Origin: an uncultured Geobacteraceae bacterium
GTDB lineage: Bacteria; Desulfobacterota; Desulfuromonadia; Desulfuromonadales; BM103
Assembly (NCBI GenBank): GCA_964418505.1
Contig: CAYQLP010000001.1
Location: 1,665 to 65,664, forward strand
Direction of reading: 5' to 3'
Length of the DNA stretch: 64,000 nt
Shown here: piece by piece, positions 1-64,000 of the stretch
How the letters are laid out: each line of letters begins with the position of its first letter
How positions within the stretch are numbered: the first letter of the stretch is position 1
Position numbers and translations under genes: made by a program
The notes under the pieces: model-generated
Seen by the model: only the letters and a program-made list of their open reading frames with translations
Databases searched by the model: none
What the model was told of the DNA's origin: nothing

Positions 1-158
1 TCGACGGGGTCCTCGCCGCCAGCGCCGCGCAGGTCGAGCAGTATCGGGGCGGCAACGACAAGGTCTTCGGCTTCTTCGTCGGCCAGGTGATGAAGGCCAG
101 CAAGGGGAAGGCCAACCCGGCGCTGGTCAACGAACTGCTGAAGCAGAAGCTGGGGTAA
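1..158 (+). CDS. gatB: 3' end of Asp/Glu-tRNA amidotransferase subunit B (partial, enters from left edge)
   Basis: Frame 3 reads ...[33 protein letters not shown] with TAA at 156-158, which is the typical GatB C-terminal tail. Confidence 0.7.
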
Positions 159-176
159 GAGCGGTAGAAGGCCCCG

Positions 177-557
177 ATGACCCTGACCTTCGCCGTCTCC
201 CCGGAGAAGAACGCCGAGCTGCAGCGGCGCATGGCGGCGCTGGGGGTGCGCGAGGAGGATCTCGAGGAGAGCTTCGTGCGCTCCTCCGGCAGCGGTGGGC
301 AGCATGTCAACAAGAGCGCCACCTGCGTGCAACTGCGCCACCGCCCCAGCGGCCTCGAGGTCAAATGCAGCGAGGGGCGCAGCCAGTCCCTCAACCGCTT
401 CTTCGCCCGCCGCCTGCTCCTCGAACGCCTCGCCGAAAGGATGGGGCTGGCGACGGTCAAAAGCACCGCCCGGGATAAGATCCGCCGGCAGAAAGCCCGC
501 CGCAGCCGCAAGGCGGCCGACAAGTACGACGCTCCTTCCGCCCCGACAGACAACTGA
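177..557 (+). CDS. RF-1 domain / ArfB-like peptidyl-tRNA hydrolase (GGQ protein)
   Basis: 126 aa with an SGSGGQHVNK GGQ motif and a basic C-terminal tail (RRQKARRSRKAADK), like ArfB/YaeJ. Confidence 0.7.
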   Translation: MTLTFAVSPEKNAELQRRMAALGVREEDLEESFVRSSGSGGQHVNKSATCVQLRHRPSGLEVKCSEGRSQSLNRFFARRLLLERLAERMGLATVKSTARDKIRRQKARRSRKAADKYDAPSAPTDN

Positions 558-584
558 AATTACCCGTTCAAGAGTGAGGTCCCC

Positions 585-1661
<1,077 letters not shown>

Positions 1662-1663
1662 CG

Positions 1664-4600
1664 ATGAGCGGGCCGACACCCGGCGAGTGGGGCAGCTGGC
1701 TGGCGGCCCGCGACGAGGCGGCCCTGGCCGCCGGGGCGCAGGGCGCCGGCTACGCAGCGCCGGCGCGCACGGCGACCAACCTGCTGCTCCTCGACGAGCA
1801 GCTGCGCCGGCCGGAGCTGGTCGCGGCGCTGGCCGACGAGGCCCTGGCCGCCGCCGACCCCGATTTGGCACTCAACAACCTCGAGCGGCTCTTCGGCGTG
1901 GCCCCGCCGGCAACCCTTGCCGAGATCCTCGCTGAACCGGCCCGGCGCCGCCAGCTGCTCACCGTCCTCGGCGCCTCCCCCTTCCTGACCGGCCTGCTCT
2001 GCCGCCGCGCCGAACACCTTGGCGGGCTCTTCGGCCCGCGGGGGCTGGAGACCGCCAAGGACGAGGCGCTGATGTGCGCCGAACTGCAGGCCGCCATCCC
2101 TCCGGGGAGCAGCTTCGAGCACCTCCAGCAGCAGCTGCGCCGCTACAAGGTCCGCGAGGTCCTGCGCATCGGCAGCCGCGACCTGTGCGGGCTGGCGACC
2201 CTCGAGGAGGTCACCGCCGAGCTCACCGCCCTGGCCGCCGCCGCCCTGCAGAGCGCCTGTGCGATCTGCGGCAGCCTGCTGCAGGCGGAGTGCGGCGCCC
2301 CGCTCCTCGACGACGGCAGCCTCGCCGAGTTCACCGTCTTCGGCATGGGCAAGTTCGGCGGCAACGAGCTGAACTTCTCCTCCGACATCGACCTGATCTA
2401 CTTCTACACCTCGGACCGCGGCCAGACCGCCGGCGTCCCCGGCCCGGACGGCGCGCCGCGCAACCAGCTCCACCTGCACCGCTACTTCGTCAAGCTCTCC
2501 GACCTGGTCACCCGGGCGGTCGGCCAGGTCACCGAGGACGGCTTCGTCTTCCGCATCGACCTGCGCCTGCGCCCGGAGGGGGACAGCGGCGAAATGGCCA
2601 ACTCGCTGGGTGCGGCGGAAACCTACTACGAAAGCTGGGGGCAGAGCTGGGAACGTTCGGCGATGCTCAAGGCCCGCCCGGTGGCCGGCTCGCTGGCCCT
2701 CGGCGAACTGCTGCTGCGCCGCCTCGAGCCCTTCATCTACCGCCGTCACCTCGACTACGCCATGGTCGAGGACATCAAGGTGATGAAGCAGAAGATCGAC
2801 CACAGCCTGGCCCGCGGCCGCGAAGGAGGGCAGAACCTCAAGCTGGGGCGCGGGGGGATCCGCGAGATCGAGTTCTTCATCCAGGCCCTGCAGTTGGTCT
2901 ACGCCGGCCGCCAGCCGCGCCTGCGCGAGCGCAACTCGCTGAAGGCCCTCGACCTGCTCTGTGCCGAGGGGCTGATCAAGGGCGAAGAGCGCGACGCCCT
3001 GGCCGCCGCCTACCGCTTCCTGCGCACCGTCGAGCACCGCATCCAGGTCGTCCAGGAGCGCCAGACCCACAACCTGCCGGGACGCCCCGAGGAGCTGCTG
3101 GCCCTGGCGCGGCGCTGCGGGTTCAGCGACTACCCCGCTTTCGAGGCGGTCCTCAACGGGCACCGCGAGAAGGTCGCCGCCACCTTCCGCGACCTCTTCT
3201 ACACCAGCGAGGAGGAGCTGCCGGCCCAGGTCAGCCCGGAGGTGGCCTTCCTCTTTGACCCGGCCGCCGATCCCGACCTGTGCAAGGATCTCCTCGAGGA
3301 GAAGGGCTTCCGCAACCCCGATGCCGCCTATGAGAGCCTGCTGGTGCTGCGCGCCGGCGGCGTCGGCGGCTACCTCACCGAGCGGGCCCGGCGCATCCTC
3401 GACCGCATCGCCCCGCTGCTCCTCCAGGAGGTCCTCAACAGCCCCGACCCGCCGATGGCGCTCAACAACCTCGAGCGCTTCCTGGAGGCCTGCCGGCGGG
3501 CCCGCGGGACCTTCTACTCGCTGCTCGCCGAGAACCCCGAGATCATCAAGCTGCTGGTCTCGCTCTTCGCCACCAGCCAGTTTCTGTCACGCAGCTTCAT
3601 CCAGCACCCCGAAGTTCTCGACGCCCTGGTCTCCCGCGCCCACGCTGCCCAGACCCGCGACGCCGCCACCCTCAACGGCCGTCTCGCCGGGCTTCTCGCC
3701 GAGGCCCGCCACTACGAGGAGAAGCTCGAGACCCTGCGCCGCTTCCGCAACGAGGAGTTCCTGCGCATCGCCCTGGACAACCTTTACGGACACACCCCGC
3801 AGGGGGCCACCACCCGCCAGCTCTCTTTCCTGGCCGACGCCTGCCTCACTCAGGCGGTGGCCATCGCCCGCGAGGAGCTTATCCCGCGCTTCGGCGTGCC
3901 GATCTGCAGCGCGGAGGGCGGCGAGGAGCACGAGGCCTGCTTCGCCATCCTCGGCATGGGCAAGCTCGGCGGCATGGAGCTCAACTTCCACTCCGACCTG
4001 GACATCATCTTCGTCTACGAGGGGAAAGGCGCCACCCGGCCGACGGCGGGGACCGACCCCGAGCGCTTCCGCGAGCAGAGCAACCAGGAGTACTTCGTCC
4101 GCCTGGCCCAGCGGATCATCTCGGTACTGACGCTGATGACCCGCGAAGGCTACGTCTACCAGATCGATGCCCGCCTGCGCCCTTCGGGGAACAAGGGGCC
4201 GCTGGTCACCTCCCTCCCCTCCTACGAGGCCTACCACGCCGGGGAGGCCGCCCCCTGGGAGCGCCAGGCGCTGATCAAGGCCCGGGTGGTCACCGGGACG
4301 CCGGGCTTGAGTGCGCGGCTGACGGCCCTCAACGAGCAGATCGTCTATGAGCGGCCGCTCCCCGAGAAGCTCGGCGCCGAGATCTACCGCCTGCGCCAGC
4401 GCATGGAAAAGGAGATCGCCCGGGAGGGGGAAGGGACCCTCAACATCAAGACCGGCCGCGGCGGCATGGTCGATGTCGAGTTCCTCGTCCAGTACCTGCA
4501 GCTGCGCCACGGCGGGGCCCTGCCCGCGGTGCGTGGCCAGAACACCATCGAGGCCCTGCAGGCGCTGGAGAGTGCCGGGGTCCTGCCGGCCGACGACTGC

Positions 4601-4852
4601 CGCCAGATGGTCGCCGGCTACAAGTTCCTGCGCCGCCTGGAGAACAAGCTGCGCCTGGTCCACGACCAGTCGGTCAGCGAACTGGCCGCCGACCCGGCCT
4701 ACCTCGGCAAGCTGGCCCGTCACCTCGGCTACCCGGAGCGGCCGCGCCGCCCCGAACAGGCCTTCCTCGAGGAGTACGGCCAGGTAACCGAGGGGATCCG
4801 CGCCATCTTCGACCGCCACCTCGCCCCCGCCGAAACGGAACTGCCGGGCTGA
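1664..4852 (+). CDS. glnE: bifunctional glutamine synthetase adenylyltransferase/adenylyl-removing enzyme
   Basis: The ATG at 1664 is in frame with ORF 1193..4852 and lies just after the mtnA stop. Two nucleotidyltransferase modules are present (GMGKFGGNELNFSSDIDLIY and GMGKLGGMELNFHSDLDIIF). Confidence 0.9.
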   Translation: MSGPTPGEWGSWLAARDEAALAAGAQGAGYAAPARTATNLLLLDEQLRRPELVAALADEALAAADPDLALNNLERLFGVAPPATLAEILAEPARRRQLLTVLGASPFLTGLLCRRAEHLGGLFGPRGLETAKDEALMCAELQAAIPPGSSFEHLQQQLRRYKVREVLRIGSRDLCGLATLEEVTAELTALAAAALQSACAICGSLLQAECGAPLLDDGSLAEFTVFGMGKFGGNELNFSSDIDLIYFYTSDRGQTAGVPGPDGAPRNQLHLHRYFVKLSDLVTRAVGQVTEDGFVFRIDLRLRPEGDSGEMANSLGAAETYYESWGQSWERSAMLKARPVAGSLALGELLLRRLEPFIYRRHLDYAMVEDIKVMKQKIDHSLARGREGGQNLKLGRGGIREIEFFIQALQLVYAGRQPRLRERNSLKALDLLCAEGLIKGEERDALAAAYRFLRTVEHRIQVVQERQTHNLPGRPEELLALARRCGFSDYPAFEAVLNGHREKVAATFRDLFYTSEEELPAQVSPEVAFLFDPAADPDLCKDLLEEKGFRNPDAAYESLLVLRAGGVGGYLTERARRILDRIAPLLLQEVLNSPDPPMALNNLERFLEACRRARGTFYSLLAENPEIIKLLVSLFATSQFLSRSFIQHPEVLDALVSRAHAAQTRDAATLNGRLAGLLAEARHYEEKLETLRRFRNEEFLRIALDNLYGHTPQGATTRQLSFLADACLTQAVAIAREELIPRFGVPICSAEGGEEHEACFAILGMGKLGGMELNFHSDLDIIFVYEGKGATRPTAGTDPERFREQSNQEYFVRLAQRIISVLTLMTREGYVYQIDARLRPSGNKGPLVTSLPSYEAYHAGEAAPWERQALIKARVVTGTPGLSARLTALNEQIVYERPLPEKLGAEIYRLRQRMEKEIAREGEGTLNIKTGRGGMVDVEFLVQYLQLRHGGALPAVRGQNTIEALQALESAGVLPADDCRQMVAGYKFLRRLENKLRLVHDQSVSELAADPAYLGKLARHLGYPERPRRPEQAFLEEYGQVTEGIRAIFDRHLAPAETELPG

Positions 4853-4873
4853 TCACTCAGCCCGGCAGTTTTT
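4841..4873 (+). terminator. rho-independent terminator after glnE
   Basis: Perfect 12-bp stem CTGCCGGGCTGA/TCAGCCCGGCAG with loop TCAC, followed by TTTTT. Confidence 0.8.
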
Positions 4874-4925
4874 CTCCCTCTTTTCCTTCTCCGCCGGCCG
4901 TAACTGACAGGTTGCCGGCAGGCTT

Positions 4926-5627
4926 CTAGGCGACTGCCGGCAGCTCTTCCTCCCGATCCACACAGAGCCCGTCCCTCACCGCGATCACCTGCCCGGCCCG
5001 ACGGGCGATCTCGGCATTGTGAGTAACCACCACGACAGTGGTCCCCGACGCGTGCAACCGGTGAAGGATCTCCAGGATGTCCCCTTCGGCCTGGGAATCG
5101 AGGTTGCCGGTGGGCTCGTCCATGAGCAGCAGCGGCGGGGCGTTGGCCAGGGCCCGGGCGATGGCCACCCGCTGCTGCTGGCCGCCGGAAAGCTGATGGG
5201 GCCGGTGGGCGGCCCGCTCGGCCAGGCCGACCTGGTCGAGCAGGGCCAGGGCCCGCTGGCGCTGCTGGCGGGAGGGGACCCCGGCCATCATCATGGCGGT
5301 CTCCACGTTCTCCAGGGCGGAAAGGCCGTTGAGCAGGTTGAAGAACTGGAAGACGAAGCCGACCTTGCGGGCACGCAGGGCGGCCAGCCCCTGGCCGTCG
5401 AGCCGGCCGAGATCGACGCCGTCGAGGTGCACCGTGCCGCTGGTCGGCCGGTCAAGCCCGCCGATCAGGTGCATCAGGGTGCTCTTGCCGTGTCCCGAGG
5501 GGCCGACGATGCAGGTGAAGGAGCCCCGCGGGATGGCCAGGTCGACGCCGCGCAGGGCGTGAGTAACGACACTGCCGCGCCGGTAGCTCTTGGTCAGCTG
5601 GTGGGTGGTGATGAGTGCTTCATTCAT
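4926..5627 (-). CDS. ABC transporter ATP-binding protein (MacB/LolD-type)
   Basis: 233 aa with Walker [10 protein letters not shown], signature [15 protein letters not shown] and Walker B LLLMDEPT. Confidence 0.85.
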
Positions 5628-6783
5628 AGCTGATCGCCTCCACGGGGGAGAGCCGCGCCGCGCGCCAGGCCGGGTAGAGCCCGGCCAGCATCGCCACCAC
5701 GGCGGAGAAGAGGATGGAGCCGGCGATCACCGCCGGATCGAGCAGCCCGCTGCCGCCGGAGCCCCTGACGAAGCTGGTGAAGACATTCTGCTCCAGCCGG
5801 GGGGCGGCGACCATCGACAGGAAGAGCCCGCAGAGCACTCCGGTGGCGCCGCCCAGCAGCCCGTAGAGCCCCGACTCGATCATGAACAGGGTGAAGATGG
5901 TCCGCCGGGTGGCGCCCAGGGCCTGGAGGATGCCGATCTCGCGCTTGCGCTCGTAGGTGGCGGCGAGCATGGTGTTGACGATGCCGAAGGCCGCCGCCAG
6001 GACCGCCACCGCGGCGATCAGCTGCAGGGTGACGTTGACCGAACCGACGATCGACAGTACCGAGGCGAGCATCTGCCGGTCGGACACCACCCCCAGGCTG
6101 ACGGTCTCGCGGATCAGCTCCATGGCCGCATCGACGCCGTCGACCTGGTCGACCTTGACGGCCAGGAAGGAGATCCGCTCGCCGCTCTTGAAGAGGCGCT
6201 GGGCGGTCTGCAGGGGCATGAAGATGGTGACGTCGTCCTTGCCGCCGGTCGGCGCGAGCACCCCCTTGACCGGCAGGGTTTCGCCGCGGATGACCACCGT
6301 GGCGCCGGGCTGGAGGCGGAACTGCTCGGCGGCGGTACTGCCGAGCAGCACGGCCGCCTCGTCCTCGCCGACCAGTTCGGCGCCGGCCGCCAGCTGCCAG
6401 CCCTTGAAGGCGGCCATCCGCTCGGGGAGGATACCGCTGATCGATACCGGGCGATTGTTGACCGCACTCTTTTCGGCCAGCACCGGCACCACCTGCATGC
6501 CGGGGAGAGCGCTGACCCTGGCGTATTCGTCGCGGGTGATGTTGGAGGGGACGACCTCACCGGTAAGGATCGACACCTGCTCGAAAGCGCAGGAGCCCTT
6601 GGGGGTGACGATCAAGTTGGCCCCCAGAGCATTGGCCTCGCGCTGGACCTCCTGCTTAAGGCTGCCGCCCAGGGCCAGAAAGGTGACGAAGGCGCCGATG
6701 CCGATGGTGATGCCGAGGAGCGTGAAGACCAGGCGGCCACGCCGCCGGGTCATGTTGCTGAGCACCAGTCTGGGGAGGTTCAT
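5620..6783 (-). CDS. ABC transporter permease, FtsX/MacB-type with periplasmic domain
   Basis: 387 aa. N-terminal TM segment, a large extracytoplasmic domain, then a C-terminal FtsX-like 3-TM bundle. Its stop overlaps the ATPase start by 8 nt. Confidence 0.8.
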   Translation of the reverse strand: MNLPRLVLSNMTRRRGRLVFTLLGITIGIGAFVTFLALGGSLKQEVQREANALGANLIVTPKGSCAFEQVSILTGEVVPSNITRDEYARVSALPGMQVVPVLAEKSAVNNRPVSISGILPERMAAFKGWQLAAGAELVGEDEAAVLLGSTAAEQFRLQPGATVVIRGETLPVKGVLAPTGGKDDVTIFMPLQTAQRLFKSGERISFLAVKVDQVDGVDAAMELIRETVSLGVVSDRQMLASVLSIVGSVNVTLQLIAAVAVLAAAFGIVNTMLAATYERKREIGILQALGATRRTIFTLFMIESGLYGLLGGATGVLCGLFLSMVAAPRLEQNVFTSFVRGSGGSGLLDPAVIAGSILFSAVVAMLAGLYPAWRAARLSPVEAISYE

Positions 6784-7173
6784 CTACCCTCCGATCTGGT
6801 GACGGCGCACCACCTTGAGCTCCGCGGCGGTGAACAGGTAGCCGCCGGGAACGGCGCTGAAGCGGCCGGTGACCCGCACCTCGTCGCCCAGGACCGGCCG
6901 GCTGCCGCTGTACTTAACCGGGATGACGGCCATGTTGCAGTTCGGCGAGGTGCACTGCAGTTCCTTGAGGTCGATGATGCCGAAGACCTCCTGGTCGTTG
7001 CGGGCAAAAGCCTTGGTCACCCCGACGAGGGTGATGTCACCCTGGTAGGCTCCCGGGTCGGAAGCCACTTCGTTGACATTCAGGGCCTTGGCTTCGCTGC
7101 AGCCGTTCAGCAGGGCGGTTCCGCTCAGCAGGAGGATGGTGCTGAGGATCGTTATCCAGCTGTAGATTTTCAT
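6784..7173 (-). CDS. small lipoprotein of unknown function (possible OB-like fold)
   Basis: Start chosen at MKIYSWITILSTILLLSGTALLNGC (lipobox LNGC). Its stop abuts the permease start codon. Confidence 0.55.
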   Translation of the reverse strand: MKIYSWITILSTILLLSGTALLNGCSEAKALNVNEVASDPGAYQGDITLVGVTKAFARNDQEVFGIIDLKELQCTSPNCNMAVIPVKYSGSRPVLGDEVRVTGRFSAVPGGYLFTAAELKVVRRHQIGG

Positions 7174-7286
7174 GGTCGGGTACCTTTCTGGTTGATTGTG
7201 GGTGTAGAGAGCGGACGCATGCACGCCACCGGGCGGCTCTGGGGGAGCCGTCGGGGGAACGGACGCACGGGTGGTGACAAGAGGGG

Positions 7287-7625
7287 TTAGGCGGTTTCCG
7301 GGGGGTAGTCGATGGTGCGGTAGGAGTCGCCGTAGAGAGTGGCGGTCAAGCCGGGGAAGGGGCAGGCGGCGGGCCGCCCCGTCTTCAAAAGCAGGGTGAA
7401 TTCGGGCAGCTCCGCGGTCAGGCAGCAGGGGCAGGAGCAGTCTTCCTGGCCGCAGGGAGTCTGCGGTACCTTCTCGCGCTCCTGCTCATGGGCGCAGCAG
7501 CCGGTGGCGGCCTCCGGGGCCTGGTGCGCGGCCAGGGCGGCAGCGGTTTTGAACACCCCGGCGTAGGCCCCCACCGCGAAGCAGAGCAGCAGGCAGATCA
7601 GGCTGCGTTGAAGGAGGAGCAACAT
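7287..7625 (-). CDS. Cys-rich membrane-anchored/secreted protein, unknown function
   Basis: Start chosen at MLLLLQRSLICLLLCF (ATG 7623-7625). The mature part carries GCCAHE and CGQEDCSCPCC cysteine clusters. Confidence 0.45.
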   Translation of the reverse strand: MLLLLQRSLICLLLCFAVGAYAGVFKTAAALAAHQAPEAATGCCAHEQEREKVPQTPCGQEDCSCPCCLTAELPEFTLLLKTGRPAACPFPGLTATLYGDSYRTIDYPPETA

Positions 7626-7757
7626 CCTTGATTGATAAACGTTGTTGAGTGAAAAAGTCAAGTCCGGGGGAGCCACCAGATCATGCATCTGCCGATTAGA
7701 GCATAGCGGGCCGACCAAAGCACGGGTCATCCAACGGACGCATGGAAAATACGCCCT

Positions 7758-8630
7758 TCAGAACTGGTACATCATCATCAGCCCGCCGCCTGTGTCGGGG
7801 CTGGCATCACTGAAACCCGTCGAGACATACGCCTCCCAGGAGAGGCGCCTGGACTGCAGGAAGTTGATCTTGGCGACCCCCTCCCGGGACGCATCACCGC
7901 CGTCCACCACTGCGGATGAGCCCTCGGTGTAGAGGGAGACGAACAGGCGGTCGGTGGCCTGCAGGCCGATCCCCGCCGTGTAGTCGAGGTAGTTGTCGCC
8001 CGGATAATCGTCGGTGCTGTCCTGGACGATATACGAGCCGTCGGCGAAAATCTGCCAGCTCCCCAGCCACTTGGAGAGGGAAAGCCCGGGGCCGGCCTCG
8101 TAGGTGCCGGTGCCCAGCCCCGCCTCCTCATCGCCGCTCGGCACCTTGAGGTAGATGGTCGGCCGGACCTTGGGAGTCCACTCGCCGTCCTCGACCAGCG
8201 TCCAGCCCGCCGCTACGCTGATGTCCCCCACCCCGGCGTCGTCGCTCATGGCTGACGCGTCCGCAGAGGCCCCGCCGGCATCCGGCTCTCCGCCCATCCC
8301 CAGGCGACGTCCCGATCCTCCCGAAGCGGTGGCGACGATGCCGCTTTCACTGCGGCTGCGCAGGTAGACCAGGGGGACTTCCAGGCTCACATCGACATCC
8401 TCCCGGGGATAGGCGAGCAGGGTCACCGGCAGCGTGATCTGGGTCGCATCGGCGTCGACGCCGTAGTCGCCGCGGGTGACCTGCAGGCCAACACCGAAAG
8501 CCAGCCTGACCCCCTGCCCTACGCGGTGCTCCACGTCGGCGGCCCGGGCCTGGCCGGCCAGGGGAAAAAGTCCGGCAAAGAGCATCAGCAGCCCGCTGAT
8601 AAAACCGGCAAAGCTTGCTCGAAAGTTCAT
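7758..8630 (-). CDS. outer-membrane beta-barrel protein (MetA-pathway/transporter-like barrel)
   Basis: Start at MNFRASFAGFISGLLMLFAGLFPLAGQARA (signal peptide). Alternating amphipathic strands, and a C-terminal ...GGGLMMMYQF aromatic terminus. Confidence 0.6.
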   Translation of the reverse strand: MNFRASFAGFISGLLMLFAGLFPLAGQARAADVEHRVGQGVRLAFGVGLQVTRGDYGVDADATQITLPVTLLAYPREDVDVSLEVPLVYLRSRSESGIVATASGGSGRRLGMGGEPDAGGASADASAMSDDAGVGDISVAAGWTLVEDGEWTPKVRPTIYLKVPSGDEEAGLGTGTYEAGPGLSLSKWLGSWQIFADGSYIVQDSTDDYPGDNYLDYTAGIGLQATDRLFVSLYTEGSSAVVDGGDASREGVAKINFLQSRRLSWEAYVSTGFSDASPDTGGGLMMMYQF

Positions 8631-8664
8631 CTGTACACCTCGCGCCTGATAAGGGGCAGCGCCG

Positions 8665-9183
8665 TCAGCGCCCGTGACGTCCGCCGGAGCCGCCGCGCAT
8701 GATCCCCTGCCCGGCGTCACGCGATCCCCCGCGGGGGCCACCGCCCGACCAGGCCGGTCGCCCGGTGTCGCTGCGCAGCACCAGCTGCCCGACGCCCGGG
8801 AGGTCGACCCGTTCGGCGAGCAGATAGGTCAGACCGTCGCGGCCCTGAGCCTTCGAGCCCCTGACTGTTACCGCGCTCCCCGCCGGCCAGTCGAGATCGT
8901 CATGCTGCAGGTACCAGCGCGGGCCCAGGACCACTACCAGGGCCTCGCTACCTGCAGTAACCGTGACCGTCACCGGGCTGGCTTCGGGATCCGGGCCAAC
9001 CTCGACACGGCCGGACACCGTCACGACCGTGTTGAGGTCATACCCTTCGACCAGGTCAAGGCCGCTCTCCTGCGCACTGCGGCCCGAGCCGAACCCCCAG
9101 AAGGCCGCCGCGGGGAGCGGCAGGCTAACCACCAGCAGGATGAGCACCAGCAGGCAATTCAGGGCGAAGGGGCGACGCAGCAT
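8665..9183 (-). CDS. secreted protein, unknown function, Gly/Arg-rich C-terminus
   Basis: 172 aa with signal peptide MLRRPFALNCLLVLILLVVSLPLPAAA, a beta-rich core and a tail of GGGPRGGSRDAGQGIMRGGSGGRHGR. Confidence 0.5.
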   Translation of the reverse strand: MLRRPFALNCLLVLILLVVSLPLPAAAFWGFGSGRSAQESGLDLVEGYDLNTVVTVSGRVEVGPDPEASPVTVTVTAGSEALVVVLGPRWYLQHDDLDWPAGSAVTVRGSKAQGRDGLTYLLAERVDLPGVGQLVLRSDTGRPAWSGGGPRGGSRDAGQGIMRGGSGGRHGR

Positions 9184-9198
9184 TGACGATTCCTCTCG

Positions 9199-9522
9199 CT
9201 ACTCGGCAGGCGCCGGTGCGACCGGCTCCAGGCGGCTGCCGTCCATTGCCCCGAAACCGTTGGCGGGGCGGGTGGCTGAGCCGTTGGCCGTCGTTCCGGT
9301 TTCCAGGAAAGTGCCGTCCCGGCGCTGTGAGCCTTCGGGGCGGGCCTGGGCGGCATTGCTCCCCTGGCTGTGCGCCTGGGTACGGACATGGGACTGGGTC
9401 CGGGTCCCGGAGCCCATCCCCTGCCCGCCGCCCCCCCCGCCGCCGCGGGCAAAGGCTTCGCTTCCCCCGGCCAGGGCCAGGGCCAAAATACTGACGGCAA
9501 CCAAAAACTGAGTTCTTTTCAT
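9199..9522 (-). CDS. small secreted low-complexity (Gly/Ser/Thr/Gln-rich) protein
   Basis: Start at MKRTQFLVAVSILALALAGGSEA (ATG 9520-9522) with a GAGGAG RBS upstream. A G7 run is encoded by a C8 tract at 9431-9438. Confidence 0.5.
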   Translation of the reverse strand: MKRTQFLVAVSILALALAGGSEAFARGGGGGGGQGMGSGTRTQSHVRTQAHSQGSNAAQARPEGSQRRDGTFLETGTTANGSATRPANGFGAMDGSRLEPVAPAPAE

Positions 9523-9579
9523 GGCTGATTCTCCTCGTAATGTTGGTAATGAGAGAACTGTCCTCTTACGGGGAGATAT

Positions 9580-9595
9580 TTCATTAACCGTGCCA
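9580..9595 (-). promoter_or_regulatory. candidate sigma-54 promoter upstream of the 9522 gene
   Basis: The minus strand reads TGGCACGGTTAATGAA. The -24 TGGCAC is perfect but the -12 element is weak (ATGAA versus TTGCA). It lies about 60 nt upstream of the ATG and next to a sigma-54 activator gene. Confidence 0.3.
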
Positions 9596-9710
9596 ACCCG
9601 GGGCTTGGGCATAAACATCTGATTAAACTGCTTTTTTCATAAGGACAGACATAGCCGTCAGATACCTGGCGCAGAATCTGCACCTGTCGGGCGCGAGGAT
9701 TGCACTCCCC

Positions 9711-11069
9711 TCACGACGTGACCAGGCCGTACTCCTTGAGGCGGTACTGCAGGGTGCGCTTGGAGATTCCCAGGCGCTCGGCCGCCAGACGCCGATTGTT
9801 GTCACAGGCCGCCAGGGCGGCGAGAATTGCCGAGCGCTCCCGCTCGCGCAGGGTTTCTCCGGCGTCGGCAACGGCCGCAATCCCGCAGTCAGCCGGCACC
9901 GGGGAGGGAAGCAGGTCCCCCGGGCTGAGGCTTCCCGCACCGAGGATCGCCGCCCGCTCGATGACGTTCTGCAGTTCACGGACGTTGCCCGGCCAGGGGT
10001 AACTCTTCAGGCCCGCCAGCGCCGCCGCGTCGGGCGGCTGCAGAACCCGGCCGGCCAGGCCGGAAGCCTGCTCGAGGAGGTGGGCGACCAGGGCAGCCAG
10101 GGCATCCTGGCGCTCCCGCAGAGGGGGCAGGTGCACGGGGAAGACGTTGAGCCGGTAATAAAGGTCCTCGCGGAAGCGCCGCTCGCGTACCTCCACGGCG
10201 AGATCCCGGTTGGTGGCGGCGATGATGCGCACGTCGGCGCGCAGTTCACGGCTCCCGCCGACCCGCTCGAAGACCCGCTCCTGGAGGACGCGCAGCAGCT
10301 TCGACTGGAGCTGGAGCGGCAGCTCGCCGATTTCGTCGAGGAAGAGCGAGCCCCCCGCCGCCAGTTCGAACTTCCCCTGGCGCGCCTGGGTCGCCCCGGT
10401 GAAGGCCCCCTTCTCATGGCCGAAGAGTGCGCTTTCCAGCAGGGTCTCGGGAATGGCGGCACAGTTGACGGCAACGAAGGGGGCGGCCGCCCGGGGACTG
10501 TTGCGGTGGATGACCCGGGCGATCAGTTCCTTGCCGGTCCCTGACTCGCCGGTGATCATCACGGTTGCCGGCGTCGCCGCCACGGATTCCACCAGGCGGC
10601 GCACCGGCTGCATGGCCTGCCCCGCGAAGAGCACCGCATCCGGCGGCAGCCCCCCGCTCTCGCGCTCCCTGAGCACGGCCAGGCTGCGCTCCCTGCGGGC
10701 ACCGTCGAGAATCCTCCGGACCAGCAGGCGCAGGGCGTCGGGGTTCTTCAGCGGCTTGGTGAGAAAATCGGCCACCCCCTCCTTCATGGCGGCCACGGCC
10801 TCCTCCACGGTGCCGAAGGCGGTGAGGAGGATGAACGGCGGGGCGAGACCCTGGGCCGTCGCCGTACGAAAGAGTTCGAGGCCGCCCAGCCCGGGGAGCC
10901 GCAGGTCCGAGAGGACCAGGTCGAAGGAGCGGCGCTGCAGGGCGGCCAGCGCGTCCCTGCCATTCTCCCGCTCGGTGACCTCGTAGCCCTCGTCGGCGAG
11001 GATCGTCGCCACCAGCAGGCGGAAGGTCGGGTCATCCTCGACCAGCAGGATCTGCTCCGTACCGTTCAT
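9711..11069 (-). CDS. sigma-54-dependent response regulator (NtrC family)
   Basis: Start at [13 protein letters not shown] (ATG 11067-11069). Contains a receiver domain, an AAA+ domain with GESGTGKE and GAFTGA, and a C-terminal Fis-type HTH. The 859-aa ORF in the track is an artefactual N-terminal extension. Confidence 0.9.
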
Positions 11070-12310
11070 GCGCCTCCCCTGGCCAGGGGCAGGGCCAGGC
11101 GAACCTCCGCCCCGCCGCCGGCGCTGTTGGCGGCGGTAATCGTCCCGCCGCAGTGTTCGATTATTTTCCGGCAGATCGCCAGCCCCAGGCCGCTGCCGCT
11201 GGCACGGGTGGTGTAAAAGGGGTCGAAGAGCCGGGTCAGGCTGTCCGCGGCAAAGCCCGGCCCGCTGTCGGCAACCACGATCGCTGCCATGCGGTTGTCG
11301 CTGCTCAAGGTCACCCTCACCAGCCCCTGCTGCGGCACCACCTGGAGCGCGTTGCTGAAGAGGTTCAGAAAGACCTGGCGCAGTCGCTCGGGAGGGCAGG
11401 CCACCGGCCCGGGGAGGCTGCCGCTGACCGCGAGGGTTATCCCCCGAGCCGCCGCTTCGCCGTCCAGCATGGCCCAGGCCTCGCGGAGGGTGTCGTCGAC
11501 CGTTGACGGCTCCTCGCCGGCCGGTTCCTGGCGGGCGTAGGAGAGCAGGTCTTCGACCAGTTCCTCGAGGCGCTCCGACTCGGCGACAATCCTGGCGGCG
11601 TGGCCGCGCTGCCGCTCGTCGGCGGCCCGCTCGCCGAGCAGTTGGGCGAAGCCCTTGATGCCGGCCAGGGGCGTCCGCACCTCGTGGGCGAGGACGGCGC
11701 CCATCTCCCCGAGCTGCGCCAGGTGTTCCCTGCGGGCCAGTTCCTCGCGGCGGCGCAGGTCGCGGCGCTGCAGGCGCATGGCGAAGAGAGCCAGCCCCCA
11801 GGTGGAGACGGTCAGGGTCAGCAGCAGGATCAGCCCCGTGCGGGCCCGTTGAATGATCTGGTCGGCCTGCCAGGTATGCAGGGAGAGGCGCAGGATCAGC
11901 ATTTCGCCGGGGAGATGGAGCTGCTGCTGGGTCTGGAAGACCACCTCGCCGGTACCGAGCCTGACCATCTCGTCGCTGATCTGCCCCGATGCCGCCACCG
12001 CCAGGTAGCTCCGGTCGCCGACCTCCTGGCCGATCAGCCCGGGATTGGTGTGAAACCTGATCCGGCCGTTGCTGTCGAGCAGGGAAAAGTACGCCACGTC
12101 GCGGGAGGAAAAGTCGCCCAGACGGCGGAAGGTCGGGTCGTGCGTGGCGACCGTCTCGATCGCCTGCCCCAGGGAGAGTGACATTCCCTTGAGGAGCGAG
12201 CGCGCTACCGGTCCGGCGCTGCGGTAATTGGTCACGGCAAACCACAGGACCAGCCCGGTGACCGCCAGCCCGCCGCCGATCAGCAGCCAATGTACGTTCA
12301 AGCGCCGCAT
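11066..12310 (-). CDS. sensor histidine kinase
   Basis: 414 aa with an N-terminal TM segment, H-box [12 protein letters not shown], and a HATPase_c domain ([14 protein letters not shown]). It overlaps the regulator start by 4 nt (ATGA). Confidence 0.85.
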
Positions 12311-12393
12311 GGGGAATATACTAGCCGATCAAGCCGCAGCTAGAAACAGGAAAGGGCCAGGCGCAAATCGCGCCTCGCCCGGCCGCAGGGTTG

Positions 12394-12425
12394 CCAGGCG
12401 GGCCGGAGGGTACCGGCCCGCCTGG
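12394..12425 (-). terminator. 13-bp perfect hairpin between the repeat-protein gene and the kinase gene (terminator/attenuator, no U-tract)
   Basis: CCAGGCGGGCCGG-AGGGTA-CCGGCCCGCCTGG, located 12 nt after the stop of the 12437 gene. Confidence 0.45.
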
Positions 12426-12436
12426 CGAGCGGTCAC

Positions 12437-12829
12437 TCAGCAGCTGCCGTCTTTCTTGCGGTCCTGGCTCTTGATGGCCGCAGTGGTCAGGCAGGAGCCG
12501 TCCTTGGTCCGGCTGCGCTGGCGCTTCTGGGTCGCCGCGATTTCCTGGCTGTCGGTCGCCACCGGGGAGTTGAGGCAACTGCCGTCCTTCTTGCGGTCCT
12601 GCTTCTTGATGGCGGCGGTATTCAGGCACGAACCGTCTTTCTTCTTCGTGCGGATCTGATCCGCGGCGACTTCCGGGCTGCTCTCCTGCTGGAGCAGGCC
12701 GCTCAGGCAGGAACCGTCCTTTTTCTGGGACTTGGTGCGGGTCTTGTCGGCGGCCAGGGCCAGCCCGGAACAGAGGAGAACCACCAACAGTGCGAGAAGC
12801 AGCGAGTGAAGAGATGTGACTTTGCGCAT
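12437..12829 (-). CDS. secreted repeat protein with five (K/R)-K-D-G-S-C modules
   Basis: 130 aa. Signal peptide MRKVTSLHSLLLALLVVLLCSGLALA, then KKDGSCL, KKKDGSCL, RKKDGSCL, RTKDGSCL and a C-terminal RKKDGSC*. Confidence 0.6.
   Translation of the reverse strand: MRKVTSLHSLLLALLVVLLCSGLALAADKTRTKSQKKDGSCLSGLLQQESSPEVAADQIRTKKKDGSCLNTAAIKKQDRKKDGSCLNSPVATDSQEIAATQKRQRSRTKDGSCLTTAAIKSQDRKKDGSC
12440..12645 (-). repeat. two imperfect ~70-bp direct repeats, 135 nt apart, inside the repeat-protein gene
   Basis: gcagctgccgtctttcttgcggtcctggctcttgatggcc... at 12440 versus gcaactgccgtccttcttgcggtcctgcttcttgatggcg... at 12575. They encode TAAIK(S/K)QDRKKDGSC. Confidence 0.6.
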
Positions 12830-12876
12830 GACCAGACTCCTATCAGGGGTGGGGTGAGTTGCTTGCCATTCCTTGA

Positions 12877-12892
12877 TACAAGCGCCATGCCA
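12877..12892 (-). promoter_or_regulatory. candidate sigma-54 promoter upstream of the repeat-protein gene
   Basis: The minus strand reads TGGCATGGCGCTTGTA (TGGCAT-N5-TTGTA versus consensus TGGCAC-N5-TTGCA), about 48 nt upstream of the ATG at 12829. Confidence 0.3.
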
Positions 12893-12967
12893 ACTCTACG
12901 AAAAGCAGAAACAAGCTGAATTTAAAGCTTTATTTTCTCGGTCATGGAGAATGGTCGGCCCCGGAAG

Positions 12968-12983
12968 TGCAAAAGATGCACCT
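12968..12983 (-). promoter_or_regulatory. second candidate sigma-54-type element
   Basis: The minus strand reads AGGTGCATCTTTTGCA, with correct GG-N10-GC spacing and a perfect TTGCA -12 element. Confidence 0.25.
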
Positions 12984-13013
12984 CCGGGCAATTCCTGCAC
13001 CGGCCTGTCGGGA

Positions 13014-13838
13014 TCAGGTCGGCTGCCGGCCGGTAACGGGGAGGAGATGCCGGGGCTGGAGGTTGCCCATGGCGTGCAGCAGGCTGCTGCGCAGGTGGGG
13101 GATCTCGGCCGTGAGTTCATTGACCAGGCGCTTCATGCGCTGGCGCTGCAGATCCCCCGTGCCGGCCACCGGGCAGGCGCAGGAGATCAGCGGAAACTCG
13201 TTGCGCCGGGCGAATTCGCGGATGTCGTCCTCGGGGACGTAGACCAGCGGGCGGATCACCGTGTGGCGGCCGTTGTCGGCGAGCAGTTTCGGACTCATCG
13301 CCTTGAGGGAGCCGACGTAGAACTGGTTGAGGAGCAGGGTTTCGATGAAGTCGTCGAGATGGTGCCCTAAAGCCAGCTTGTTGCAGCCCAGGCGGTCGGC
13401 CACGGTGTAGAGGACACCGCGGCGCAGGCGGGCGCAGAAGGCGCAGTAGGAGGAGTCCGGGCGGCGCTTCTCCTCGATGATCCGGTAGCAGTCGGTGCTC
13501 TCGAGGTGATGGGCGAAACCGTGCGCTTCGAGGTGGGCGGCGAGAAGGTCGCGGCGGTAGCCGGGGAAGCCGGCGTCGACATTGACCGCCACCAGCTCGT
13601 AGCGCACCGGTGCGCGGCGGCGCAGGGCCTCGAGGATGTGCAGCAGGGTGTAGGAATCCTTCCCCCCCGAGACCGCCACGGCGACCCGGTCCCCCTCTTC
13701 GAGCAGCGCGAAATCGCCGATCGCCTTGCCGACCAGCTTCTTGATGCGGCGAAACAGTGCGTCCTCGACCACCACGGCGGAGCCTCCCGATCCCTTTGAA
13801 GTGAGGGGCATTAGAGCTGAAGTCCGGCCGGAAGGCAA
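13014..13838 (-). CDS. ttcA: tRNA 2-thiocytidine(32) synthetase
   Basis: PP-loop SGGKDS, CAFCARLRRG, and a C-terminal CACP cluster. The true start may be the Met at 13811. Confidence 0.85.
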   Translation of the reverse strand: MPSGRTSALMPLTSKGSGGSAVVVEDALFRRIKKLVGKAIGDFALLEEGDRVAVAVSGGKDSYTLLHILEALRRRAPVRYELVAVNVDAGFPGYRRDLLAAHLEAHGFAHHLESTDCYRIIEEKRRPDSSYCAFCARLRRGVLYTVADRLGCNKLALGHHLDDFIETLLLNQFYVGSLKAMSPKLLADNGRHTVIRPLVYVPEDDIREFARRNEFPLISCACPVAGTGDLQRQRMKRLVNELTAEIPHLRSSLLHAMGNLQPRHLLPVTGRQPT

Positions 13839-13850
13839 GCAGACGGGCGG

Positions 13851-14981
13851 TCAGCTGGTCGTCTTGCGGAAGCGGATGACGGCGATGGACAGAATGCCGA
13901 GGCCCAGAGCGGCGAGAAAGAGCAGCTGCGGCCAAAGCACCTCGTAGCCCACCCCCTTGAGGAAGATCCCGCGGATGATGACCAGGAAGTGGCGCAGGGG
14001 ATTGAGCCAGGTCAGATACTGGATGCTCTCGGGCATGTTCTCCACCGGGAAGGCGAAGCCGGAGAGGAGCATGGCCGGGAACATGAACATCGACGCGCTC
14101 ATCATCGCCTGCTGCTGGGTCTGGCTGACGGTCGAGATGAACAGCCCGAAACCGAGGGTGCTCAGCAGGTAGAGACCGGTGCCGGCGGCGAGCAGGGGGA
14201 GGTTGCCGCGGATCGGGATGTCGAACCAGAAGACCGCCATGGCCGTGACCATGGCGACGTTCAGGTAGCCGACCGCCGCGAAGGGGAGGGTCTTGCCGAG
14301 GATGAACTCCCAGCGGCGGATCGGCGTGACGCTGATCTGCTCGATGGTGCCGACCTCCTTCTCGCGGACCACCGACATCGCCGAGAGCATCATGGTCACC
14401 ACCATGACCATCTGGGCCATGACCCCCGGGACGTAGTAGTTGCGGCTCTCGAGGTTGTCGTTGAACCAGCTGCGCGTCTCGAGCTGCAGGTCGGCAGGCT
14501 GCCAGGCCCGCCCGGCGCGGCGCACCTCGCGCTCGAAGAGCAGCTGGTCGCCGTAGCGGCCGGCGATCTTGACGGCATGGGAGAGGACGATGCGCGCCGC
14601 GTTGGGGTCGCTGCCGTCGACGATGATCGGCACCGTGGCGGTGCGCCCGCCGGCGATCTCGGCGGCGAAGCCACGGTTGATCTGCACGGCGGCCTTGGCC
14701 CGGCCGTGATCGATCAGCGCGCTGATCTCGCCGGGGCTGCCGACCCGGGCGACGATATCAAAGTAGCCGGACTGCTGCAGGCGACTGACCAGCTCGCGGC
14801 TGGCGACGCTGTGGTCGAGGTCGTAGACGACGGTGGCGATGTGCTTGACGTCGGTGTTGACCGCGTAGCCGAAGAGGATGATCTGCACCAGCGGCACGAA
14901 GAGGATCACCGCGCGCATCTGCGGATCGCGCAGGATCAGGGTGAACTCCTTGATGAGCATGGCCTTGAGGCGCTCGAACAT
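13851..14981 (-). CDS. ABC-2 type transporter permease (YbhR/YbhS-like)
   Basis: 376 aa. N-terminal TM segment, a large loop, then 5 C-terminal TM segments, which is the ABC-2 architecture. Confidence 0.8.
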   Translation of the reverse strand: MFERLKAMLIKEFTLILRDPQMRAVILFVPLVQIILFGYAVNTDVKHIATVVYDLDHSVASRELVSRLQQSGYFDIVARVGSPGEISALIDHGRAKAAVQINRGFAAEIAGGRTATVPIIVDGSDPNAARIVLSHAVKIAGRYGDQLLFEREVRRAGRAWQPADLQLETRSWFNDNLESRNYYVPGVMAQMVMVVTMMLSAMSVVREKEVGTIEQISVTPIRRWEFILGKTLPFAAVGYLNVAMVTAMAVFWFDIPIRGNLPLLAAGTGLYLLSTLGFGLFISTVSQTQQQAMMSASMFMFPAMLLSGFAFPVENMPESIQYLTWLNPLRHFLVIIRGIFLKGVGYEVLWPQLLFLAALGLGILSIAVIRFRKTTS

Positions 14982-14988
14982 GGCTTTG

Positions 14989-16122
14989 TCAACCGATCTT
15001 CTTGCGGAAGCGGCGCACGGCCAGCATCAGGAAGAGCACCCCGAAGACCGCCAGGAAAAGCGCCTCGCGCCACAAGACCGTCACCCCCACCCCCTTGAGG
15101 TAGATGGCCCGCAAAATGGCGATGAAGTAGCGGGCCGGGATGACCTGGGTCAGCACCTGCAGCGGCCCGGGCATGCTCTCGATGGCGAAGACGAAGCCGG
15201 AGAGGAGGAAGGCCGGCAGCAGGGTGGCGACCATGGCGAACTGGCTGGCGACGAACTGGCTGCGGCCGACGATGCTGATCAAAATGCCCAGCCCGAGGGC
15301 GCCGAGAAGGAAGAGCAGGGCCAGGAGGAAGAGCTCGACCAGGCTGCCGCGCAGCGGCACGGCGAAGGCGAAGCGCCCGACCAGCAGGGCGACCACCAGG
15401 TCGAAGACGCCGATGCAGAAGTAAGGGATCAGCTTGCCGAGGATCAGCTCGCCGCCGGTCACCGGCGTGGCGATCAGCTGCTCCATGGTCCCGGTCTCCC
15501 ACTCGCGGGCCACGGTCAGCGAGGTCAGCAGGGCGGCGATGACCATCATGATCACCGCGATCAGGCCGGGGACGATGGCGTTGCGCGAGAGCATGTCGGC
15601 GTTGAACCAGACCCGCGGCTCGACCTCGAGCGGAAAGCGCAGGGTCCGGCCGCTGAGGCGCTGCAGCTGCTCGAGGCGCACCTCGCGGGCATAGGCGGCG
15701 AAGATCCCGTCGGCGTAGCCAAGGGCGATGGTGGCGGTGTTGGCATCGCTGCCGTCGACCAGCAGCTGTACCGCCACCGGCCGGTTGGCCTTGAGGTCGC
15801 GGGCGAAGCCGGCCGGCACCGTCAGCCCCATCAGGGCTTCGCGGCGGTCGATGGCCTCCTCGATACGCTGGTAGCTGTCGCTGCTCCCGGCCAGGGTGAA
15901 GTAGCGCGAGGCGGTAAAGCGGGCGACGAAATCGCGGCTTTCCGGAGTGCCGCTGAGGTCGCGGACGATCAGCGGGACGCGGTCGACATCGAGGGTCAGG
16001 GCATAGCCGAACATGAAGAGGAGGAGCATGGGGATGGCCAGCCCCATGACCAGGCTGCGCGGGTCGCGGAGGACGTGGAGGAATTCCTTGCGCGCCACCG
16101 CGCGGACCCGGCGGAGCTTCAT
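14989..16122 (-). CDS. ABC-2 type transporter permease (YbhS/YbhR-like)
   Basis: 377 aa paralog of the neighbouring permease. Confidence 0.8.
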   Translation of the reverse strand: MKLRRVRAVARKEFLHVLRDPRSLVMGLAIPMLLLFMFGYALTLDVDRVPLIVRDLSGTPESRDFVARFTASRYFTLAGSSDSYQRIEEAIDRREALMGLTVPAGFARDLKANRPVAVQLLVDGSDANTATIALGYADGIFAAYAREVRLEQLQRLSGRTLRFPLEVEPRVWFNADMLSRNAIVPGLIAVIMMVIAALLTSLTVAREWETGTMEQLIATPVTGGELILGKLIPYFCIGVFDLVVALLVGRFAFAVPLRGSLVELFLLALLFLLGALGLGILISIVGRSQFVASQFAMVATLLPAFLLSGFVFAIESMPGPLQVLTQVIPARYFIAILRAIYLKGVGVTVLWREALFLAVFGVLFLMLAVRRFRKKIG

Positions 16123-17093
16123 CGCGCCACCTCGGCGAGCGGGGCGGAACGGCGCTCATGGGCCTCGATCAGGGCGACGAAGACATCCTCGAGCGACGGG
16201 ACGATCCGCTCCGGCGTGGACGCCGCCAGCCCCGCCCGGTCGAGGGCGGCCTGCAGGCGGGGGATCAGCGCCGCGGCCTCCGCGCTGACCACGTGCACGC
16301 CGCGGCCGAAGAGGGCGGCATGGCTGACTCCGGGCAGCCCCTCCGCCAGGGCCAGCAGCGCCTGCGGCTCGGCGCCGCGGATTTCGACGATCTCCTCGCT
16401 GAGGCCGGCCTTGAGTTCGGCCGGGGTGCCGAGGGCGATCAGCGCGCCGCGGTAGATCAGCCCCAGGCGGTCGCAGTACTCGGCCTCGTCCATGTAGTGG
16501 GTGGTGACGAAGACGGTGACGCCGTCGTCGGCCAGGCGGTAGATCAGTTCCCAGAAGCTGCGCCGGCTGAGCGGGTCGACCCCGGCGGTAGGCTCGTCGA
16601 GGAAGAGGATCGGCGGCCGGTGGATGATGGCGCAGCCCAGGGCCAGGCGCTGCTTCCAGCCCCCGGAGAGGGTGCGGGTCACCGTCCGCCGGTGCCGCTC
16701 CAGCCCGGCCATGCGCAGGATTTCCGCTTTACGCCCGGCGCGTGCGGCGGCGGGGAGGCGGTAGATGCCGGCATAGAAGTCGATGTTCTCCTCGACGGTG
16801 AGTTCCTCGTAGAGGGAGAACTTCTGGCTCATGTAGCCGATCTGTTCCTTGATCCGCTCGGGCTCGCCGGCGATGTCGAAACCGGCCACCGTGCCGCTGC
16901 CGCTGCTCGGCGCCAGCAGCCCGCAGAGCATGCGGATGGTGGTCGACTTGCCGGCGCCGTTGGGGCCGAGAAAGCCGAAGATCTCGCCGCGCGGCACGTT
17001 CAGGGTCAGCGCGTCGACGGCGACGAAGCTGCCGAAGCGCCGCCCCAGCCCATTGAGCGCGACAGCCGGCGCCTCGCCCTTACTCCCGGTCAT
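16119..17093 (-). CDS. ABC transporter ATP-binding protein
   Basis: Start chosen at MTGSKGEAP (ATG 17091-17093). Walker A GPNGAGKST, signature LSGGWKQRL, Walker B LFLDEPT. Confidence 0.8.
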   Translation of the reverse strand: MTGSKGEAPAVALNGLGRRFGSFVAVDALTLNVPRGEIFGFLGPNGAGKSTTIRMLCGLLAPSSGSGTVAGFDIAGEPERIKEQIGYMSQKFSLYEELTVEENIDFYAGIYRLPAAARAGRKAEILRMAGLERHRRTVTRTLSGGWKQRLALGCAIIHRPPILFLDEPTAGVDPLSRRSFWELIYRLADDGVTVFVTTHYMDEAEYCDRLGLIYRGALIALGTPAELKAGLSEEIVEIRGAEPQALLALAEGLPGVSHAALFGRGVHVVSAEAAALIPRLQAALDRAGLAASTPERIVPSLEDVFVALIEAHERRSAPLAEVAR

Positions 17094-18027
17094 CACCGCC
17101 CCGCGCCCCGCCGACCGCGGCGATAAAGACATCCTCGAGCGACGCATCGAGGGGCTGGAACCCGCTGACCGCGATGGCGGCGTCGGCCAGCAGCGAACGG
17201 ACCGCGGCGATCGTCGCCGGGGGCTCGGCGCAGACCAGGTGGATCCGGTCGCCGAAGAGGGTGACCGAGACCTCGGGGAGTTCTGCGCGCAGCCGGCGGG
17301 CCGCCCGCCGGGGCTGGTCGCAGCGCAGTTCGAGGAGCGTGCCGGGGAGCAGGGCGCGCAGCCCGTCCGGGGTGTCGCAGGCCAGCAGCCGTCCCTGGTG
17401 GAGCAGGCCGACCCGGTGGCAGCGGTCGGCCTCGTCGAGGTAGGCGGTGGTGACCACGATGGTCACCCCCTCCTGCTGCAGCTGATAAAGAATGCGCCAG
17501 AACTCCCGCCGGGACAGCGGGTCGACGCCGTTGGTCGGCTCGTCGAGGAAGAGCACGCGGGGGGTGTGCACCAGGGCGCAGGCCAGGCCGAGCTTCTGCT
17601 TCATGCCGCCGGAGAGGTTGCCGGCCTGGCGGCGGCGATAGGGGGTGAGGTTGCCGAAGGCCAGCAGCCGGTCGAGGCGCTCGCGGCGCCCGGCGGACGG
17701 CACATCGTGGAGATCGGCGAAAAAGTCGAGGTTCTCTTGGACCGTCAGGTCGGGGTAGAGGCCGAAGCGCTGGCTCATGTAGCCGATCTGCGGCTTGAGC
17801 GCCTCGGCCTCGCGGACGGTGTGGCGACCGAGGACGAAGGCGTCCCCCGCGTCGGGGTCGAGAAGCGCGGTGAGCATGCGCAGGGTGGTGGTCTTGCCCG
17901 CCCCGTCGGGGCCGATCAGCCCGAAGATCTCGCCGTGGCTGATCTGCAGCGACAGGCCGGCCACCGCCGGGGTGCCATTGAAGGAGCGCCCCAGCCCTTC
18001 GGCGTGAACGGCAGACCGGGTGTTCAA
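17080..18027 (-). CDS. ABC transporter ATP-binding protein
   Basis: 315 aa with GPDGAGKTT, LSGGMKQKL and LFLDEPT. Confidence 0.85.
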   Translation of the reverse strand: MNTRSAVHAEGLGRSFNGTPAVAGLSLQISHGEIFGLIGPDGAGKTTTLRMLTALLDPDAGDAFVLGRHTVREAEALKPQIGYMSQRFGLYPDLTVQENLDFFADLHDVPSAGRRERLDRLLAFGNLTPYRRRQAGNLSGGMKQKLGLACALVHTPRVLFLDEPTNGVDPLSRREFWRILYQLQQEGVTIVVTTAYLDEADRCHRVGLLHQGRLLACDTPDGLRALLPGTLLELRCDQPRRAARRLRAELPEVSVTLFGDRIHLVCAEPPATIAAVRSLLADAAIAVSGFQPLDASLEDVFIAAVGGARGGDDRE

Positions 18028-18030
18028 TGC

Positions 18031-19032
18031 TTAAGACCCGGTGCCGAGGGAGATCACCGCGTCGGCAGGCATCCCCGGCTTCAGTTCGTGGGCGGCGTTG
18101 GGGAGGGTGATCTTGATGCGGTAGACCAGTTTGACCCGCTCCTGCTCGGTCTGCACGTTCTTCGGGGTGAATTCGGCATCCTGGGCGATGAAGGTGACCT
18201 TGCCGCGGTAGCTGCGTCCGGGGTAGGTGTCGGTAGTGACCACGGCCTCCTGCCCCAGCTGGACCCGGCCGAGGTCGCTCTCGGCGATGTAGGCGCGCAG
18301 CCACACCGGGTCGAGCACGCCGAGAGTGACCACCGGCGTGCCGGCGGCGACGTATTCGCCGGCCTCGACGTTCTCGGCCAGCACGACCCCGTCCATGGGC
18401 GAGTTCAGCTCGGCATAGCCGAGGGTGGTGCGGGCCTGGGCCAGCGTCTCCTCGGCCACCTTGAGCTGGGCGCGGGCCTGTTCGATCTGCTCGCCGCGAT
18501 AGCCCTTGCGCAGCATGGCCAGGCGCTCCCCGGCCTCGCTGACCCGGCCGCCGGCCACTTCCCAGGCTGCCTTCGCGGTATCGGCCTCGCGGGCGGCGAT
18601 CAGGTCGCGGGCCAGCAGCTCACGGTCGCGCTGCCACTCGCTCGCGGCCCGCTGCTCTTCGGCCCGGGCCTGGACCAGTGCGGCCTCGGCCTGGGCGATC
18701 TCCTCGGGACGGTAGCCGGCGGTCAGTTCAGCGAGCATGGCCCGGGCCTTGTCGACCTCGGCCTGGCGCAGGGTCACCGCCTGCTCGAGCAGGGTGCTGT
18801 CAAGCCGGGCCACCAGCGCCCCCCTGGCGATGCGGTCCCCCTCGCTGACCGGGCGGGCGGCCACGTGGCCGGCGATGCGGAAGCTCAGTTCGGCATCGGT
18901 CACCTCGATGTTGCCGGAGAGGCGCACCTGGCCGGCCGGGGCGTGGTCAGCGGTATAGCGGCGGACGAAGAGGGCGACGGCGAGGATCAGCAACGCCCCG
19001 GCGAGAAGCCGGGCGAGGCGTTTGGGTGACAT
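18031..19032 (-). CDS. HlyD-family membrane fusion protein (YbhG-like)
   Basis: Start at MSPKRLARLLAGALLILAV (ATG 19030-19032, GGAGG RBS). Coiled-coil hairpin plus barrel-sandwich regions. Confidence 0.8.
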   Translation of the reverse strand: MSPKRLARLLAGALLILAVALFVRRYTADHAPAGQVRLSGNIEVTDAELSFRIAGHVAARPVSEGDRIARGALVARLDSTLLEQAVTLRQAEVDKARAMLAELTAGYRPEEIAQAEAALVQARAEEQRAASEWQRDRELLARDLIAAREADTAKAAWEVAGGRVSEAGERLAMLRKGYRGEQIEQARAQLKVAEETLAQARTTLGYAELNSPMDGVVLAENVEAGEYVAAGTPVVTLGVLDPVWLRAYIAESDLGRVQLGQEAVVTTDTYPGRSYRGKVTFIAQDAEFTPKNVQTEQERVKLVYRIKITLPNAAHELKPGMPADAVISLGTGS

Positions 19033-19204
19033 GGAAACCTCCGGGACGCCGGCGGGGTACTCCGCCGTTTCTGAATTTAAGCCCCCGCCGGCGGGGGTTG
19101 TCAAGTTGCCGGGCAGCGAAGCGTATGTTATTTTTTTTATTGGGAATCATCAGATCATCTGCAGGGTCCCCGCCGGGCACCCCGGGCGGGGCGGGAGGAG
19201 TCGC

Positions 19205-22200
19205 ATGCGCACAGCGTGGTGGGGAGCCGTCGCCGCGATTGCTGTCATTTTAGCGGGCCTGATCGCGGCCACGGTCTACGGGCCGGGCTGGCTGCGCGCC
19301 CAGGCCATCGCGCGGATCGGCGCAGAAACCGGGCGCACGCTGACCATCGGTGCAGTGAGCATCAACCCGCTGGCGCTGACGGTGGAGATTCGCGACGTCG
19401 CCCTCAGCGAAGCCGACCGGGCCACCCCCTTCGTCACCTGGCAGCGGCTCTTTCTCGCCTTCAGCCCGGGTTCGCTGTGGCACCGGGCGCCGGTCCTGCG
19501 CGAAATCCAACTCGATCAGCCCACCCTGCGCGTCGAGCGCCTGGCCGACGGCAGCTTTAACTTCTCATCGCTGCTCAAGCCAGCCGAGCCGTCCCCGGCG
19601 GATGCCGGCCGGCAGCCGGCGCGTTTTTCGCTCAACAACCTGGTCGTCAGCGGCGGCCGCCTCGAATTCACCGACCGCACCCTGGCACAGCCAGTCACTC
19701 ACCGGATCGAAAAGCTCGAACTGGCGATCCCCTTCGTCGGCAACCTCCCCTACCTGGCCGACCGCTACGTCCAGCCGCACCTGGGGGCCGTCATCAACGG
19801 GGCGCCCTTCGCCCTCGACGGCCAGCTCAAGCCCTTTGCCGACGCGCAGCAGTACGCCCTCCACGTCAAGCTGGCCGACCTCGACCTCCCCTACTATCTC
19901 GGCTATCTGCCGGACAGCCTGCCGCTCAAGGCGGCCGGGGGGCGACTCGGCATCGACCTGGAACTGAACTATCGGGCCGCCGCCGACGCCAAACCCCAGC
20001 TGGAAGTCAGCGGCCGCCTGAAACTGGCCGACCTCGACCTGCGCGACCGCGACGGACGCCAGCCCCTCTACCTGCCGGCCCTCGCCGTCGAGCTCGCCCC
20101 CTCCCGCCCCCTCGAGCGCCACCTCCACCTGGCGGAGGTGACCATCGCGCGCCCGCACCTGTGGATCGACCGCAACAGCGCCGGGCAGTGGAACGTCTCC
20201 CGCCTTCTCCCCGTCGCCGCGCCGGCCGCGGGGACGACCACCGCCGCGTCCCCCTTTGCCCTGCGCATCGATCGCCTGCGCCTCGACGGCGGCCGCCTCG
20301 AGCTGCATGACCGCCTCCCCGCCGGCGGTTTCCGGACCGTCCTGGAACCGGTCAAAATCGGCCTCACCGGACTGGATCTCACCCGGGAACGGCCCTTCGA
20401 CTTCGACCTGGCCTTGCGCAGCGAGCACGGCGAGGAGCTGACGGCGACCGGCGCGATCACCCCCGCGCCGCTGGCCGCCGACCTGGTCGTCACCGCCCGC
20501 GAAGTGCCGCTGGCCACCTACCTCCCGTACTACCGGGACCACCTCGCTGCCGAAATCGGCGGCCGGCTGGGCCTCCGCACCCGGGTCCGGCACAGCCCCG
20601 AACAGCCGCTGCTGCTCAGCGACGCCGCCGTCGAGCTGCGCGAGCTGGAGCTGCCGCTCCCCGAGGGGGAAGGCTTCAGGCTAGCCCACGCCGAACTCGG
20701 CGGGGGAAGCCTCGACCTGGCGGCCAGGAACTTTTCCGCCGACAGCCTGAGCTTCACCGGCGCCGACCTGCGCGTCTCCCGGCGCGCGGACGGCAGCTGG
20801 TCCTTTCTTCACAGCGGCTACCCGCTCCTCGACGGGCTCGCCGGGTCGGTGCCGGCCGCCCCGCCTCCACCCGCCCCCCCGGCAGCGCCCTTTGCCTGGC
20901 GGCTCGGCCGGATCAGCCTCACCGGCGGAGAGCTCACCTTCCGTGACCAACAGCCGGCGGAGCCGGTCCAGGTGAAGATCACCGCCCTGGCCGCAACCCT
21001 GCGCGATCTCGCCGCCCCGCAAGCGCTCACCGCCAACTTCAGCCTGCAGGGCACCTGCCAGAACCGCGGGCAGTTCAACCTTGCCGGCACCTTCGCGCCG
21101 GCCGCGCCACGCCTCGACGCCACCCTGCAGCTGCAGCGCCTCCCCCTGAAACCTTTTGCCCCGTACCTCGCCGCCCGCCTGCCGGTCGTCCTGGCCGACG
21201 GTCGTCTCGACTCCCGGCTGGCCATCCAGCTGTGGCAGTCGGCAGGCGCGTGGCAGGGACGGCTGCGCGGCGAGGCCGGAATCGGCCGCTTCCAGCTCTT
21301 CGACGCAACGCGGCGCGAAGAGCTGCTGCGCTGGGAGCGCCTGCAGTTGAGCGGCCTCGACCTGCACAGCCAGCCGCCGGCCCTGAGCATCGCCGGCGTG
21401 GCGCTGAGCGATTACTACGCCCGGGTCCTCCTCGACGAGGAGGGGCGCCTCAACCTCGCCGAAATCTTCCGCCAGCCCCCGCCCGCCGCCGGCGAGGAAC
21501 CACCGTCCGCCGTCACACCGGCCGACGGCAGCGAGCGCCCGCAGGTGAAAATCGCCCGCGTCACCCTGCAGGGGGGACGGGTCAACTTCACCGACCGCCA
21601 TCTGGCCCGCCCCTTCACCGCCGACATGCTCGACCTCGGCGGGAGCATCTCCGGGCTGAGTTCGACCCCGGGGACCGCCGCGACCGTCGACCTGCGCGGG
21701 CGGCTGCGCAACGAATCGCCGCTGGTCATCAGCGGCACCCTCAACCCGCTGGCCGAACCGCTCGCCCTCGACCTCAAACTGGCTTTCAGCGCCATCGAGC
21801 TGAGCCCCTTTTCACCCTATTCCGGCACCTATGTCGGCTACCTGATCGAACGCGGCAAGCTCAATGTCGATCTCGCCTACCAGGTCGCCGACGGCCGCCT
21901 GCAGGCCTCCAACAAGCTCTTTCTGGACCAGCTCACCTTCGGCGCCCAGGTCGACAGCCCCCAAGCCACCAGCCTGCCGGTGCGCCTGGCGGTGGCCCTG
22001 CTCAAGGACCGCAACGGCGAGATCCACCTCGACATCCCGGTCTGGGGGGATCTCAACGACCCGCAGTTCAGCGTCTGGCGCCTGGTCTGGCAGGTGCTCA
22101 AAAACCTGCTGGTCAAGGCGGCGACCTCACCGCTGGCGCTCCTCGGCGGGTTGGGCGGGAGCGATGACTTCAGCGCCATCGCCTTCCCGGCCGGCTCGGC

Positions 22201-22738
22201 CAGCCTGGCCGCCGCCGAACAGGCCAAACTGACCAGAATTGCCGACGCCCTGCGCGAGCGCCCCGATCTGCGCATCGAGGTCAAGGGCTACGTCGATCCC
22301 GATCACGATCCGGAAGGCTATCGCCGCGAACTGCTCGACGCGCAGCTGCGCCGTGCCCGTCAGCTCGACCGCGGCCTGCGCAAGGCCATGGCGGCGGCCG
22401 GGCGCGACGAGCAGGCACCGCTCACCGCCGAGGAGTACTCGGCCTGCCTGTGGCAGGTCTACCGGGAGGCCGCCTTCCCCAAGCCGCGCAACCTGATCGG
22501 CATGGTCAGCCATCTGCCCGATGCCGAGATGGAGAAGCTGCTGCTGGCCGGCATGACCGTCGGCCGGGAGGAAATGGAGCAGCTCGCCCAGCAGCGGGCC
22601 CGCCAGGTCATGGCCGCGCTGGTCGCCGCCGGCCTGGCGCAGGAGCGGCTCTTCATCGGTACGACGGTGATCGATGCGCCGCCCCAGATCACCGGAATGG
22701 GCCGCGGCCGGGTCGAATTCGGAGTGGTGGTCAAATAG
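19205..22738 (+). CDS. large envelope protein, DUF748/AsmA-like
   Basis: Start at MRTAWWGAVAAIAVILAGL (ATG 19205, in frame with ORF 19022..22738). About 1177 aa, with one N-terminal TM segment and a repetitive beta-rich body. Confidence 0.5.
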   Translation: MRTAWWGAVAAIAVILAGLIAATVYGPGWLRAQAIARIGAETGRTLTIGAVSINPLALTVEIRDVALSEADRATPFVTWQRLFLAFSPGSLWHRAPVLREIQLDQPTLRVERLADGSFNFSSLLKPAEPSPADAGRQPARFSLNNLVVSGGRLEFTDRTLAQPVTHRIEKLELAIPFVGNLPYLADRYVQPHLGAVINGAPFALDGQLKPFADAQQYALHVKLADLDLPYYLGYLPDSLPLKAAGGRLGIDLELNYRAAADAKPQLEVSGRLKLADLDLRDRDGRQPLYLPALAVELAPSRPLERHLHLAEVTIARPHLWIDRNSAGQWNVSRLLPVAAPAAGTTTAASPFALRIDRLRLDGGRLELHDRLPAGGFRTVLEPVKIGLTGLDLTRERPFDFDLALRSEHGEELTATGAITPAPLAADLVVTAREVPLATYLPYYRDHLAAEIGGRLGLRTRVRHSPEQPLLLSDAAVELRELELPLPEGEGFRLAHAELGGGSLDLAARNFSADSLSFTGADLRVSRRADGSWSFLHSGYPLLDGLAGSVPAAPPPPAPPAAPFAWRLGRISLTGGELTFRDQQPAEPVQVKITALAATLRDLAAPQALTANFSLQGTCQNRGQFNLAGTFAPAAPRLDATLQLQRLPLKPFAPYLAARLPVVLADGRLDSRLAIQLWQSAGAWQGRLRGEAGIGRFQLFDATRREELLRWERLQLSGLDLHSQPPALSIAGVALSDYYARVLLDEEGRLNLAEIFRQPPPAAGEEPPSAVTPADGSERPQVKIARVTLQGGRVNFTDRHLARPFTADMLDLGGSISGLSSTPGTAATVDLRGRLRNESPLVISGTLNPLAEPLALDLKLAFSAIELSPFSPYSGTYVGYLIERGKLNVDLAYQVADGRLQASNKLFLDQLTFGAQVDSPQATSLPVRLAVALLKDRNGEIHLDIPVWGDLNDPQFSVWRLVWQVLKNLLVKAATSPLALLGGLGGSDDFSAIAFPAGSASLAAAEQAKLTRIADALRERPDLRIEVKGYVDPDHDPEGYRRELLDAQLRRARQLDRGLRKAMAAAGRDEQAPLTAEEYSACLWQVYREAAFPKPRNLIGMVSHLPDAEMEKLLLAGMTVGREEMEQLAQQRARQVMAALVAAGLAQERLFIGTTVIDAPPQITGMGRGRVEFGVVVK

Positions 22739-22763
22739 TCCGCGACCGTACAGGGGGTGTGCC

Positions 22764-23285
22764 ATGAAGGAAGCATTGGTCATCATCGACATGCTCAACG
22801 ACTTCGTCCGCGAGGGAGCGCCCCTCGAGGTCCCGGCCGCCCGCGCCATCCTCCCGGCATTGCAGGCCCGCCTTGCCGCCGCCCGCGCCGCCGGCCTGCC
22901 GGTGATCTACGTCTGCAACGGCCACCGCCCCGACGATCCGGAATTTTCGCGGATGGGCTGGCCCGCGCACGGCGTCCGCGGCACCCCCGGCGCCCGGGTG
23001 GTCGACGAACTGGCCCCGCTGGAGACCGACCCGCTGGTCGAGAAGGGGACCTACTCGAGCTTTTACCAGACCGGGCTGGAGGGGATTCTCCAGGCGCTGG
23101 GCGTCGACAAGCTGGTCCTCACCGGGGTCGTCACCAGCATCTGCATCCTCTACACCGCTTACGAGGCGGTGGTCCGCGGCTATGCCGTGAGCGTGCCGGC
23201 CGACTGCGTCGCCGCCCTCGATCCCGCCGACGGCGCCTTCGCCCTCCGCCAGATGGAAACAGTGCTGGGGGTGGAGGTGCAGTGA
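22764..23285 (+). CDS. isochorismatase-family cysteine hydrolase
   Basis: Start at MKEALVIIDMLNDF. The catalytic-type Cys lies in LTGVVTSICILYTA. Confidence 0.8.
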   Translation: MKEALVIIDMLNDFVREGAPLEVPAARAILPALQARLAAARAAGLPVIYVCNGHRPDDPEFSRMGWPAHGVRGTPGARVVDELAPLETDPLVEKGTYSSFYQTGLEGILQALGVDKLVLTGVVTSICILYTAYEAVVRGYAVSVPADCVAALDPADGAFALRQMETVLGVEVQ

Positions 23286-23370
23286 GCGTCCGCTCGCGAT
23301 GGCCGTCCCCATGCGGCGGCAAACATGACGATATTAGTCATAAATAGGTGAAAAATAATCTTTTTTGCTC

Positions 23371-23399
23371 TTGACCGCAGAGGGCTTGATCCATTTAAA
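23371..23399 (+). promoter_or_regulatory. candidate sigma-70 promoter for the cytochrome c/feo locus
   Basis: TTGACC (23371-23376), a 17-nt spacer, then TTTAAA (23394-23399) in an AT-rich patch. Confidence 0.3.
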
Positions 23400-23414
23400 T
23401 GAAAACAGATTTCA
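23397..23414 (+). promoter_or_regulatory. operator-like motif, copy 1 (Fur-box-like)
   Basis: AAATGAAAACAGATTTCA overlaps the putative -10/TSS and is 16/18 identical to the copy at 23961. Confidence 0.4.
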
Positions 23415-23431
23415 GTATCAGAAAGGACATC

Positions 23432-23881
23432 ATGATGAAAGCGATCGCAACGCCCCTGCTGGCGCTTCTCCTTTTCGCCAGCATCGCCAACGCCGCCGAG
23501 GTCACCTGGAGCCAGCAGATCAAACCGTTGGTCGCGGCCCGCTGCACGGCCTGCCACGGTGCCGAAGCCCCCGAATACCCGGCCTTCAAGAAGGAGAAGG
23601 AAGCTTGGCTGGCCAAAGGGACTGGCCCGCGCATGGACACCTACTCCCATCTGCTCTACTACACCGGCTGGCCGGATACCGGTGCCCTGATGCGCCGCCT
23701 CGACGACGGGGCGGGCAAGGAAGACCGAAAGCCCGGCAACATGTACCAGCACCTGGGCGACAACGATGCCGAGCGCCAGGCCAACCTGGCCCTCTTCAAG
23801 GCCTGGGTCGGCAACTGGTCCCACAAGCGCTTTGCCGAACTGACCAAGGAAGATCTGGCCGCGATCAAGATCCCCTACTGA
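23432..23881 (+). CDS. secreted monoheme c-type cytochrome
   Basis: Start at MMKAIATPLLALLLFASIANA. It has a single CTACH heme motif. Confidence 0.7.
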   Translation: MMKAIATPLLALLLFASIANAAEVTWSQQIKPLVAARCTACHGAEAPEYPAFKKEKEAWLAKGTGPRMDTYSHLLYYTGWPDTGALMRRLDDGAGKEDRKPGNMYQHLGDNDAERQANLALFKAWVGNWSHKRFAELTKEDLAAIKIPY

Positions 23882-23960
23882 GCCCTTTATCCCCCGGCCA
23901 CGCCCGGGACAAAGCGCTCCTGTGGCGCCTTGCCCCGGCGTGGTTCTCTTTTTGTCCACC

Positions 23961-23978
23961 AAATGAAAATAGATATCA
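23961..23978 (+). promoter_or_regulatory. operator-like motif, copy 2 (Fur-box-like) upstream of feoA
   Basis: AAATGAAAATAGATATCA contains TGAAAAT-A-GATATCA, resembling the 7-1-7 Fur consensus TGATAAT-N-ATTATCA. Confidence 0.45.
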
Positions 23979-24010
23979 AAATCACCACAAAGACCGTCAA
24001 GGAGTCTGCC

Positions 24011-24310
24011 ATGATGCCCCTGGCCTTGTTGAGCCCCGGTGAAAGCGGCGAAATTCTCAGCATCAATGTCCACGTCGAAGAGCAAGGCGGCTGCTGCGGC
24101 CAATGCGGCGGCGAACGCCATGGGCGCGGCGGCCGGCACGGCCAGCGTGACAAGAATGACAACCGCGTCGAGGAACTCGGCCTGCGTGCCGGGAAGATCG
24201 TCGAGATGCTTACCAACGGCAGCGGACCGCTGCTGCTCAAAGTTGACGAATCACGCATCGCCATCAGCCGCGGCATGGCGATGAAAATCAAAGTCAGGAG
24301 AGTTCAATGA
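24011..24310 (+). CDS. feoA: FeoA-family protein with Cys/His/Gly-rich insertion
   Basis: Start at MMPLALLSPGESGEI (AAGGAG RBS). The FeoA SH3-like core is interrupted by EEQGGCCGQCGGERHGRGGRHGQRDKND. Confidence 0.7.
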   Translation: MMPLALLSPGESGEILSINVHVEEQGGCCGQCGGERHGRGGRHGQRDKNDNRVEELGLRAGKIVEMLTNGSGPLLLKVDESRIAISRGMAMKIKVRRVQ

Positions 24311-24534
24311 ACTTGGCCCAGCTCAAACCCGGACAGTCCGGGATGATTACCGCCATCGGCGCTGTCGGCCCCCTCAAGCGTCGCCTCATGGACATGGGGG
24401 TTCTGGTCGGCGAGCGCGTCCGGGTCATCAAGATCGCCCCCCTGGGCGACCCCATAGAGGTCCTGGTGAAAAGCTACCGGCTCTCCCTGCGCAAGCAGGA
24501 GGCTCAAGGGATTGCAGTGGAGGTCGGGGCATGA
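24307..24534 (+). CDS. feoA: FeoA-family protein
   Basis: 75 aa, MNLAQLKPGQSGMITAI...RRLMDMGVLVGERVRV. Overlaps its neighbours by 4 nt. Confidence 0.85.
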   Translation: MNLAQLKPGQSGMITAIGAVGPLKRRLMDMGVLVGERVRVIKIAPLGDPIEVLVKSYRLSLRKQEAQGIAVEVGA

Positions 24535-26741
24535 GCAGCGCACGGCCGATCATCATTGCCGTCGCCGGCAACCCCAACGCCGGCAAGTCGACACTGATCA
24601 ACGCCCTGGCCGGAAGCCGCCTGCATGTCGGCAACTGGCCAGGGGTCACGGTTGAGAAGAAAGAGGCGCGCTTCGAGGTCAACGGCCGCAGCATCCTGCT
24701 GGTCGACCTGCCGGGTACCTACTCTCTTTCCCCTTACACCCAGGAAGAGATCATCGCCCGCGATTATCTCCTGCACCAGCGCCCCGACCTGGTAATCAAC
24801 GTGGTCGACAGCACCAACCTCGAGCGCAACCTCTACCTGACCGTACAGATTCTCGAGTTGGGCATCCCCACGGTGATGGCGCTGAACATCTTCGACGAGG
24901 CCGAGGCCAAAGGCTACCGGATCGATGTCGACGGCATCGCCCGGATGCTGGGCATCACCGTCGTCCCCACCGCCGCCACCCAAAAACGCGGACTCTCGGA
25001 ACTGCTTGACGCCGCCCTGGCGATCGCTGACGACACCGGTGGTCACCGTCCCCGTCAGTTGAGCTACGGCGAGGACATCGACGCCGCCCTCGCCGCCATC
25101 GGCCGAACGCTGGAGAGCCAGCATCCGCAGCTGGCCTCGCGCTATCCGCTGCGCTGGCTGACCGGCAAGCTTCTCGAAGGGGACAGCGAGGTGGCTCGCG
25201 AGATCAACCTCCCCCCGGAAGCTGTCGACGGCGAGGCCGTGCGCCATCTGCGCCGCGCCCACGGCGAGGATCTCGAGGCCCTGATGGCCGACGCCCGCTA
25301 CGGCCTGGCCAACGGTCTGACCCAGGAAGTCCTGCGGCGCCCGGAACTGCGCAAGGAGGAACTGACGGAGAAGATCGACCGGATTGTCCTTAACCGCTTT
25401 TTGGGCGTTCCGATCTTCCTCGGCGCCATGTGGCTGATGTTCAAGCTGACCTTCGACCTCTCCTCCCCCTTCGGCGACTGGCTCGATGGAGTGATCGCAG
25501 GCCCCGGCATGCGCTGGACCGCGGCGGCGCTGGGCATGCTCGGCGCCCCGGCGTGGACCGTTTCCCTGGCGGTCGACGGGGTGATGGCCGGGGTCGGCTT
25601 CGTGCTGGTCTTCGTCCCGGTGATCTTCGCCATGATGTTTTTCATCACCTTCCTGGAAGGGAGCGGCTACATGGCCCGGGCGGCCTTCGTCATGGACCGC
25701 GCCATGCACGCCATCGGCCTGCACGGCAAGTCCTTTATCCCCATGCTGCTGGGCTTCGGCTGCAATGTCCCGGGAATCTACGCCACCCGCACTCTGGAGA
25801 ACCCCCGCGACAAGGCCCTGACCGCCCTGCTCATTCCGTTGATGTCCTGCGGTGCCCGCCTGCCGGTCTACGTCCTCTTCGCCGGAGTCTTCTTCGGCAC
25901 CGCCGCCGGCACGGTGATATGGTCGCTGTACCTGCTGGGGATTGCTCTGGCCATCGCCATCGGCATGCTCTTCAAGCGGACTCTTTTCCGCGGCGAAACG
26001 CCAATGTTCATCATGGAGCTCCCTCCCTACCGCATGCCATCGCTGCACAGCCTGCTGCTTCACACCTGGGAGAAGGGGAAGCACTTCCTGGTCAAGGCCG
26101 GCACCTACATCCTGGCGGTCTCTGTGCTGGTCTGGTTTCTCCTCAACCTCCCCTGGGGGGTGGAGAGCAAGCGTGACTCTTACCTGGGCCAGGCCGGGGC
26201 GGCGATTGCCCCGCTCTTCCAGCCCTTGGGCTTCGGTACCTGGGAAGCCTCCGCCGCACTGATCACCGGGGTGATCGCCAAGGAGATCGTGGTCGGCACC
26301 ATGGGCGAAATCTACGTGCCCGGGGCCTTGGCCGCCGACAGCGAGGAGGCGGAAGGGAGCGGGGAGCAAGCGGCCAGCGCTGAGCCGACCGTCGGCGAGG
26401 AGCTCAGGGGGATCGTGGTCTCCTTCAGCGAAGCCGTGGCTGCAGCGGCTGGCAATGTCTTCACCACCTTCGGCGTCTCCAGCCTGGCTGCCGGAGACGA
26501 AGAGGGGGACACACCGCTGAAGGGTGCGGTGCGCAGCGCCTTCTCGCCGCTGTCGGCCTACGCCTTCATGGCCTTCGTCCTCCTCTACATGCCCTGCGTG
26601 GTGGTGGCCATCGCCATGCGCCAGGAGTTTGGTTCCTGGAAATGGTTCGGCATCGCTTTCGCCTATCAGTCGGTGCTGGCCTGGACGGTGGCGCTGCTCA
26701 TCTACCAGGGCGGGCGGCTTTTTTTGACGCTTACCAATTGA
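24531..26741 (+). CDS. feoB: ferrous iron transporter B
   Basis: 736 aa with an N-terminal G-domain (GNPNAGKST, DLPGTYS) and a polytopic permease domain. Confidence 0.95.
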   Translation: MSSARPIIIAVAGNPNAGKSTLINALAGSRLHVGNWPGVTVEKKEARFEVNGRSILLVDLPGTYSLSPYTQEEIIARDYLLHQRPDLVINVVDSTNLERNLYLTVQILELGIPTVMALNIFDEAEAKGYRIDVDGIARMLGITVVPTAATQKRGLSELLDAALAIADDTGGHRPRQLSYGEDIDAALAAIGRTLESQHPQLASRYPLRWLTGKLLEGDSEVAREINLPPEAVDGEAVRHLRRAHGEDLEALMADARYGLANGLTQEVLRRPELRKEELTEKIDRIVLNRFLGVPIFLGAMWLMFKLTFDLSSPFGDWLDGVIAGPGMRWTAAALGMLGAPAWTVSLAVDGVMAGVGFVLVFVPVIFAMMFFITFLEGSGYMARAAFVMDRAMHAIGLHGKSFIPMLLGFGCNVPGIYATRTLENPRDKALTALLIPLMSCGARLPVYVLFAGVFFGTAAGTVIWSLYLLGIALAIAIGMLFKRTLFRGETPMFIMELPPYRMPSLHSLLLHTWEKGKHFLVKAGTYILAVSVLVWFLLNLPWGVESKRDSYLGQAGAAIAPLFQPLGFGTWEASAALITGVIAKEIVVGTMGEIYVPGALAADSEEAEGSGEQAASAEPTVGEELRGIVVSFSEAVAAAAGNVFTTFGVSSLAAGDEEGDTPLKGAVRSAFSPLSAYAFMAFVLLYMPCVVVAIAMRQEFGSWKWFGIAFAYQSVLAWTVALLIYQGGRLFLTLTN

Positions 26742-26824
26742 AAAGAAATTTCGTTTTCCCTAGAATCCCCGGGGCCGCTGTGGCCTCAACCATTCCACCA
26801 GATCGTTACAGGAGGACATTCTTG

Positions 26825-27913
26825 ATGTTGGCCCAGCTCACCACGCTCAGCACCTGCGCCCTTTTCGCCCTGCTCATGGCAGGCCCCGCCCTGGCCCACA
26901 ACCACGAACAGCCGCCGGCGGCAAGTTTTCACCACGCACAGCCTCAGGATGCGGTTGCGGCGGCGACCCAAGAGGCTTCCCCCCTGTCCTGGCAGCTCGG
27001 CAGCGCACGCTTCACCTTGAGCGGCCTGGTCGAAGTCGAGCAGAGTTATAGCCACCAGGAGGGGGGCGGCGACCAGGATGACCTGCTCCTGAGCACCGTG
27101 GAGATCGGCCTGGAAGCCGAGCTGACCTCCTGGCTGAGCGGCCGCCTCGTCGGCCTGTGGGAGCAGAATGACACCGAGCCGATGGAGGTCGACCAGGCGG
27201 TGCTCACCCTGACCTGCCCGAGCAGGCTTGGCGGCCAGACTCAGACCCTGCATCTCGGCCGCCAGTATCTCCCTTTCGGCCGCTTCGCGACCGGCATGAT
27301 CAGCGACCCGCTGGCCCTCGATCTGGGTGAGACCCGCACCACGGCGGCCCTCTACGCCCTCGAGGGGGAACGCTGGAGCCTCTCCGTGGGGGGCTTCACC
27401 GGTGCCGTCGATGATGGCGACGACGGCCTCGACAGCTGGGTGGCCGCGCTTACCGTCACACCCCGGCCGGGGATGACCTTCGGCGCGTCCTGGCTCAGCG
27501 ACCTGGCGGAGAGTGATGCGGGACTGGTGCAGGAGGAAGGACTCTACGATGACGACGTCCCCGGCTGGAGCGCCTTCATCGCCCTGAGCCATGGCGGTTT
27601 CGGGCTGAATGCCGAGTACCTGGCGGCCGCCGGCTCCTTCAAGTCGGAGCAGGTGGCGGCCGGCGAGGACCTGACCGGCAGACGTCCGCGGACCTGGAGC
27701 ATCGAGGGGAACTGGCAGGCCACTGAACAGCTGGCCCTGGTCGCCCGCTATGAGAAAGCCGATGACTACCAGAACGATCAGCGCCGCATCGGCCTGACTG
27801 CCGGCTACGCCCTGTGCGACTTCGCCACTCTTTCCCTCGAATACCTGCGCGGCAAGGCGGACGGGGAGAATCCGGACCACAGCGTAACGGCACAACTCGC
27901 GCTGAGCTTCTGA
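26825..27913 (+). CDS. outer-membrane porin-like beta-barrel
   Basis: Start at MLAQLTTLSTCALFALLMAGPALA (ATG 26825). Beta-strand periodicity and a C-terminal ...VTAQLALSF. Confidence 0.6.
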   Translation: MLAQLTTLSTCALFALLMAGPALAHNHEQPPAASFHHAQPQDAVAAATQEASPLSWQLGSARFTLSGLVEVEQSYSHQEGGGDQDDLLLSTVEIGLEAELTSWLSGRLVGLWEQNDTEPMEVDQAVLTLTCPSRLGGQTQTLHLGRQYLPFGRFATGMISDPLALDLGETRTTAALYALEGERWSLSVGGFTGAVDDGDDGLDSWVAALTVTPRPGMTFGASWLSDLAESDAGLVQEEGLYDDDVPGWSAFIALSHGGFGLNAEYLAAAGSFKSEQVAAGEDLTGRRPRTWSIEGNWQATEQLALVARYEKADDYQNDQRRIGLTAGYALCDFATLSLEYLRGKADGENPDHSVTAQLALSF

Positions 27914-27923
27914 ACAAAATACG

Positions 27924-27947
27924 ACGGGGGGCCTTAAGGCCCCCCGT
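27924..27947. terminator. bidirectional hairpin between convergent genes
   Basis: ACGGGGGGCC-TTAA-GGCCCCCCGT. The loop contains the stop codon of the minus-strand kinase gene. Confidence 0.5.
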
Positions 27948-28818
27948 TCGCTCTTCCCGGCAGGATAAAATCCAGAGCCGAAGGTTCGCTGCTGATCCGC
28001 ACCGGCAGGCGCCCCCAGGCATCGCCGTCAACCTGCAGGGAGCCCCCCTCCCCCTCGATCGTCACCCGTTCCGCAGAGAAGAACTCGACCAGCGGCGGGC
28101 GCAGCGGCAGGTGCAGGCCGAGACGCAGGGCGTAGTGCAACTGCGCCAGGCGGCCGCCCCGTTTGAACAGGCAGACCTCCAGGCGGGGGGAATCGAGGGA
28201 GGCCTGCGGGGTGATTACGTAGCGGCCGCCGTAGCAGCGCGCATTGCTGACCACCACCCCGTAGCCCTCATGGCGGGAACCATCGGCAAGGGTGATGACC
28301 AGCGACGCCGGGGCCCTGGCCAGCAGCGCCTCGCCGGCGGCGACTCCGTAGGCCAGCCGCCCGACCCTCTGCTTGACCGCCGGCCGCAGGCGGGCCACCG
28401 CCTCGGCATCCCAGCCGGCGCTGGCCATGAGCAGGAAGCGTTCGCCGTTGACCCGGCCGAGGCTGATCCGCCGCGGACGCCCCTCCACCGCCAGCCGGCA
28501 GGCCTCCTCGAGCTTGAGCGGAATCTCGGTTTCCAGGGCGAAGACGTTGACCGTCCCCAGCGGCAGGAAGGCCAGCGGCGGTGCAGCGCCGTCCAGGCCG
28601 TTGACGACTTCGTTGAGCGTCCCGTCGCCGCCGGCCGCCACGATGCGCTCAGCACCCCGCCGCCCCGCCTGGGCCGCCCACAGGCGGGCATCGCCGCGCC
28701 GTTCGGTCAGGCACAGGTCGACTTCAGCGCCGTGAGCGCGCAGCCAGGCAGCCGCCCGCTCGATGCGCGGCCGGGCGTCGCCGCCGCTGACCGGGTTGGC
28801 AATCAGCTGAATCTTCAT
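27934..28818 (-). CDS. diacylglycerol kinase-family lipid kinase (YegS/BmrU-like)
   Basis: 294 aa with NPVSGG and GGDGTLNEVVNGL motifs. Confidence 0.8.
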   Translation of the reverse strand: MKIQLIANPVSGGDARPRIERAAAWLRAHGAEVDLCLTERRGDARLWAAQAGRRGAERIVAAGGDGTLNEVVNGLDGAAPPLAFLPLGTVNVFALETEIPLKLEEACRLAVEGRPRRISLGRVNGERFLLMASAGWDAEAVARLRPAVKQRVGRLAYGVAAGEALLARAPASLVITLADGSRHEGYGVVVSNARCYGGRYVITPQASLDSPRLEVCLFKRGGRLAQLHYALRLGLHLPLRPPLVEFFSAERVTIEGEGGSLQVDGDAWGRLPVRISSEPSALDFILPGRANGGP

Positions 28819-28850
28819 CTGTTCACGACAATTCCCGGGCCCGGCCCGGC

Positions 28851-30935
28851 TTATCGCTCGGGAAGGCCGAGGCGCCGACCGCGCAGGTTGAGGAGACCGC
28901 TCTGCACATAGGCCAGCAGGCGCTGGTCCATTGCCTTGACGAGTCCCGGCTCGCTGGAGGTCTCTTCCCGGTCGGGGCCCTCCCCGGCCAGATCGTAACG
29001 GAAGAGCCGCGGATGGCTTTTCGGGTCGCGCATCAGCAGCCGATCCCCCTCGATCAGCGCCACCACCTCTTCACTCCCCGAGGGTTTGATCACCGCGAAG
29101 CCCTGATCCTTGAGGGTGGGGGCAAAGAGATTGCGCCCCCACGCCTGGGTCGGCGAGTCGTCGCCGAGCAGGCCCATGATGCTCGGGCCGATGTCGACCT
29201 GGCTGGCCACCGTGTCGCGGCGCTGCGGGGCCAGGTGGCCGGGGGCGTAAAAGAGCAGCGGCACGTTGAAGCGGGCCAAGGCCATAGGGGTGACGTTGGG
29301 CGGCACGGCGAAACCGTGATCGCCGGTGATCACGAAAAGAGTGTCGTTGAAGTACGCCTCCTTGCTGGCGGCGCGGAAGAACTCCCCCAGCGCCCAGTCG
29401 GCGTAGCGCATGCCGTTGAAGCGCCCTTCGAGGTGATCGCCGGTGACGATGCGCGGGAAGGGGAGCGGGTCCGGCAGGTTGAACGGAGAGTGGTTGGAGA
29501 GTGTCAGGATCGCCCCGAAGAAGGGCTTGCCGCCGGACATGGCCCGGAATTCCTGGTTGGCGCGCTGGTAGACATCCTGGTCCGAGACTCCCCAGACCGG
29601 ATCGCGGAAGACCGGGTTCGGATAGTCCGTGGTGCCGATGAAACGGTCAATCCCATGGTTGCGGAAGAAGCCCTCCTTGTTGTCCCAGGAGAAAAGCCCG
29701 TTGTAGAGGAAGACCGACTGATAGCCGCGCCGCTCGACGAGGGTGGGGAGCCCGGAGAACTCCTGGCTGGCCTCCATCATCTTCATCAGGAATTCGTAGC
29801 CCGGAAGGTTGGGGAAGGAGGTCAGGGTGGCGTAGACCCCCTGGTGGGTATGGGTGCCGTTGGCGAAGGCCCGGGTGAAAAGGACGCCGTCGGCGGCCAG
29901 GCGATCGAACTCCGGAGTCAGGCCGTGGCGATCGCCGAGGGCCCCGCAATAACGTCCGGCAAAGCTTTCCATCATAATGACAACGACATTCTTCGGCCGC
30001 CACGCGCCCGGCGGCGCAGTCGCGGGACGCCGCAGCAGCGGGTGCTCCGCGTCGGCCAGCGGCGTGTCTCCGTCGAGATGGAGCATGGCGTTGGTCGTCG
30101 CTAGAGCGGTCTCGCGAGGCTGGCGTGAACTCCAGAAGGAGTCCTTGCTGTAGATGGCATCCCAGCCGCTGCGCCCGAGAGTGAACAGTCCGTTGAGGGC
30201 CAGGTGATTGGCAAACGTGCTTTCGCTGAAAAAGGCATTCCCCCAGCGCAGCGGTTCGCCGGTCACCCCGCCGCGTGAGGCGCAGACCAGCACGGCCACC
30301 ACGGTCAGGGCCGCGGCGCCGCGAATCGGCAGTGAGGTGCGCCCGAATCTCTCGGCGCGCCCTGCCCGTCGCTGGCAGCGCCGCCACCACCAGCCTTCGG
30401 CAAGGAGGAAGAGCACACAGAGCAGCGCCCAGCCAAGGAGGTAGCGCACCACCGGATAGCCGTCCCAGATCATGCCGCTGACGATCCCGGCATGTTTCAG
30501 ATACTCGAAGACCAGGTTGTTGTAGCGCACCGAGAATTCCCGGTAGAACTCGGCTTCGGCGACGCCGAGGAGCAGGACGGCGGTGAAGAACGCCAGAAAG
30601 GCGCGGCGCGCCCACTGTCGCCCCCCTGCCGGCAGCAGCACCAGGGCCAGGAAGAGCAGGATCATCAGGTAGGCGGTGACGGACAGGTCGAAGCGCAGGC
30701 CGACCAGGAAGCTTTTCGCCAGCACTCCGGCCGCGGTATCGCTGCCGAAATCGGCGTTGCGCCACCACAGCAGCAGGCGCAGGGCGGCAAAGGCCGCCAC
30801 GCACAGCCCGTAGAGGCCAAGCAGGTAGCGGGCCGGTCCATGCAGCAACTCCCGGCCCAGGCTGGAGAAGGCCGACTTGAGGGAAGAGGTCGAGTTCATC
30901 ATGGCTTCAGTGTCGTCCCCTTGGGGAAATGTCAT
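28851..30935 (-). CDS. LTA synthase/phosphoglycerol transferase-family sulfatase-domain membrane protein
   Basis: 694 aa with an N-terminal 5-TM region and an extracytoplasmic sulfatase/alkaline-phosphatase-like domain. The start could instead be the MMNSTS Met at 30902. Confidence 0.75.
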   Translation of the reverse strand: MTFPQGDDTEAMMNSTSSLKSAFSSLGRELLHGPARYLLGLYGLCVAAFAALRLLLWWRNADFGSDTAAGVLAKSFLVGLRFDLSVTAYLMILLFLALVLLPAGGRQWARRAFLAFFTAVLLLGVAEAEFYREFSVRYNNLVFEYLKHAGIVSGMIWDGYPVVRYLLGWALLCVLFLLAEGWWWRRCQRRAGRAERFGRTSLPIRGAAALTVVAVLVCASRGGVTGEPLRWGNAFFSESTFANHLALNGLFTLGRSGWDAIYSKDSFWSSRQPRETALATTNAMLHLDGDTPLADAEHPLLRRPATAPPGAWRPKNVVVIMMESFAGRYCGALGDRHGLTPEFDRLAADGVLFTRAFANGTHTHQGVYATLTSFPNLPGYEFLMKMMEASQEFSGLPTLVERRGYQSVFLYNGLFSWDNKEGFFRNHGIDRFIGTTDYPNPVFRDPVWGVSDQDVYQRANQEFRAMSGGKPFFGAILTLSNHSPFNLPDPLPFPRIVTGDHLEGRFNGMRYADWALGEFFRAASKEAYFNDTLFVITGDHGFAVPPNVTPMALARFNVPLLFYAPGHLAPQRRDTVASQVDIGPSIMGLLGDDSPTQAWGRNLFAPTLKDQGFAVIKPSGSEEVVALIEGDRLLMRDPKSHPRLFRYDLAGEGPDREETSSEPGLVKAMDQRLLAYVQSGLLNLRGRRLGLPER

Positions 30936-31089
30936 GCATCATCTGCTCTGATAGCACTAGGCGAGGCCGGACACAATACCTAACCATGCAGAAAAGTGTC
31001 ACATTTCACCGCCATGCCAGTGCGCTTAAGCACACTCGTCGCCGCCGGCGACCGGGGCGCCCCCCCTGGACCGGGCAGCACACAGAGTC

Positions 31090-31118
31090 TTGACAGGGAT
31101 CGGGGGCAGGGTTATCGT
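31090..31118 (+). promoter_or_regulatory. sigma-70 promoter for the riboswitch-TerC unit
   Basis: TTGACA (31090-31095), a 17-nt spacer, then TATCGT (31113-31118). Confidence 0.55.
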
Positions 31119-31122
31119 CGCG

Positions 31123-31260
31123 GGATAAAGGGGAGTAGTCAACGGCCGGAGAAATGGCCGGCCCGGTTTCGTCACGACGGCCTTAACGCCCGGAACCGGG
31201 GCAGACACCTGCCGACAAGACCTTTATCCAGGCGTTCTGCCCTTGGATAGAGGTCTTTTT
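31123..31260 (+). promoter_or_regulatory. yybP-ykoY (Mn2+) riboswitch with intrinsic-terminator expression platform
   Basis: GGAUAAAGGGGAGUAG at the 5' side and GCCGACAAGACCUUUAUCC at the 3' side match the conserved cores. AAGACCTTTATCCA (31217-31230) can instead pair with TGGATAGAGGTCTT (31244-31257), followed by a T-run (31256-31260). The element sits directly upstream of a TerC-family gene. Confidence 0.85.
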
Positions 31261-31295
31261 CGTTCGCCGCGCCCTGGGCGCGAGGAGGCAAACCA

Positions 31296-32300
31296 ATGGC
31301 AACCTTGTGGATGTGGCTGGGCTTCACCCTCTTCGTGCTGGTCCTGCTGGCCCTCGACCTCGGGGTCCTGCACCGGGGCAAGGAGCACGTGGTCGGCGTG
31401 CGCGAAGCGCTGCTGCTCAGCTTCGGCTACTTCATTCTCGCCCTGATCTTCGGCGCCGGCGTCTACCATTTCCTCGGCGCGCAGGCCGGTTACGAGTTCT
31501 TCACCGGCTACCTGATCGAAAAGAGCCTGAGCGTCGACAATATCTTCGTCTTCGTCCTGATCTTCAGCTTCTTCGGCGTCCCCCGCCAGTACCAGCACCG
31601 GGTGCTCTTCTGGGGGGTGCTCGGCGCCCTGGTCATGCGCGCCGCGCTGATCCTGGTCGGCGCCGCGGTCATCCAGGCCTTCCACTGGGTCATCTATATC
31701 TTCGGCGCCTTCCTGATTTTCACCGGCATCAAGATGCTGATCTCGGTCAGCGAGACTCCGGACCTGGAAGAGAACCGCCTGATCCGCTTCATCCATCGCC
31801 GCTTCCGGGTGATCCGGGAGTACCAGGGGAACAGCTTCATCGTCCGCAAAGGCGGCCTGCTCTACCTGACCCCGCTGATGGTGGTGCTGATCCTGGTCGA
31901 AATCACCGACGTGATCTTCGCCCTCGATTCGATCCCGGCGATCTTCGCCATTACCACCGACCCCTTCATCGTCTACACCTCCAACGTCTTCGCCATCCTC
32001 GGCCTGCGCGCCCTCTACTTCGCCCTGGTCGGCATCATCCACCGCTTCCACTACCTCAAGTACGGGCTGTCGCTGGTCCTCATCCTGATCGGCGCCAAGA
32101 TGCTGGTCAACGGCTACTTCGACGCCAAGATCATCTCCACCGAGGCGGCGCTGGGCGGCACCGCCCTGCTGATCGCCGGCTCGATGGTGGTCTCGCTGCT
32201 CAAGACCCGCCATCTCCCCGTCGAGGCCGCCGCCGCGGAAGCCCTGCACGGCTGGATCCCGGGGACCCCGGCAGAAGAGGACAAAGCAGACAAATCCTGA
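31296..32300 (+). CDS. TerC/Alx-family integral membrane protein (putative Mn2+ exporter)
   Basis: 334 aa, polytopic, with TerC hallmarks EKSLSVDNIFVF and DSIPAIFAIT. Confidence 0.85.
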   Translation: MATLWMWLGFTLFVLVLLALDLGVLHRGKEHVVGVREALLLSFGYFILALIFGAGVYHFLGAQAGYEFFTGYLIEKSLSVDNIFVFVLIFSFFGVPRQYQHRVLFWGVLGALVMRAALILVGAAVIQAFHWVIYIFGAFLIFTGIKMLISVSETPDLEENRLIRFIHRRFRVIREYQGNSFIVRKGGLLYLTPLMVVLILVEITDVIFALDSIPAIFAITTDPFIVYTSNVFAILGLRALYFALVGIIHRFHYLKYGLSLVLILIGAKMLVNGYFDAKIISTEAALGGTALLIAGSMVVSLLKTRHLPVEAAAAEALHGWIPGTPAEEDKADKS

Positions 32301-32335
32301 CGGTCTCCGTCCCGCGAGACGCAAGCACAGAACGA

Positions 32336-32366
32336 CGAAGGGCCCGGCATTGCGCCGGGCCCTTCG
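32336..32366. terminator. bidirectional hairpin between convergent TerC and OTR genes
   Basis: CGAAGGGCCCGGC-ATTGC-GCCGGGCCCTTCG, a 13-bp perfect stem. Confidence 0.55.
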
Positions 32367-32387
32367 CATGTCGACAGAAAGCGAAAG

Positions 32388-33788
32388 CTACTTCTTGCGG
32401 TTCTTGGCGAACTGCGGATTGTCCATCGGGTCGCCTTTGTAGCCGAGCCCCCTCCAATCCATCCGCCCCTGGTCGCCGTGGCAGTCGAGGCACTGCAGGG
32501 CTTCCGCCTTGGGCGCCACCATGTGGTTGATGCGCCAGTACATGATGGTCGGCGCGAAGCCGTACTCGCCGCTGTAGGGCAGCCCGCTGGCCTGCATGCC
32601 GAGCTCGGCGGACTTGTTCCAGTCGAAGTCCTTCCAATATCCGCCCTGCCCAAAGACCTTGGTGGTGATGAAGATCCTGTTCTTGACGTCGTAGAGCTGC
32701 TTGCCGGTGTGGATCTTGAAGGGATAGATTTTCGCCGCCTTGTCCTTGATGTCCCCTTTCGGATAGGTCAGGGCCGTCACCTTGGACGGGTCCATCTTGT
32801 CGCCGGCCAGGTAGGCCCCGGCCGTGCCGTTGTACCAGGCGTAGGTCGGCATCACCATCTTGCCCCAGGTGAAATCGCCCTTCTTCTTATCGTAGGTGTG
32901 CTTGCCGAGCTTGTCGACCGGCTCATGGTCGAGGGTTTTGCCGGCCGTCGACCAGTCCCAGGACATCTTGGTCGGCTGTTCCTTGGCAAAATAGGGGATA
33001 TGACAGGTCTGGCAGGCCAGCGTCGCCGCGTGCTCGTTCAGGCGTCCCTGCTTGTGCGGAGCGGCCTCGTGACAGCCCTCGCAGCCGATGTGGTCTTTGC
33101 CGCCCGGGGAGACCACCATCGCCTGCCCGCTGATCTGGTGCCTTTCGACCTTGTGGCATTCCTGGCACTGGAAATCGTTGCCGTCGGTGGCCATGTGCAC
33201 ATCGACCTTCTTCTCGGGATACTCCATGCTCGAGTCGAGGTCGCCGTGCTTGACCGCATCGCCGCCACCGCCGAAGAAGTGACAGCTGCCGCAATTGAAG
33301 CGGCTCGGCTTGCCGACGCTGCGGGCTATGCGCAGCAGATCGAGGCCCTTGGCCGGATGGCCGGCGTCCGTCGCCTCTTTCTTGTAAGTCCCGGTGGTAT
33401 CGTGGCAGACCAGGCAGTCGACATTGGCCGGATTGTTGAAATCGAAATTCTTGTCGGTCCAGCCGTAGCCGGCGTGGCAGCTGGTGCAGCGCGGCTCGTT
33501 GCTGGAGATCGACACGCAGAAGTTGTTGATGGCATTCTTCTTGCCGCGATCAACGCTCTTGCCGTCGATGGTCTGCTTCGCCGACCACGTCCAGTGCGTG
33601 GTCTTCATGAAGTCCAGGGCTTGCTCCTTATGGCACTGCAGGCACTGGGCGGTGGCCTGCGGGCCGCTCTCGATGGGGCCCTGGACATACTCGGCGTGCT
33701 TGTTGGCGGCCTGGGCGGCGGGGGCCAGCGTCACCACCAGCAGGGCGGCGGCAATCAGTCCGCCCCGGATCTTGCTTCTGCTCGTCAT
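32388..33788 (-). CDS. octaheme c-type cytochrome, tetrathionate-reductase (OTR) family
   Basis: 466 aa with a signal peptide and eight CXXCH motifs (CLQCH, CTSCH, CLVCH, CGSCH, CQECH, CEGCH, CQTCH, CLDCH). Size and spacing are typical of OTR. Confidence 0.75.
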   Translation of the reverse strand: MTSRSKIRGGLIAAALLVVTLAPAAQAANKHAEYVQGPIESGPQATAQCLQCHKEQALDFMKTTHWTWSAKQTIDGKSVDRGKKNAINNFCVSISSNEPRCTSCHAGYGWTDKNFDFNNPANVDCLVCHDTTGTYKKEATDAGHPAKGLDLLRIARSVGKPSRFNCGSCHFFGGGGDAVKHGDLDSSMEYPEKKVDVHMATDGNDFQCQECHKVERHQISGQAMVVSPGGKDHIGCEGCHEAAPHKQGRLNEHAATLACQTCHIPYFAKEQPTKMSWDWSTAGKTLDHEPVDKLGKHTYDKKKGDFTWGKMVMPTYAWYNGTAGAYLAGDKMDPSKVTALTYPKGDIKDKAAKIYPFKIHTGKQLYDVKNRIFITTKVFGQGGYWKDFDWNKSAELGMQASGLPYSGEYGFAPTIMYWRINHMVAPKAEALQCLDCHGDQGRMDWRGLGYKGDPMDNPQFAKNRKK

Positions 33789-33863
33789 TACCGATCTCCT
33801 CTTTTTGTCCTTGTGACAGGTTGTCGTCTCCCCGGCCCCGATGCAGGCGGTCTGCCGGGGAAT

Positions 33864-33898
33864 AAAGCGGGAGCGGCGTATCGCCGCTCCCGCTTTTT
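33864..33898 (-). terminator. strong hairpin between the barrel gene and the OTR gene (terminator/attenuator)
   Basis: GCGGGAGCGGCG-TA-TCGCCGCTCCCGC, flanked by AAA and TTTTT. Confidence 0.55.
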
Positions 33899-33903
33899 CA
33901 GCA

Positions 33904-35490
33904 TCAGAACTTCATGGTCATCGAAGCATAAAGATCGAGGACTTCGTCAACAGCCGGGAGGATCGAGTAGGCCTTACCGTCCTGCACGTCTTCAATCTTC
34001 TGCGGCTTGCCGACCGGGGTGCCGCTACCGGTGTATTTATAGTCATAGTAGATCGCCCCGACCTTGAGGAACATGTTCGGATTGATGTCGATGATGTAGT
34101 AGGCCTCGCCGGCCTGGCCGCGAGTGGCCAGCTTGCTGCCGACCACGTCATCCTGGGCCTGGGTGAAGGGGGTCCAGTATTTTGAGCCGTAGTTGTACTC
34201 GAGGCCGAACTTGCCGTGCGGCGCCGGGGTCTGGAAGCCCACATACACACCGTAGCCGTCGCGGTTTTCATCTTCGGCCGCGCCAACAACCTGGCCAAGT
34301 TCATTATACTGTGCATCCGAAAGCAGACCACCGAACATCCCGGCCTTTCCGTTCGGGTCGGTCTGGGTCCACCCGAAGGAGCCGAACCACTTGAGGCCGT
34401 TTTGCTCTTCGCGGGTAAAGCCGATGCCGGCCAGCGTCATGTCGCCGATGTTGGTGGTGGCCGAGTAGCGAGCAACCAGGTTCGCACCAGGGAATGCTTC
34501 CCCCCCCATTGGAGTCGGAAGAGCAAAGACACCTTTGAAGCCGTCGGTTACATCCAGGGCCTGGAAAGCCGTCAACTGGACAAAGGTCGTATCATCATTG
34601 AACAGATCGATGTTGAAACCACCCAGGTGGGTGTCATCGACACTGACTTCGTTGAACAGTTCGCCGTTGCCGTACTCCGACTCATAGCCCTGGCCGTAGC
34701 AGAAGCGGGCGGTCATGCCGGGGATGCCGGTCAGTTCCTCGAGACCGTAACCGACAGTGATGCCGTCGAAGTTGAAGTTGACCAGGTGCCCGGAGGGGGT
34801 GCCGCCGCGCAGCTCGTTTTCACGGATGTTGGAAGGCGGCCCGTAGGTCGAGGGGCGGCGGCCGACCGAGAAAAAGAGCGGGGTGCCGCCGATGTTGCTC
34901 CAGTCGAAGAAGGCGCGCTCGACGTGAACATAGTCGCCCGTAGTGTTGCCGCTGTTGGTGCCGTCCATGGTGTAACCGCTCCAGGAGTCGAACTCCTTGA
35001 CGCCGGTGGAGTCACCCCAGTTCTTGTACATGGTCAGGCGGCCGTTGAACTTGACGTTGTCCCACACCTTGGCCTTCATGTTCAGGCGCAGGCGGGTGGT
35101 GTAGAGAACATCATTGTTCAGGCTGTATTTCTGCCGGACGAAAGTCCCATCGGGGTTCATACCCATCATGGGGTTTTGCACCAACGTCACATTGTCATAA
35201 TGCACGCTGTCGGCCTTGACGCGCAGGTCGCCGCTGAACTCGATACGATCGAGAACCGAGTGTTTCTCGGCGGCGTCGACACGCTTGGTCAGCTCCTTGA
35301 TCTCGGTCTTCGGCGCCTCGGCGGCCTTCTTGTTCTCCTCGACCTTCTGCGCCAGCGTCGAGAGCTGCGCGCTCAACTGCTGGATCTGCTGCTGCAGCTG
35401 CTGGATCATCTGCTCCTCCGCCGAGGCGGCCAGGCCGCTCGCCGGCAGAGCCAGCAGGGCCATAAGCCCCAAACCAACCAACTTCTTCAT
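33904..35490 (-). CDS. outer-membrane beta-barrel protein with N-terminal coiled coil (DUF3373-like)
   Basis: 528 aa. Signal peptide, Q/L-rich coiled coil (EEQMIQQLQQQIQQLSAQLSTLAQKVEE), a long beta-rich body and a C-terminal ...YASMTMKF. Confidence 0.55.
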   Translation of the reverse strand: MKKLVGLGLMALLALPASGLAASAEEQMIQQLQQQIQQLSAQLSTLAQKVEENKKAAEAPKTEIKELTKRVDAAEKHSVLDRIEFSGDLRVKADSVHYDNVTLVQNPMMGMNPDGTFVRQKYSLNNDVLYTTRLRLNMKAKVWDNVKFNGRLTMYKNWGDSTGVKEFDSWSGYTMDGTNSGNTTGDYVHVERAFFDWSNIGGTPLFFSVGRRPSTYGPPSNIRENELRGGTPSGHLVNFNFDGITVGYGLEELTGIPGMTARFCYGQGYESEYGNGELFNEVSVDDTHLGGFNIDLFNDDTTFVQLTAFQALDVTDGFKGVFALPTPMGGEAFPGANLVARYSATTNIGDMTLAGIGFTREEQNGLKWFGSFGWTQTDPNGKAGMFGGLLSDAQYNELGQVVGAAEDENRDGYGVYVGFQTPAPHGKFGLEYNYGSKYWTPFTQAQDDVVGSKLATRGQAGEAYYIIDINPNMFLKVGAIYYDYKYTGSGTPVGKPQKIEDVQDGKAYSILPAVDEVLDLYASMTMKF

Positions 35491-35523
35491 CTACTGCCTC
35501 CTTCCCTGGAATGAAAAGTGCGG

Positions 35524-35838
35524 TTACCCGCAGGTGGCCGGCTGAGGGGAGTCAGCCGCGTGATCGTAGAGGAACTGCTGGATGTCCTTGAGGTCCTCGG
35601 GGGAGATGTTGAGCGCGGGCTGGTGCTCGAACTTCTCGAAGAGGCGGTCCCACTGCTGCATGGTCTTGCTCATCGGGGTGACCTCCCCGCCGCTGCCCCC
35701 CTGGCTGTGGCACTCCTTGCAACTCTTTTTGAAGAGGGCTTTGCCCTTGCGCGGGTTGCCCCCCTCGGCGCTCAACGCGCTAGTGGCCATGCCTGCCACC
35801 AGGACCAGGGACATTGCGATACCGACGACTTTTTTCAT
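35524..35838 (-). CDS. secreted monoheme c-type cytochrome
   Basis: Start at MKKVVGIAMSLVLVAGMATSALSA (ATG 35836-35838, GGAGG RBS). Single CKECH motif. Confidence 0.7.
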   Translation of the reverse strand: MKKVVGIAMSLVLVAGMATSALSAEGGNPRKGKALFKKSCKECHSQGGSGGEVTPMSKTMQQWDRLFEKFEHQPALNISPEDLKDIQQFLYDHAADSPQPATCG

Positions 35839-35954
35839 CTTGTTACCTCCCGTGGGTTTTGGGTGCCGGTTCAGGCACCACACTGTCGCTATCGAGAAAG
35901 ATTATTATCAAGACCTAATTATTTAATTATTTATATAAATCAATTCTTTAGGGC

Positions 35955-35980
35955 AAAAAAATCCCGCCGCACGGGCAGGA
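35955..35980 (-). terminator. candidate rho-independent terminator after the MBL-fold gene operon
   Basis: The minus strand reads TCCTGCCCGTGCGGCGGGA followed by TTTTTTT. Confidence 0.4.
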
Positions 35981-36074
35981 ATGATAGAGCTCTCATAAAA
36001 AAATTTCAATACCCTAATATAAGAAATTCTGAATAAAAATGCCTGGCGTGAGGGGCGTTCAGCCCCGAGCGGGA

Positions 36075-36938
36075 TCAAAGATTAGCGACAAGCCGGCCAT
36101 CGACCAACTCCACCACCAGGCCGGCCCGCCCGTCGATGACCCTGTCGCCGAATTCGTCCCGAAGCCTGGCGGCCGCCGCCTCCCCAGTGCAGTGGCAGGG
36201 GGCCAGCCATTCGGGCTGCCAGCTGCGCAGGGCCGCACAGGTTGCCGCCAGGCGCTCCGCCGAAGCGTTGACCAGGTGCAGGCCGCCGATCAGCGCGCGG
36301 ACGCGCTCGACTCCACTGAGCGAGCGGATCTGCTCGACGGTGTTGATCACCCCGGCGTGGCAGCAGCCGGTCAGGATGACCAGCCCATCGCCGCTGTCGA
36401 ACCACAGGGCCAGGTCGTCTTCGAGCAGATCGGAGTCTTTTCCGTGGGGATCGAGGAAGAAGGGGCCGCCGGTATCCTCGAGGGGGTGGCGGCGGGGGAT
36501 CTCACCGGTCAGACCGAGTTGCGGCGTAAGCCACACGGGCTCGGCAACCGGCCGCAGTCGGGAAGGCGAGAGGGCGCGCAGGGCCGCCGCGTTGTCAGCG
36601 GTGATCGAGATATCGCGCGGGGCCTCGCCGGCCTTGACGCTGTAACGCGCTATGCCCGCCCCCGGGTGGGCATAGACCCTGCAGTTCGGGTTCAGGGCGA
36701 GGACTTCGGCGAGGGACCCGGTGTGGTCGTAGTGACCGTGGCTGAGCACCAGGTCGTCGATTCCCGCCAGGTCCCAGCCCAGGCCGGCGGCATTGGGAAT
36801 GAGCCCTTCCCCCTTGCCGGTATCGAAGAGGATCCGCCGGCCGGGGAGTTCGAGGCCGACGGCGAAGCCGTGTTCCTCGACCAGCCCGCAGCCGCCGCGG
36901 TTATCGACCAGGATGGTCAGACGCAGCGCAGCACTCAT
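36075..36938 (-). CDS. MBL-fold metallo-hydrolase
   Basis: Start at MSAALRLTILVDN (ATG 36936-36938, ATGA overlap with the upstream gene). HGHYDH metal motif. Confidence 0.8.
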   Translation of the reverse strand: MSAALRLTILVDNRGGCGLVEEHGFAVGLELPGRRILFDTGKGEGLIPNAAGLGWDLAGIDDLVLSHGHYDHTGSLAEVLALNPNCRVYAHPGAGIARYSVKAGEAPRDISITADNAAALRALSPSRLRPVAEPVWLTPQLGLTGEIPRRHPLEDTGGPFFLDPHGKDSDLLEDDLALWFDSGDGLVILTGCCHAGVINTVEQIRSLSGVERVRALIGGLHLVNASAERLAATCAALRSWQPEWLAPCHCTGEAAAARLRDEFGDRVIDGRAGLVVELVDGRLVANL

Positions 36939-37252
36939 CCGCAGGGCTGGACCTCGGCGCCGTGCTCGGCCTGGATGACCAGCGCCTGGCTGTTGACGAT
37001 CGCATCGATGATCTTCTTGCGCCCGCTGGTCACCAGGCGCTGCACGGTGCCGCGCGACACCGCCATCTGCGTGCCGGCCTCGGCCTGGCTCAGGCCTTCG
37101 CCGTCGCACAGGCGCACCGCCTCGAGCTCATCGAGGTCGAGAATGACTTTCTCAAGATCGCGGGTGGGGATTCCGGCCGGCTTGATGATGAGGCTGCCGG
37201 GGAGATGGTGAGGACAGTTACAGTTGCGCGGTTTTTTGGGACGGGGTGACAT
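36935..37252 (-). CDS. DUF134/UPF0251-family putative DNA-binding protein
   Basis: 105 aa, MSPRPKKPR...FKP-like N-terminus and an HTH-like LSQAEAGTQMAVSRGTVQRL. Confidence 0.7.
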   Translation of the reverse strand: MSPRPKKPRNCNCPHHLPGSLIIKPAGIPTRDLEKVILDLDELEAVRLCDGEGLSQAEAGTQMAVSRGTVQRLVTSGRKKIIDAIVNSQALVIQAEHGAEVQPCG

Positions 37253-37314
37253 GGCGGACTTTCCGGGCCGTCAGCTGCAGTATTCGGGGGTGTCACGCAC
37301 CCCCGCTAGGGCCC

Positions 37315-37494
37315 TCAGCGGAATCCCGAGCCGGCCGGCGCGGCGCAGCCTGAATCGGATCTGGCCGCCGGCAGCGAAATCACCCGTTTGGCGACCTGAC
37401 CGCAGGAGGGGCAGGGCCACTCGCCGGATGACTCCTTGAGGAGCTTTTCGAACTTGTGGCCGCAGGCGCGGCACTCGAACTCGAAGATCGGCAT
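37315..37494 (-). CDS. FmdB-family zinc-ribbon protein
   Basis: Start at [16 protein letters not shown]...CPSCG, giving two CXXC pairs. Confidence 0.75.
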
Positions 37495-37542
37495 AGGGAA
37501 CTCCACGAGGAATATACACCTTTATGGTTTGGAATGGGACCC

Positions 37543-38529
37543 TTATCTACAGGCCGCCGGAACCGGAGGGGCTGAGCCGAAGACGCGGTCGGTGAAACGG
37601 ACGTACCAGGCGGCGGACTGGACCTGCACGACATAGGCCAAGGCCAGGACCAGAGCGGCTTCCGAGCCGGCCGGGCCGAAGGCGTTGATGGCAATGGCCA
37701 GGGCGATGGAGAGGTTGCGCATCACCGTGCCGTAGACCAGGGCGATGGCGTCTCCGCGCGGCAAGAGCAGGCGCCCGGTGAAAGTGCTGAGCAGATAGTT
37801 GCACAAGTAGAGGAGGATGAGCGGCACCAGGATGACGCCGAGCAGTCCGGGCTGGGCGGCCACGGCCCGGGCCTTGAGGGCCATGGCGATGAAGACGATG
37901 CCGAGCACGCCGATCGTCGACAGGCCGGGAAAACGCGGCGCGAAACGCTGCTGGAAAACCTGTGCGCCGTAACGTCCGACCAGCCCGCGCTGGGTGACGT
38001 AGCCGGCAAGCATGGGAAGGAAGACGATCAGGATGATCTGCTGGAAGACCTGGGGCATATCGATCTCCACCCGCGCCCCGAGCAGCCCCTTGATGTAGAG
38101 CGGCGTCGCCAGGGAGCCGGCGATCAGTCCGATCACCGTCATCTTCACTGCGGCGGCCAGGTTCCCCTTGGCGAAGCCGGTCCAGGAGATGGTCATGCCG
38201 CTGGTCGGCACCAGGGCGGCGAGCAGCAGGCCGAGCATCAGGTAAGGGCGGCCGGCGAAGAACAGGGCAGCGATCCCAAAGGCCAGGAAGGGGATGATGG
38301 CGAAGTTGATCCCCTGGGCGAGCAGCTGGGCACGGGTGTCACCGCCGTTGAGCACCTCGCGGAGCTTGAGGGTCACCATCATCGGGTAGACCATCAGGAA
38401 GGTGAAGGGGATGATCAGCGCTTTCAGGCTGACGGCATCGAAGGCCATGCCGCAGCCGAAACCGGCGAGCAGCATCGCCGGGATGGCCCAGATGAGGTTC
38501 TTGTTCAGCGTTGCCAGCAGCTGCCACAT
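37543..38529 (-). CDS. ACR3/bile-acid:Na+ symporter (SBF-like) family permease
   Basis: 328 aa, about 10 TM segments, with an RNLSIALAIA block as in ACR3/BASS proteins. Confidence 0.65.
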   Translation of the reverse strand: MWQLLATLNKNLIWAIPAMLLAGFGCGMAFDAVSLKALIIPFTFLMVYPMMVTLKLREVLNGGDTRAQLLAQGINFAIIPFLAFGIAALFFAGRPYLMLGLLLAALVPTSGMTISWTGFAKGNLAAAVKMTVIGLIAGSLATPLYIKGLLGARVEIDMPQVFQQIILIVFLPMLAGYVTQRGLVGRYGAQVFQQRFAPRFPGLSTIGVLGIVFIAMALKARAVAAQPGLLGVILVPLILLYLCNYLLSTFTGRLLLPRGDAIALVYGTVMRNLSIALAIAINAFGPAGSEAALVLALAYVVQVQSAAWYVRFTDRVFGSAPPVPAACR

Positions 38530-38533
38530 GAGA

Positions 38534-38941
38534 CTATTCCCGGCAAGCGGAGTCGATCATGGCGATGATCTGCTCGAAGCTTTCCCCCAGCGAGGCCGGA
38601 AACTCGACGTCATTGACCACGGCCCTGATCAGCTCTTCACTGTAGTGGACAAAGCGGACCTGGGTCCGCCCCTGGTCGCTGAAAGTCATGATGAACTTGG
38701 GCATCAGCACCGAGCGCTCGGGGTTTTTCCCCAGGCTTTTGGCCGCCTTCTCCGGCTTGCAGATCTGGATCATGTGCAGATCGAAGCCTTCGGCCACGTC
38801 GGCGCCGTGGCGGCCGAAGACGTGGGCCATCTCCATCTTGTCTTCGTTGTGGATGACGAAGCCCTGCTCTTTGGCGAGACGCCCCAGGTCGCTGACGAAC
38901 CGCTCGACCGGCTTGACCGTCTCACAGGCATGAATTCTCAT
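38534..38941 (-). CDS. DUF302 domain protein
   Basis: Start at MRIHACETVKP (ATG 38939-38941, AAGGAG RBS). Family assignment is from recalled sequence similarity. Confidence 0.55.
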   Translation of the reverse strand: MRIHACETVKPVERFVSDLGRLAKEQGFVIHNEDKMEMAHVFGRHGADVAEGFDLHMIQICKPEKAAKSLGKNPERSVLMPKFIMTFSDQGRTQVRFVHYSEELIRAVVNDVEFPASLGESFEQIIAMIDSACRE

Positions 38942-38965
38942 CGTTGCACTCCTTGGCAAATAAGA

Positions 38966-39364
38966 TCAGAAACCGCAGCCGAAGCCGGAGGGGAGGTCGC
39001 CATTCTCGTCGAGATAAGGATCGTTACAGGCCGGCGCTGCGGTCAGTTCGACGAGGGTCTGGCGGTTGAACTGCTCGAGATTGCCAGCCAGGGAGACGCC
39101 GCACGACTGGTAGACCCTGATCCCCGCCTGCTGCAGCTCGCGCAGCGTGGCGGAACCGATCCCCTCGACCACCAGGGCGGCCCCCCCGCCCAGTTCGAGG
39201 AGGCGGCGGCACAGGTCGTGGTGACCGCGAGGCGAACGGTTGGCGACTTCCAGCAGGGTACGGCTGGCGGTGTCGACGATCACGCATAGCGGCGCCGAAT
39301 CGAAATGGTTGTGGACCAGGCTGTCAAAGCCGTGGTTCTGGAAGACCGGGAAAGCGATGCGCAT
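38966..39364 (-). CDS. NifB/NifX-family (dinitrogenase FeMo-cofactor-binding-like) protein
   Basis: 132 aa, MRIAFPV...HFDSAP...VVEGIGSATLRELQQAGIRVY, a typical NifX/NifB C-terminal-domain pattern. Confidence 0.65.
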   Translation of the reverse strand: MRIAFPVFQNHGFDSLVHNHFDSAPLCVIVDTASRTLLEVANRSPRGHHDLCRRLLELGGGAALVVEGIGSATLRELQQAGIRVYQSCGVSLAGNLEQFNRQTLVELTAAPACNDPYLDENGDLPSGFGCGF

Positions 39365-39391
39365 CAGGGGCCTCCTTAATTGGGCATATGC

Positions 39392-39420
39392 ACGATATAG
39401 AAAATCCCCGGGGCTGTCAA
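39392..39420 (-). promoter_or_regulatory. sigma-70 promoter for the NifX-like operon
   Basis: On the minus strand, TTGACA (39420-39415), a 17-nt spacer, then TATCGT (39397-39392). Confidence 0.5.
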
Positions 39421-39475
39421 GCCTTGATAAGACCGACAGCGCCGGGGAGCAGAGGCGTGAGGCGACAAACAGCGG

Positions 39476-39559
39476 TCAGTAAAGACCGGCGCGCTTGAGA
39501 AGCCAGATGGCGGCACCGAGGGAAGCGGCCACCAGGATGATCCAGAGAACAATTAACAT
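39476..39559 (-). CDS. 27-aa single-TM peptide downstream of cydB (CydX/CydS-like position)
   Basis: ATG 39557-39559 is preceded by GAAGGGAG. The product is MLIVLWIILVAASLGAAIWLLKRAGLY*. It is too short for the ORF track. Confidence 0.45.
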   Translation of the reverse strand: MLIVLWIILVAASLGAAIWLLKRAGLY

Positions 39560-39574
39560 GTCCGGGCTCCCTTC

Positions 39575-40705
39575 TCAGTAGCTTTTGCTGTCGCCGGAGA
39601 CATCGGCTTCAGTCAGCGGCCTGGCGTCCATCTGCCGCCAGACCCAGGCGATGTAGGCGAGGACAAAGGGGACGAGGAGCGCCACATAGGTCATCATGGT
39701 CAGGGTGTAGCGGCTGCTCGACGCATTATGAATGGTCAGGCTGCTGGCCGGATCGGCCAGGGAGGGATAGAAAGGCGTGTGGTTGTAGCCCGCCACGGCG
39801 AAGATCGCCAGGCAGGTCAGGACCGTGCCGAGGCCCGCCGGCCAGATGCCGCGGCGCGAGGCGCTGAAGCGGTTGAGGAGGACGCCGTCCACCACCAGCA
39901 CCAGCCCGGCCAGCAGCAGGACCAGCACCGCCGGCATGGCCAGCAGGTTGGCGAGGTACTTGCCGGCCACCATGCTGACCGCGCCGCTCTGCGGATCAAC
40001 GGCGAAGCCGTCCATGGTGACCAGCCGGATCAGCACGAAGAGGAGGAAGGGGAGCGACATCAGCAGGCTGTTGAAGGCGCAGCCGCGCAGGCGGGCCACC
40101 AGGGCGTCCTCATCGATGTTGTTGGCCAGGTACAGGGCCCCCAGGGTCCGGGAGAGGAAGACCAGGAAGAGGCCGAAGGCCAGGTTGAAGAGGTTGAAGG
40201 CCGCCTCGAGGCCGCGCAGCGGGTGCGTCCACTGCACCAGGTTGTAGCTGCTCAGGCGGAAATTTGAGCCGGTGAAGAAGGTTCCCAGAGCCGCGCCAAT
40301 GAGCAGGATGCCGACCGTGCCGTTGATCAGCAGGAAGACCTCGTAGGTGCGCTGGCCGAGGAAGTTGCCGGGTTTGCGGCGGAATTCATAGCTGACCGCC
40401 TGGATGACGAAGGTCAGCAGAATGGCGATCCACACCCAGTAGGCCCCGCCGAAGCTGGTGGCGTAGAAGAGCGGGAAGGCTGCGTAGAGCGCCCCGCCGA
40501 AGAGCACCAGGGTGGTGAAGGTCAATTCCCACTTGCGGCCCAGGGAGTTGACGATCAGGCTCTTCTCCATCTCGGTGCGGGCCAGAGTCAGGATCAGCGT
40601 CTGCCCCCCCTGGACAAAGGTCAGCATGACGAAGAGGGAGCCGACGACGGCGACGATCAGCCACCACAGCTGCTGCAGGGTGGCCAGTTCCAGGTTGCCG
40701 ATCAT
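39575..40705 (-). CDS. cydB: cytochrome bd ubiquinol oxidase subunit II
   Basis: 376 aa polytopic protein immediately after cydA. Confidence 0.9.
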   Translation of the reverse strand: MIGNLELATLQQLWWLIVAVVGSLFVMLTFVQGGQTLILTLARTEMEKSLIVNSLGRKWELTFTTLVLFGGALYAAFPLFYATSFGGAYWVWIAILLTFVIQAVSYEFRRKPGNFLGQRTYEVFLLINGTVGILLIGAALGTFFTGSNFRLSSYNLVQWTHPLRGLEAAFNLFNLAFGLFLVFLSRTLGALYLANNIDEDALVARLRGCAFNSLLMSLPFLLFVLIRLVTMDGFAVDPQSGAVSMVAGKYLANLLAMPAVLVLLLAGLVLVVDGVLLNRFSASRRGIWPAGLGTVLTCLAIFAVAGYNHTPFYPSLADPASSLTIHNASSSRYTLTMMTYVALLVPFVLAYIAWVWRQMDARPLTEADVSGDSKSY

Positions 40706-40709
40706 AGGG

Positions 40710-42245
40710 TTAGTCTCCTTCCGGGCCGAGGGCGATCTGCCTGGCCATGATCTTCACCTCGGCGATCAGCAGGACGGTGAAGAGGGCCAGAAAGATGAAG
40801 AAGGTCAGGGCCACCGAGCCGGTGTCGAGATTGGAACGGGCCACGCTGACCGGCAGCAGTCCCTGGATGGCCCAGGGCTGCCGGCCGACCTCGGTGATGA
40901 TCCAGCCGGCCTGCTGGGCGATGTAGCCGAGGGGCACCGCTAGCACGCCGAGTTTGAGCAGCCAGCGGCTCTCTTCGAGCTGGTGACGCGAGGCCTGGTA
41001 GAGGAAGAGCGCCATCAGCAGGATGAAGAAGGTGCCGAGGCCGACCATCACCCGGAAGCTGTAGAAGATCAGGCTGACCGGCGGCACGGCTTCGGCCGGC
41101 GACTGCAGGTAGCCGTAGCCGAGATAGGCTTCGTTGCGGTTAAAGTCGGCGAGGGCCGCAGCGGCGGCGTCACTGTCGCCGCCCTTTTGCGCCGTCTTGT
41201 AGGCCGCCAGGGCAGCCACCGCCTCCTTGCCGAGGCGCATCTTCTCCTCCACTCCCATGACGTTCTTCCCGGCATTTCCCCACACCAGGTCGTCGATCCC
41301 GGCTACGAAGCTGCCGAACTCGCGGTTGGCCAGCAGGGAGAGCATCCCGGGGATCTCAGCCTTGACCAGGAAGGGGTCCTGGCTGTCACCGGTCTCCTTG
41401 GCGGGGTTGACCACCCCGAAGGCGATCAGCCCGGTGGGGGTCTGCCCGGTGTAGAGCCCCTCCATGGCGGCCAGTTTCATCGGCTGGGTCTTGACCGTCA
41501 GGTAGGCGTGTTCATCACCGGTGAAGCCGACAAAGAGGGAGCTGAGCAGCCCGAAGGTGGCCGCGACGGTGATCGAGCGCAGGGCGAAAAGGCGGTGGCG
41601 CCCCTTGAGGAGAAACCAACTGGAGACGCCGACGACGAAAAGGGAAGCAAGCAGGAAGCCGGAGGAGGTGGCGTGGGCGAAGTGGCCGATGGCAATCGGC
41701 GAGGAGATCACCGCCCACAGGTCCTGCATCTCGAAGCGGGCGGTATCGGGGTTAAACTTCATGCCGATGGGGTTCTGCATCCAGCCGTTGGCCACCAGGA
41801 TCCACAGGGCCGAAAGATTGGAGCCGACCGCCACCATCCAGGTGGAGAAGAGGTGCATGCGCCTTGAGACCCGTTCCCAGCCAAAGAACATCACGGCGAA
41901 GAAGGTCGCCTCGAGGAAGAAGGCGACGATCCCCTCGATGGCCAGCGGCGTGCCGAAGATGTCGCCGACCATCCACGAGTAGTTCGACCAGTTGGTGCCG
42001 AATTCGAACTCGAGGATGATTCCGGTGGCGACGCCGATGGCGAAGTTCACCCCGAAGAGGGTCATCCAGAATTTGGTCAGGCGCTTCCATTCCGGGTTGC
42101 CGGTCCGGTAGTAGACCGTTTCGAAGAAGGCGCACAAAAACGACAGCCCGAGAGTCAGGGGGACGAAAATCCAGTGGTACATCGCCGTCATGGCGAACTG
42201 GGCGCGGGCCCAGTTGAGTTGTGCGGGGTCGAGGGATTCGAACAA
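40710..42245 (-). CDS. cydA: cytochrome bd ubiquinol oxidase subunit I
   Basis: 511 aa, with N-terminus MFESLDPAQLNWARAQFAMTAMYHWIFVPLTLG and a Q-loop region. Confidence 0.95.
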   Translation of the reverse strand: MFESLDPAQLNWARAQFAMTAMYHWIFVPLTLGLSFLCAFFETVYYRTGNPEWKRLTKFWMTLFGVNFAIGVATGIILEFEFGTNWSNYSWMVGDIFGTPLAIEGIVAFFLEATFFAVMFFGWERVSRRMHLFSTWMVAVGSNLSALWILVANGWMQNPIGMKFNPDTARFEMQDLWAVISSPIAIGHFAHATSSGFLLASLFVVGVSSWFLLKGRHRLFALRSITVAATFGLLSSLFVGFTGDEHAYLTVKTQPMKLAAMEGLYTGQTPTGLIAFGVVNPAKETGDSQDPFLVKAEIPGMLSLLANREFGSFVAGIDDLVWGNAGKNVMGVEEKMRLGKEAVAALAAYKTAQKGGDSDAAAAALADFNRNEAYLGYGYLQSPAEAVPPVSLIFYSFRVMVGLGTFFILLMALFLYQASRHQLEESRWLLKLGVLAVPLGYIAQQAGWIITEVGRQPWAIQGLLPVSVARSNLDTGSVALTFFIFLALFTVLLIAEVKIMARQIALGPEGD

Positions 42246-42276
42246 GGCGGGGACCTCCTGCTCTCGGGCGGTGGAT

Positions 42277-42519
42277 TCAGCGGGCCGGCGGGCCGGACGG
42301 AAGAGTCTCGGTCAGGCGGCGCAGTACATGGTCGGCGCGCGCTTCATCACTGGCATAGGTTTCATGGAGCACATCGGGAAAGTACAGATTGAGAACTGCA
42401 AGGAAAACCAGCAGCTTGATGATGATCACCGCCCATAGCGTCCGCCCCAGGCGCATGGCACGAAAACCGTCACGGTAGAAGTAAAAGACACCGGCGGCCC
42501 GCTTGGCCAGGGCATTCAT
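42277..42519 (-). CDS. small membrane protein upstream of cydA (DUF4492-like)
   Basis: 80 aa, MNALAKRAAGVFYFYRDGFRAMRLGRTLWAVIIIKLLVFL. Confidence 0.5.
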   Translation of the reverse strand: MNALAKRAAGVFYFYRDGFRAMRLGRTLWAVIIIKLLVFLAVLNLYFPDVLHETYASDEARADHVLRRLTETLPSGPPAR

Positions 42520-42751
42520 CAGGCGGCCTCCCCGCAGTTTTATAACAAGTGCACGCTAATGGAGCCCCGAACAAAAGTCAATTCTAATTTCTGAATATTA
42601 ATCTTCGCTCCAATGCCCGGGGGCCGCAGCCGAGTGCGTGGACAGGAATCCGTCCGGCTGGCACTGAAGTGGCTGTCTTCAACAACCGGGAGCTGCAGGG
42701 CAAAGACATCGCACTGGTCGATAACGGCCGGTCGACCCGGGCCATCCCTGT

Positions 42752-42781
42752 AAAAAAAAGGCCCGGCGTTAACGCCGGGCC
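42752..42781 (-). terminator. rho-independent terminator after the MtrB-like gene
   Basis: The minus strand reads GGCCCGGCGTTAACGCCGGGCC followed by TTTTTTTT, 27 nt after the TGA at 42808-42810. Confidence 0.85.
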
Positions 42782-42807
42782 GCAAACAGGGCATTCCAGG
42801 GAACGGA

Positions 42808-45159
42808 TCAGAAACGGTGGCCGAAGCCGATGTAGCTGTAGTAGGCACTGCCGTCTTCGTTGCCGTAGACGTACTCCTCGTCACTGACAAACTTGTCGTA
42901 AGTCAGCGAGGCAGTGACGTAACAGGCCGGGGTGACATCATAGGTCCCGCCGACCGTCACCTGGTACTGCTCGTAGGAGAGGTCCGAGTACTCGTCGATC
43001 TGGTTGTTGAGCTGCCAGTTGTCGTAATTGACCGACGCATAGGCCCCGGGGGCCTCTATACCGGTGTCGGCAAGGACGGCCGTAGGAGCATTTTCGGGAC
43101 TGAGCTCTTTCCGCTCGGTGAACTTCCAGTCCCAGCGATCGCGGGCATTGTTGTAGGTGAGCCCGGCATTCAGGCGGAGCTGCTTGGTGGCCTGGTAATC
43201 GAGGTTGAGCGCGACGGTGTGGACATCAGACTTGTATTCCGCGGTGTTGCAGATCGAGCCAAACTGGCCCGACGAGACGTCGTTCGCTCAGCCATGGTAC
43301 CAGCCGACACACGCGCGGTTCTCGGTGTCCTGCCGGTTGTAGTTATAGGCAAAGGTCAGGTTGAGTTTGTCGCTCGGCGCATACCACAGGCTGAGGCCGG
43401 GGGAGTAGGTGCTCTGCTCGAAATCGACTTCGTCGTTTTCGGCGTAGCGCACACGGGCCGAGAGGGTAGCGGCCAGATTCGGCTGGGCCGACCAGGTGCC
43501 GGAAAGTTTCCCTTCATGCACTTCCTCGGGGAGGCTGGTCGAGGACAGCTGGCGGTTCGGGTAGACCGAGGTCCAGTACCAGGTCGGAGTAGCCGGCGAC
43601 GGGGTGTAGGCCGAGGTGTTGTAGTACCACAGCCCGGAGCCGAGCGGGTCCTGGGTGCCGTCCCCCTGGGCGATGCCGACATGAGCACCGGCCAGCGGCT
43701 CGTCGATGTCCTGGTAGGTGTAGCTGGCGTTGGCCGAGAAGGCACGATTGATTCTCGACTTGAGGGCCAGCTTGTAAGTCTGGGTCGTCGTCTCTCCCAG
43801 TTCTTCCTCATCGCGCTCGACTTTTTCGTACTCGTAGCCCAGCCGCAGGGTCGTCCCCTTGACCAAGCGGTAGACCGCGTCAAAGCCAACTTCGTTGACT
43901 TTACGGGACTCGGCGGAGAGCCACTCGTCGGCAGCGGTCCCCGGCCAGGCGGCATCCGCCGCCGGCACTTCACGCTGCGGGTAGTAGACCGTGTTGCCGT
44001 CGGCGTCGATCTCATAACTGCTGGCGCGCAGCGCCAGGCGCAGATTTTTGCCGAACCTGGTCGACAGCTTGGCGCCGAAGGACTCGTAATCGGTGCTCAG
44101 GGTGTTCCCGCCTTGCAGCTCGTACTCGGGCTGGTCGGCCTTGCTGCTCTCGATGTCGGACTTGACGTAGCTGCCGATCAAGGTCGTGTCCCGCGCCAGG
44201 TCGAGACGGGCCTTGAGCGAATGGCTGTCCTTCTCCGAGTCGGGGGTTGCGCCGAAAGGCAGCTCACCTGCCTCATAGAGGAGGTTGTAGGCGGTGGCAT
44301 TCTGCGCGTCTTCGTAGTAGTGGGTCGGTTCTGCCCCACCGGCAGTGAATTTCCGCGTCAGGTACTCGTAGGCCACGGTCAGCAGGCCGAAACGGCCGGT
44401 GGCGCCCAGGGTGATATCCTCGGTGCGCTCGTCGATCTTCTTGCCGACCGCCGAGACGTGGCAGGCATCGCACTTGGTTACGCCGACGGACTGTTCCATC
44501 CCTTCGCGGGTCTCCACCCGGGTCCCGGCATGGAAGGTCACGTTGGGCAGCTCCGGAACGGTCAGCTCGGCTTCGCCCTTCCACTCGCGGCGGGTGACGA
44601 TGTAGTTGTTGCTGAGCTCCTGCTGGTACTTGGCGGCCGGATCGTAACTGGCGGGAACGGTGAGGCCGCCGACGCCGGTGGTATTGATGTTGACCCCGGC
44701 AGCCTCCAGATCGGCGAGCGTCTTGTCGGTCACCGTACTGGGCTGCGAGCCGCCGATGTCGTCACGGGCGGTGGCGCCCATCTGCTCGAGGGTCTCGTGA
44801 TCCTTCCAGTGTTCGAAGACCCGGTAGTCGAACTTCAGACGCAGGACGCGCTCGGCGTCCAGGTGCAGGTCGAACTTCTGGTCGCGCGGGCCCATGATGT
44901 CGGCGTCGAGGCCGAAGGCCGAATTGCCGCCGAATTTCGAATCGAGGGTCAGCTTGGGCGCAAAACTGATCCCGTCCTTGGCACGGGTGCCAACGTACTC
45001 GTTGACACGTGCCGGGTTGTCCTTGGTGTCCGCACCGGCAACACCGATCTCCACTTGTCCGCTGAAGGCTTGCTCTTCGGCAACGGCTGGCGTGGCGATC
45101 GTCATTAAGGCCAGGACGGACACCGCGGCAAGCCGATTAAGGCACTGCTTCATGGTCAT
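42808..45159 (-). CDS. MtrB/PioB-family decaheme-associated outer-membrane barrel, 783 codons with one in-frame TGA at 43288-43290
   Basis: The 623-aa ORF 43288..45159 has a signal peptide (MTMKQCLNRLAAVSVLALMTIATPAVA). It continues in the same frame for 159 Met-free codons and ends YYSYIGFGHRF*. It lies directly downstream of a decaheme MtrA-like gene. Confidence 0.7.
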
Positions 45160-45169
45160 CCTCCTTTCG

Positions 45170-46165
45170 TTAACGGGTCAGACCGCCACCGCTGAGCGGT
45201 TGCGACGGGTAGTCACTGCCGTGGACCGCCTTGTGGCAGGTGGTGCACTTGGTGGCAAACGAGGTCTGGAAGCCTTCCTTGCCGTGGACGTTGACGACGT
45301 TGGCCAGGTCTTTCTGGGCCTGCGTAGTTGCAGTCTGGCCGACGGCGGGAGTCGGCACGGTGTAGTTCGACTCGCGCAGCATGTGGAAGTGGCCCTCGTG
45401 GCACTGCAGGCAGAGGAAGGGCTCATTCTGCACCAGCAGGTTGTTGGCCACCGAGCCATGCGGGTCGTGGCAGATGGTGCAGTTGTCTTCCACCGGGGCA
45501 TGCCCGAAGACGAAGGGCCCCTGGTAACGGCTGTGGCAGCCGAGGCACAGGTCGTTGGTGCGCTCGTCGGTGTTCAGCTCGCCATGGGGATTGTGGCAGT
45601 CGGAGCAGGTCATCTTCCCTTCCTTGACCGGATGGTGGGAGGGGAAGTTGGCCTTGGCCATCTGCTCCTGGTGGCAGGAGTAGCAGAGCTCCGGCTCCTG
45701 CTTTTTGAGGGCGTGCTTGCCGCCACCGTGGATGGTATGGCAATCGCTGCAGCTGAGGTCGGCCAGAGCGTGCTCGCTGTGAGTCCAGTCCATCAGTTTG
45801 CCGCTGGTGTGGCACTTGGCGCAGACCGCCGCGCCTTCGTCGGCGGTGAGTTCGCCGAAGCGGAGGATCTTGCTGCTATCGCCTTCCTGGACGTGCAGGC
45901 TGCCGCCGCCGTGGCAGGCTTCGCAGCCCTGGGTGCCGCCCATGTACTCGAACCCGGCCAGCCGGGCGTGGACGCCGTGCCCCATGGCGGAGGCGGCCTC
46001 CTCGTGGCACTCCAGGCAGGCGGCCTGCCCGACCGGAGCCGCGCCGTTGATCTGCGGCAAGCTCAGGATGCGCTCCCTGATCGCTCCCGTCGCGCAGGCG
46101 GCGATGAGCAGCAGGGGGGCGATCCTGGCCAGGCGCAGGGCGCTGAACCATCTCTCGCGTTTCAT
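45170..46165 (-). CDS. periplasmic decaheme c-type cytochrome (MtrA/DmsE/PioA family)
   Basis: Start at MKRERWFSALRLARIAPLLLIAA (ATG 46163-46165, AAAGGAG RBS). 331 aa with ten CXXCH motifs. Confidence 0.85.
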   Translation of the reverse strand: MKRERWFSALRLARIAPLLLIAACATGAIRERILSLPQINGAAPVGQAACLECHEEAASAMGHGVHARLAGFEYMGGTQGCEACHGGGSLHVQEGDSSKILRFGELTADEGAAVCAKCHTSGKLMDWTHSEHALADLSCSDCHTIHGGGKHALKKQEPELCYSCHQEQMAKANFPSHHPVKEGKMTCSDCHNPHGELNTDERTNDLCLGCHSRYQGPFVFGHAPVEDNCTICHDPHGSVANNLLVQNEPFLCLQCHEGHFHMLRESNYTVPTPAVGQTATTQAQKDLANVVNVHGKEGFQTSFATKCTTCHKAVHGSDYPSQPLSGGGLTR

Positions 46166-46391
46166 GAATGCTCCTTTCTTCACGTATCTGCAAAAAATTT
46201 TAAAGGGGGGGGCATCAGCCGGCGTCACTGCAGCCTCCTTTCCATGTCCCGGTTTCGAGTGCCCATTCAAACACCGGTCTAGACGGCGCGGCGGCAGTAT
46301 GTTAAAAAGATTCTCATTCAGAGGAAAACGAATCATTCTTATCAAGCGCATTAGCCTTGGTTAACCCTGTTTGTCCACCGTCGAGGAGCTC

Positions 46392-47333
46392 ATGCAGACC
46401 CGCTATCTGAAAACCCTGGTGGCAGCCGTCGAAGAAGGGAGCTTTTCGCGGGCCGCCGAACTGCTGCATATTACCCAGTCGGCGGTCTCCCAGCGCATCA
46501 AGCTGCTCGAGGAGTATTTCGGCCACGCGCTCTTCGACCGCAGCGGGGCCACCGTCGAACTGACCCAGGCCGGGCGCCTGGTGCTGGGCAAGGCCCGCGA
46601 GATCCTGCGCAAGGAACGGGAACTGGTCGACAGCCTCAAGGGGCTGGGCGGGGAAAAACGACTGGCGCTGTGCTGCACGCCGACCTTCGGCATGGCCTAC
46701 CTGTCGCCGGTCCTCAACAGCTTTATCCGCGCCCACGCCGATGTTACCGACCTCAAGGTGGTCATCGAGCAGCCGCAGAGCGCCTTGCGCGCGGTGCGCA
46801 ACGAGGAGTTCGACCTGGCCATCATCGAACACTGTCCCGATCAGGAGTTCAACGGGTTGGATCGCTTCATCCTCCCCGATGACGATCTCGTCCTGGTCGC
46901 CCCGCCCGGCACCCTGGCGGCCAACCCCGCGGGGAGCGTCAGCCTTGCCGAGCTGACCCGCTACCGGCTCTTCGCCCGGCGCGACGGCTGCAGCTCCAAG
47001 GAAGTCCTGCGTCAGAACCTCCTGCGCAGCGGTGTCGATTTCAACAACTTCGGTGGAATCTTGATCTCAGACGACCTGCGTTTCGTCATCGATTCTGTGA
47101 TTGGCGGCGAAGGAGTCGCCTTCGTCTCACGCATCCTGGTCGCCGAACACCTGGCCAGCGGCAAACTGGTGGGCCTGACCGTCGAGGGCTTCGCCAACAG
47201 CCGCGGCCGCAGCGTCGCCCTGCTCCCCGGGCGCCACGCTGAACCGCTGATCAGGGGCCTGCTCGACTGCATCTTCCAGATCACCACCCCCGACCGCCAG
47301 CCGCAGATGATCAGCGGGCAGGGACAAGGCTGA
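46392..47333 (+). CDS. LysR-family transcriptional regulator
   Basis: Start at MQTRYLKTLVAAVEEGSFSRAAELLHITQSAVSQRIKLLE (ATG 46392, GAGGAG RBS). Divergent from the mtrA-like gene. Confidence 0.85.
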   Translation: MQTRYLKTLVAAVEEGSFSRAAELLHITQSAVSQRIKLLEEYFGHALFDRSGATVELTQAGRLVLGKAREILRKERELVDSLKGLGGEKRLALCCTPTFGMAYLSPVLNSFIRAHADVTDLKVVIEQPQSALRAVRNEEFDLAIIEHCPDQEFNGLDRFILPDDDLVLVAPPGTLAANPAGSVSLAELTRYRLFARRDGCSSKEVLRQNLLRSGVDFNNFGGILISDDLRFVIDSVIGGEGVAFVSRILVAEHLASGKLVGLTVEGFANSRGRSVALLPGRHAEPLIRGLLDCIFQITTPDRQPQMISGQGQG

Positions 47334-47356
47334 CCGGCACGTTCTCCTGATGACAT

Positions 47357-47403
47357 AAAAAGAGAGCGGGGAAGGGCTGGTGCCCTTCCCCGCTCTCTTT
47401 TTT
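47357..47403. terminator. bidirectional rho-independent terminator
   Basis: AAAAAGAGAGCGGGGAAGGGC-TGGT-GCCCTTCCCCGCTCTCTTTTTT, between convergent LysR and peroxidase genes. Confidence 0.85.
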
Positions 47404-47418
47404 ATTGTCAAGCCAGGA

Positions 47419-48483
47419 TCAGTTGCTCTGCGGCCGCGGCGTGCTGTCGGAGTTCGGCGGCAGCACCGGATGGTCAACCTTCGGCTGCTTGCCGGTCAGG
47501 GTAACCAGGAAAGCGGTGATCTTCTCCGCTTCACTGTCACTGAGGGTCGCGCCCAACTGCGAGGAGCCCATGACCTTGACCGCGCTCTTGAGCTCCCACA
47601 CCTTGCCGGAATGGAAGTAGGGCATGGTGATCGCCACGTTGCGCAGCGGCGGAGAGCGGAAAACGTAGGCATCGGCCTCGGTGTTGGTGACTTTGAAGCG
47701 CCCGACGTCGCCTTTGGGACGGAGCTCTTCCGCCGGGGCCTCGACGACACCGAAGGGATAGTAGTCCTGGCCGCCCAGGTTGACGCCATCGTGGCAGCCG
47801 ACGCAGCCCTTGTCCATGAAGAGCGCCAGCCCTTCGAGTTCGGCGGGCTTCATCGCCTTCTTGTCCCCTTTGAGATACTTGTCGAAGGGGGAATCGGGAG
47901 TGATCAGGGTCGCTTCGAAGATCTCGATGGCCAGGGCCATGTTGTCGAAGGTGATCGGGTCCTTTTCAGCGGGGAAGGCCGCGGCGAAAAGAGGGGCATA
48001 ACCCGGGATGCTCTTCAGGGTGGCGACGACGTTGGCCGGGGTGTTGTTCATCTCCACCGAAGCCTGGACCGGACCCTTGGCCTGGCTGGCCAGGTCTTCG
48101 GCGCGGCCGTCCCAGAACTGGGCGGCATTGAAGACGGCGTTGAGGACCGTCGGCGAGTTGCGCGGCCCCTTCTGCCAGCCGTGGCCGATCGAGGTCTCGA
48201 GGAGGTCGGTGCCGCCCAGGCCAACATTGTGGCAGGTATTGCAGCTGATGATCTGCGAGGACGACAGGCGCGGATCGAAATAGAGCATCTTGCCCAGCTC
48301 TAAACGAGCCGGCGAAGCCGGATTGGCCTTCAGCTGCGGGGCTGACGCCGGGACCGGCTTGAAGGCCGCCTTGGCCCGGGTGAAGAGGTCGTCCTTGGCC
48401 CAGGCGGCCGGGACAAGCAGGCTGACGCCGAGGACAGCGGCGAAAGCGCGCCGGGCGAATTTACTCCTGTTCAGCATGTGCAT
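47419..48483 (-). CDS. ccpA: di-heme cytochrome c peroxidase
   Basis: 354 aa with a signal peptide and two heme motifs, CNTCH and CVGCH (CCP/MauG family pattern). Confidence 0.85.
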   Translation of the reverse strand: MHMLNRSKFARRAFAAVLGVSLLVPAAWAKDDLFTRAKAAFKPVPASAPQLKANPASPARLELGKMLYFDPRLSSSQIISCNTCHNVGLGGTDLLETSIGHGWQKGPRNSPTVLNAVFNAAQFWDGRAEDLASQAKGPVQASVEMNNTPANVVATLKSIPGYAPLFAAAFPAEKDPITFDNMALAIEIFEATLITPDSPFDKYLKGDKKAMKPAELEGLALFMDKGCVGCHDGVNLGGQDYYPFGVVEAPAEELRPKGDVGRFKVTNTEADAYVFRSPPLRNVAITMPYFHSGKVWELKSAVKVMGSSQLGATLSDSEAEKITAFLVTLTGKQPKVDHPVLPPNSDSTPRPQSN

Positions 48484-48599
48484 CTCCTTGGTGTGGGGTG
48501 ACAGACAGATCGCCCCCGGATCCGGAGGCAGCCAATAATTTTAATCTTCTGATAATAGTTATTTGATGACTAGCGGTTTAAACATAATTCCCGCTCTTG

Positions 48600-50033
<1,434 letters not shown>

Positions 50034-50157
50034 GGCTTTGCCTCCGGATCGGTGCTGGGCACCTCCCCCAAGCTTACCCACCGCTCGCCAAAAGTCACGC
50101 CGGGGCCTGTGCAGAGAGGACTGGACGCCTCCCCACCCGTTGATTTATTTTGAGCCC

Positions 50158-51369
50158 ATGAACGACAGACACTCTCCGCTCCGCCGCATCTACCCCTTCT
50201 CCGCCCTGCTCGGCCAGGAGGCACTGCAGACCGCCCTGCTGGTCAACGCCGTCGATCCGCTGATCGGCGGGGTGCTGGTGCGCGGCGAAAAGGGGACCGG
50301 CAAGTCCACCGCTGCGCGGGCCCTGGCCGGGCTCCTGCCGCCGTTGACCGTGGTCGCCGACTGCCCCTGCCACTGCGATCCCGACCAGGCCGACATGCAG
50401 CACACCGCCTGCCGGGAGCGCCGGGCGGCAGGGGAAAGCCTGCCGCGGGCCGCAATGGCAACCCCCTTCGTCGACCTGCCGCTCTCGGCCAGCGAGGACC
50501 GCCTGGTCGGCACCATCGAACTGGAGCGCACCCTGGCCACCGGCCGCCGCCACTTCCAGCCGGGGCTGCTCGCCGCGGCCAACCGCGGCATCCTCTACGT
50601 CGACGAGGTCAATCTCCTCCCCGATCACCTGGTCGACCTGCTTCTCGATGCGGCGGCCTCGGGAGTCAACACCGTCGAGCGCGACGGCCTGCACGACAGC
50701 CACCCGGCGCGCTTCCTGCTGATCGGCACCATGAACCCGGAGGAGGGGGAGCTGCGGCCCCAGTTCCTTGACCGCTTCGGCCTGTGCGTCGCCGTCAGCG
50801 GCCTGCCGGCGGCGGCGATGCGCCGCGAGATCGTCCTGCGCCGCCTGGCCTTCGATCGCGACCCGCAAGCCTTCACCGCCCGTTTCGCCGCTGCCGAAGA
50901 ACTGCTGGCCGGCCAGGTGGAAAGGGCGCGGCAGGCTCTCGAGGCGGTCGACGTGCCGGTTGCGGCCATCGACCGTGCCGTGGAACTGGCCGCCGCCGCC
51001 CGCACCCAGGGGCATCGCGCCGAGCTGGTCCTGGTGCGCACCGCCCGGGCCCTGGCCGCCCTCTGCGAACGCCCGGCGGTCGGCGAAGCCGAGCTGCGCG
51101 AGGCGGCCCTCCTGGTCCTCCCCCACCGCCTGGACGGCGGCGGGCTGAGCGATCCCGAGCGCAACGCCGGACGTCTGGCGGAGATCCTCGCCGAGGCCTC
51201 CAGCCTCTCCCAGGCCCCGTCGCCGGCGGCGGCCGATGAAGAACTCCCCCTGCTCATCGACGAGGACCTGACCATCCCCGGAGCGGCGGCCGCCGGCGCC
51301 ATGTTCTTCACTTACCTCAAAAAAAAAGTCCCGAGCGTCTTTTCACCGCCACTGACCGCGACCTGCTGA
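50158..51369 (+). CDS. ChlI/BchI-like AAA+ ATPase (Mg/Co-chelatase I-type domain) with linker-like tail
   Basis: Start at MNDRHSPLRRIYPFSALLGQEALQTALLVNAV. Walker A GEKGTGKST, Walker B LYVDEVNLL. It ends 42 nt after an A9 run. Confidence 0.8.
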   Translation: MNDRHSPLRRIYPFSALLGQEALQTALLVNAVDPLIGGVLVRGEKGTGKSTAARALAGLLPPLTVVADCPCHCDPDQADMQHTACRERRAAGESLPRAAMATPFVDLPLSASEDRLVGTIELERTLATGRRHFQPGLLAAANRGILYVDEVNLLPDHLVDLLLDAAASGVNTVERDGLHDSHPARFLLIGTMNPEEGELRPQFLDRFGLCVAVSGLPAAAMRREIVLRRLAFDRDPQAFTARFAAAEELLAGQVERARQALEAVDVPVAAIDRAVELAAAARTQGHRAELVLVRTARALAALCERPAVGEAELREAALLVLPHRLDGGGLSDPERNAGRLAEILAEASSLSQAPSPAAADEELPLLIDEDLTIPGAAAAGAMFFTYLKKKVPSVFSPPLTATC

Positions 51370-52196
51370 GCGCCGCACCGCCGCCCCCCGCCAGGCGTCG
51401 CGGCCGGGCCCGGCAGGGGAGTGCCCGGACCGAATCAGGGCGCCGCGGTCGGCGCACCGGCAGCACCCGCCGGCATGCCGGCGAGTTGCTGCACTGCCCC
51501 GACCTGGGGGCAACCGTCGCCGCCATCCTCGCTGATCGCGCGGCTGACGCCCCGCCGCTCCCCCTGCGCCCCGCCAGCAGCGACTGGCACCTGCAGCGCT
51601 TCGCCCAACGCCCCCACCGCCTGGTGCTCTTCGCCGTCGATGCTTCCGACTCCATGGGCGACGGCCCGGAAACCCGCATGGCGGCAGCCCTCGGTGCCGC
51701 GGCCGCCCTGGCCCGCCGCGCCTACCTGAACCGCGACCAGGTGGCGCTGATCACCTTCCGCGACCATGCGGCGACCTTGGTCGTGCCCCCGACCGGGAGC
51801 GCCATGCGCGTCCACCGCCTGCTCCGCCGCCTGGTTGTCGGCGGCGCCACCCCTCTGGCCGACGGCCTGCGCCTGGCCGGCGAGACCCTGCGCAACGCGC
51901 GCCGCAAGGACCCGCTGCTCGAGCTGCTTCTGGTCCTGGTTTCCGACGGCGACGCCACCGTCCCCCTGCGGCGCGGCGGCGACCCCCTGGCCGACGCTTT
52001 GGCCATGGCCGCCGAGCTGCGCCAAAGCGGGATTGCCGGGGTGGTCATCGACACCGGCACCTCGCCGCCGGCCCAGCGCCAGCTGCCGCGCCTCGCCCGG
52101 GAGCTTGGCGCGACCTGCCGGCACCTCCACGAACTGACCGGCAATAACATCCTCCGCCTCCTCGACGCCGGCCTGGCCGCAAGAGTCCAGCCATGA
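51327..52196 (+). CDS. VWA (ChlD/BchD C-terminal-like) reading frame with no canonical start before 51486
   Basis: The -1 frame relative to the ATPase is open from 51240. It reads ...RRGRARQGSARTESGRRGRRTGS...DLGATVAAIL...LVLFAVDASDSMG (MIDAS DxSxS)...GGATPLADGL. The first ATG/GTG/TTG is the TTG at 51486. Confidence 0.65.
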   Translation, partial: SPERLFTATDRDLLSAAPPPPARRRGRARQGSARTESGRRGRRTGSTRRHAGELLHCPDLGATVAAILADRAADAPPLPLRPASSDWHLQRFAQRPHRLVLFAVDASDSMGDGPETRMAAALGAAAALARRAYLNRDQVALITFRDHAATLVVPPTGSAMRVHRLLRRLVVGGATPLADGLRLAGETLRNARRKDPLLELLLVLVSDGDATVPLRRGGDPLADALAMAAELRQSGIAGVVIDTGTSPPAQRQLPRLARELGATCRHLHELTGNNILRLLDAGLAARVQP

Positions 52197-52816
52197 GCCA
52201 CGCGGACATCTCCCTTGCCGCCATCCGCCAGGTTTTAGCCGGCCACCAGCCGGCCCTGCTCCCCGTCGACCGGCCCCACGCGGCAGTCGCCCTGCTCCTC
52301 GCCGAAGGGCCCCAGGCCCCTGAAGCACTCTTCATCCTGCGCGCCCGTCACGAAGGCGATCCCTGGTCGGGGGACATCGGCTTCCCCGGCGGCCGGGTCG
52401 CCCCCGCTGACGGCCACCCCCGCCGCACCGCCGAGCGCGAGAGCAGCGAGGAACTGGCCCTCGACCTGGCCACCTGCGACTACCTCGGGCGCCTTGACGA
52501 CCTGCGCGGCGCCACCCTGCCGATCCTGGTCTCCGGCTTCGTCTACGCCGCCCCCGCCCGCCCCTTCCTGCAGCCCAACCACGAAGTCGCCGCCACCTTC
52601 TGGTTCCCCCTCGACCTGCTCCTTGACCCGGCGCGCCATCGCCTCGAGGAGTTCACCTACCGCGGGCGCGCCACCCGCCAGCCGGTCGCCGACCTCCTCG
52701 GTCCGGGCACCCCGCTGCTGTGGGGGATCACCTACCGCCTGCTGCGCGGCTTTTTCAGCCTGCTCGACCAGCCCTTCGGCCTCGCGGCCCCCCCACCCTC
52801 CCCTGACCGCCAATAA
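52193..52816 (+). CDS. Nudix hydrolase (CoA pyrophosphatase-like)
   Basis: 207 aa with Nudix box GFPGGRVAPADGHPRRTAERESSEELAL. ATGA overlap with the VWA frame stop. Confidence 0.75.
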   Translation: MSHADISLAAIRQVLAGHQPALLPVDRPHAAVALLLAEGPQAPEALFILRARHEGDPWSGDIGFPGGRVAPADGHPRRTAERESSEELALDLATCDYLGRLDDLRGATLPILVSGFVYAAPARPFLQPNHEVAATFWFPLDLLLDPARHRLEEFTYRGRATRQPVADLLGPGTPLLWGITYRLLRGFFSLLDQPFGLAAPPPSPDRQ

Positions 52817-52876
52817 AAAAAGCGGCCCCCTGAGCGGGAGCCGCGAACTGCCAATATTGCGTGACGGGCCGGCCGG

Positions 52877-53524
52877 CTACTGCTGGCCGGGACCGGGGAC
52901 CCTGTAGCGCCTTCCTCCCTGCGAGAAGATCGCCCCGCGCGGGGTGATCTCCTCGAGGACCAGGCCGTCGTCCAGGGACTGCCCCTGGCGCACGATCCGG
53001 TTGTCGATGCGCACCATCCGGCGGGCCGGCTCCTCGGCATAGAAGTGCAGGCTCATCGCCAGGCGCTCAGCCATCTCCGCCGGCGCAGCCTCAACCGCCG
53101 GACGCGGGGCTGCAGGGGCGTTCGTCCGGGTCTCCCTGGCGGCCGGCTGACGGCGCTCGACGACCGGGGCCGGCGCCGGTTTTCTGCTCTCACTGGCGGC
53201 AACCGGGACCGGGACCGGGGCCGGGGCGGCCGGGACCACGGCAGGGGCCACGGGACGGGGGACCGGGGCCGGCGGCGGTGTCTGCGGGGTCGGGGAACTC
53301 GCAGCAACGGGAGGGCTGGCGACCGGCGGGGCAACCATTGCGTCGCGCAACAGCCACCCTCCGACCAGGGCCAGGAGCGCCAGTCCCGGGACCAGGGCAT
53401 AAGGCCACCAGCGCCGCTGTCCGGGACGATTGAGGTCAACGACCTTGTCGCGCGGCGGCTGCCCCCCCTCGTGGAGCCGCCGCCGCTCTTCCGATTTTTT
53501 CAGCGCATCGAGGATGAACGACAT
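52877..53524 (-). CDS. GspB/ExeB-like general secretion pathway protein
   Basis: MSFILDALKKSEERRR N-terminus, one TM segment, a Pro/Ala-rich linker and a C-terminal GspB-type domain. Confidence 0.65.
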   Translation of the reverse strand: MSFILDALKKSEERRRLHEGGQPPRDKVVDLNRPGQRRWWPYALVPGLALLALVGGWLLRDAMVAPPVASPPVAASSPTPQTPPPAPVPRPVAPAVVPAAPAPVPVPVAASESRKPAPAPVVERRQPAARETRTNAPAAPRPAVEAAPAEMAERLAMSLHFYAEEPARRMVRIDNRIVRQGQSLDDGLVLEEITPRGAIFSQGGRRYRVPGPGQQ

Positions 53525-55188
53525 CAGCGCTCTCCTCCCGGCTGGTCAAGGCGCGGGTCCTGGTGGCCCAGGGCGTTGAGCAGGTGAATGACCGTCAGCG
53601 GGCCGAGGGCCCCGTCGGGGACGAGCCCGGCGCTCAGCTGGTAGCGCTTGAGCGCGCCGAGCAGCTGCCCCTCCAGCCGGCTGGCTCCGCCGTCGCGCGG
53701 GTAGAGCCCCAGGGTGGCCAGAGAGCGCGCCAGCCAGGGGATCGCCGCGCCGTCACCGCCGGGGGCGACGGACGCCGTGTAAACCGTCGGCGGCCGCCAC
53801 AAAAGCTGGAATTCGCCGAACCAGCGGCTCTCCAGGACCCGGGCGTCGAGCTCGACGACCTGCCCGCCGGCGACGAAGCGCGCCCGTTGGCCGTCGAGAC
53901 GATCGAGCAGGACATAGAAGGGCTGGCCCCCATCACTGTACAGGGTCAGAACCGCCGGGCGGTTGAGGCTGCGCAGGTTGACCAGGCTGTCCTGGCGGGA
54001 GAGACAGCGCAGCTCGAAAGTTTCGGCAAAGCTGCAGGCATCCCCGGCCCCGGGGCGCACGCTCACCCCCCAGCGCCGGGCCAGGTCGGCGGAAGCCTTC
54101 TCGAGGGACTGGCCGACTGCGAATCCCGCCGGCCAGGTGGTCGGCAAGGCAGCCTGCGCCGCTGCGGGGGCCGCAGCCGCCGCAGCCGCCGCGGGCGCCT
54201 CGGGATGGCGGGGCGGCGCGGGCGCAGCCTCAACCCGGACGGCCGCAGGGGATGGAGACGGTTCGATGGTGACAGCAGGCCGGGAGAGAAGATAGGCGCC
54301 GCCGGCCGCCAGCACCACCAGGGCCGCACTCGCTGCCGCCAACCCGGCAGCCCGGCGCGACAGCCACGCGGGACCGGGGCTTTCGAAGAGCACCTCCCGG
54401 GCGGCCTGGCGGATGATCGCCCGGTTGACCACGCCGAGACCGCGGGTAAAGGCCCCGAGCAGGGCCCGATCACAGATCAGGTTGACCAGGCGGGGAATGC
54501 CGCGCGAGTAGCGGCAGATGCTGCGCAGCGCGGCAGGCGGGAAGATCGGCCGGTCGCAGCCGGCGACTTCCAGGCGGTGACGGACGTAGCCCTGGACATC
54601 GGCGAAGCTCAACGGGCCGAGGTGGTAGCGGGCGGTGATGCGCTGGGCCAGCTGGCGCATGTCGGGGCGGGCCAGGATGGCGCGCAGTTCGGGCTGGCCG
54701 AGGAGGACGATCTGCAGGAGCTTGCGGTCGTCGGTCTCCAGGTTGGTCAGCAGGCGCAGCTGCTCGAGGACGTCGGCGGCCAGGTTCTGGGCCTCGTCGA
54801 TGATCAGTACGGTTTTGCGTCCGGCGGCGTTGGTCTCGAGCAGGCGGGCGTTGAGCCCATCGACCAGGGTCTTGATGCTGGCGCCGGCCGGCCGGGCGAT
54901 GTGCAGTTCGTCGCAGATCGTCTCGAGCAGCTCGACGACGGTCAGCTTGGGATTGAAGATCACCGCCAGGTCGGCCTGAGCCGGGATTTCGCCGAGCAGG
55001 CGCCGGCAGACGGTGGTCTTGCCGGTCCCGACCTCGCCGGTGAGCAGGACGAAGCCGCCGCCGTCGCTCTGCAGCCCGTAGAGCAGGTGGGCCAGGGCCT
55101 CCTGGTGCTGGGCACTCATATAGAGGTAGCGCGGGTCGGGGGCGATGGTGAAGGGCTTTTCGCGCAGGCCGAAGTAGGCCGTGTACAT
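53524..55188 (-). CDS. ExeA/GspA-family AAA ATPase with C-terminal peptidoglycan-binding domain
   Basis: MYTAYFGLREKPFTIAPDPRYLY, Walker A GEVGTGKTT, and a C-terminal LKRYQLSAGLVPDGALGPLT. Confidence 0.8.
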   Translation of the reverse strand: MYTAYFGLREKPFTIAPDPRYLYMSAQHQEALAHLLYGLQSDGGGFVLLTGEVGTGKTTVCRRLLGEIPAQADLAVIFNPKLTVVELLETICDELHIARPAGASIKTLVDGLNARLLETNAAGRKTVLIIDEAQNLAADVLEQLRLLTNLETDDRKLLQIVLLGQPELRAILARPDMRQLAQRITARYHLGPLSFADVQGYVRHRLEVAGCDRPIFPPAALRSICRYSRGIPRLVNLICDRALLGAFTRGLGVVNRAIIRQAAREVLFESPGPAWLSRRAAGLAAASAALVVLAAGGAYLLSRPAVTIEPSPSPAAVRVEAAPAPPRHPEAPAAAAAAAAPAAAQAALPTTWPAGFAVGQSLEKASADLARRWGVSVRPGAGDACSFAETFELRCLSRQDSLVNLRSLNRPAVLTLYSDGGQPFYVLLDRLDGQRARFVAGGQVVELDARVLESRWFGEFQLLWRPPTVYTASVAPGGDGAAIPWLARSLATLGLYPRDGGASRLEGQLLGALKRYQLSAGLVPDGALGPLTVIHLLNALGHQDPRLDQPGGER

Positions 55189-55251
55189 GGTTTCTCCCGG
55201 TTAAAGCTGGCCGCTGTCAGCGGCAGGTGGTCATGATAACGGCCGTGTCGG

Positions 55252-56337
55252 CTACTGTCCAGCGCCCTGCCGCGTCTCCTGGCGCAGGGCCAGGTCGGCC
55301 AGCACCAGGGCGGCCATGCTCTCGACGATCGGCACGGCGCGCGGCACCACGCAGGGATCATGCCGCCCCTTGGCCTGGAGGATCACCGGGTTGCCGTCGT
55401 AATCGGCGGTGGCCTGGGGCAGGCCGATGGTCGCCACCGGCTTGAAGGCGACCCGGAAGAGGAGCGGCTCGCCGCTGGAGATGCCGCCGAGGACTCCTCC
55501 GGCATGGTTGGTGACGGTGCCGAGGCGGTCCCCCTTGCGGATGAAGGGGTCGTTGTGCTGGGAGCCGCGCAGCGTCGTCCCGGCGAAGCCAGAGCCGATC
55601 TCGAATCCCTTGGTCGCCGGCAGGGAGAGCATCGCCTGGGCCAGCTTCGCCTCGAGCTTGTCGAAAATCGGCTCGCCCCAGCCCGCCGGCACGTTGCGGC
55701 ATACACAGCTGACCACCCCGCCGATCGAGTCGCGGGCATCGCGGACCTCGCGGATCAGTGCCGCCATCTCCTCGGCGGCCGGCCCCGGGCAGCGCACCGG
55801 GTGGGCGTCGACCCGCTCGCGGCTGACCAGTTCGCTGTCGATCTCGACGCTCACCGCCCCCACCGCGCTGACCCAGGCGACGATCTCCACCCCGTAGCGC
55901 AGGCGCAGCAGCTTCTCGGCGATCGCCCCCGCCGCCACCCGGCCGATGGTCTCGCGGGCGCTGGCCCGGCCGCCGCCGCTGCGGGCGCGCAGGCCGTACT
56001 TGAACTGATAGGTGAAGTCGGCATGAGAGGGGCGCGGCACCGTATCCATCTCGCCGTAGTCGCCGGGGCGCTGGTCCTCGTTGTGGACCAGCAGGCCGAT
56101 CGGCGTCCCCAGGGTGCGCCCCCCCTCGACCCCGGAGAGGATGGTCACCCGGTCCGCCTCCTGGCGCGGGGTGGAGAGGTCGCTCTGCCCCGGGCGGCGG
56201 CGATCGAGCTGGGCCTGGATATCGGCTGCGGACAGGGGGAGATTCGGCGGACAGCCGTCGACCACCGCGCCGACGCCGACGCCGTGAGACTCGCCGAAGG
56301 TGGCGACGCGAAAGAGCGTACCGAAAGAGCTGGACAT
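55252..56337 (-). CDS. aroC: chorismate synthase
   Basis: 361 aa, [19 protein letters not shown]... with conserved AroC blocks throughout. Confidence 0.95.
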
Positions 56338-56381
56338 CAGCGGACTCCTGAAGGAAATGGCTGATTATAGCAAGACGCCAT

Positions 56382-56414
56382 AAAAAAAGGGACGGAATCG
56401 AATCCGTCCCTTTT
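56382..56414 (-). terminator. rho-independent terminator after the slyD-like gene
   Basis: The minus strand reads GGGACGGATTCGATTCCGTCCC followed by TTTTTTT. Confidence 0.8.
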
Positions 56415-56433
56415 GGCGTTTATCCTCAGCCCG

Positions 56434-56946
56434 CTAGACAATCTCTCTCAGAGTGATCTCGAAGGTCAGATCCTCCCCCGCCAGCGGGTGATTCGAGTCG
56501 AAGGTGATCCCCTCGTCGGTGACCTCGAGGACGGTGACGCCGAACTGCTCGTCATCCTCGCCGGTCAGCACCAGCTCTTCGCCGACTTCCGGGGTGAGAT
56601 CGTCCGGCAGTTGGGCGCGGGGGATGATGACCACGTTGTCCTCGTCGTACTCGCCGAAGGCCTCGGCGGCGGGAACGGTGACGGTGCGCGTCTCCCCGGG
56701 GGCCATGCCGATCAGGGCCGCCTCGATCTGCGGGAAGATGTCCCCCTTGCCGAGGTGGATGTCGATCGGGCCGGGGGCGCAGCCGCACCCCTCGTCGTCG
56801 CCGTGGCCGCTCGAGCAGCAGTCGTCGTCGCCGCAGTCATCGTCGTCGCAGCTGATGCTGCTCAGGGTGCTCTGGAACACCGTGCCGTCGTCGAGGGTCC
56901 CGACCAGGTCGATGCGGACCATATCCCCTTCTTTTACTTGAGCCAT
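56434..56946 (-). CDS. slyD: FKBP-type peptidyl-prolyl isomerase (SlyD-like) with internal Cys/Asp-rich insertion
   Basis: 170 aa with an MAQVKEGDMVRIDLVGTLDDGTVF FKBP core and IF-domain. Inserted segment SCDDDDCGDDDCCSSGHGDDEGCGC. Confidence 0.75.
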   Translation of the reverse strand: MAQVKEGDMVRIDLVGTLDDGTVFQSTLSSISCDDDDCGDDDCCSSGHGDDEGCGCAPGPIDIHLGKGDIFPQIEAALIGMAPGETRTVTVPAAEAFGEYDEDNVVIIPRAQLPDDLTPEVGEELVLTGEDDEQFGVTVLEVTDEGITFDSNHPLAGEDLTFEITLREIV

Positions 56947-57072
56947 TGATCTACTCCTTTCATTGGCTGGCCTTTCCCGGCCAGAAAATTACCTGCCATC
57001 TGGTTTTGCGACTCGGCAGCCGGAGGCGGTTGTTCTCCGCGCCCGCACCCCTGCGTCAATCGGTATGGATGC

Positions 57073-58365
57073 CTAGCGACCCTGTCCGGAGCGCGCGCCG
57101 TTGCGCTTGAAGCGCCGGCGGGCGGCGGGCGGCCGGGCCGGCTCGGCGGCGGCCACTGCTGCGGCCGGCGGCGTCGCGGCCGCCTTGGGCTTGACGCGCG
57201 GGGCCATCGGCGGGCGGGGCGCGCGGGCGAACTCGGTGTCCTTGCGCGGCGCCGCCACCGTATAGTCGAAGTCCGCCAGGCGGCGGCGCTCGAGGGGCTT
57301 GCCGAGAGCTTTCTCGATACTCCTGACCATCGCCGCATCCTCGCCGCTCACCAGGGTGAAGGCGTCGCCGCTGCGCGCGGCGCGGCCGGTGCGGCCGATA
57401 CGGTGGATGTAGGCCTCGGTGGTATCCGGGATGTCATAGTTGATGACATGCGAGATCTGGCTGACGTCGATGCCGCGGGCGGCGATGTCGGTGGCCACCA
57501 GGATCTGGAAGCTGCCGTCGCGGAAACCGTCGAGGGCTGCCTGGCGGCGGTTCTGCGACAGGTTGCCCTGCAGCGAGGCGGCCCGGTAGCCGGCCTTCTG
57601 CAGCTGTTCGTCAAGGCGCTTGGCGCGATGCTTGGTGCGGGTGAAGACCAGCACCGACTCGGTGTCGGTGTGCTGGAGCAGGGCGGTCTTGAGGTGCGGC
57701 TCGACCGGGTAGAGGGCGTGGCTGACGGTGACCGCCGGGGCCACTCGGTCGACCTGCACGGTCACCGGGCTGGTCAGCACCTCCCCGGCCAGGCCGCGGA
57801 TCGCCTCGGGCATGGTCGCCGAGAAGAGCAGGGTCTGGCGGCGCGGCGGCAGCGCCTTGAGGATGCGACGAATGTCGGGGAGGAAGCCCATGTCGAACAT
57901 CTGGTCGGCCTCGTCGAGGACCAGCACCTCGAGGCGCGACAGGTCGATCGTCCCCTGGCCGATATGGTCGAGGAGCCGCCCCGGGCAGGCGACGACGATG
58001 TCGACGCCGCGGCGCAGCCGGGCGATCTGCGGGTTGATGCCGACCCCGCCGTAGACGGTGGTGCTGGTCAGGCCGGTCTGGGTGCCGAGGGTGACGAAGC
58101 TGTCGTTGATCTGCTCGGCCAGTTCGCGGGTCGGGGCCACCACCAGGGCGCGCACCCGGCCGCGGCCGCCGGGGTGGAGGCGGTGCAGGATCGGCAGGGC
58201 GAAAGCGGCGGTCTTGCCGGTGCCGGTCTGGGCCAGGCCCATGACGTCGCGGCCGGCGAGTACCGCCGGGATGGCCTGGGCCTGGATCGGCGTGGGGGCG
58301 AGGTAACCGGCGGCCGTAACGCCGGCGGCAACCTCGGGGTGAAACTGGAAATCGGTGAACTGCAT
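57073..58365 (-). CDS. DEAD-box ATP-dependent RNA helicase (RhlE-like)
   Basis: Q-motif, AQTGTGKT, DEAD, SAT and HRIGRTGRA motifs, plus a basic C-terminal tail. Confidence 0.9.
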   Translation of the reverse strand: MQFTDFQFHPEVAAGVTAAGYLAPTPIQAQAIPAVLAGRDVMGLAQTGTGKTAAFALPILHRLHPGGRGRVRALVVAPTRELAEQINDSFVTLGTQTGLTSTTVYGGVGINPQIARLRRGVDIVVACPGRLLDHIGQGTIDLSRLEVLVLDEADQMFDMGFLPDIRRILKALPPRRQTLLFSATMPEAIRGLAGEVLTSPVTVQVDRVAPAVTVSHALYPVEPHLKTALLQHTDTESVLVFTRTKHRAKRLDEQLQKAGYRAASLQGNLSQNRRQAALDGFRDGSFQILVATDIAARGIDVSQISHVINYDIPDTTEAYIHRIGRTGRAARSGDAFTLVSGEDAAMVRSIEKALGKPLERRRLADFDYTVAAPRKDTEFARAPRPPMAPRVKPKAAATPPAAAVAAAEPARPPAARRRFKRNGARSGQGR

Positions 58366-58452
58366 TATGTCAAAAAATCCTTTTCTCGGTTGGTTCGGCG
58401 CCGGGAGCTTCGCTCCCCTGGCGCCTGGTTGTCTTTGCGGAGAGCCTGGGGA

Positions 58453-59739
<1,287 letters not shown>

Positions 59740-60205
59740 GAAAGTTCCTTCCGCTGACGCAGGAATGCGACAGCTGTTCGCATGGGCGTGCACGCCGCCG
59801 GGCAGCCATCGGCCCGGAGAGGTTCGGCTGGAGCACAGTCAGACTGGCAGAAAAACATCGTCGCCAACCTGGGGTGCTGCCGCGCATGAAACGGGAAGAT
59901 CGCAGGGGGTCAGGAACGATGAAGCGCCGGCCGAACGGCCGACGCCTGTTACAGTCGAAAGTGGTTATACACCGGAACGGCGACGAAATGCAAGCCGCAG
60001 GGAGAAAAATGCCTTCCGGGCCCTGAAACCTGACTCGCCAGGGCACCGCGGAACGTGCTTTTGCACATCCGCCCGGGCGCGCTTTCCCATGAATTAACGC
60101 TTGATTGCACATTCCTTGATAGAAAATATCGTGTTATCGGTATACATATATCCTCGCGGACAATGCCCTGCATTGACACTGCCGACCCAGCCAAGGAGTC
60201 TCGCC

Positions 60206-60799
60206 ATGCAATACCTTTTGCCTTTCCTGCTGCTGATCCTCTGCGCTCTCCCGGCTGCGGCCCTGGAACTCCCCGGCAATTGCCGGATCCACTTCACCGG
60301 CTCATCGACCCTCCATGACTTCGCCGGCGACGGGGGCTGCGAGCCCTTCGTCCTGCAGGTCAAAAATACCGCCGAGGGCACCGCGATGGTAGCCGAGACG
60401 GTGCTGAACGTCCCGGTCGCCGTCATGCAGACAGCCAATGACGGCCGCGATGAAAAGATGCGCGCGATGTTCGCCGCCGACCGCTTCCCGCGGATCACCG
60501 GGATCCTCCCGGGCGGGCCGCTCACCGACCTGCGCCGGCAACTGCATGCGGCGGCCGCCGGCAAGGGCGGTTTCCCGCTGCGCCTGCGCATCCGCGAGAT
60601 CGAGACGCCGGTGGCGGCGAAGGTCACCCGCCTGGCCGATAGTCCCGACGGGCTCAGCTTCGACCTTGAGTTCCCCGTATCTCTAGGCACTTATCATCTC
60701 GAGCCGCCTTCCGTTCTCGGCCTGATCAAGGTGGCCGACCAGGTCCGGGTCACGGCCAGCCTGAAACTGGCCCCGCTGCCGACTCCCTGGCAGCCTTGA
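60206..60799 (+). CDS. secreted YceI-like (lipid/polyisoprenoid-binding) protein
   Basis: Start at MQYLLPFLLLILCALPAAA (ATG 60206, AAGGAG RBS). The NDGRDEKMRAMFAADRFP block resembles the YceI motif. Confidence 0.55.
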   Translation: MQYLLPFLLLILCALPAAALELPGNCRIHFTGSSTLHDFAGDGGCEPFVLQVKNTAEGTAMVAETVLNVPVAVMQTANDGRDEKMRAMFAADRFPRITGILPGGPLTDLRRQLHAAAAGKGGFPLRLRIREIETPVAAKVTRLADSPDGLSFDLEFPVSLGTYHLEPPSVLGLIKVADQVRVTASLKLAPLPTPWQP

Positions 60800-60822
60800 A
60801 GCTGCCGCGGAACGGAGCAGAC

Positions 60823-61923
60823 ATGACCGCCTATCTTCACCGGATCGCGACTGCCAACCCGGAGCAGGCCTATCGCCAGCAGGAAATCGGCTCATGGATG
60901 GAGTCGCTGGCCGCCAGCGAGCGCATGCGGCGCATGCTCAAAGCCCTGTACCGCTCTTCAGGGATCGAAACCCGGCATGCCTCCCTGACCGATTTCGGGC
61001 GGGACTTTTTCACCCGCGACGCCCAGGGTACCCTGATCGAACCCGGCACCGGCTTCCGCAACGAGGTCTACCGCCGCGAAGCCCCTGCCATCGCCCTGCG
61101 CGCGGCACGCCAGCTCTTCACCGGGGCGGAGGGCGCCGACCCGCGGGCAATCACCCACGTCATCACCGTCTCCTGCACCGGCTTCTTCAACCCCGGCCTC
61201 GATTACCTGCTGGTCAACGAACTCGGCCTCCCCTCCTCCACCCAGCGCTACCATCTCGGCTTCATGGGCTGCTACGCGGCCTTCCCGGCCCTGCGCATGG
61301 CTGCCCAGTTCTGCGCCGCCGACCCGCAGGCCAACGTGCTGGTCCTCTGCCTCGAACTCTGTTCGCTGCACATCCAGTTCGGCGAGCGCGAGGACCAGCT
61401 GCTTGCCAACGCCCTGTTCGCCGACGGCGCCGCCGCCGCCCTGGTCAGCGCCCGGCCACCGGCACCCGGCCGACCGGCATTAAGTCTCGACCGCTTCGTC
61501 TCGGCCCTCGTCCCCGAAGGGGAGTCCGACATGGCCTGGTCGATCGGCGACCGCGGCTTCGATATCGCCCTTTCCGGCTACGTCCCGAAGATTCTCGGCG
61601 CCAACATCGCCGGGCTGGTCGACGGCATGCTCGCCAACAGCGGCCGACAGCGCGACGACATCGCCATCTGGGCCATTCATCCCGGCGGCAAAGCGATCCT
61701 CGACCAGGTCGAACGCGCCCTCGCCCTGCACCCCGCGCAGCTGGCCGCCCCGCGGCGGGTCCTGCGCGATTTCGGCAACATGAGCAGCGCCACCATCCTC
61801 TTCGTCCTGCGCGACCTGCTCGAGGCGCCGGGCGGCGATAACGAACGGATCTGCAGCATGGCCTTCGGGCCGGGGCTGACGATCGAAATGGCGCTGCTCA
61901 CCCGCACCGAGGGCGCGGCGTGA
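60823..61923 (+). CDS. type III polyketide synthase (chalcone/stilbene synthase family)
   Basis: Start at MTAYLHRIATANP. Catalytic Cys in VSCTGFFNPG, His in IHPGGKAIL, Asn in FGNMSSATILF, and C-terminal AFGPGLT. Confidence 0.85.
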   Translation: MTAYLHRIATANPEQAYRQQEIGSWMESLAASERMRRMLKALYRSSGIETRHASLTDFGRDFFTRDAQGTLIEPGTGFRNEVYRREAPAIALRAARQLFTGAEGADPRAITHVITVSCTGFFNPGLDYLLVNELGLPSSTQRYHLGFMGCYAAFPALRMAAQFCAADPQANVLVLCLELCSLHIQFGEREDQLLANALFADGAAAALVSARPPAPGRPALSLDRFVSALVPEGESDMAWSIGDRGFDIALSGYVPKILGANIAGLVDGMLANSGRQRDDIAIWAIHPGGKAILDQVERALALHPAQLAAPRRVLRDFGNMSSATILFVLRDLLEAPGGDNERICSMAFGPGLTIEMALLTRTEGAA

Positions 61924-63110
61924 AGCCGATCGACTGGCAGGTGCTGATCGTCGGGGCCGGCCCCGTCGGCCTGCTCCTCGGCAACCTGCTCGGCACCCGG
62001 GGCGTCCGCACCCTGGTGATTGATCGGCGCACCAGCGGTCCGGACGCCTCGATGGCCATCGGCCTGACACCGCCCTCCATGGCGCTGCTGCAAGGGCTCG
62101 ATCTCGACCGGGCCTTCATTGCCGCCGGCGTCAAGGTCGATCATGCCGTGGTCCACGGCGACCACGGCCAACTCGGCGAGCTTTTTTTCCACGACCTCCC
62201 CGGCCCCTACCCCTTCATCCTCTCCGTGCCGCAGGCGGAGACCGTGCGGCTCCTCGAGGCGCACCTGGCCGCCTGGCCGTCGGTCTGCCTGCGCCGCGGC
62301 ACTGAACTCACAGCCCTGTCCCAGGAGGGTGGCCAGGTCACCGCCACGCTGCGCAGTGTCGCCGACGGCAGCAAGGAGACTGTGTGCAGCACCTGGCTGG
62401 CCGGCTGCGACGGCGGCGAGAGCCTGGTGCGCAGCCTCGCCGGCCTCCCGGTCAGCGGCGGCAGCTACCCGCAGACCTTCGTCATGGCCGACTACGCCGA
62501 TGCCTCCGGGCTGGGCGGGGCGGCACACCTCTACTTCACCCGCCACGGCTCGGTCGAATCCTTCCCCCTCCCCGGCGGACGGCGGCGCTGGATCATCCAG
62601 ACCGATTCCCTCCAGCGCCCGGTCCCGCCCGGCCTGCTCGCCGCGGCAGTCCGGCAGCGCACCGGCATCGACCTCGCCGGCAGCGCCTGCTCGTTCGAAA
62701 GTGCCTTCGCCGTCCGCCACCGCCTGGCCGACCGCTACGCGCAGGGGAAAGTCGTGCTCTGCGGGGACGCCGCCCACCTGATGAGCCCGGTCGGCGGCCA
62801 GGGGATGAATGTCGGCTTCGCCGACGCGGCGGCCCTCGCTGCAGTCCTGGTGAACGCCAGCCCCGACGGCGAGCCCGCCCCGGCCCTGGCCGAATACGGG
62901 CGCATGCGGCGCCGGGTGGCACACATCGCCATCGGCCGGGCCGCCCGCGGCATGTGGATGGGGACCCGGCGCGGCCCCCTGGCCGGCCTGTGGCGCGAGC
63001 CGCTGCTGCGCCTGCTGCTCGCGCCGCCCATCTCCCGCAGCCTCCCCCCCTACTTCGCCATGCTGACCATGCCGGGCAACCCGGCCACCCCCAGCGGGAC
63101 CGGCGCGTGA
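61920..63110 (+). CDS. FAD-dependent aromatic monooxygenase (UbiH/PHBH-type)
   Basis: GTG start overlaps the PKS stop (GTGA). GAGPVGL dinucleotide fold and the GDAAHLMSPVGGQGMN motif. Confidence 0.8.
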   Translation: MKPIDWQVLIVGAGPVGLLLGNLLGTRGVRTLVIDRRTSGPDASMAIGLTPPSMALLQGLDLDRAFIAAGVKVDHAVVHGDHGQLGELFFHDLPGPYPFILSVPQAETVRLLEAHLAAWPSVCLRRGTELTALSQEGGQVTATLRSVADGSKETVCSTWLAGCDGGESLVRSLAGLPVSGGSYPQTFVMADYADASGLGGAAHLYFTRHGSVESFPLPGGRRRWIIQTDSLQRPVPPGLLAAAVRQRTGIDLAGSACSFESAFAVRHRLADRYAQGKVVLCGDAAHLMSPVGGQGMNVGFADAAALAAVLVNASPDGEPAPALAEYGRMRRRVAHIAIGRAARGMWMGTRRGPLAGLWREPLLRLLLAPPISRSLPPYFAMLTMPGNPATPSGTGA

Positions 63111-64000
63111 GAGCGGAAGCCTTGCTGCAGCGTTTTTACTACCGCCTGCTCTGGCAGGGACGCGGCTGGCTGCTCGCCGTGCTGCTGGTACTCACCGGCC
63201 TGCTGCTGATCCCCGCCGTGCAGATCGGCGTCGAGCAGGACAACGCCTCGATGCGCGGCGAGGACCCGGCCGCCCGGCAGGCTTACCAGGCGTTCCGTGA
63301 ACGGTTCGGCAGCGATGACCTGCTCCTTCTAGGCCTGCAGCATCCGCGCCTGCTCAGCCCCGAGGGGCTCACCCTGCTGCAGCGGCTAACCGGGGAAATC
63401 GAAAGCTTGCCGGGAGTCAGGCGGGTCTTCAGCCTGAGCAATGCCAGGGTCGCCGTCCCCGGTCCCTACGGCGCCGAACCCGCTCCTCTGCTCCCTTCCG
63501 CGCAGGATCCCGATTTTGCCGCCGCCCGCGACCGGCAGCTCGAGCGCTACGCCGACCAGGCGGCGCGCTTTCTCTCCGCCGACCGCCGGACCGCCATGCT
63601 CCTCGTCCTCCCCGGGGAAATTACCGGCGAGCAAATGTCCGCCCTGATCGACGCTCTCCGCCGGCTGGGCGGGCAACTCCCCGAGGAGGCCGCCCTGCGC
63701 GTCACCGGGGTGCCGGTGCAGAAAGCCGATGTGGCCAGGGCGATCCAGCACGACCAGCAGATCCTCATGCCGCTTGCGGTGGTCGTGCTCGGCGCGCTCC
63801 TCGCCCTGCTCTTCCGCCGCCTGGCCGGAGTGCTCCTCCCCCTGGCGGCGATGGCGATCAGCCTGGTATGGACCCTCGGCCTTTACGCCCTCGCCGGTTT
63901 CCCGCTCAACGCCATCACCGCCCTGCTGCCGCCGGTGGTGATGGTCCTGGCCGTGGCGGCCAGCGTGCACGTCTTTCACGGCTGGCTCTCACTGGCCGGC
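63107..64000 (+). CDS. MMPL/RND-superfamily lipid exporter (partial, runs off right edge)
   Basis: GTG 63107 overlaps the monooxygenase stop. It reads MRAEALLQRFYYRLLWQGRGWLLAVLLVLTGLL..., a periplasmic loop, then TM cluster ILMPLAVVVLGALLALLF...PPVVMVLAVAASVHVF. The frame is open to 64000, so it is absent from the ORF track. Confidence 0.7.
   Translation, partial: MRAEALLQRFYYRLLWQGRGWLLAVLLVLTGLLLIPAVQIGVEQDNASMRGEDPAARQAYQAFRERFGSDDLLLLGLQHPRLLSPEGLTLLQRLTGEIESLPGVRRVFSLSNARVAVPGPYGAEPAPLLPSAQDPDFAAARDRQLERYADQAARFLSADRRTAMLLVLPGEITGEQMSALIDALRRLGGQLPEEAALRVTGVPVQKADVARAIQHDQQILMPLAVVVLGALLALLFRRLAGVLLPLAAMAISLVWTLGLYALAGFPLNAITALLPPVVMVLAVAASVHVFHGWLSLAG

Follow-up and report, generated by a model that had tools for sequence, protein, structure and literature searches.

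We propose that the UGA at codon 624 of an omcL gene from an uncultured Geobacteraceae bacterium is decoded as selenocysteine (Sec) by SelB, acting at a hairpin within the coding region; on the comparison of related sequences, we put the probability of this reading at roughly 0.9. The window, meaning the whole 64,000-nucleotide stretch of DNA that was analysed, would carry on the minus strand at 42808-46165 an operon of two genes, omcK and omcL, that encodes a porin-cytochrome electron conduit, in which OmcK is probably a decaheme lipoprotein of the MtrA/DmsE type and OmcL an MtrB-like barrel of about 26 strands with a CXXCH heme motif of its own. In the proposed mechanism, the ribosome arrives at UGA 624, and the hairpin 23 nt downstream (7-bp core, GUU loop) would recruit SelB-GTP-Sec-tRNA(Sec). 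Sec would then be inserted, and translation would go on to add the five remaining strands and the aromatic C-terminal signal needed for outer-membrane assembly. The features that concern the reading frame are the following:

42808..45159, minus strand: complete omcL gene when read through, 783 codons with the putative Sec624 counted; the product is an outer-membrane beta-barrel of the OmcL/GSU2204 family (PF11854, NF041027)
43288..43290, minus strand: in-frame UGA, probably read as selenocysteine U624 (orthologue conservation, two SRA assemblies)
42811..43287, minus strand: post-UGA segment of 159 codons, predicted to form five beta-strands and closing with the C-terminal signal ...YIGFGHRF
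42808-42810, minus strand: TGA, the own stop of the read-through omcL, after the C-terminal Phe
42750..42781, minus strand: intrinsic-terminator-like hairpin and T-run (site at 42781-42760: 9 G-C pairs, then T8)

Translation of the minus strand reproduces what a first-pass annotation of this DNA had described, an ORF that stops at TGA and a frame that stays open beyond it. The ORF at 43288..45159 encodes 623 aa with the C-terminus ...NRACVGWYHG, followed by the TGA at 43288-43290; its true start is likely the second ATG, at 45153 (MKQ...). Past this TGA, the same frame runs for 159 codons to the C-terminus YYSYIGFGHRF. The strong terminator reported 3' of the read-through stop is indeed present, and it is placed after the second stop, not after the UGA.

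An in-frame stop codon could come from a sequencing or assembly error, or from a recent pseudogenising mutation in the strain, and the first-pass annotation had kept both possibilities in play. Nothing beyond the bare presence of the stop codon speaks for them. P0001 is 100% identical to the omcL product over 621 aa, and the unrelated read sets SRR30464856 and SRR8925774 both have assemblies with a called protein that equals residues 1-621 of the omcL product at 100% identity. Both assemblies have the same TGA with the same flanks; one is identical to the window at 2406 of 2406 bases and the other differs at 6 of 2406. In a search with the whole protein, the best 120 homologues (51-100% identity, each covering 59-80% of the read-through query) are 569-680 aa long or are fragments, and 119 of the 120 terminate in ...VGWYHG, the sole exception being a fragment cut by a contig end. 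The DNA of relatives was collected from 5 genome loci and 80 metagenome loci, 82 of which are evaluable at the UGA column. TGA stands in this column at all 82 orthologous loci (35-76% identity), and TGC, TGT, TGG or any other codon at none of the 82. Past the TGA, the relatives have in-frame extensions of 140-172 codons which, wherever the contig permits, close with G-x-G-[YWH]-x-F. The metagenome scan relied on two peptide patterns, one of which adjoins the UGA; this pattern played no part in the genome scan or the protein search, and both give the same outcome. Since the identical TGA recurs in two further assemblies, each built from a different read set, and in all 82 relatives, both the error and the recent lesion are ruled out for practical purposes, and we assign them a probability close to nil. 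The alignment of orthologues at this column, suggested earlier as a check, favoured recoding, with no ordinary sense codon and with the hairpin conserved. The one called protein that seems to read through, P0125, with GWYHG-FR-ANDV, proved to be an assembly artefact, as the gene at L088 is frameshifted throughout and carries a 3-nt insertion at the TGA.

The codons after the UGA have been maintained as protein-coding sequence. In pairwise comparisons of the window with 10 relatives, dN/dS of the 159 post-UGA codons is 0.08-0.40, two further comparisons being saturated at synonymous sites, and the 159 codons before the UGA give a matching range. These ratios indicate that the post-UGA codons of omcL evolve under purifying selection, and chance falls far short of explaining the in-frame continuation or its conservation. 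It could still be argued that the UGA is a true stop, that the functional protein has 623 aa and that the 159 codons downstream either belong to another gene or are a leftover that is not translated; indeed, gene callers annotate the UGA as a stop in all database entries seen. Against this stand the open frame and low dN/dS in relatives of 35-76% identity and the terminator after the second stop rather than the first. The earliest possible start codon in the post-UGA segment is codon 109, and thus the segment is not translatable on its own. In addition, the barrel draws five predicted strands and its aromatic C-terminal signal from the downstream part, and the 623-aa form would lack both, as had been anticipated for a truncated product. 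We therefore regard a true stop as very improbable. OmcL-family proteins seen in databases are called as truncated products of ~620 aa, sometimes together with a separate fragment of ~140 aa.

A genome-wide reassignment of UGA (genetic code 4 or 25) would also open the frame. We found no point in its favour. Of the 19 genes in the window with a family match, 12 terminate at a TGA that coincides with the end of the family model, the terminal stop of omcL itself among them, and TGA is the commonest ordinary stop in the window; a reassigned code thus has next to no probability. The window holds five further pairs of coding-like ORFs joined in frame by TGA, which were rejected as candidates because they were judged to be ordinary adjacent genes, with a downstream start soon after the stop. 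Where the downstream ORFs of these pairs match a family (TtcA, ABC-2 permease, GlnE, ArfB-like), it differs from the family of the upstream neighbour.

The candidate element for recoding of the omcL UGA as Sec is the following:

43253..43273, minus strand: bSECIS-type hairpin GUCGGGCCA-GUU-UGGCUCGAU, with a 9-bp stem and the GUU loop at 43262-43264

The conserved 7-bp core of this hairpin spans 43255-43271 (minus strand), its folding energy is -12.2 kcal/mol, and the distance from the UGA to the loop is 23 nt. The stem claimed in the first-pass annotation is present, while its pairing, given as 8 Watson-Crick pairs and one G-U, has to be corrected to 7 Watson-Crick and two G-U pairs, one internal and one closing. 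Its geometry was said to be compatible with bacterial SECIS models, and it does agree with all four published bSECIS criteria, which we took from section 5 of PMC13188914. This agreement carries little weight in one sequence: in the 67% G+C window, 122 of 300 random TGA sites (41%) precede a hairpin that passes all four criteria, and 29 of 300 precede a hairpin at least as strong as that of omcL. The 61-nt hairpin region has a folding z of -1.5. Taken as a single sequence, the hairpin is no better than chance, and single-sequence SECIS scoring was discarded as evidence after the control with the 300 random TGA sites.

The support for the hairpin is comparative. In an indel-free set of 58 distinct sequences, the inner seven pairs persist in 95-100% of the members, the GUU loop hardly varies, and the distance from the UGA to the loop is 23 nt throughout; the two outermost pairs of the window hairpin are not conserved. 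The covariation score is 0.235 versus 0.126 in shuffles, none of 500 shuffles reaches it, and registers slid along the alignment score at most 0.064. Pair 23:33 is C-G in 35 sequences, G-C in 18, G-U in 3 and A-U in 2, and it couples a non-synonymous position of one codon with the wobble position of a Gly codon. These data indicate that the hairpin is conserved with compensatory changes. More diverged members (L005, L016, L021 and the L049 group) retain, in different sequence, a hairpin at 17-29 nt whose loop also begins with G. Rfam, which has no matching model for bSECIS hairpins, gave no hit in the window at gathering thresholds, nor in 43180-43330 when E values up to 10 were allowed. The hairpin region also encodes a conserved peptide, S-x-Q-F-G-S, from which part of the hairpin conservation could stem.

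A conserved frame, downstream protein and hairpin are what any read-through mechanism requires, and it is conceivable that the UGA is read through without selenium, by a near-cognate tRNA (Trp or Cys) at some frequency, with the hairpin slowing termination. None of selA, selB, selD and tRNA-Sec was found in the 64 kb of the window, which is a point for selenium-free read-through. If Trp or Cys were the functional residue, however, TGG or TGC would be predicted in some of the 82 diverged lineages, and there is none. Moreover, the position of the hairpin and its G-first loop are typical of SelB-dependent elements, the family has already been filed by curators as a selenoprotein, and the Deltaproteobacteria are a selenoprotein-rich lineage (PMC5029168). 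Selenium-free decoding thus appears unlikely, though less remote than the other alternatives, and we infer that SelB and Sec are used in the source organism.

It tells against the Sec reading that searches for a cysteine form of the protein found none. The 159 aa after the UGA, searched against 1.84 billion cluster representatives, matched fragments of 50-157 aa that correspond to the whole segment, and no full-length protein; three long multi-stretch proteins with short repeated matches were also returned. A 245-aa query spanning the junction, searched against a 5.8-billion set, retrieved pre-UGA or post-UGA pieces alone. No Cys homologue aligned with the UGA in either protein search, and neither TGC nor TGT occurs in the column at any of the 82 loci. 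The usual Cys/Sec pair criterion cannot apply here, because no Cys-containing homologue aligns with the UGA; this criterion is a supporting one used by prediction pipelines and does not define selenoproteins. On these sequence comparisons, the OmcL family looks Sec-obligate.

The family has a history of its own. NCBIfam model NF041027 (GSU2204_Se_pt_1), with the full name "GSU2204 family CXXCH-containing (seleno)protein", matches the product at 635.3 bits versus a cut-off of 350, with residues 15-623 on model positions 2-580 of 580. This 'part 1' model ends exactly at the UGA, that is, at residue 623, the UGA being codon 624. The GSU2204 family is given as a selenoprotein in a 2026 review of prokaryotic selenoproteins (PMC13188914). 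The first-pass annotation was thus mistaken in holding that Sec in an outer-membrane conduit sheath had not been described, while its main reading, a recoded UGA with a SECIS-type hairpin in an MtrB/PioB-type barrel, now has strong comparative support. We regard the UGA finding as correct but not new, because the GSU2204/OmcL family was already on record as a predicted selenoprotein. GSU2204 and GSU2203 are OmcL and OmcK of Geobacter sulfurreducens, discussed as the porin-cytochrome conduit OmcKL in PMC10553843, a paper in which the word 'selenocysteine' is absent. The main text of PMC2398784, the reference that the review gives for the GSU2204 family, does not contain 'cytochrome', 'outer membrane', 'porin' or 'MtrB'. 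No report of Se incorporation into OmcL/GSU2204 was found in the literature searched.

The gene in the window shares with GSU2204 the CXXCH motif, the UGA position at the end of 'part 1' and the upstream GSU2203/OmcK decaheme gene; there is no essential difference, and it is a further member of the family, from an uncultured Desulfuromonadales-like host with 67% G+C. Its neighbours are:

45170..46165, minus strand: OmcK/GSU2203-family decaheme c-type cytochrome, 331 aa counted from M63 of the ORF (NF041028, TIGR03508)
46371..47333, plus strand: divergent LysR regulator of the 'multiheme cytochrome-associated' subfamily (NF041036, 369 bits versus 210)

The OmcK-type gene scores 456.6 bits with NF041028 (cut-off 325) and 223 with TIGR03508, the DmsE family (192), and its product contains ten copies of CXXCH as well as LLIAAC, which resembles a lipobox. 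The stop of this gene precedes the start of the barrel gene by 10-16 nt. An omcK homologue is found directly upstream of omcL in all 41 related loci with enough flank, and a LysR homologue is present at 39 related loci.

Another predicted Sec component of an outer-membrane electron-conduit cluster is known, the ExtKL of G. sulfurreducens (GSU2937-2936; NF040886) (PMC5877670, PMC13188914). The initial annotation of ExtKL was wrong, with two genes separated at the UGA (PMC5877670). It is a soluble or lipoprotein-type multiheme cytochrome, not a barrel, and its sequence family is unrelated to OmcL.

In the read-through product, Pfam MtrB_PioB (PF11854) matches residues 66-765 at 85.1 bits versus a threshold of 23, and therefore one domain spans the UGA. 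The TIGR03509 MtrB/PioB subfamily scores 48.9 bits, far below its cut-off of 240; judged by these scores, the OmcL described here is related to, but not a member of, this narrow subfamily. The two halves were modelled separately with AlphaFold2: residues 1-623 (pLDDT 69), and the post-UGA piece using 11 homologous fragments (pLDDT 74). The first half has about 21 strands, and its best PDB match is MtrB (6R2Q_B; E 7.5e-13, TM 0.61/0.58). The post-UGA piece is predicted to form five long beta-strands at segment positions 11-32, 37-58, 100-117, 122-136 and 144-157, in keeping with the beta-strand character already noted for this segment. Combining the two models, the whole barrel would have about 26 strands; MtrB has 26.

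Three sites in this barrel, besides the UGA, call for attention:

44458..44472, minus strand: CDACH (C230, C233, H234), a binding motif for c-type heme, located in the loop that joins predicted strands 7 and 8
43309..43311, minus strand: invariant Cys617, seven residues before Sec (45 full-length sequences)
43249..43251, minus strand: invariant Cys637, thirteen residues after Sec (45 full-length sequences)

The heme motif (C230-D-A-C233-H234) is invariant in 45 of 45 full-length relatives and likewise in alignment A1. In the 45 reconstructed full-length sequences, C230, C233, C617, U624 and C637 are the sole invariant S/Se residues, and nowhere is the protein more conserved than in the 30-residue block around Sec. 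The flanking cysteines had been seen in the first reading of this DNA, which placed them 6 residues before and 12 after the UGA; their presence holds, and the spacing is now corrected to C617-x6-U624-x12-C637.

The C-terminus of an outer-membrane barrel ends on the periplasmic side. We derived the topology by counting strands back from the C-terminus and from the way tight turns alternate with long loops in both models. On this count, the Sec loop (~612-636), the CXXCH loop (222-241) and the loop with the invariant TPDSEKDSH313 would all lie on the extracellular, long-loop face, a placement that rests on models of medium confidence (pLDDT 69 and 74, and below 50 within the loops themselves).

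Two known systems offer a comparison. With MtrB of Shewanella (6R2Q_B) and with PioB/MtoB, the barrel shares PF11854, the best structural match (MtrB), the approximately 26 predicted strands and the pairing with an MtrA/DmsE-type decaheme encoded just upstream. Unlike MtrB, it has its own CXXCH and a predicted Sec, and no MtrC-type surface cytochrome gene is adjacent; MtrB is not known to have either a heme motif or Sec. Cyc2 of iron oxidisers is a fused monoheme cytochrome-porin, with the CXXCH N-terminal to a smaller barrel, and no Sec is known in Cyc2. The likeness to Cyc2 is that an outer-membrane beta-barrel itself bears a covalent c-heme motif; in the window protein, however, the barrel is large and MtrB-like, and the CXXCH occupies the loop that joins its strands 7 and 8.

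What is new here is that no Cys form was found, that C617-x6-U624-x12-C637 and the loop CXXCH are invariant, and that the models place these residues on the extracellular side. It is puzzling that Sec should stand in a barrel that sheathes a decaheme wire, next to the barrel's own heme motif, with no Cys substitute in 82 lineages. We tentatively suggest that U624, together with C617, C637 and the barrel's own heme, may make up a redox or ligand site at the conduit's outer mouth, a proposal that is consistent with the conservation and with the topology. In an obligate-Sec OmcL, Sec and the loop c-heme might then act as a catalytic or ligand centre, the terminal point of electron exit or entry of OmcKL, for example, as a Sec-ligated heme or a Se-S redox pair; this, too, is a speculative assignment and the less probable side of the question. 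If true, such a Sec-heme centre would stand in for an MtrC-type surface cytochrome, and an outer-membrane beta-barrel would for the first time have been shown to carry a functional selenium site.

The practical value of the omcL UGA lies in annotation, as the database entries of the family seen are all truncated. For the biology of the family, omcK/omcL are reported to be up-regulated in Geobacter on hematite and magnetite (PMC4070692), and the OmcKL conduit to be highly expressed in HotSeep-1, the syntrophic partner of methane-oxidising archaea (PMC10553843). In view of these reports, a selenium requirement would matter for cultivation and for models of electron transfer.

The SECIS core, a conserved 7-bp hairpin core lying 3' of the in-frame UGA of omcL (the OmcL/GSU2204-family outer-membrane barrel gene; window 43255-43271, minus strand), also encodes a conserved peptide, S-x-Q-F-G-S, and does so at the same position in the related loci L001-L085. 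The second codon of this core is variable among these sequences, specifying Gly, Thr, Ala, Ser, Asp and other residues; across the SECIS stem, it shows covariation with the Gly codon's wobble base. RNA and protein constraints overlap at the omcL SECIS core.

Directly downstream of omcL are the following genes:

42277-42519, minus strand: small DUF4492 gene
39575-42245, minus strand: cydA and cydB, cytochrome bd oxidase

The DUF4492-cydA order is common to L086 and L087, which are near-identical assemblies from the same organism, and in the other 82 related loci no cydA homologue was found beside omcL.

A second family in the window, matched by the ORF at 32391-33911 (minus strand), sometimes contains Sec according to a 2026 review of prokaryotic selenoproteins (PMC13188914). 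Because this ORF runs without interruption and matches the family model over its full length, it is presumably a non-Sec form. The adjoining 528-aa ORF (33907-35490, minus strand) gave no NCBIfam match.

Other coding or coding-like regions of the window include:

168-554, plus strand: small ORF encoding a peptidyl-tRNA hydrolase domain of the release-factor/ArfB type
16837-19026, plus strand: large coding-like ORF, ~730 codons, GC3 0.78
18959-22735, plus strand: large coding-like ORF, ~1260 codons, GC3 0.88
57076-58452 and 58456-59838, minus strand: two DEAD-box RNA helicase paralogues, RhlE/CsdA/SrmB-like

The small ORF matches the prfB/prfA models at E ~1e-17, far under the model cut-offs; past its TGA, a coding-like stretch continues in frame (558-1658) and overlaps the glnE ORF range. 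At E up to 1e-12, NCBIfam models match neither large ORF. The helicase paralogues lie in tandem in the same frame, with one stop codon between them.

Frameshifts occur in omcL homologues of two other assemblies. In L004 (CAVQRZ010000019.1, a MAG), the post-UGA frame shifts ~74 codons past the TGA and the protein is still recognisable in another frame beyond the shift, which is probably an assembly indel. The other is:

L088 2501-2743 (GCA_018399135.1, JAGYPB010000006.1): omcL homologue with many frameshifts

At its Sec codon, L088 reads T-TTC-GA, producing the called protein P0125 with an apparent 'FR' read-through. We considered P0125 as a non-Sec form of omcL and rejected it; with so many frameshifts in the gene, it is most likely an artefact of an unpolished long-read assembly. 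L088 and P0125 could mislead searches for non-Sec forms of omcL.

Follow-up and report, generated by a model that had tools for sequence, protein, structure and literature searches.

Genes and reading frames at the locus

The locus is part of a window of 64 kb, meaning the whole stretch of DNA that was analysed. It consists of two overlapping reading frames on the forward strand, followed by a NUDIX hydrolase gene (Table 1). The first, zero-frame ORF encodes a ChlI/BchI-like AAA+ ATPase with Pfam matches to Mg_chelatase and AAA_lid_2, and its C-terminal end reads ...FFTYLKKKVPSVFSPPLTATC*. It scores 363 bits against TIGR02030 (BchI-ChlI). The AAA+ module matches solved ChlI/BchI structures with an E-value of 1e-85, whereby Walker A, Walker B, NPEEGELRPQ, LDRFG and the sensor and Arg-finger regions all align. 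Compared with the ChlI/ChlD (BchI/BchD) subunits of Mg-chelatase, the full set of ChlI motifs is thus present in this module.

Table 1. Features of the locus (positions within the 64-kb window).
Feature	Position	Strand	Basis
Zero-frame ORF, ChlI/BchI-like AAA+ ATPase, 403 aa	50158..51369	+	translation, Pfam, structure matches
Walker A, GEKGTGKST	50284-50310	+	translation
Walker B, ILYVDEVN	50590-50613	+	translation
A9 run, putative slip site, context CTC AAA AAA AAA G, heptamer A_AAA_AAA in phase	51319..51327	+	sequence
-1-frame coding part, 289 codons + stop: Pro-rich/basic linker, then VWA (integrin-I-like)	51327..52196	+	
+1-frame stop TGA	51353..51355	+	read from sequence
Zero-frame stop TGA, ends the short product, 13 codons past the last AAA	51367..51369	+	sequence and translation
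TTG, earliest ATG/GTG/TTG in the VWA frame	51486..51488	+	sequence scan
MIDAS motif DASDSMG	51639-51659	+	translation
NUDIX hydrolase gene, ATG overlapping the VWA-frame stop (ATGA)	52193..52816	+	Pfam NUDIX

The second frame lies at -1 relative to the first. Its open stretch starts at 51240, ends with the stop at 52194-52196 and overlaps the zero frame by 130 nt (51240 to 51369). It reads ...KKSPERLFTATDRDLL... and later ...VDASDSMG..., with GGATPL and VSDGDA coming after this motif in the MIDAS pattern DxSxS...T...D. Pfam assigns VWA_2/VWA to this part, which also matches the integrin-I domain of BchD (2x31_A, E 2e-17). The C-terminal integrin-I/VWA domain with MIDAS known from ChlD/BchD is therefore found here as well.

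A change from the zero frame to the -1 frame on the A9 run gives a predicted trans-frame product of 679 aa with the junction ...YLKKK-SPERLF..., embedded in ...FFTYLKKKSPERLF... Fused ChlD/ChlID proteins align with this product over its whole length. In the alignment, fused ChlD homologues read ...FLKKK[T/S]xE[K/R]xF..D.. at the same place, one example being ...FLKKKTxEKxFDPDE... across the junction. The ChlID-type profile TIGR02442 ('putative cobaltochelatase') covers the fusion in one stretch (residues 12-655 against profile positions 1-638 of 641), yet the score of 599.3 bits stays under the curated NCBIfam cut-off of 779.45. The same holds for TIGR02031 (BchD-ChlD) with 359.1 bits and a curated cut-off of 499.55. 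A slip in the opposite (+1) direction, be it by the transcript or by the ribosome, would likewise result in the short product only.

A previous sequence-only reading had described the 403-aa AAA+ ORF with intact Walker motifs, an A-AAA-AAA heptamer in the A9 run and an open -1 frame with a VWA domain containing DASDSMG. Translation, structure alignments and the Pfam VWA matches agree with this description, and the heptamer is in phase. The reading had also placed the earliest ATG, GTG or TTG of the VWA frame at 51486, well inside a conserved linker. The scan returns the TTG at this position as the earliest candidate, and homology to fused ChlD begins 53 codons earlier, hence this TTG probably does not serve as the start. 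The ChlD-like fusion of ~680 aa that was expected from a slip comes out at 679 aa and is backed by the alignments with fused homologues and TIGR02442.

The A9 run and its conservation among relatives

The A9 run exceeds chance expectation. Four matches to A8 or longer runs are observed in the 64-kb window compared to 0.14 expected, and none of 100 shuffles attained this number. The remaining A8/T8 runs in the window are all intergenic, the A9 at this locus being the sole exception, and the G+C content around it amounts to 71-77%. The sequence-only reading had called the run conspicuous for GC-rich DNA. An identical A9 is present in four independent short-read assemblies, derived from different runs, of a 99.3%-identical strain.

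Metagenome and genome scans mainly returned relatives of ~50% identity, and closer relatives were fetched one by one. Spirochaeta and Anaerolineae are among the taxa found. Relatives of ChlI size (<520 aa, about 50 proteins with 58-77% identity) end in ...F[TA][YH]LKKK, mostly followed by a tail of ~14 residues, with a protein of 505 aa (P0014) as the exception.

Among the related loci gathered, 62 place the VWA part at -1, and all of them contain a run of A7 to A10 within the overlap (A7 in 3, A8 in 5, A9 in 44 and A10 in 10 loci). Removal of near-duplicates leaves 53 clusters, of which 3, 5, 35 and 10 have the respective lengths. Both the run and the two-frame layout, whose presence in orthologues the sequence-only reading had suggested comparing, are hence conserved. 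The shorter runs are restricted in phase: A7 occurs exclusively in phase 2 (3/3), the only phase in which an in-phase A_AAA_AAA is possible at this length, and A8 exclusively in phase 1 (5/5), one of two phases that allow it. A9 runs are evenly distributed across the three codon phases, and nine is the modal length in each of them. In three relatives (L085, L087 and L170) the run begins within a TAA of the -1 frame, which leaves only the run itself as the place where the frame can change. One relative from a long-read MAG (L001) has A10, and the frame downstream of it is inconsistent in a manner that resembles sequencing noise.

The -1 loci group together when a tree is built from the AAA+ part. 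One clade of 48 leaves is of the -1 type by 83%, and the nearest neighbour is a -1 locus in 51 of 58 cases. Single-ORF fused chlD genes make up 48 of the loci examined, 10 of which keep an A-run in a reversed, dnaX-like arrangement. Within the 39-nt overlap, amino-acid conservation is 0.36 in the -1 frame and 0.29 in the zero frame, a small difference, and substitutions are evenly distributed over the codon positions.

Probable slippage at the run and competing explanations

Based on this analysis, the locus very probably represents a frameshifted chlD-type gene (fs-chlD) with a ChlI-like short and a ChlD-like long product. The idea that I-type and D-type subunits arise from one locus by a slip, already put forward from the sequence, is now supported by the A-run in 62/62 loci, by the homology across the junction and by published recoding. 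Standard decoding of a single mRNA would yield the ChlI-like AAA+ ATPase of 403 aa as the short product, ending at the TGA at 51367-51369. In a fraction of expression events a one-base shift on the A9 run (51319-51327) would lead into the -1 frame, which is then read up to 52196. Either RNA polymerase would add one A, resulting in an A10 transcript, or the ribosome would slip by -1 on A_AAA_AAA, and the protein would be the same in both cases: a ChlD-like long form of 679 aa that combines the shared AAA+ module with the Pro-rich/basic linker and the VWA/MIDAS domain. We infer that such slippage takes place in this organism, with reporters elsewhere as a guide to its frequency. In E. coli reporters with chelatase sites, frameshifting reached 10% for A7, 40% for A9 and 63% for A11 (PMC3711429). 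The short and the long product would then presumably form an AAA+ complex of the I/D type.

Stimulatory RNA structures downstream of the run were evaluated in silico. The folds of 51328-51420 and 51290-51480 are no better than those of shuffled sequences (z +1.3 and -0.56), and the RNAalifold consensus of 8 orthologues contains 0 pairs, hence no conserved downstream structure. Inspection of the sequence upstream of the A9 run gave no Shine-Dalgarno-like element. Since a conserved downstream structure is missing and A9 is preferred in all three phases, RNA polymerase, the ribosome or both likely slip on the homopolymer as such, which alone would suffice for the shift. Probably both contribute, with RNA-polymerase slippage being important at a length of nine.

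A narrower version of this mechanism leaves out RNA polymerase: the ribosome alone would shift by -1 in the classical manner known from E. coli dnaX, at an A_AAA_AAR heptamer that is stimulated by a stem-loop downstream or a Shine-Dalgarno-like element upstream. The in-phase heptamer and the restriction of short runs to heptamer-permitting phases fit this version, and the published work names programmed ribosomal frameshifting and mentions downstream structures (PMC9227772, PMC5009743). Nevertheless we regard it as rather unlikely. The downstream structure is neither significant nor conserved and the Shine-Dalgarno-like element is missing. Moreover the length peak at nine (35/53 clusters) is equal across phases and exceeds the need of the heptamer by two bases, whereas bacterial RNA polymerase slips efficiently on runs of nine (PMC5009743) and reporter efficiency climbs with run length from 7 over 9 to 11 (PMC3711429).

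Alternatively, the two frames could be separate genes, whereby the VWA protein would arise by internal initiation or re-initiation, e.g. at the TTG at 51486, and pair with the ATPase in the manner of MoxR/VWA systems. AAA+/VWA two-gene pairs are generally common. MoxR-type pairs such as RavA-ViaA and CoxD-CoxE have no large chelatase subunit and often serve in metal-cofactor insertion or in chaperone-like roles. They resemble the locus in combining an AAA+ ATPase with a VWA/MIDAS partner, but they are known as separate genes without recoding, and the ATPase found here belongs to the ChlI/BchI branch by sequence, not to MoxR. Gene callers do annotate a distinct VWA gene in every relative fetched, and some constructs of Antonov et al. 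2013 showed downstream initiation besides frameshifting (PMC3711429). In contrast, no start codon is conserved: the earliest possible starts of the VWA frame in relatives are scattered 53-204 nt past the run. Homology to fused ChlD (KKK-[S/T]xERxF..D, then GRxxR) extends from the run onward and thus upstream of 51486, and separate genes would leave unexplained both the A-run in 62/62 loci and the -1-frame stop at the run start. Taken together, two independent genes are improbable.

An event at the DNA level, i.e. a decaying pseudogene or phase variation via slipped-strand mispairing at the A-run, appears very improbable. With phase variation, the long form would be toggled genetically between cells instead of both products being made simultaneously. 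Poly-A tracts are hypermutable, and run length does vary from A7 to A11 between lineages. The VWA part is however always found in the -1 frame at every run length, as run length and run phase change together. Moreover Walker A/B and MIDAS are intact in both halves at 50-77% identity across deep clades, and among the ChlI-sized close relatives all are split, none showing an in-frame allele.

Least credible of all is a miscall or assembly error, the trivial explanation considered from the outset, by which a true A10 tract would make the locus a normal chlD gene of the fused type. In its favour, some sequencing platforms are prone to errors in tracts of A9, genes of this type do exist (the 48 loci above) and the long-read MAG relative carries A10. 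Yet the A9 is shared by the four independent short-read assemblies, the ChlI-sized close relatives stop at the same place (save for P0014), and the frame relationship is one and the same in all 62 loci from many projects, whereas errors would go in both directions.

Known recoding systems, operon context and meaning of the locus

The recoding principle as such is already published and the locus joins the known fs-chlD family. A magnesium-chelatase/chlD recoding family was reportedly described by Antonov in 2020 (MBE, doi 10.1093/molbev/msaa081). Antonov et al. 2013 in NAR (PMC3711429) presented -1 fs-genes that form a magnesium chelatase cluster, and PMC5009743 contains a review of the case. 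Kuznetsov et al. 2022 found fs-chlD genes in genomes without the large subunit (PMC9227772). The locus shares with this family a ChlI-like ORF, a VWA part at -1 and a poly-A site (A_AAA_AAR, A7-A11) in the overlap, as well as the existence of fused homologues and two subunits per gene. The published 'stage 1' class, defined by a missing large subunit gene, includes Spirochaeta and Anaerolineae, which are also represented among the relatives here. Two points differ from the published descriptions. Conserved downstream structure is absent in this clade according to the 8-orthologue consensus, while such structures are usual but not obligatory at published fs-chlD sites (PMC9227772, PMC5009743), and a NUDIX gene accompanies the gene here in a conserved operon. 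The Desulfuromonadales-like host lineage is not named in the fs-chlD papers of 2013, 2016 and 2022.

A further parallel is provided by dnaX tau/gamma, where two AAA+ products with a common N-terminus likewise derive from one gene by slippage on an A-run of lysine codons. E. coli dnaX uses a -1 ribosomal frameshift at A_AAA_AAG, Thermus thermophilus dnaX transcriptional slippage at an A9/T9 run (PMC5009743). The A9 found here has the ~9-base homopolymer length of the programmed transcriptional realignment in Thermus. The outcome is reversed in that the slip gives the shorter product in dnaX and would give the longer one here. Apart from the AAA+ fold, the dnaX protein family is unrelated to the locus.

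Owing to the ATGA overlap of its ATG with the VWA-frame stop, the NUDIX gene is placed in the same operon as the VWA frame, and its translation may be coupled to that of the latter. Its product shows a weak match to CoA pyrophosphatase. Relatives share both the gene order and the overlap with the NUDIX gene. A scan between the three genes returned no promoter and no terminator. The Rfam search over the whole 64-kb window found no RNA family and therefore no cobalamin riboswitch that would link the operon to B12.

Neither did the ORF and Pfam survey of the window reveal a CobN/ChlH large subunit gene; its only ORFs of >1000 aa are GlnE-like and AsmA/DUF748-like. In the flanks examined, CobN/ChlH adjoins none of the 62 frameshifted relatives compared to 15 of the 48 fused loci. 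Without a gene for the large subunit in the vicinity, the chelatase role behind the earlier statement that 'chelatase motors need both' has to be seen as an assumption. A more speculative scenario, which we consider unlikely, is that in this orphan lineage without CobN/ChlH nearby the frame is changed mainly by RNA-polymerase slippage and less by the ribosome, that this sets the I:D ratio together with NUDIX expression (by the ATGA overlap), and that the motor has a task other than metal insertion into tetrapyrroles.

Since the principle is published, the locus matters chiefly for correct annotation: in every relative fetched, annotation pipelines break it up into two entries, 'ChlI' and a truncated 'VWA' whose start is arbitrary. 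The comparison adds to the family the preference for A9 whatever the codon phase, the lack of conserved downstream structure in this clade, the finding that frameshifted loci never adjoin CobN/ChlH, and a dnaX-like A-run in about one fifth of the fused relatives. The locus thus seemingly offers a clean and strongly conserved natural case in which one gene would give rise to two AAA+ subunits through homopolymer slippage.

A9 run and the two reading frames

The 403 aa ChlI-like ORF (zero frame) carries the Pfam domains Mg_chelatase and AAA_lid_2. The frame one base behind it (-1 frame) reads KKSPERLFTATDRDLLSAAPPPPARRRGR... from the run onward, later ...LVLFAVDASDSMGDG..., and matches VWA_2/VWA. 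Its earliest ATG, GTG or TTG is the TTG at 51486, downstream of the run. The third frame is shut early by a TGA, thus a long product is possible from the -1 frame only. The sequence-only reading had described a ChlI-like ORF and a start-less VWA frame, possibly joined by a slip on the A-run. All of its observations (run, ORF, -1 frame, start codons, domains) were borne out, and the interpretation is supported by the analyses below.

Features of the chelatase locus and its surroundings in the window
Feature	Position	Strand	Remarks
T8 run, intergenic	19131-19138		~70 nt 5' of the ATG (19206) of an AsmA/DUF748-like gene
A8/T8 run, intergenic	42752-42759		minus-strand T-tail of a GC-rich hairpin resembling an intrinsic terminator
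NAPRTase	48600..50081	minus	
Zero-frame ORF	50158..51369	plus	C-terminus ...PGAAAAGAMFFTYLKKKVPSVFSPPLTATC*
Cys/His cluster	50362-50412		CPCHCDPDQADMQHTAC
-1 frame	open 51240, stop 52194-52196	plus	
A9 run	51319-51327	plus	context CTC AAA AAA AAA G, read from the sequence
TGA of the third frame	51353-51355		
First TTG of the -1 frame	51486		
ATGA overlap	52193-52196		NUDIX ATG and VWA-frame stop
NUDIX hydrolase	52193..52816	plus	weak match to CoA pyrophosphatase

The G+C content around the A9 run is 71-77%. For the window 0.14 runs of A8 or longer are expected, and the observed number was reached by no shuffle. Only two other A8/T8 runs are present in the window.

Joining the frames at the run yields a 679 aa ChlD-like fusion, which is matched by NCBIfam TIGR02442 (putative cobaltochelatase, ChlID type) in one stretch with 599 bits (residues 12-655, profile positions 1-638 of 641); the 403 aa ORF alone covers profile positions 1-318 only. 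The N-terminal part aligns to solved ChlI/BchI structures (E about 1e-85) including Walker A, Walker B, NPEEGELRPQ and LDRFG, the C-terminal part to the integrin-I domain of BchD (E 2e-17). Relatives encoded as one fused protein show ...VPGSAAAGS[IM]LFSFLKKK[T]xE[KR]xF[DE]PDE... and later ...GRYxR... ahead of the VWA domain. The trans-frame product ...IPGAAAAGAMFFTYLKKK-SPERLFTATDRD...GRRGRRTG... follows this pattern residue for residue over the slip point, whereby the whole conserved junction stretch is located upstream of the TTG. The Cys/His cluster belongs to an insertion that separates Walker A from Walker B. It is kept as CP[FY]HC...H..C in some relatives, replaced by CPFNSDP in others, and may represent a metal-binding site.

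Conservation in related loci

A protein database search with the trans-frame fusion as query gave about 50 clusters of closest relatives at 58-77% identity. These have the size of ChlI, roughly 375-405 aa, the single outlier being P0014 with 505 aa. Every short relative except P0014 ends in ...FPG[SA]AAAG..LF[TA][YH]LKKK, in most of them followed by a tail of about 14 variable residues. Hence the Lys-Lys-Lys run and the stop position are conserved clade-wide. The few source names given for these short relatives point to Desulfuromonas/Desulfuromonadales. At 40-50% identity the relatives comprise 650-760 aa in a single protein and bear the annotation magnesium chelatase subunit D.

A homopolymer miscall, considered as the trivial alternative in the sequence-only reading, is rejected, and so is a mutation of recent origin. 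The relative P0001, 99% identical to the 403 aa ORF, is encoded on four contigs from four sequencing runs and independent assemblies, all four with exactly A9 and the same flanks; the locus is 99.3% identical to the window over 2039 nt without gaps. The closest species-representative genome, a long-read MAG (L001, 7140-7400), has A10 at the site and an inconsistent downstream frame without overlap, for which homopolymer or indel errors of this assembly are the simplest explanation.

Related loci were collected from one genome per species, from metagenomes and from contigs encoding selected close relatives. For each locus a script located the AAA+ and VWA parts and compared their frames. The VWA part is in the -1 frame in 62 loci and in one fused ORF in 48. 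Seven loci are odd (4 in the +1 frame, 3 in frame yet not one ORF), one of them a long-read MAG with evident indels. The two-frame layout and the A-run proved conserved, with the run inside the frame overlap in 62/62 loci of the -1 type and the zero-frame stop 2-39 nt downstream of it. In three of them (L085, L087, L170) the context cCTTAAAAAAAAA generates a -1-frame TAA exactly where the run begins. The long frame thus opens only within the run, which is where the frame has to change. The earliest possible VWA-frame start is found 53-204 nt past the run in the relatives. Its position is not conserved, in line with gene callers placing the start of the "VWA gene" differently in every relative.

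In a neighbour-joining tree built on the AAA+ part the loci of the -1 type group together: they make up 83% of one clade of 48 leaves and are absent from other clades of 25-27 leaves. For 51 of 58 loci of the -1 type the nearest neighbour is of the same type. The two-frame arrangement is both inherited and retained and is no scatter of accidents.

Mechanism of the proposed slip

The same protein (...LKKKSPER...) would result whether the ribosome makes a -1 tandem slip on A_AAA_AAA or RNA polymerase inserts one extra A. A classical stimulated frameshift site is without support. Neither the 93 nt behind the run nor the 191 nt spanning it folded better than shuffles (z-scores +1.3 and -0.56), eight orthologues share no predicted base pair downstream of the run, and no Shine-Dalgarno-like element was found upstream of it in the window sequence.

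For the run lengths near-duplicates were merged, resulting in 53 clusters. Exactly nine A's are present in 35 clusters (44 loci), equally spread over the three phases (11/12/12 clusters) and in varied protein contexts. Ten A's occur in 10 more (10 loci; 9 phase 1, 1 phase 2). A ribosomal heptamer requires just seven A's and one phase. Nine is the length of efficient RNA polymerase slippage in bacteria in vivo and is also found in Thermus dnaX (PMC5009743), resembling the modal A9 here. All short sites have a phase that allows an in-phase heptamer (A7, 3/3 loci in 3 clusters, phase 2; A8, 5/5 loci in 5 clusters, phase 1), as a ribosomal contribution would predict, the numbers being small and some loci interrelated. 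Taken together we infer that slippage probably takes place on the bare homopolymer by both machines, with polymerase slippage being important at A9.

Gene neighbourhood, precedent and function

The gene order is conserved in the close clade: AsmA/DUF748-like gene, nicotinamidase (only in some relatives), NAPRTase on the opposite strand, ClC channel or beta-eliminating lyase, ChlI/VWA gene, NUDIX and usually PilZ. In the window the ChlI/VWA gene is flanked by NAPRTase and NUDIX. NAD-salvage neighbours are conserved in the clade, namely NAPRTase/pncB plus an isochorismatase-family nicotinamidase in L088, L169 and L172. The same order with the 4 nt overlap of VWA-frame stop and NUDIX ATG recurs in 7 of 8 clade relatives, and no terminator was found between the genes. 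Hence ribosomes reading the slipped frame may drive coupled translation of NUDIX.

Antonov 2020 (MBE) reportedly proposed one chlD gene as the source of small and medium chelatase subunits. Both this kind of system and its use by the chelatase gene family are already in the literature. Each case of Antonov et al. 2013 was annotated by RefSeq as two adjacent genes, with poly-A runs as shift sites and frameshifting of 10%, 40% and 63% at A7, A9 and A11 in E. coli reporters (PMC3711429); a review devotes a section of its own to the case (Atkins et al. 2016, PMC5009743). Kuznetsov et al. 2022 describe frameshifted chlD (fs-chlD) in anaerobes without chlorophyll/B12 pathways and without a large subunit gene, e.g. 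Spirochaeta thermophila and Brevefilum fermentans (Anaerolineae), call the function of the I+D pair there unknown and do not mention Desulfuromonadales in their text (PMC9227772). The A-run relatives stem from Spirochaetes, Anaerolineae/Chloroflexota, Desulfobulbales-like and Desulfuromonadales-like taxa, thus the locus belongs to the described fs-chlD group and is a published case.

No ORF of CobN/ChlH size is present in the window, the only two ORFs >1000 aa being GlnE-like and AsmA-like, nor is a cobalamin riboswitch or any other Rfam family. A CobN-like gene flanks 0/62 frameshifted loci (29 of which extend ≥2.5 kb to either side), 15/48 fused chlD loci and 15/52 stand-alone chlI loci. Moreover, the fusion scores under the curated cut-offs of the Mg- and Co-chelatase equivalogs. 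The protein probably acts in the manner of a ChlI/ChlD motor, but with these scores and no partner subunit seen, membership in either equivalog is not established. The lineage with the frameshift resembles an "orphan" I/D pair.

An A8-A9 run is also retained in the linker of ten of the 48 fused relatives (L037, L077, L079, L098, L114, L116, L121, L137, L154, L160), where a stop in the -1 frame follows after 0-14 nt. Similar to dnaX, standard decoding would give the long and slippage the short product, reversed relative to the window. This supports the idea that selection favours the production of both products, whichever layout is used.
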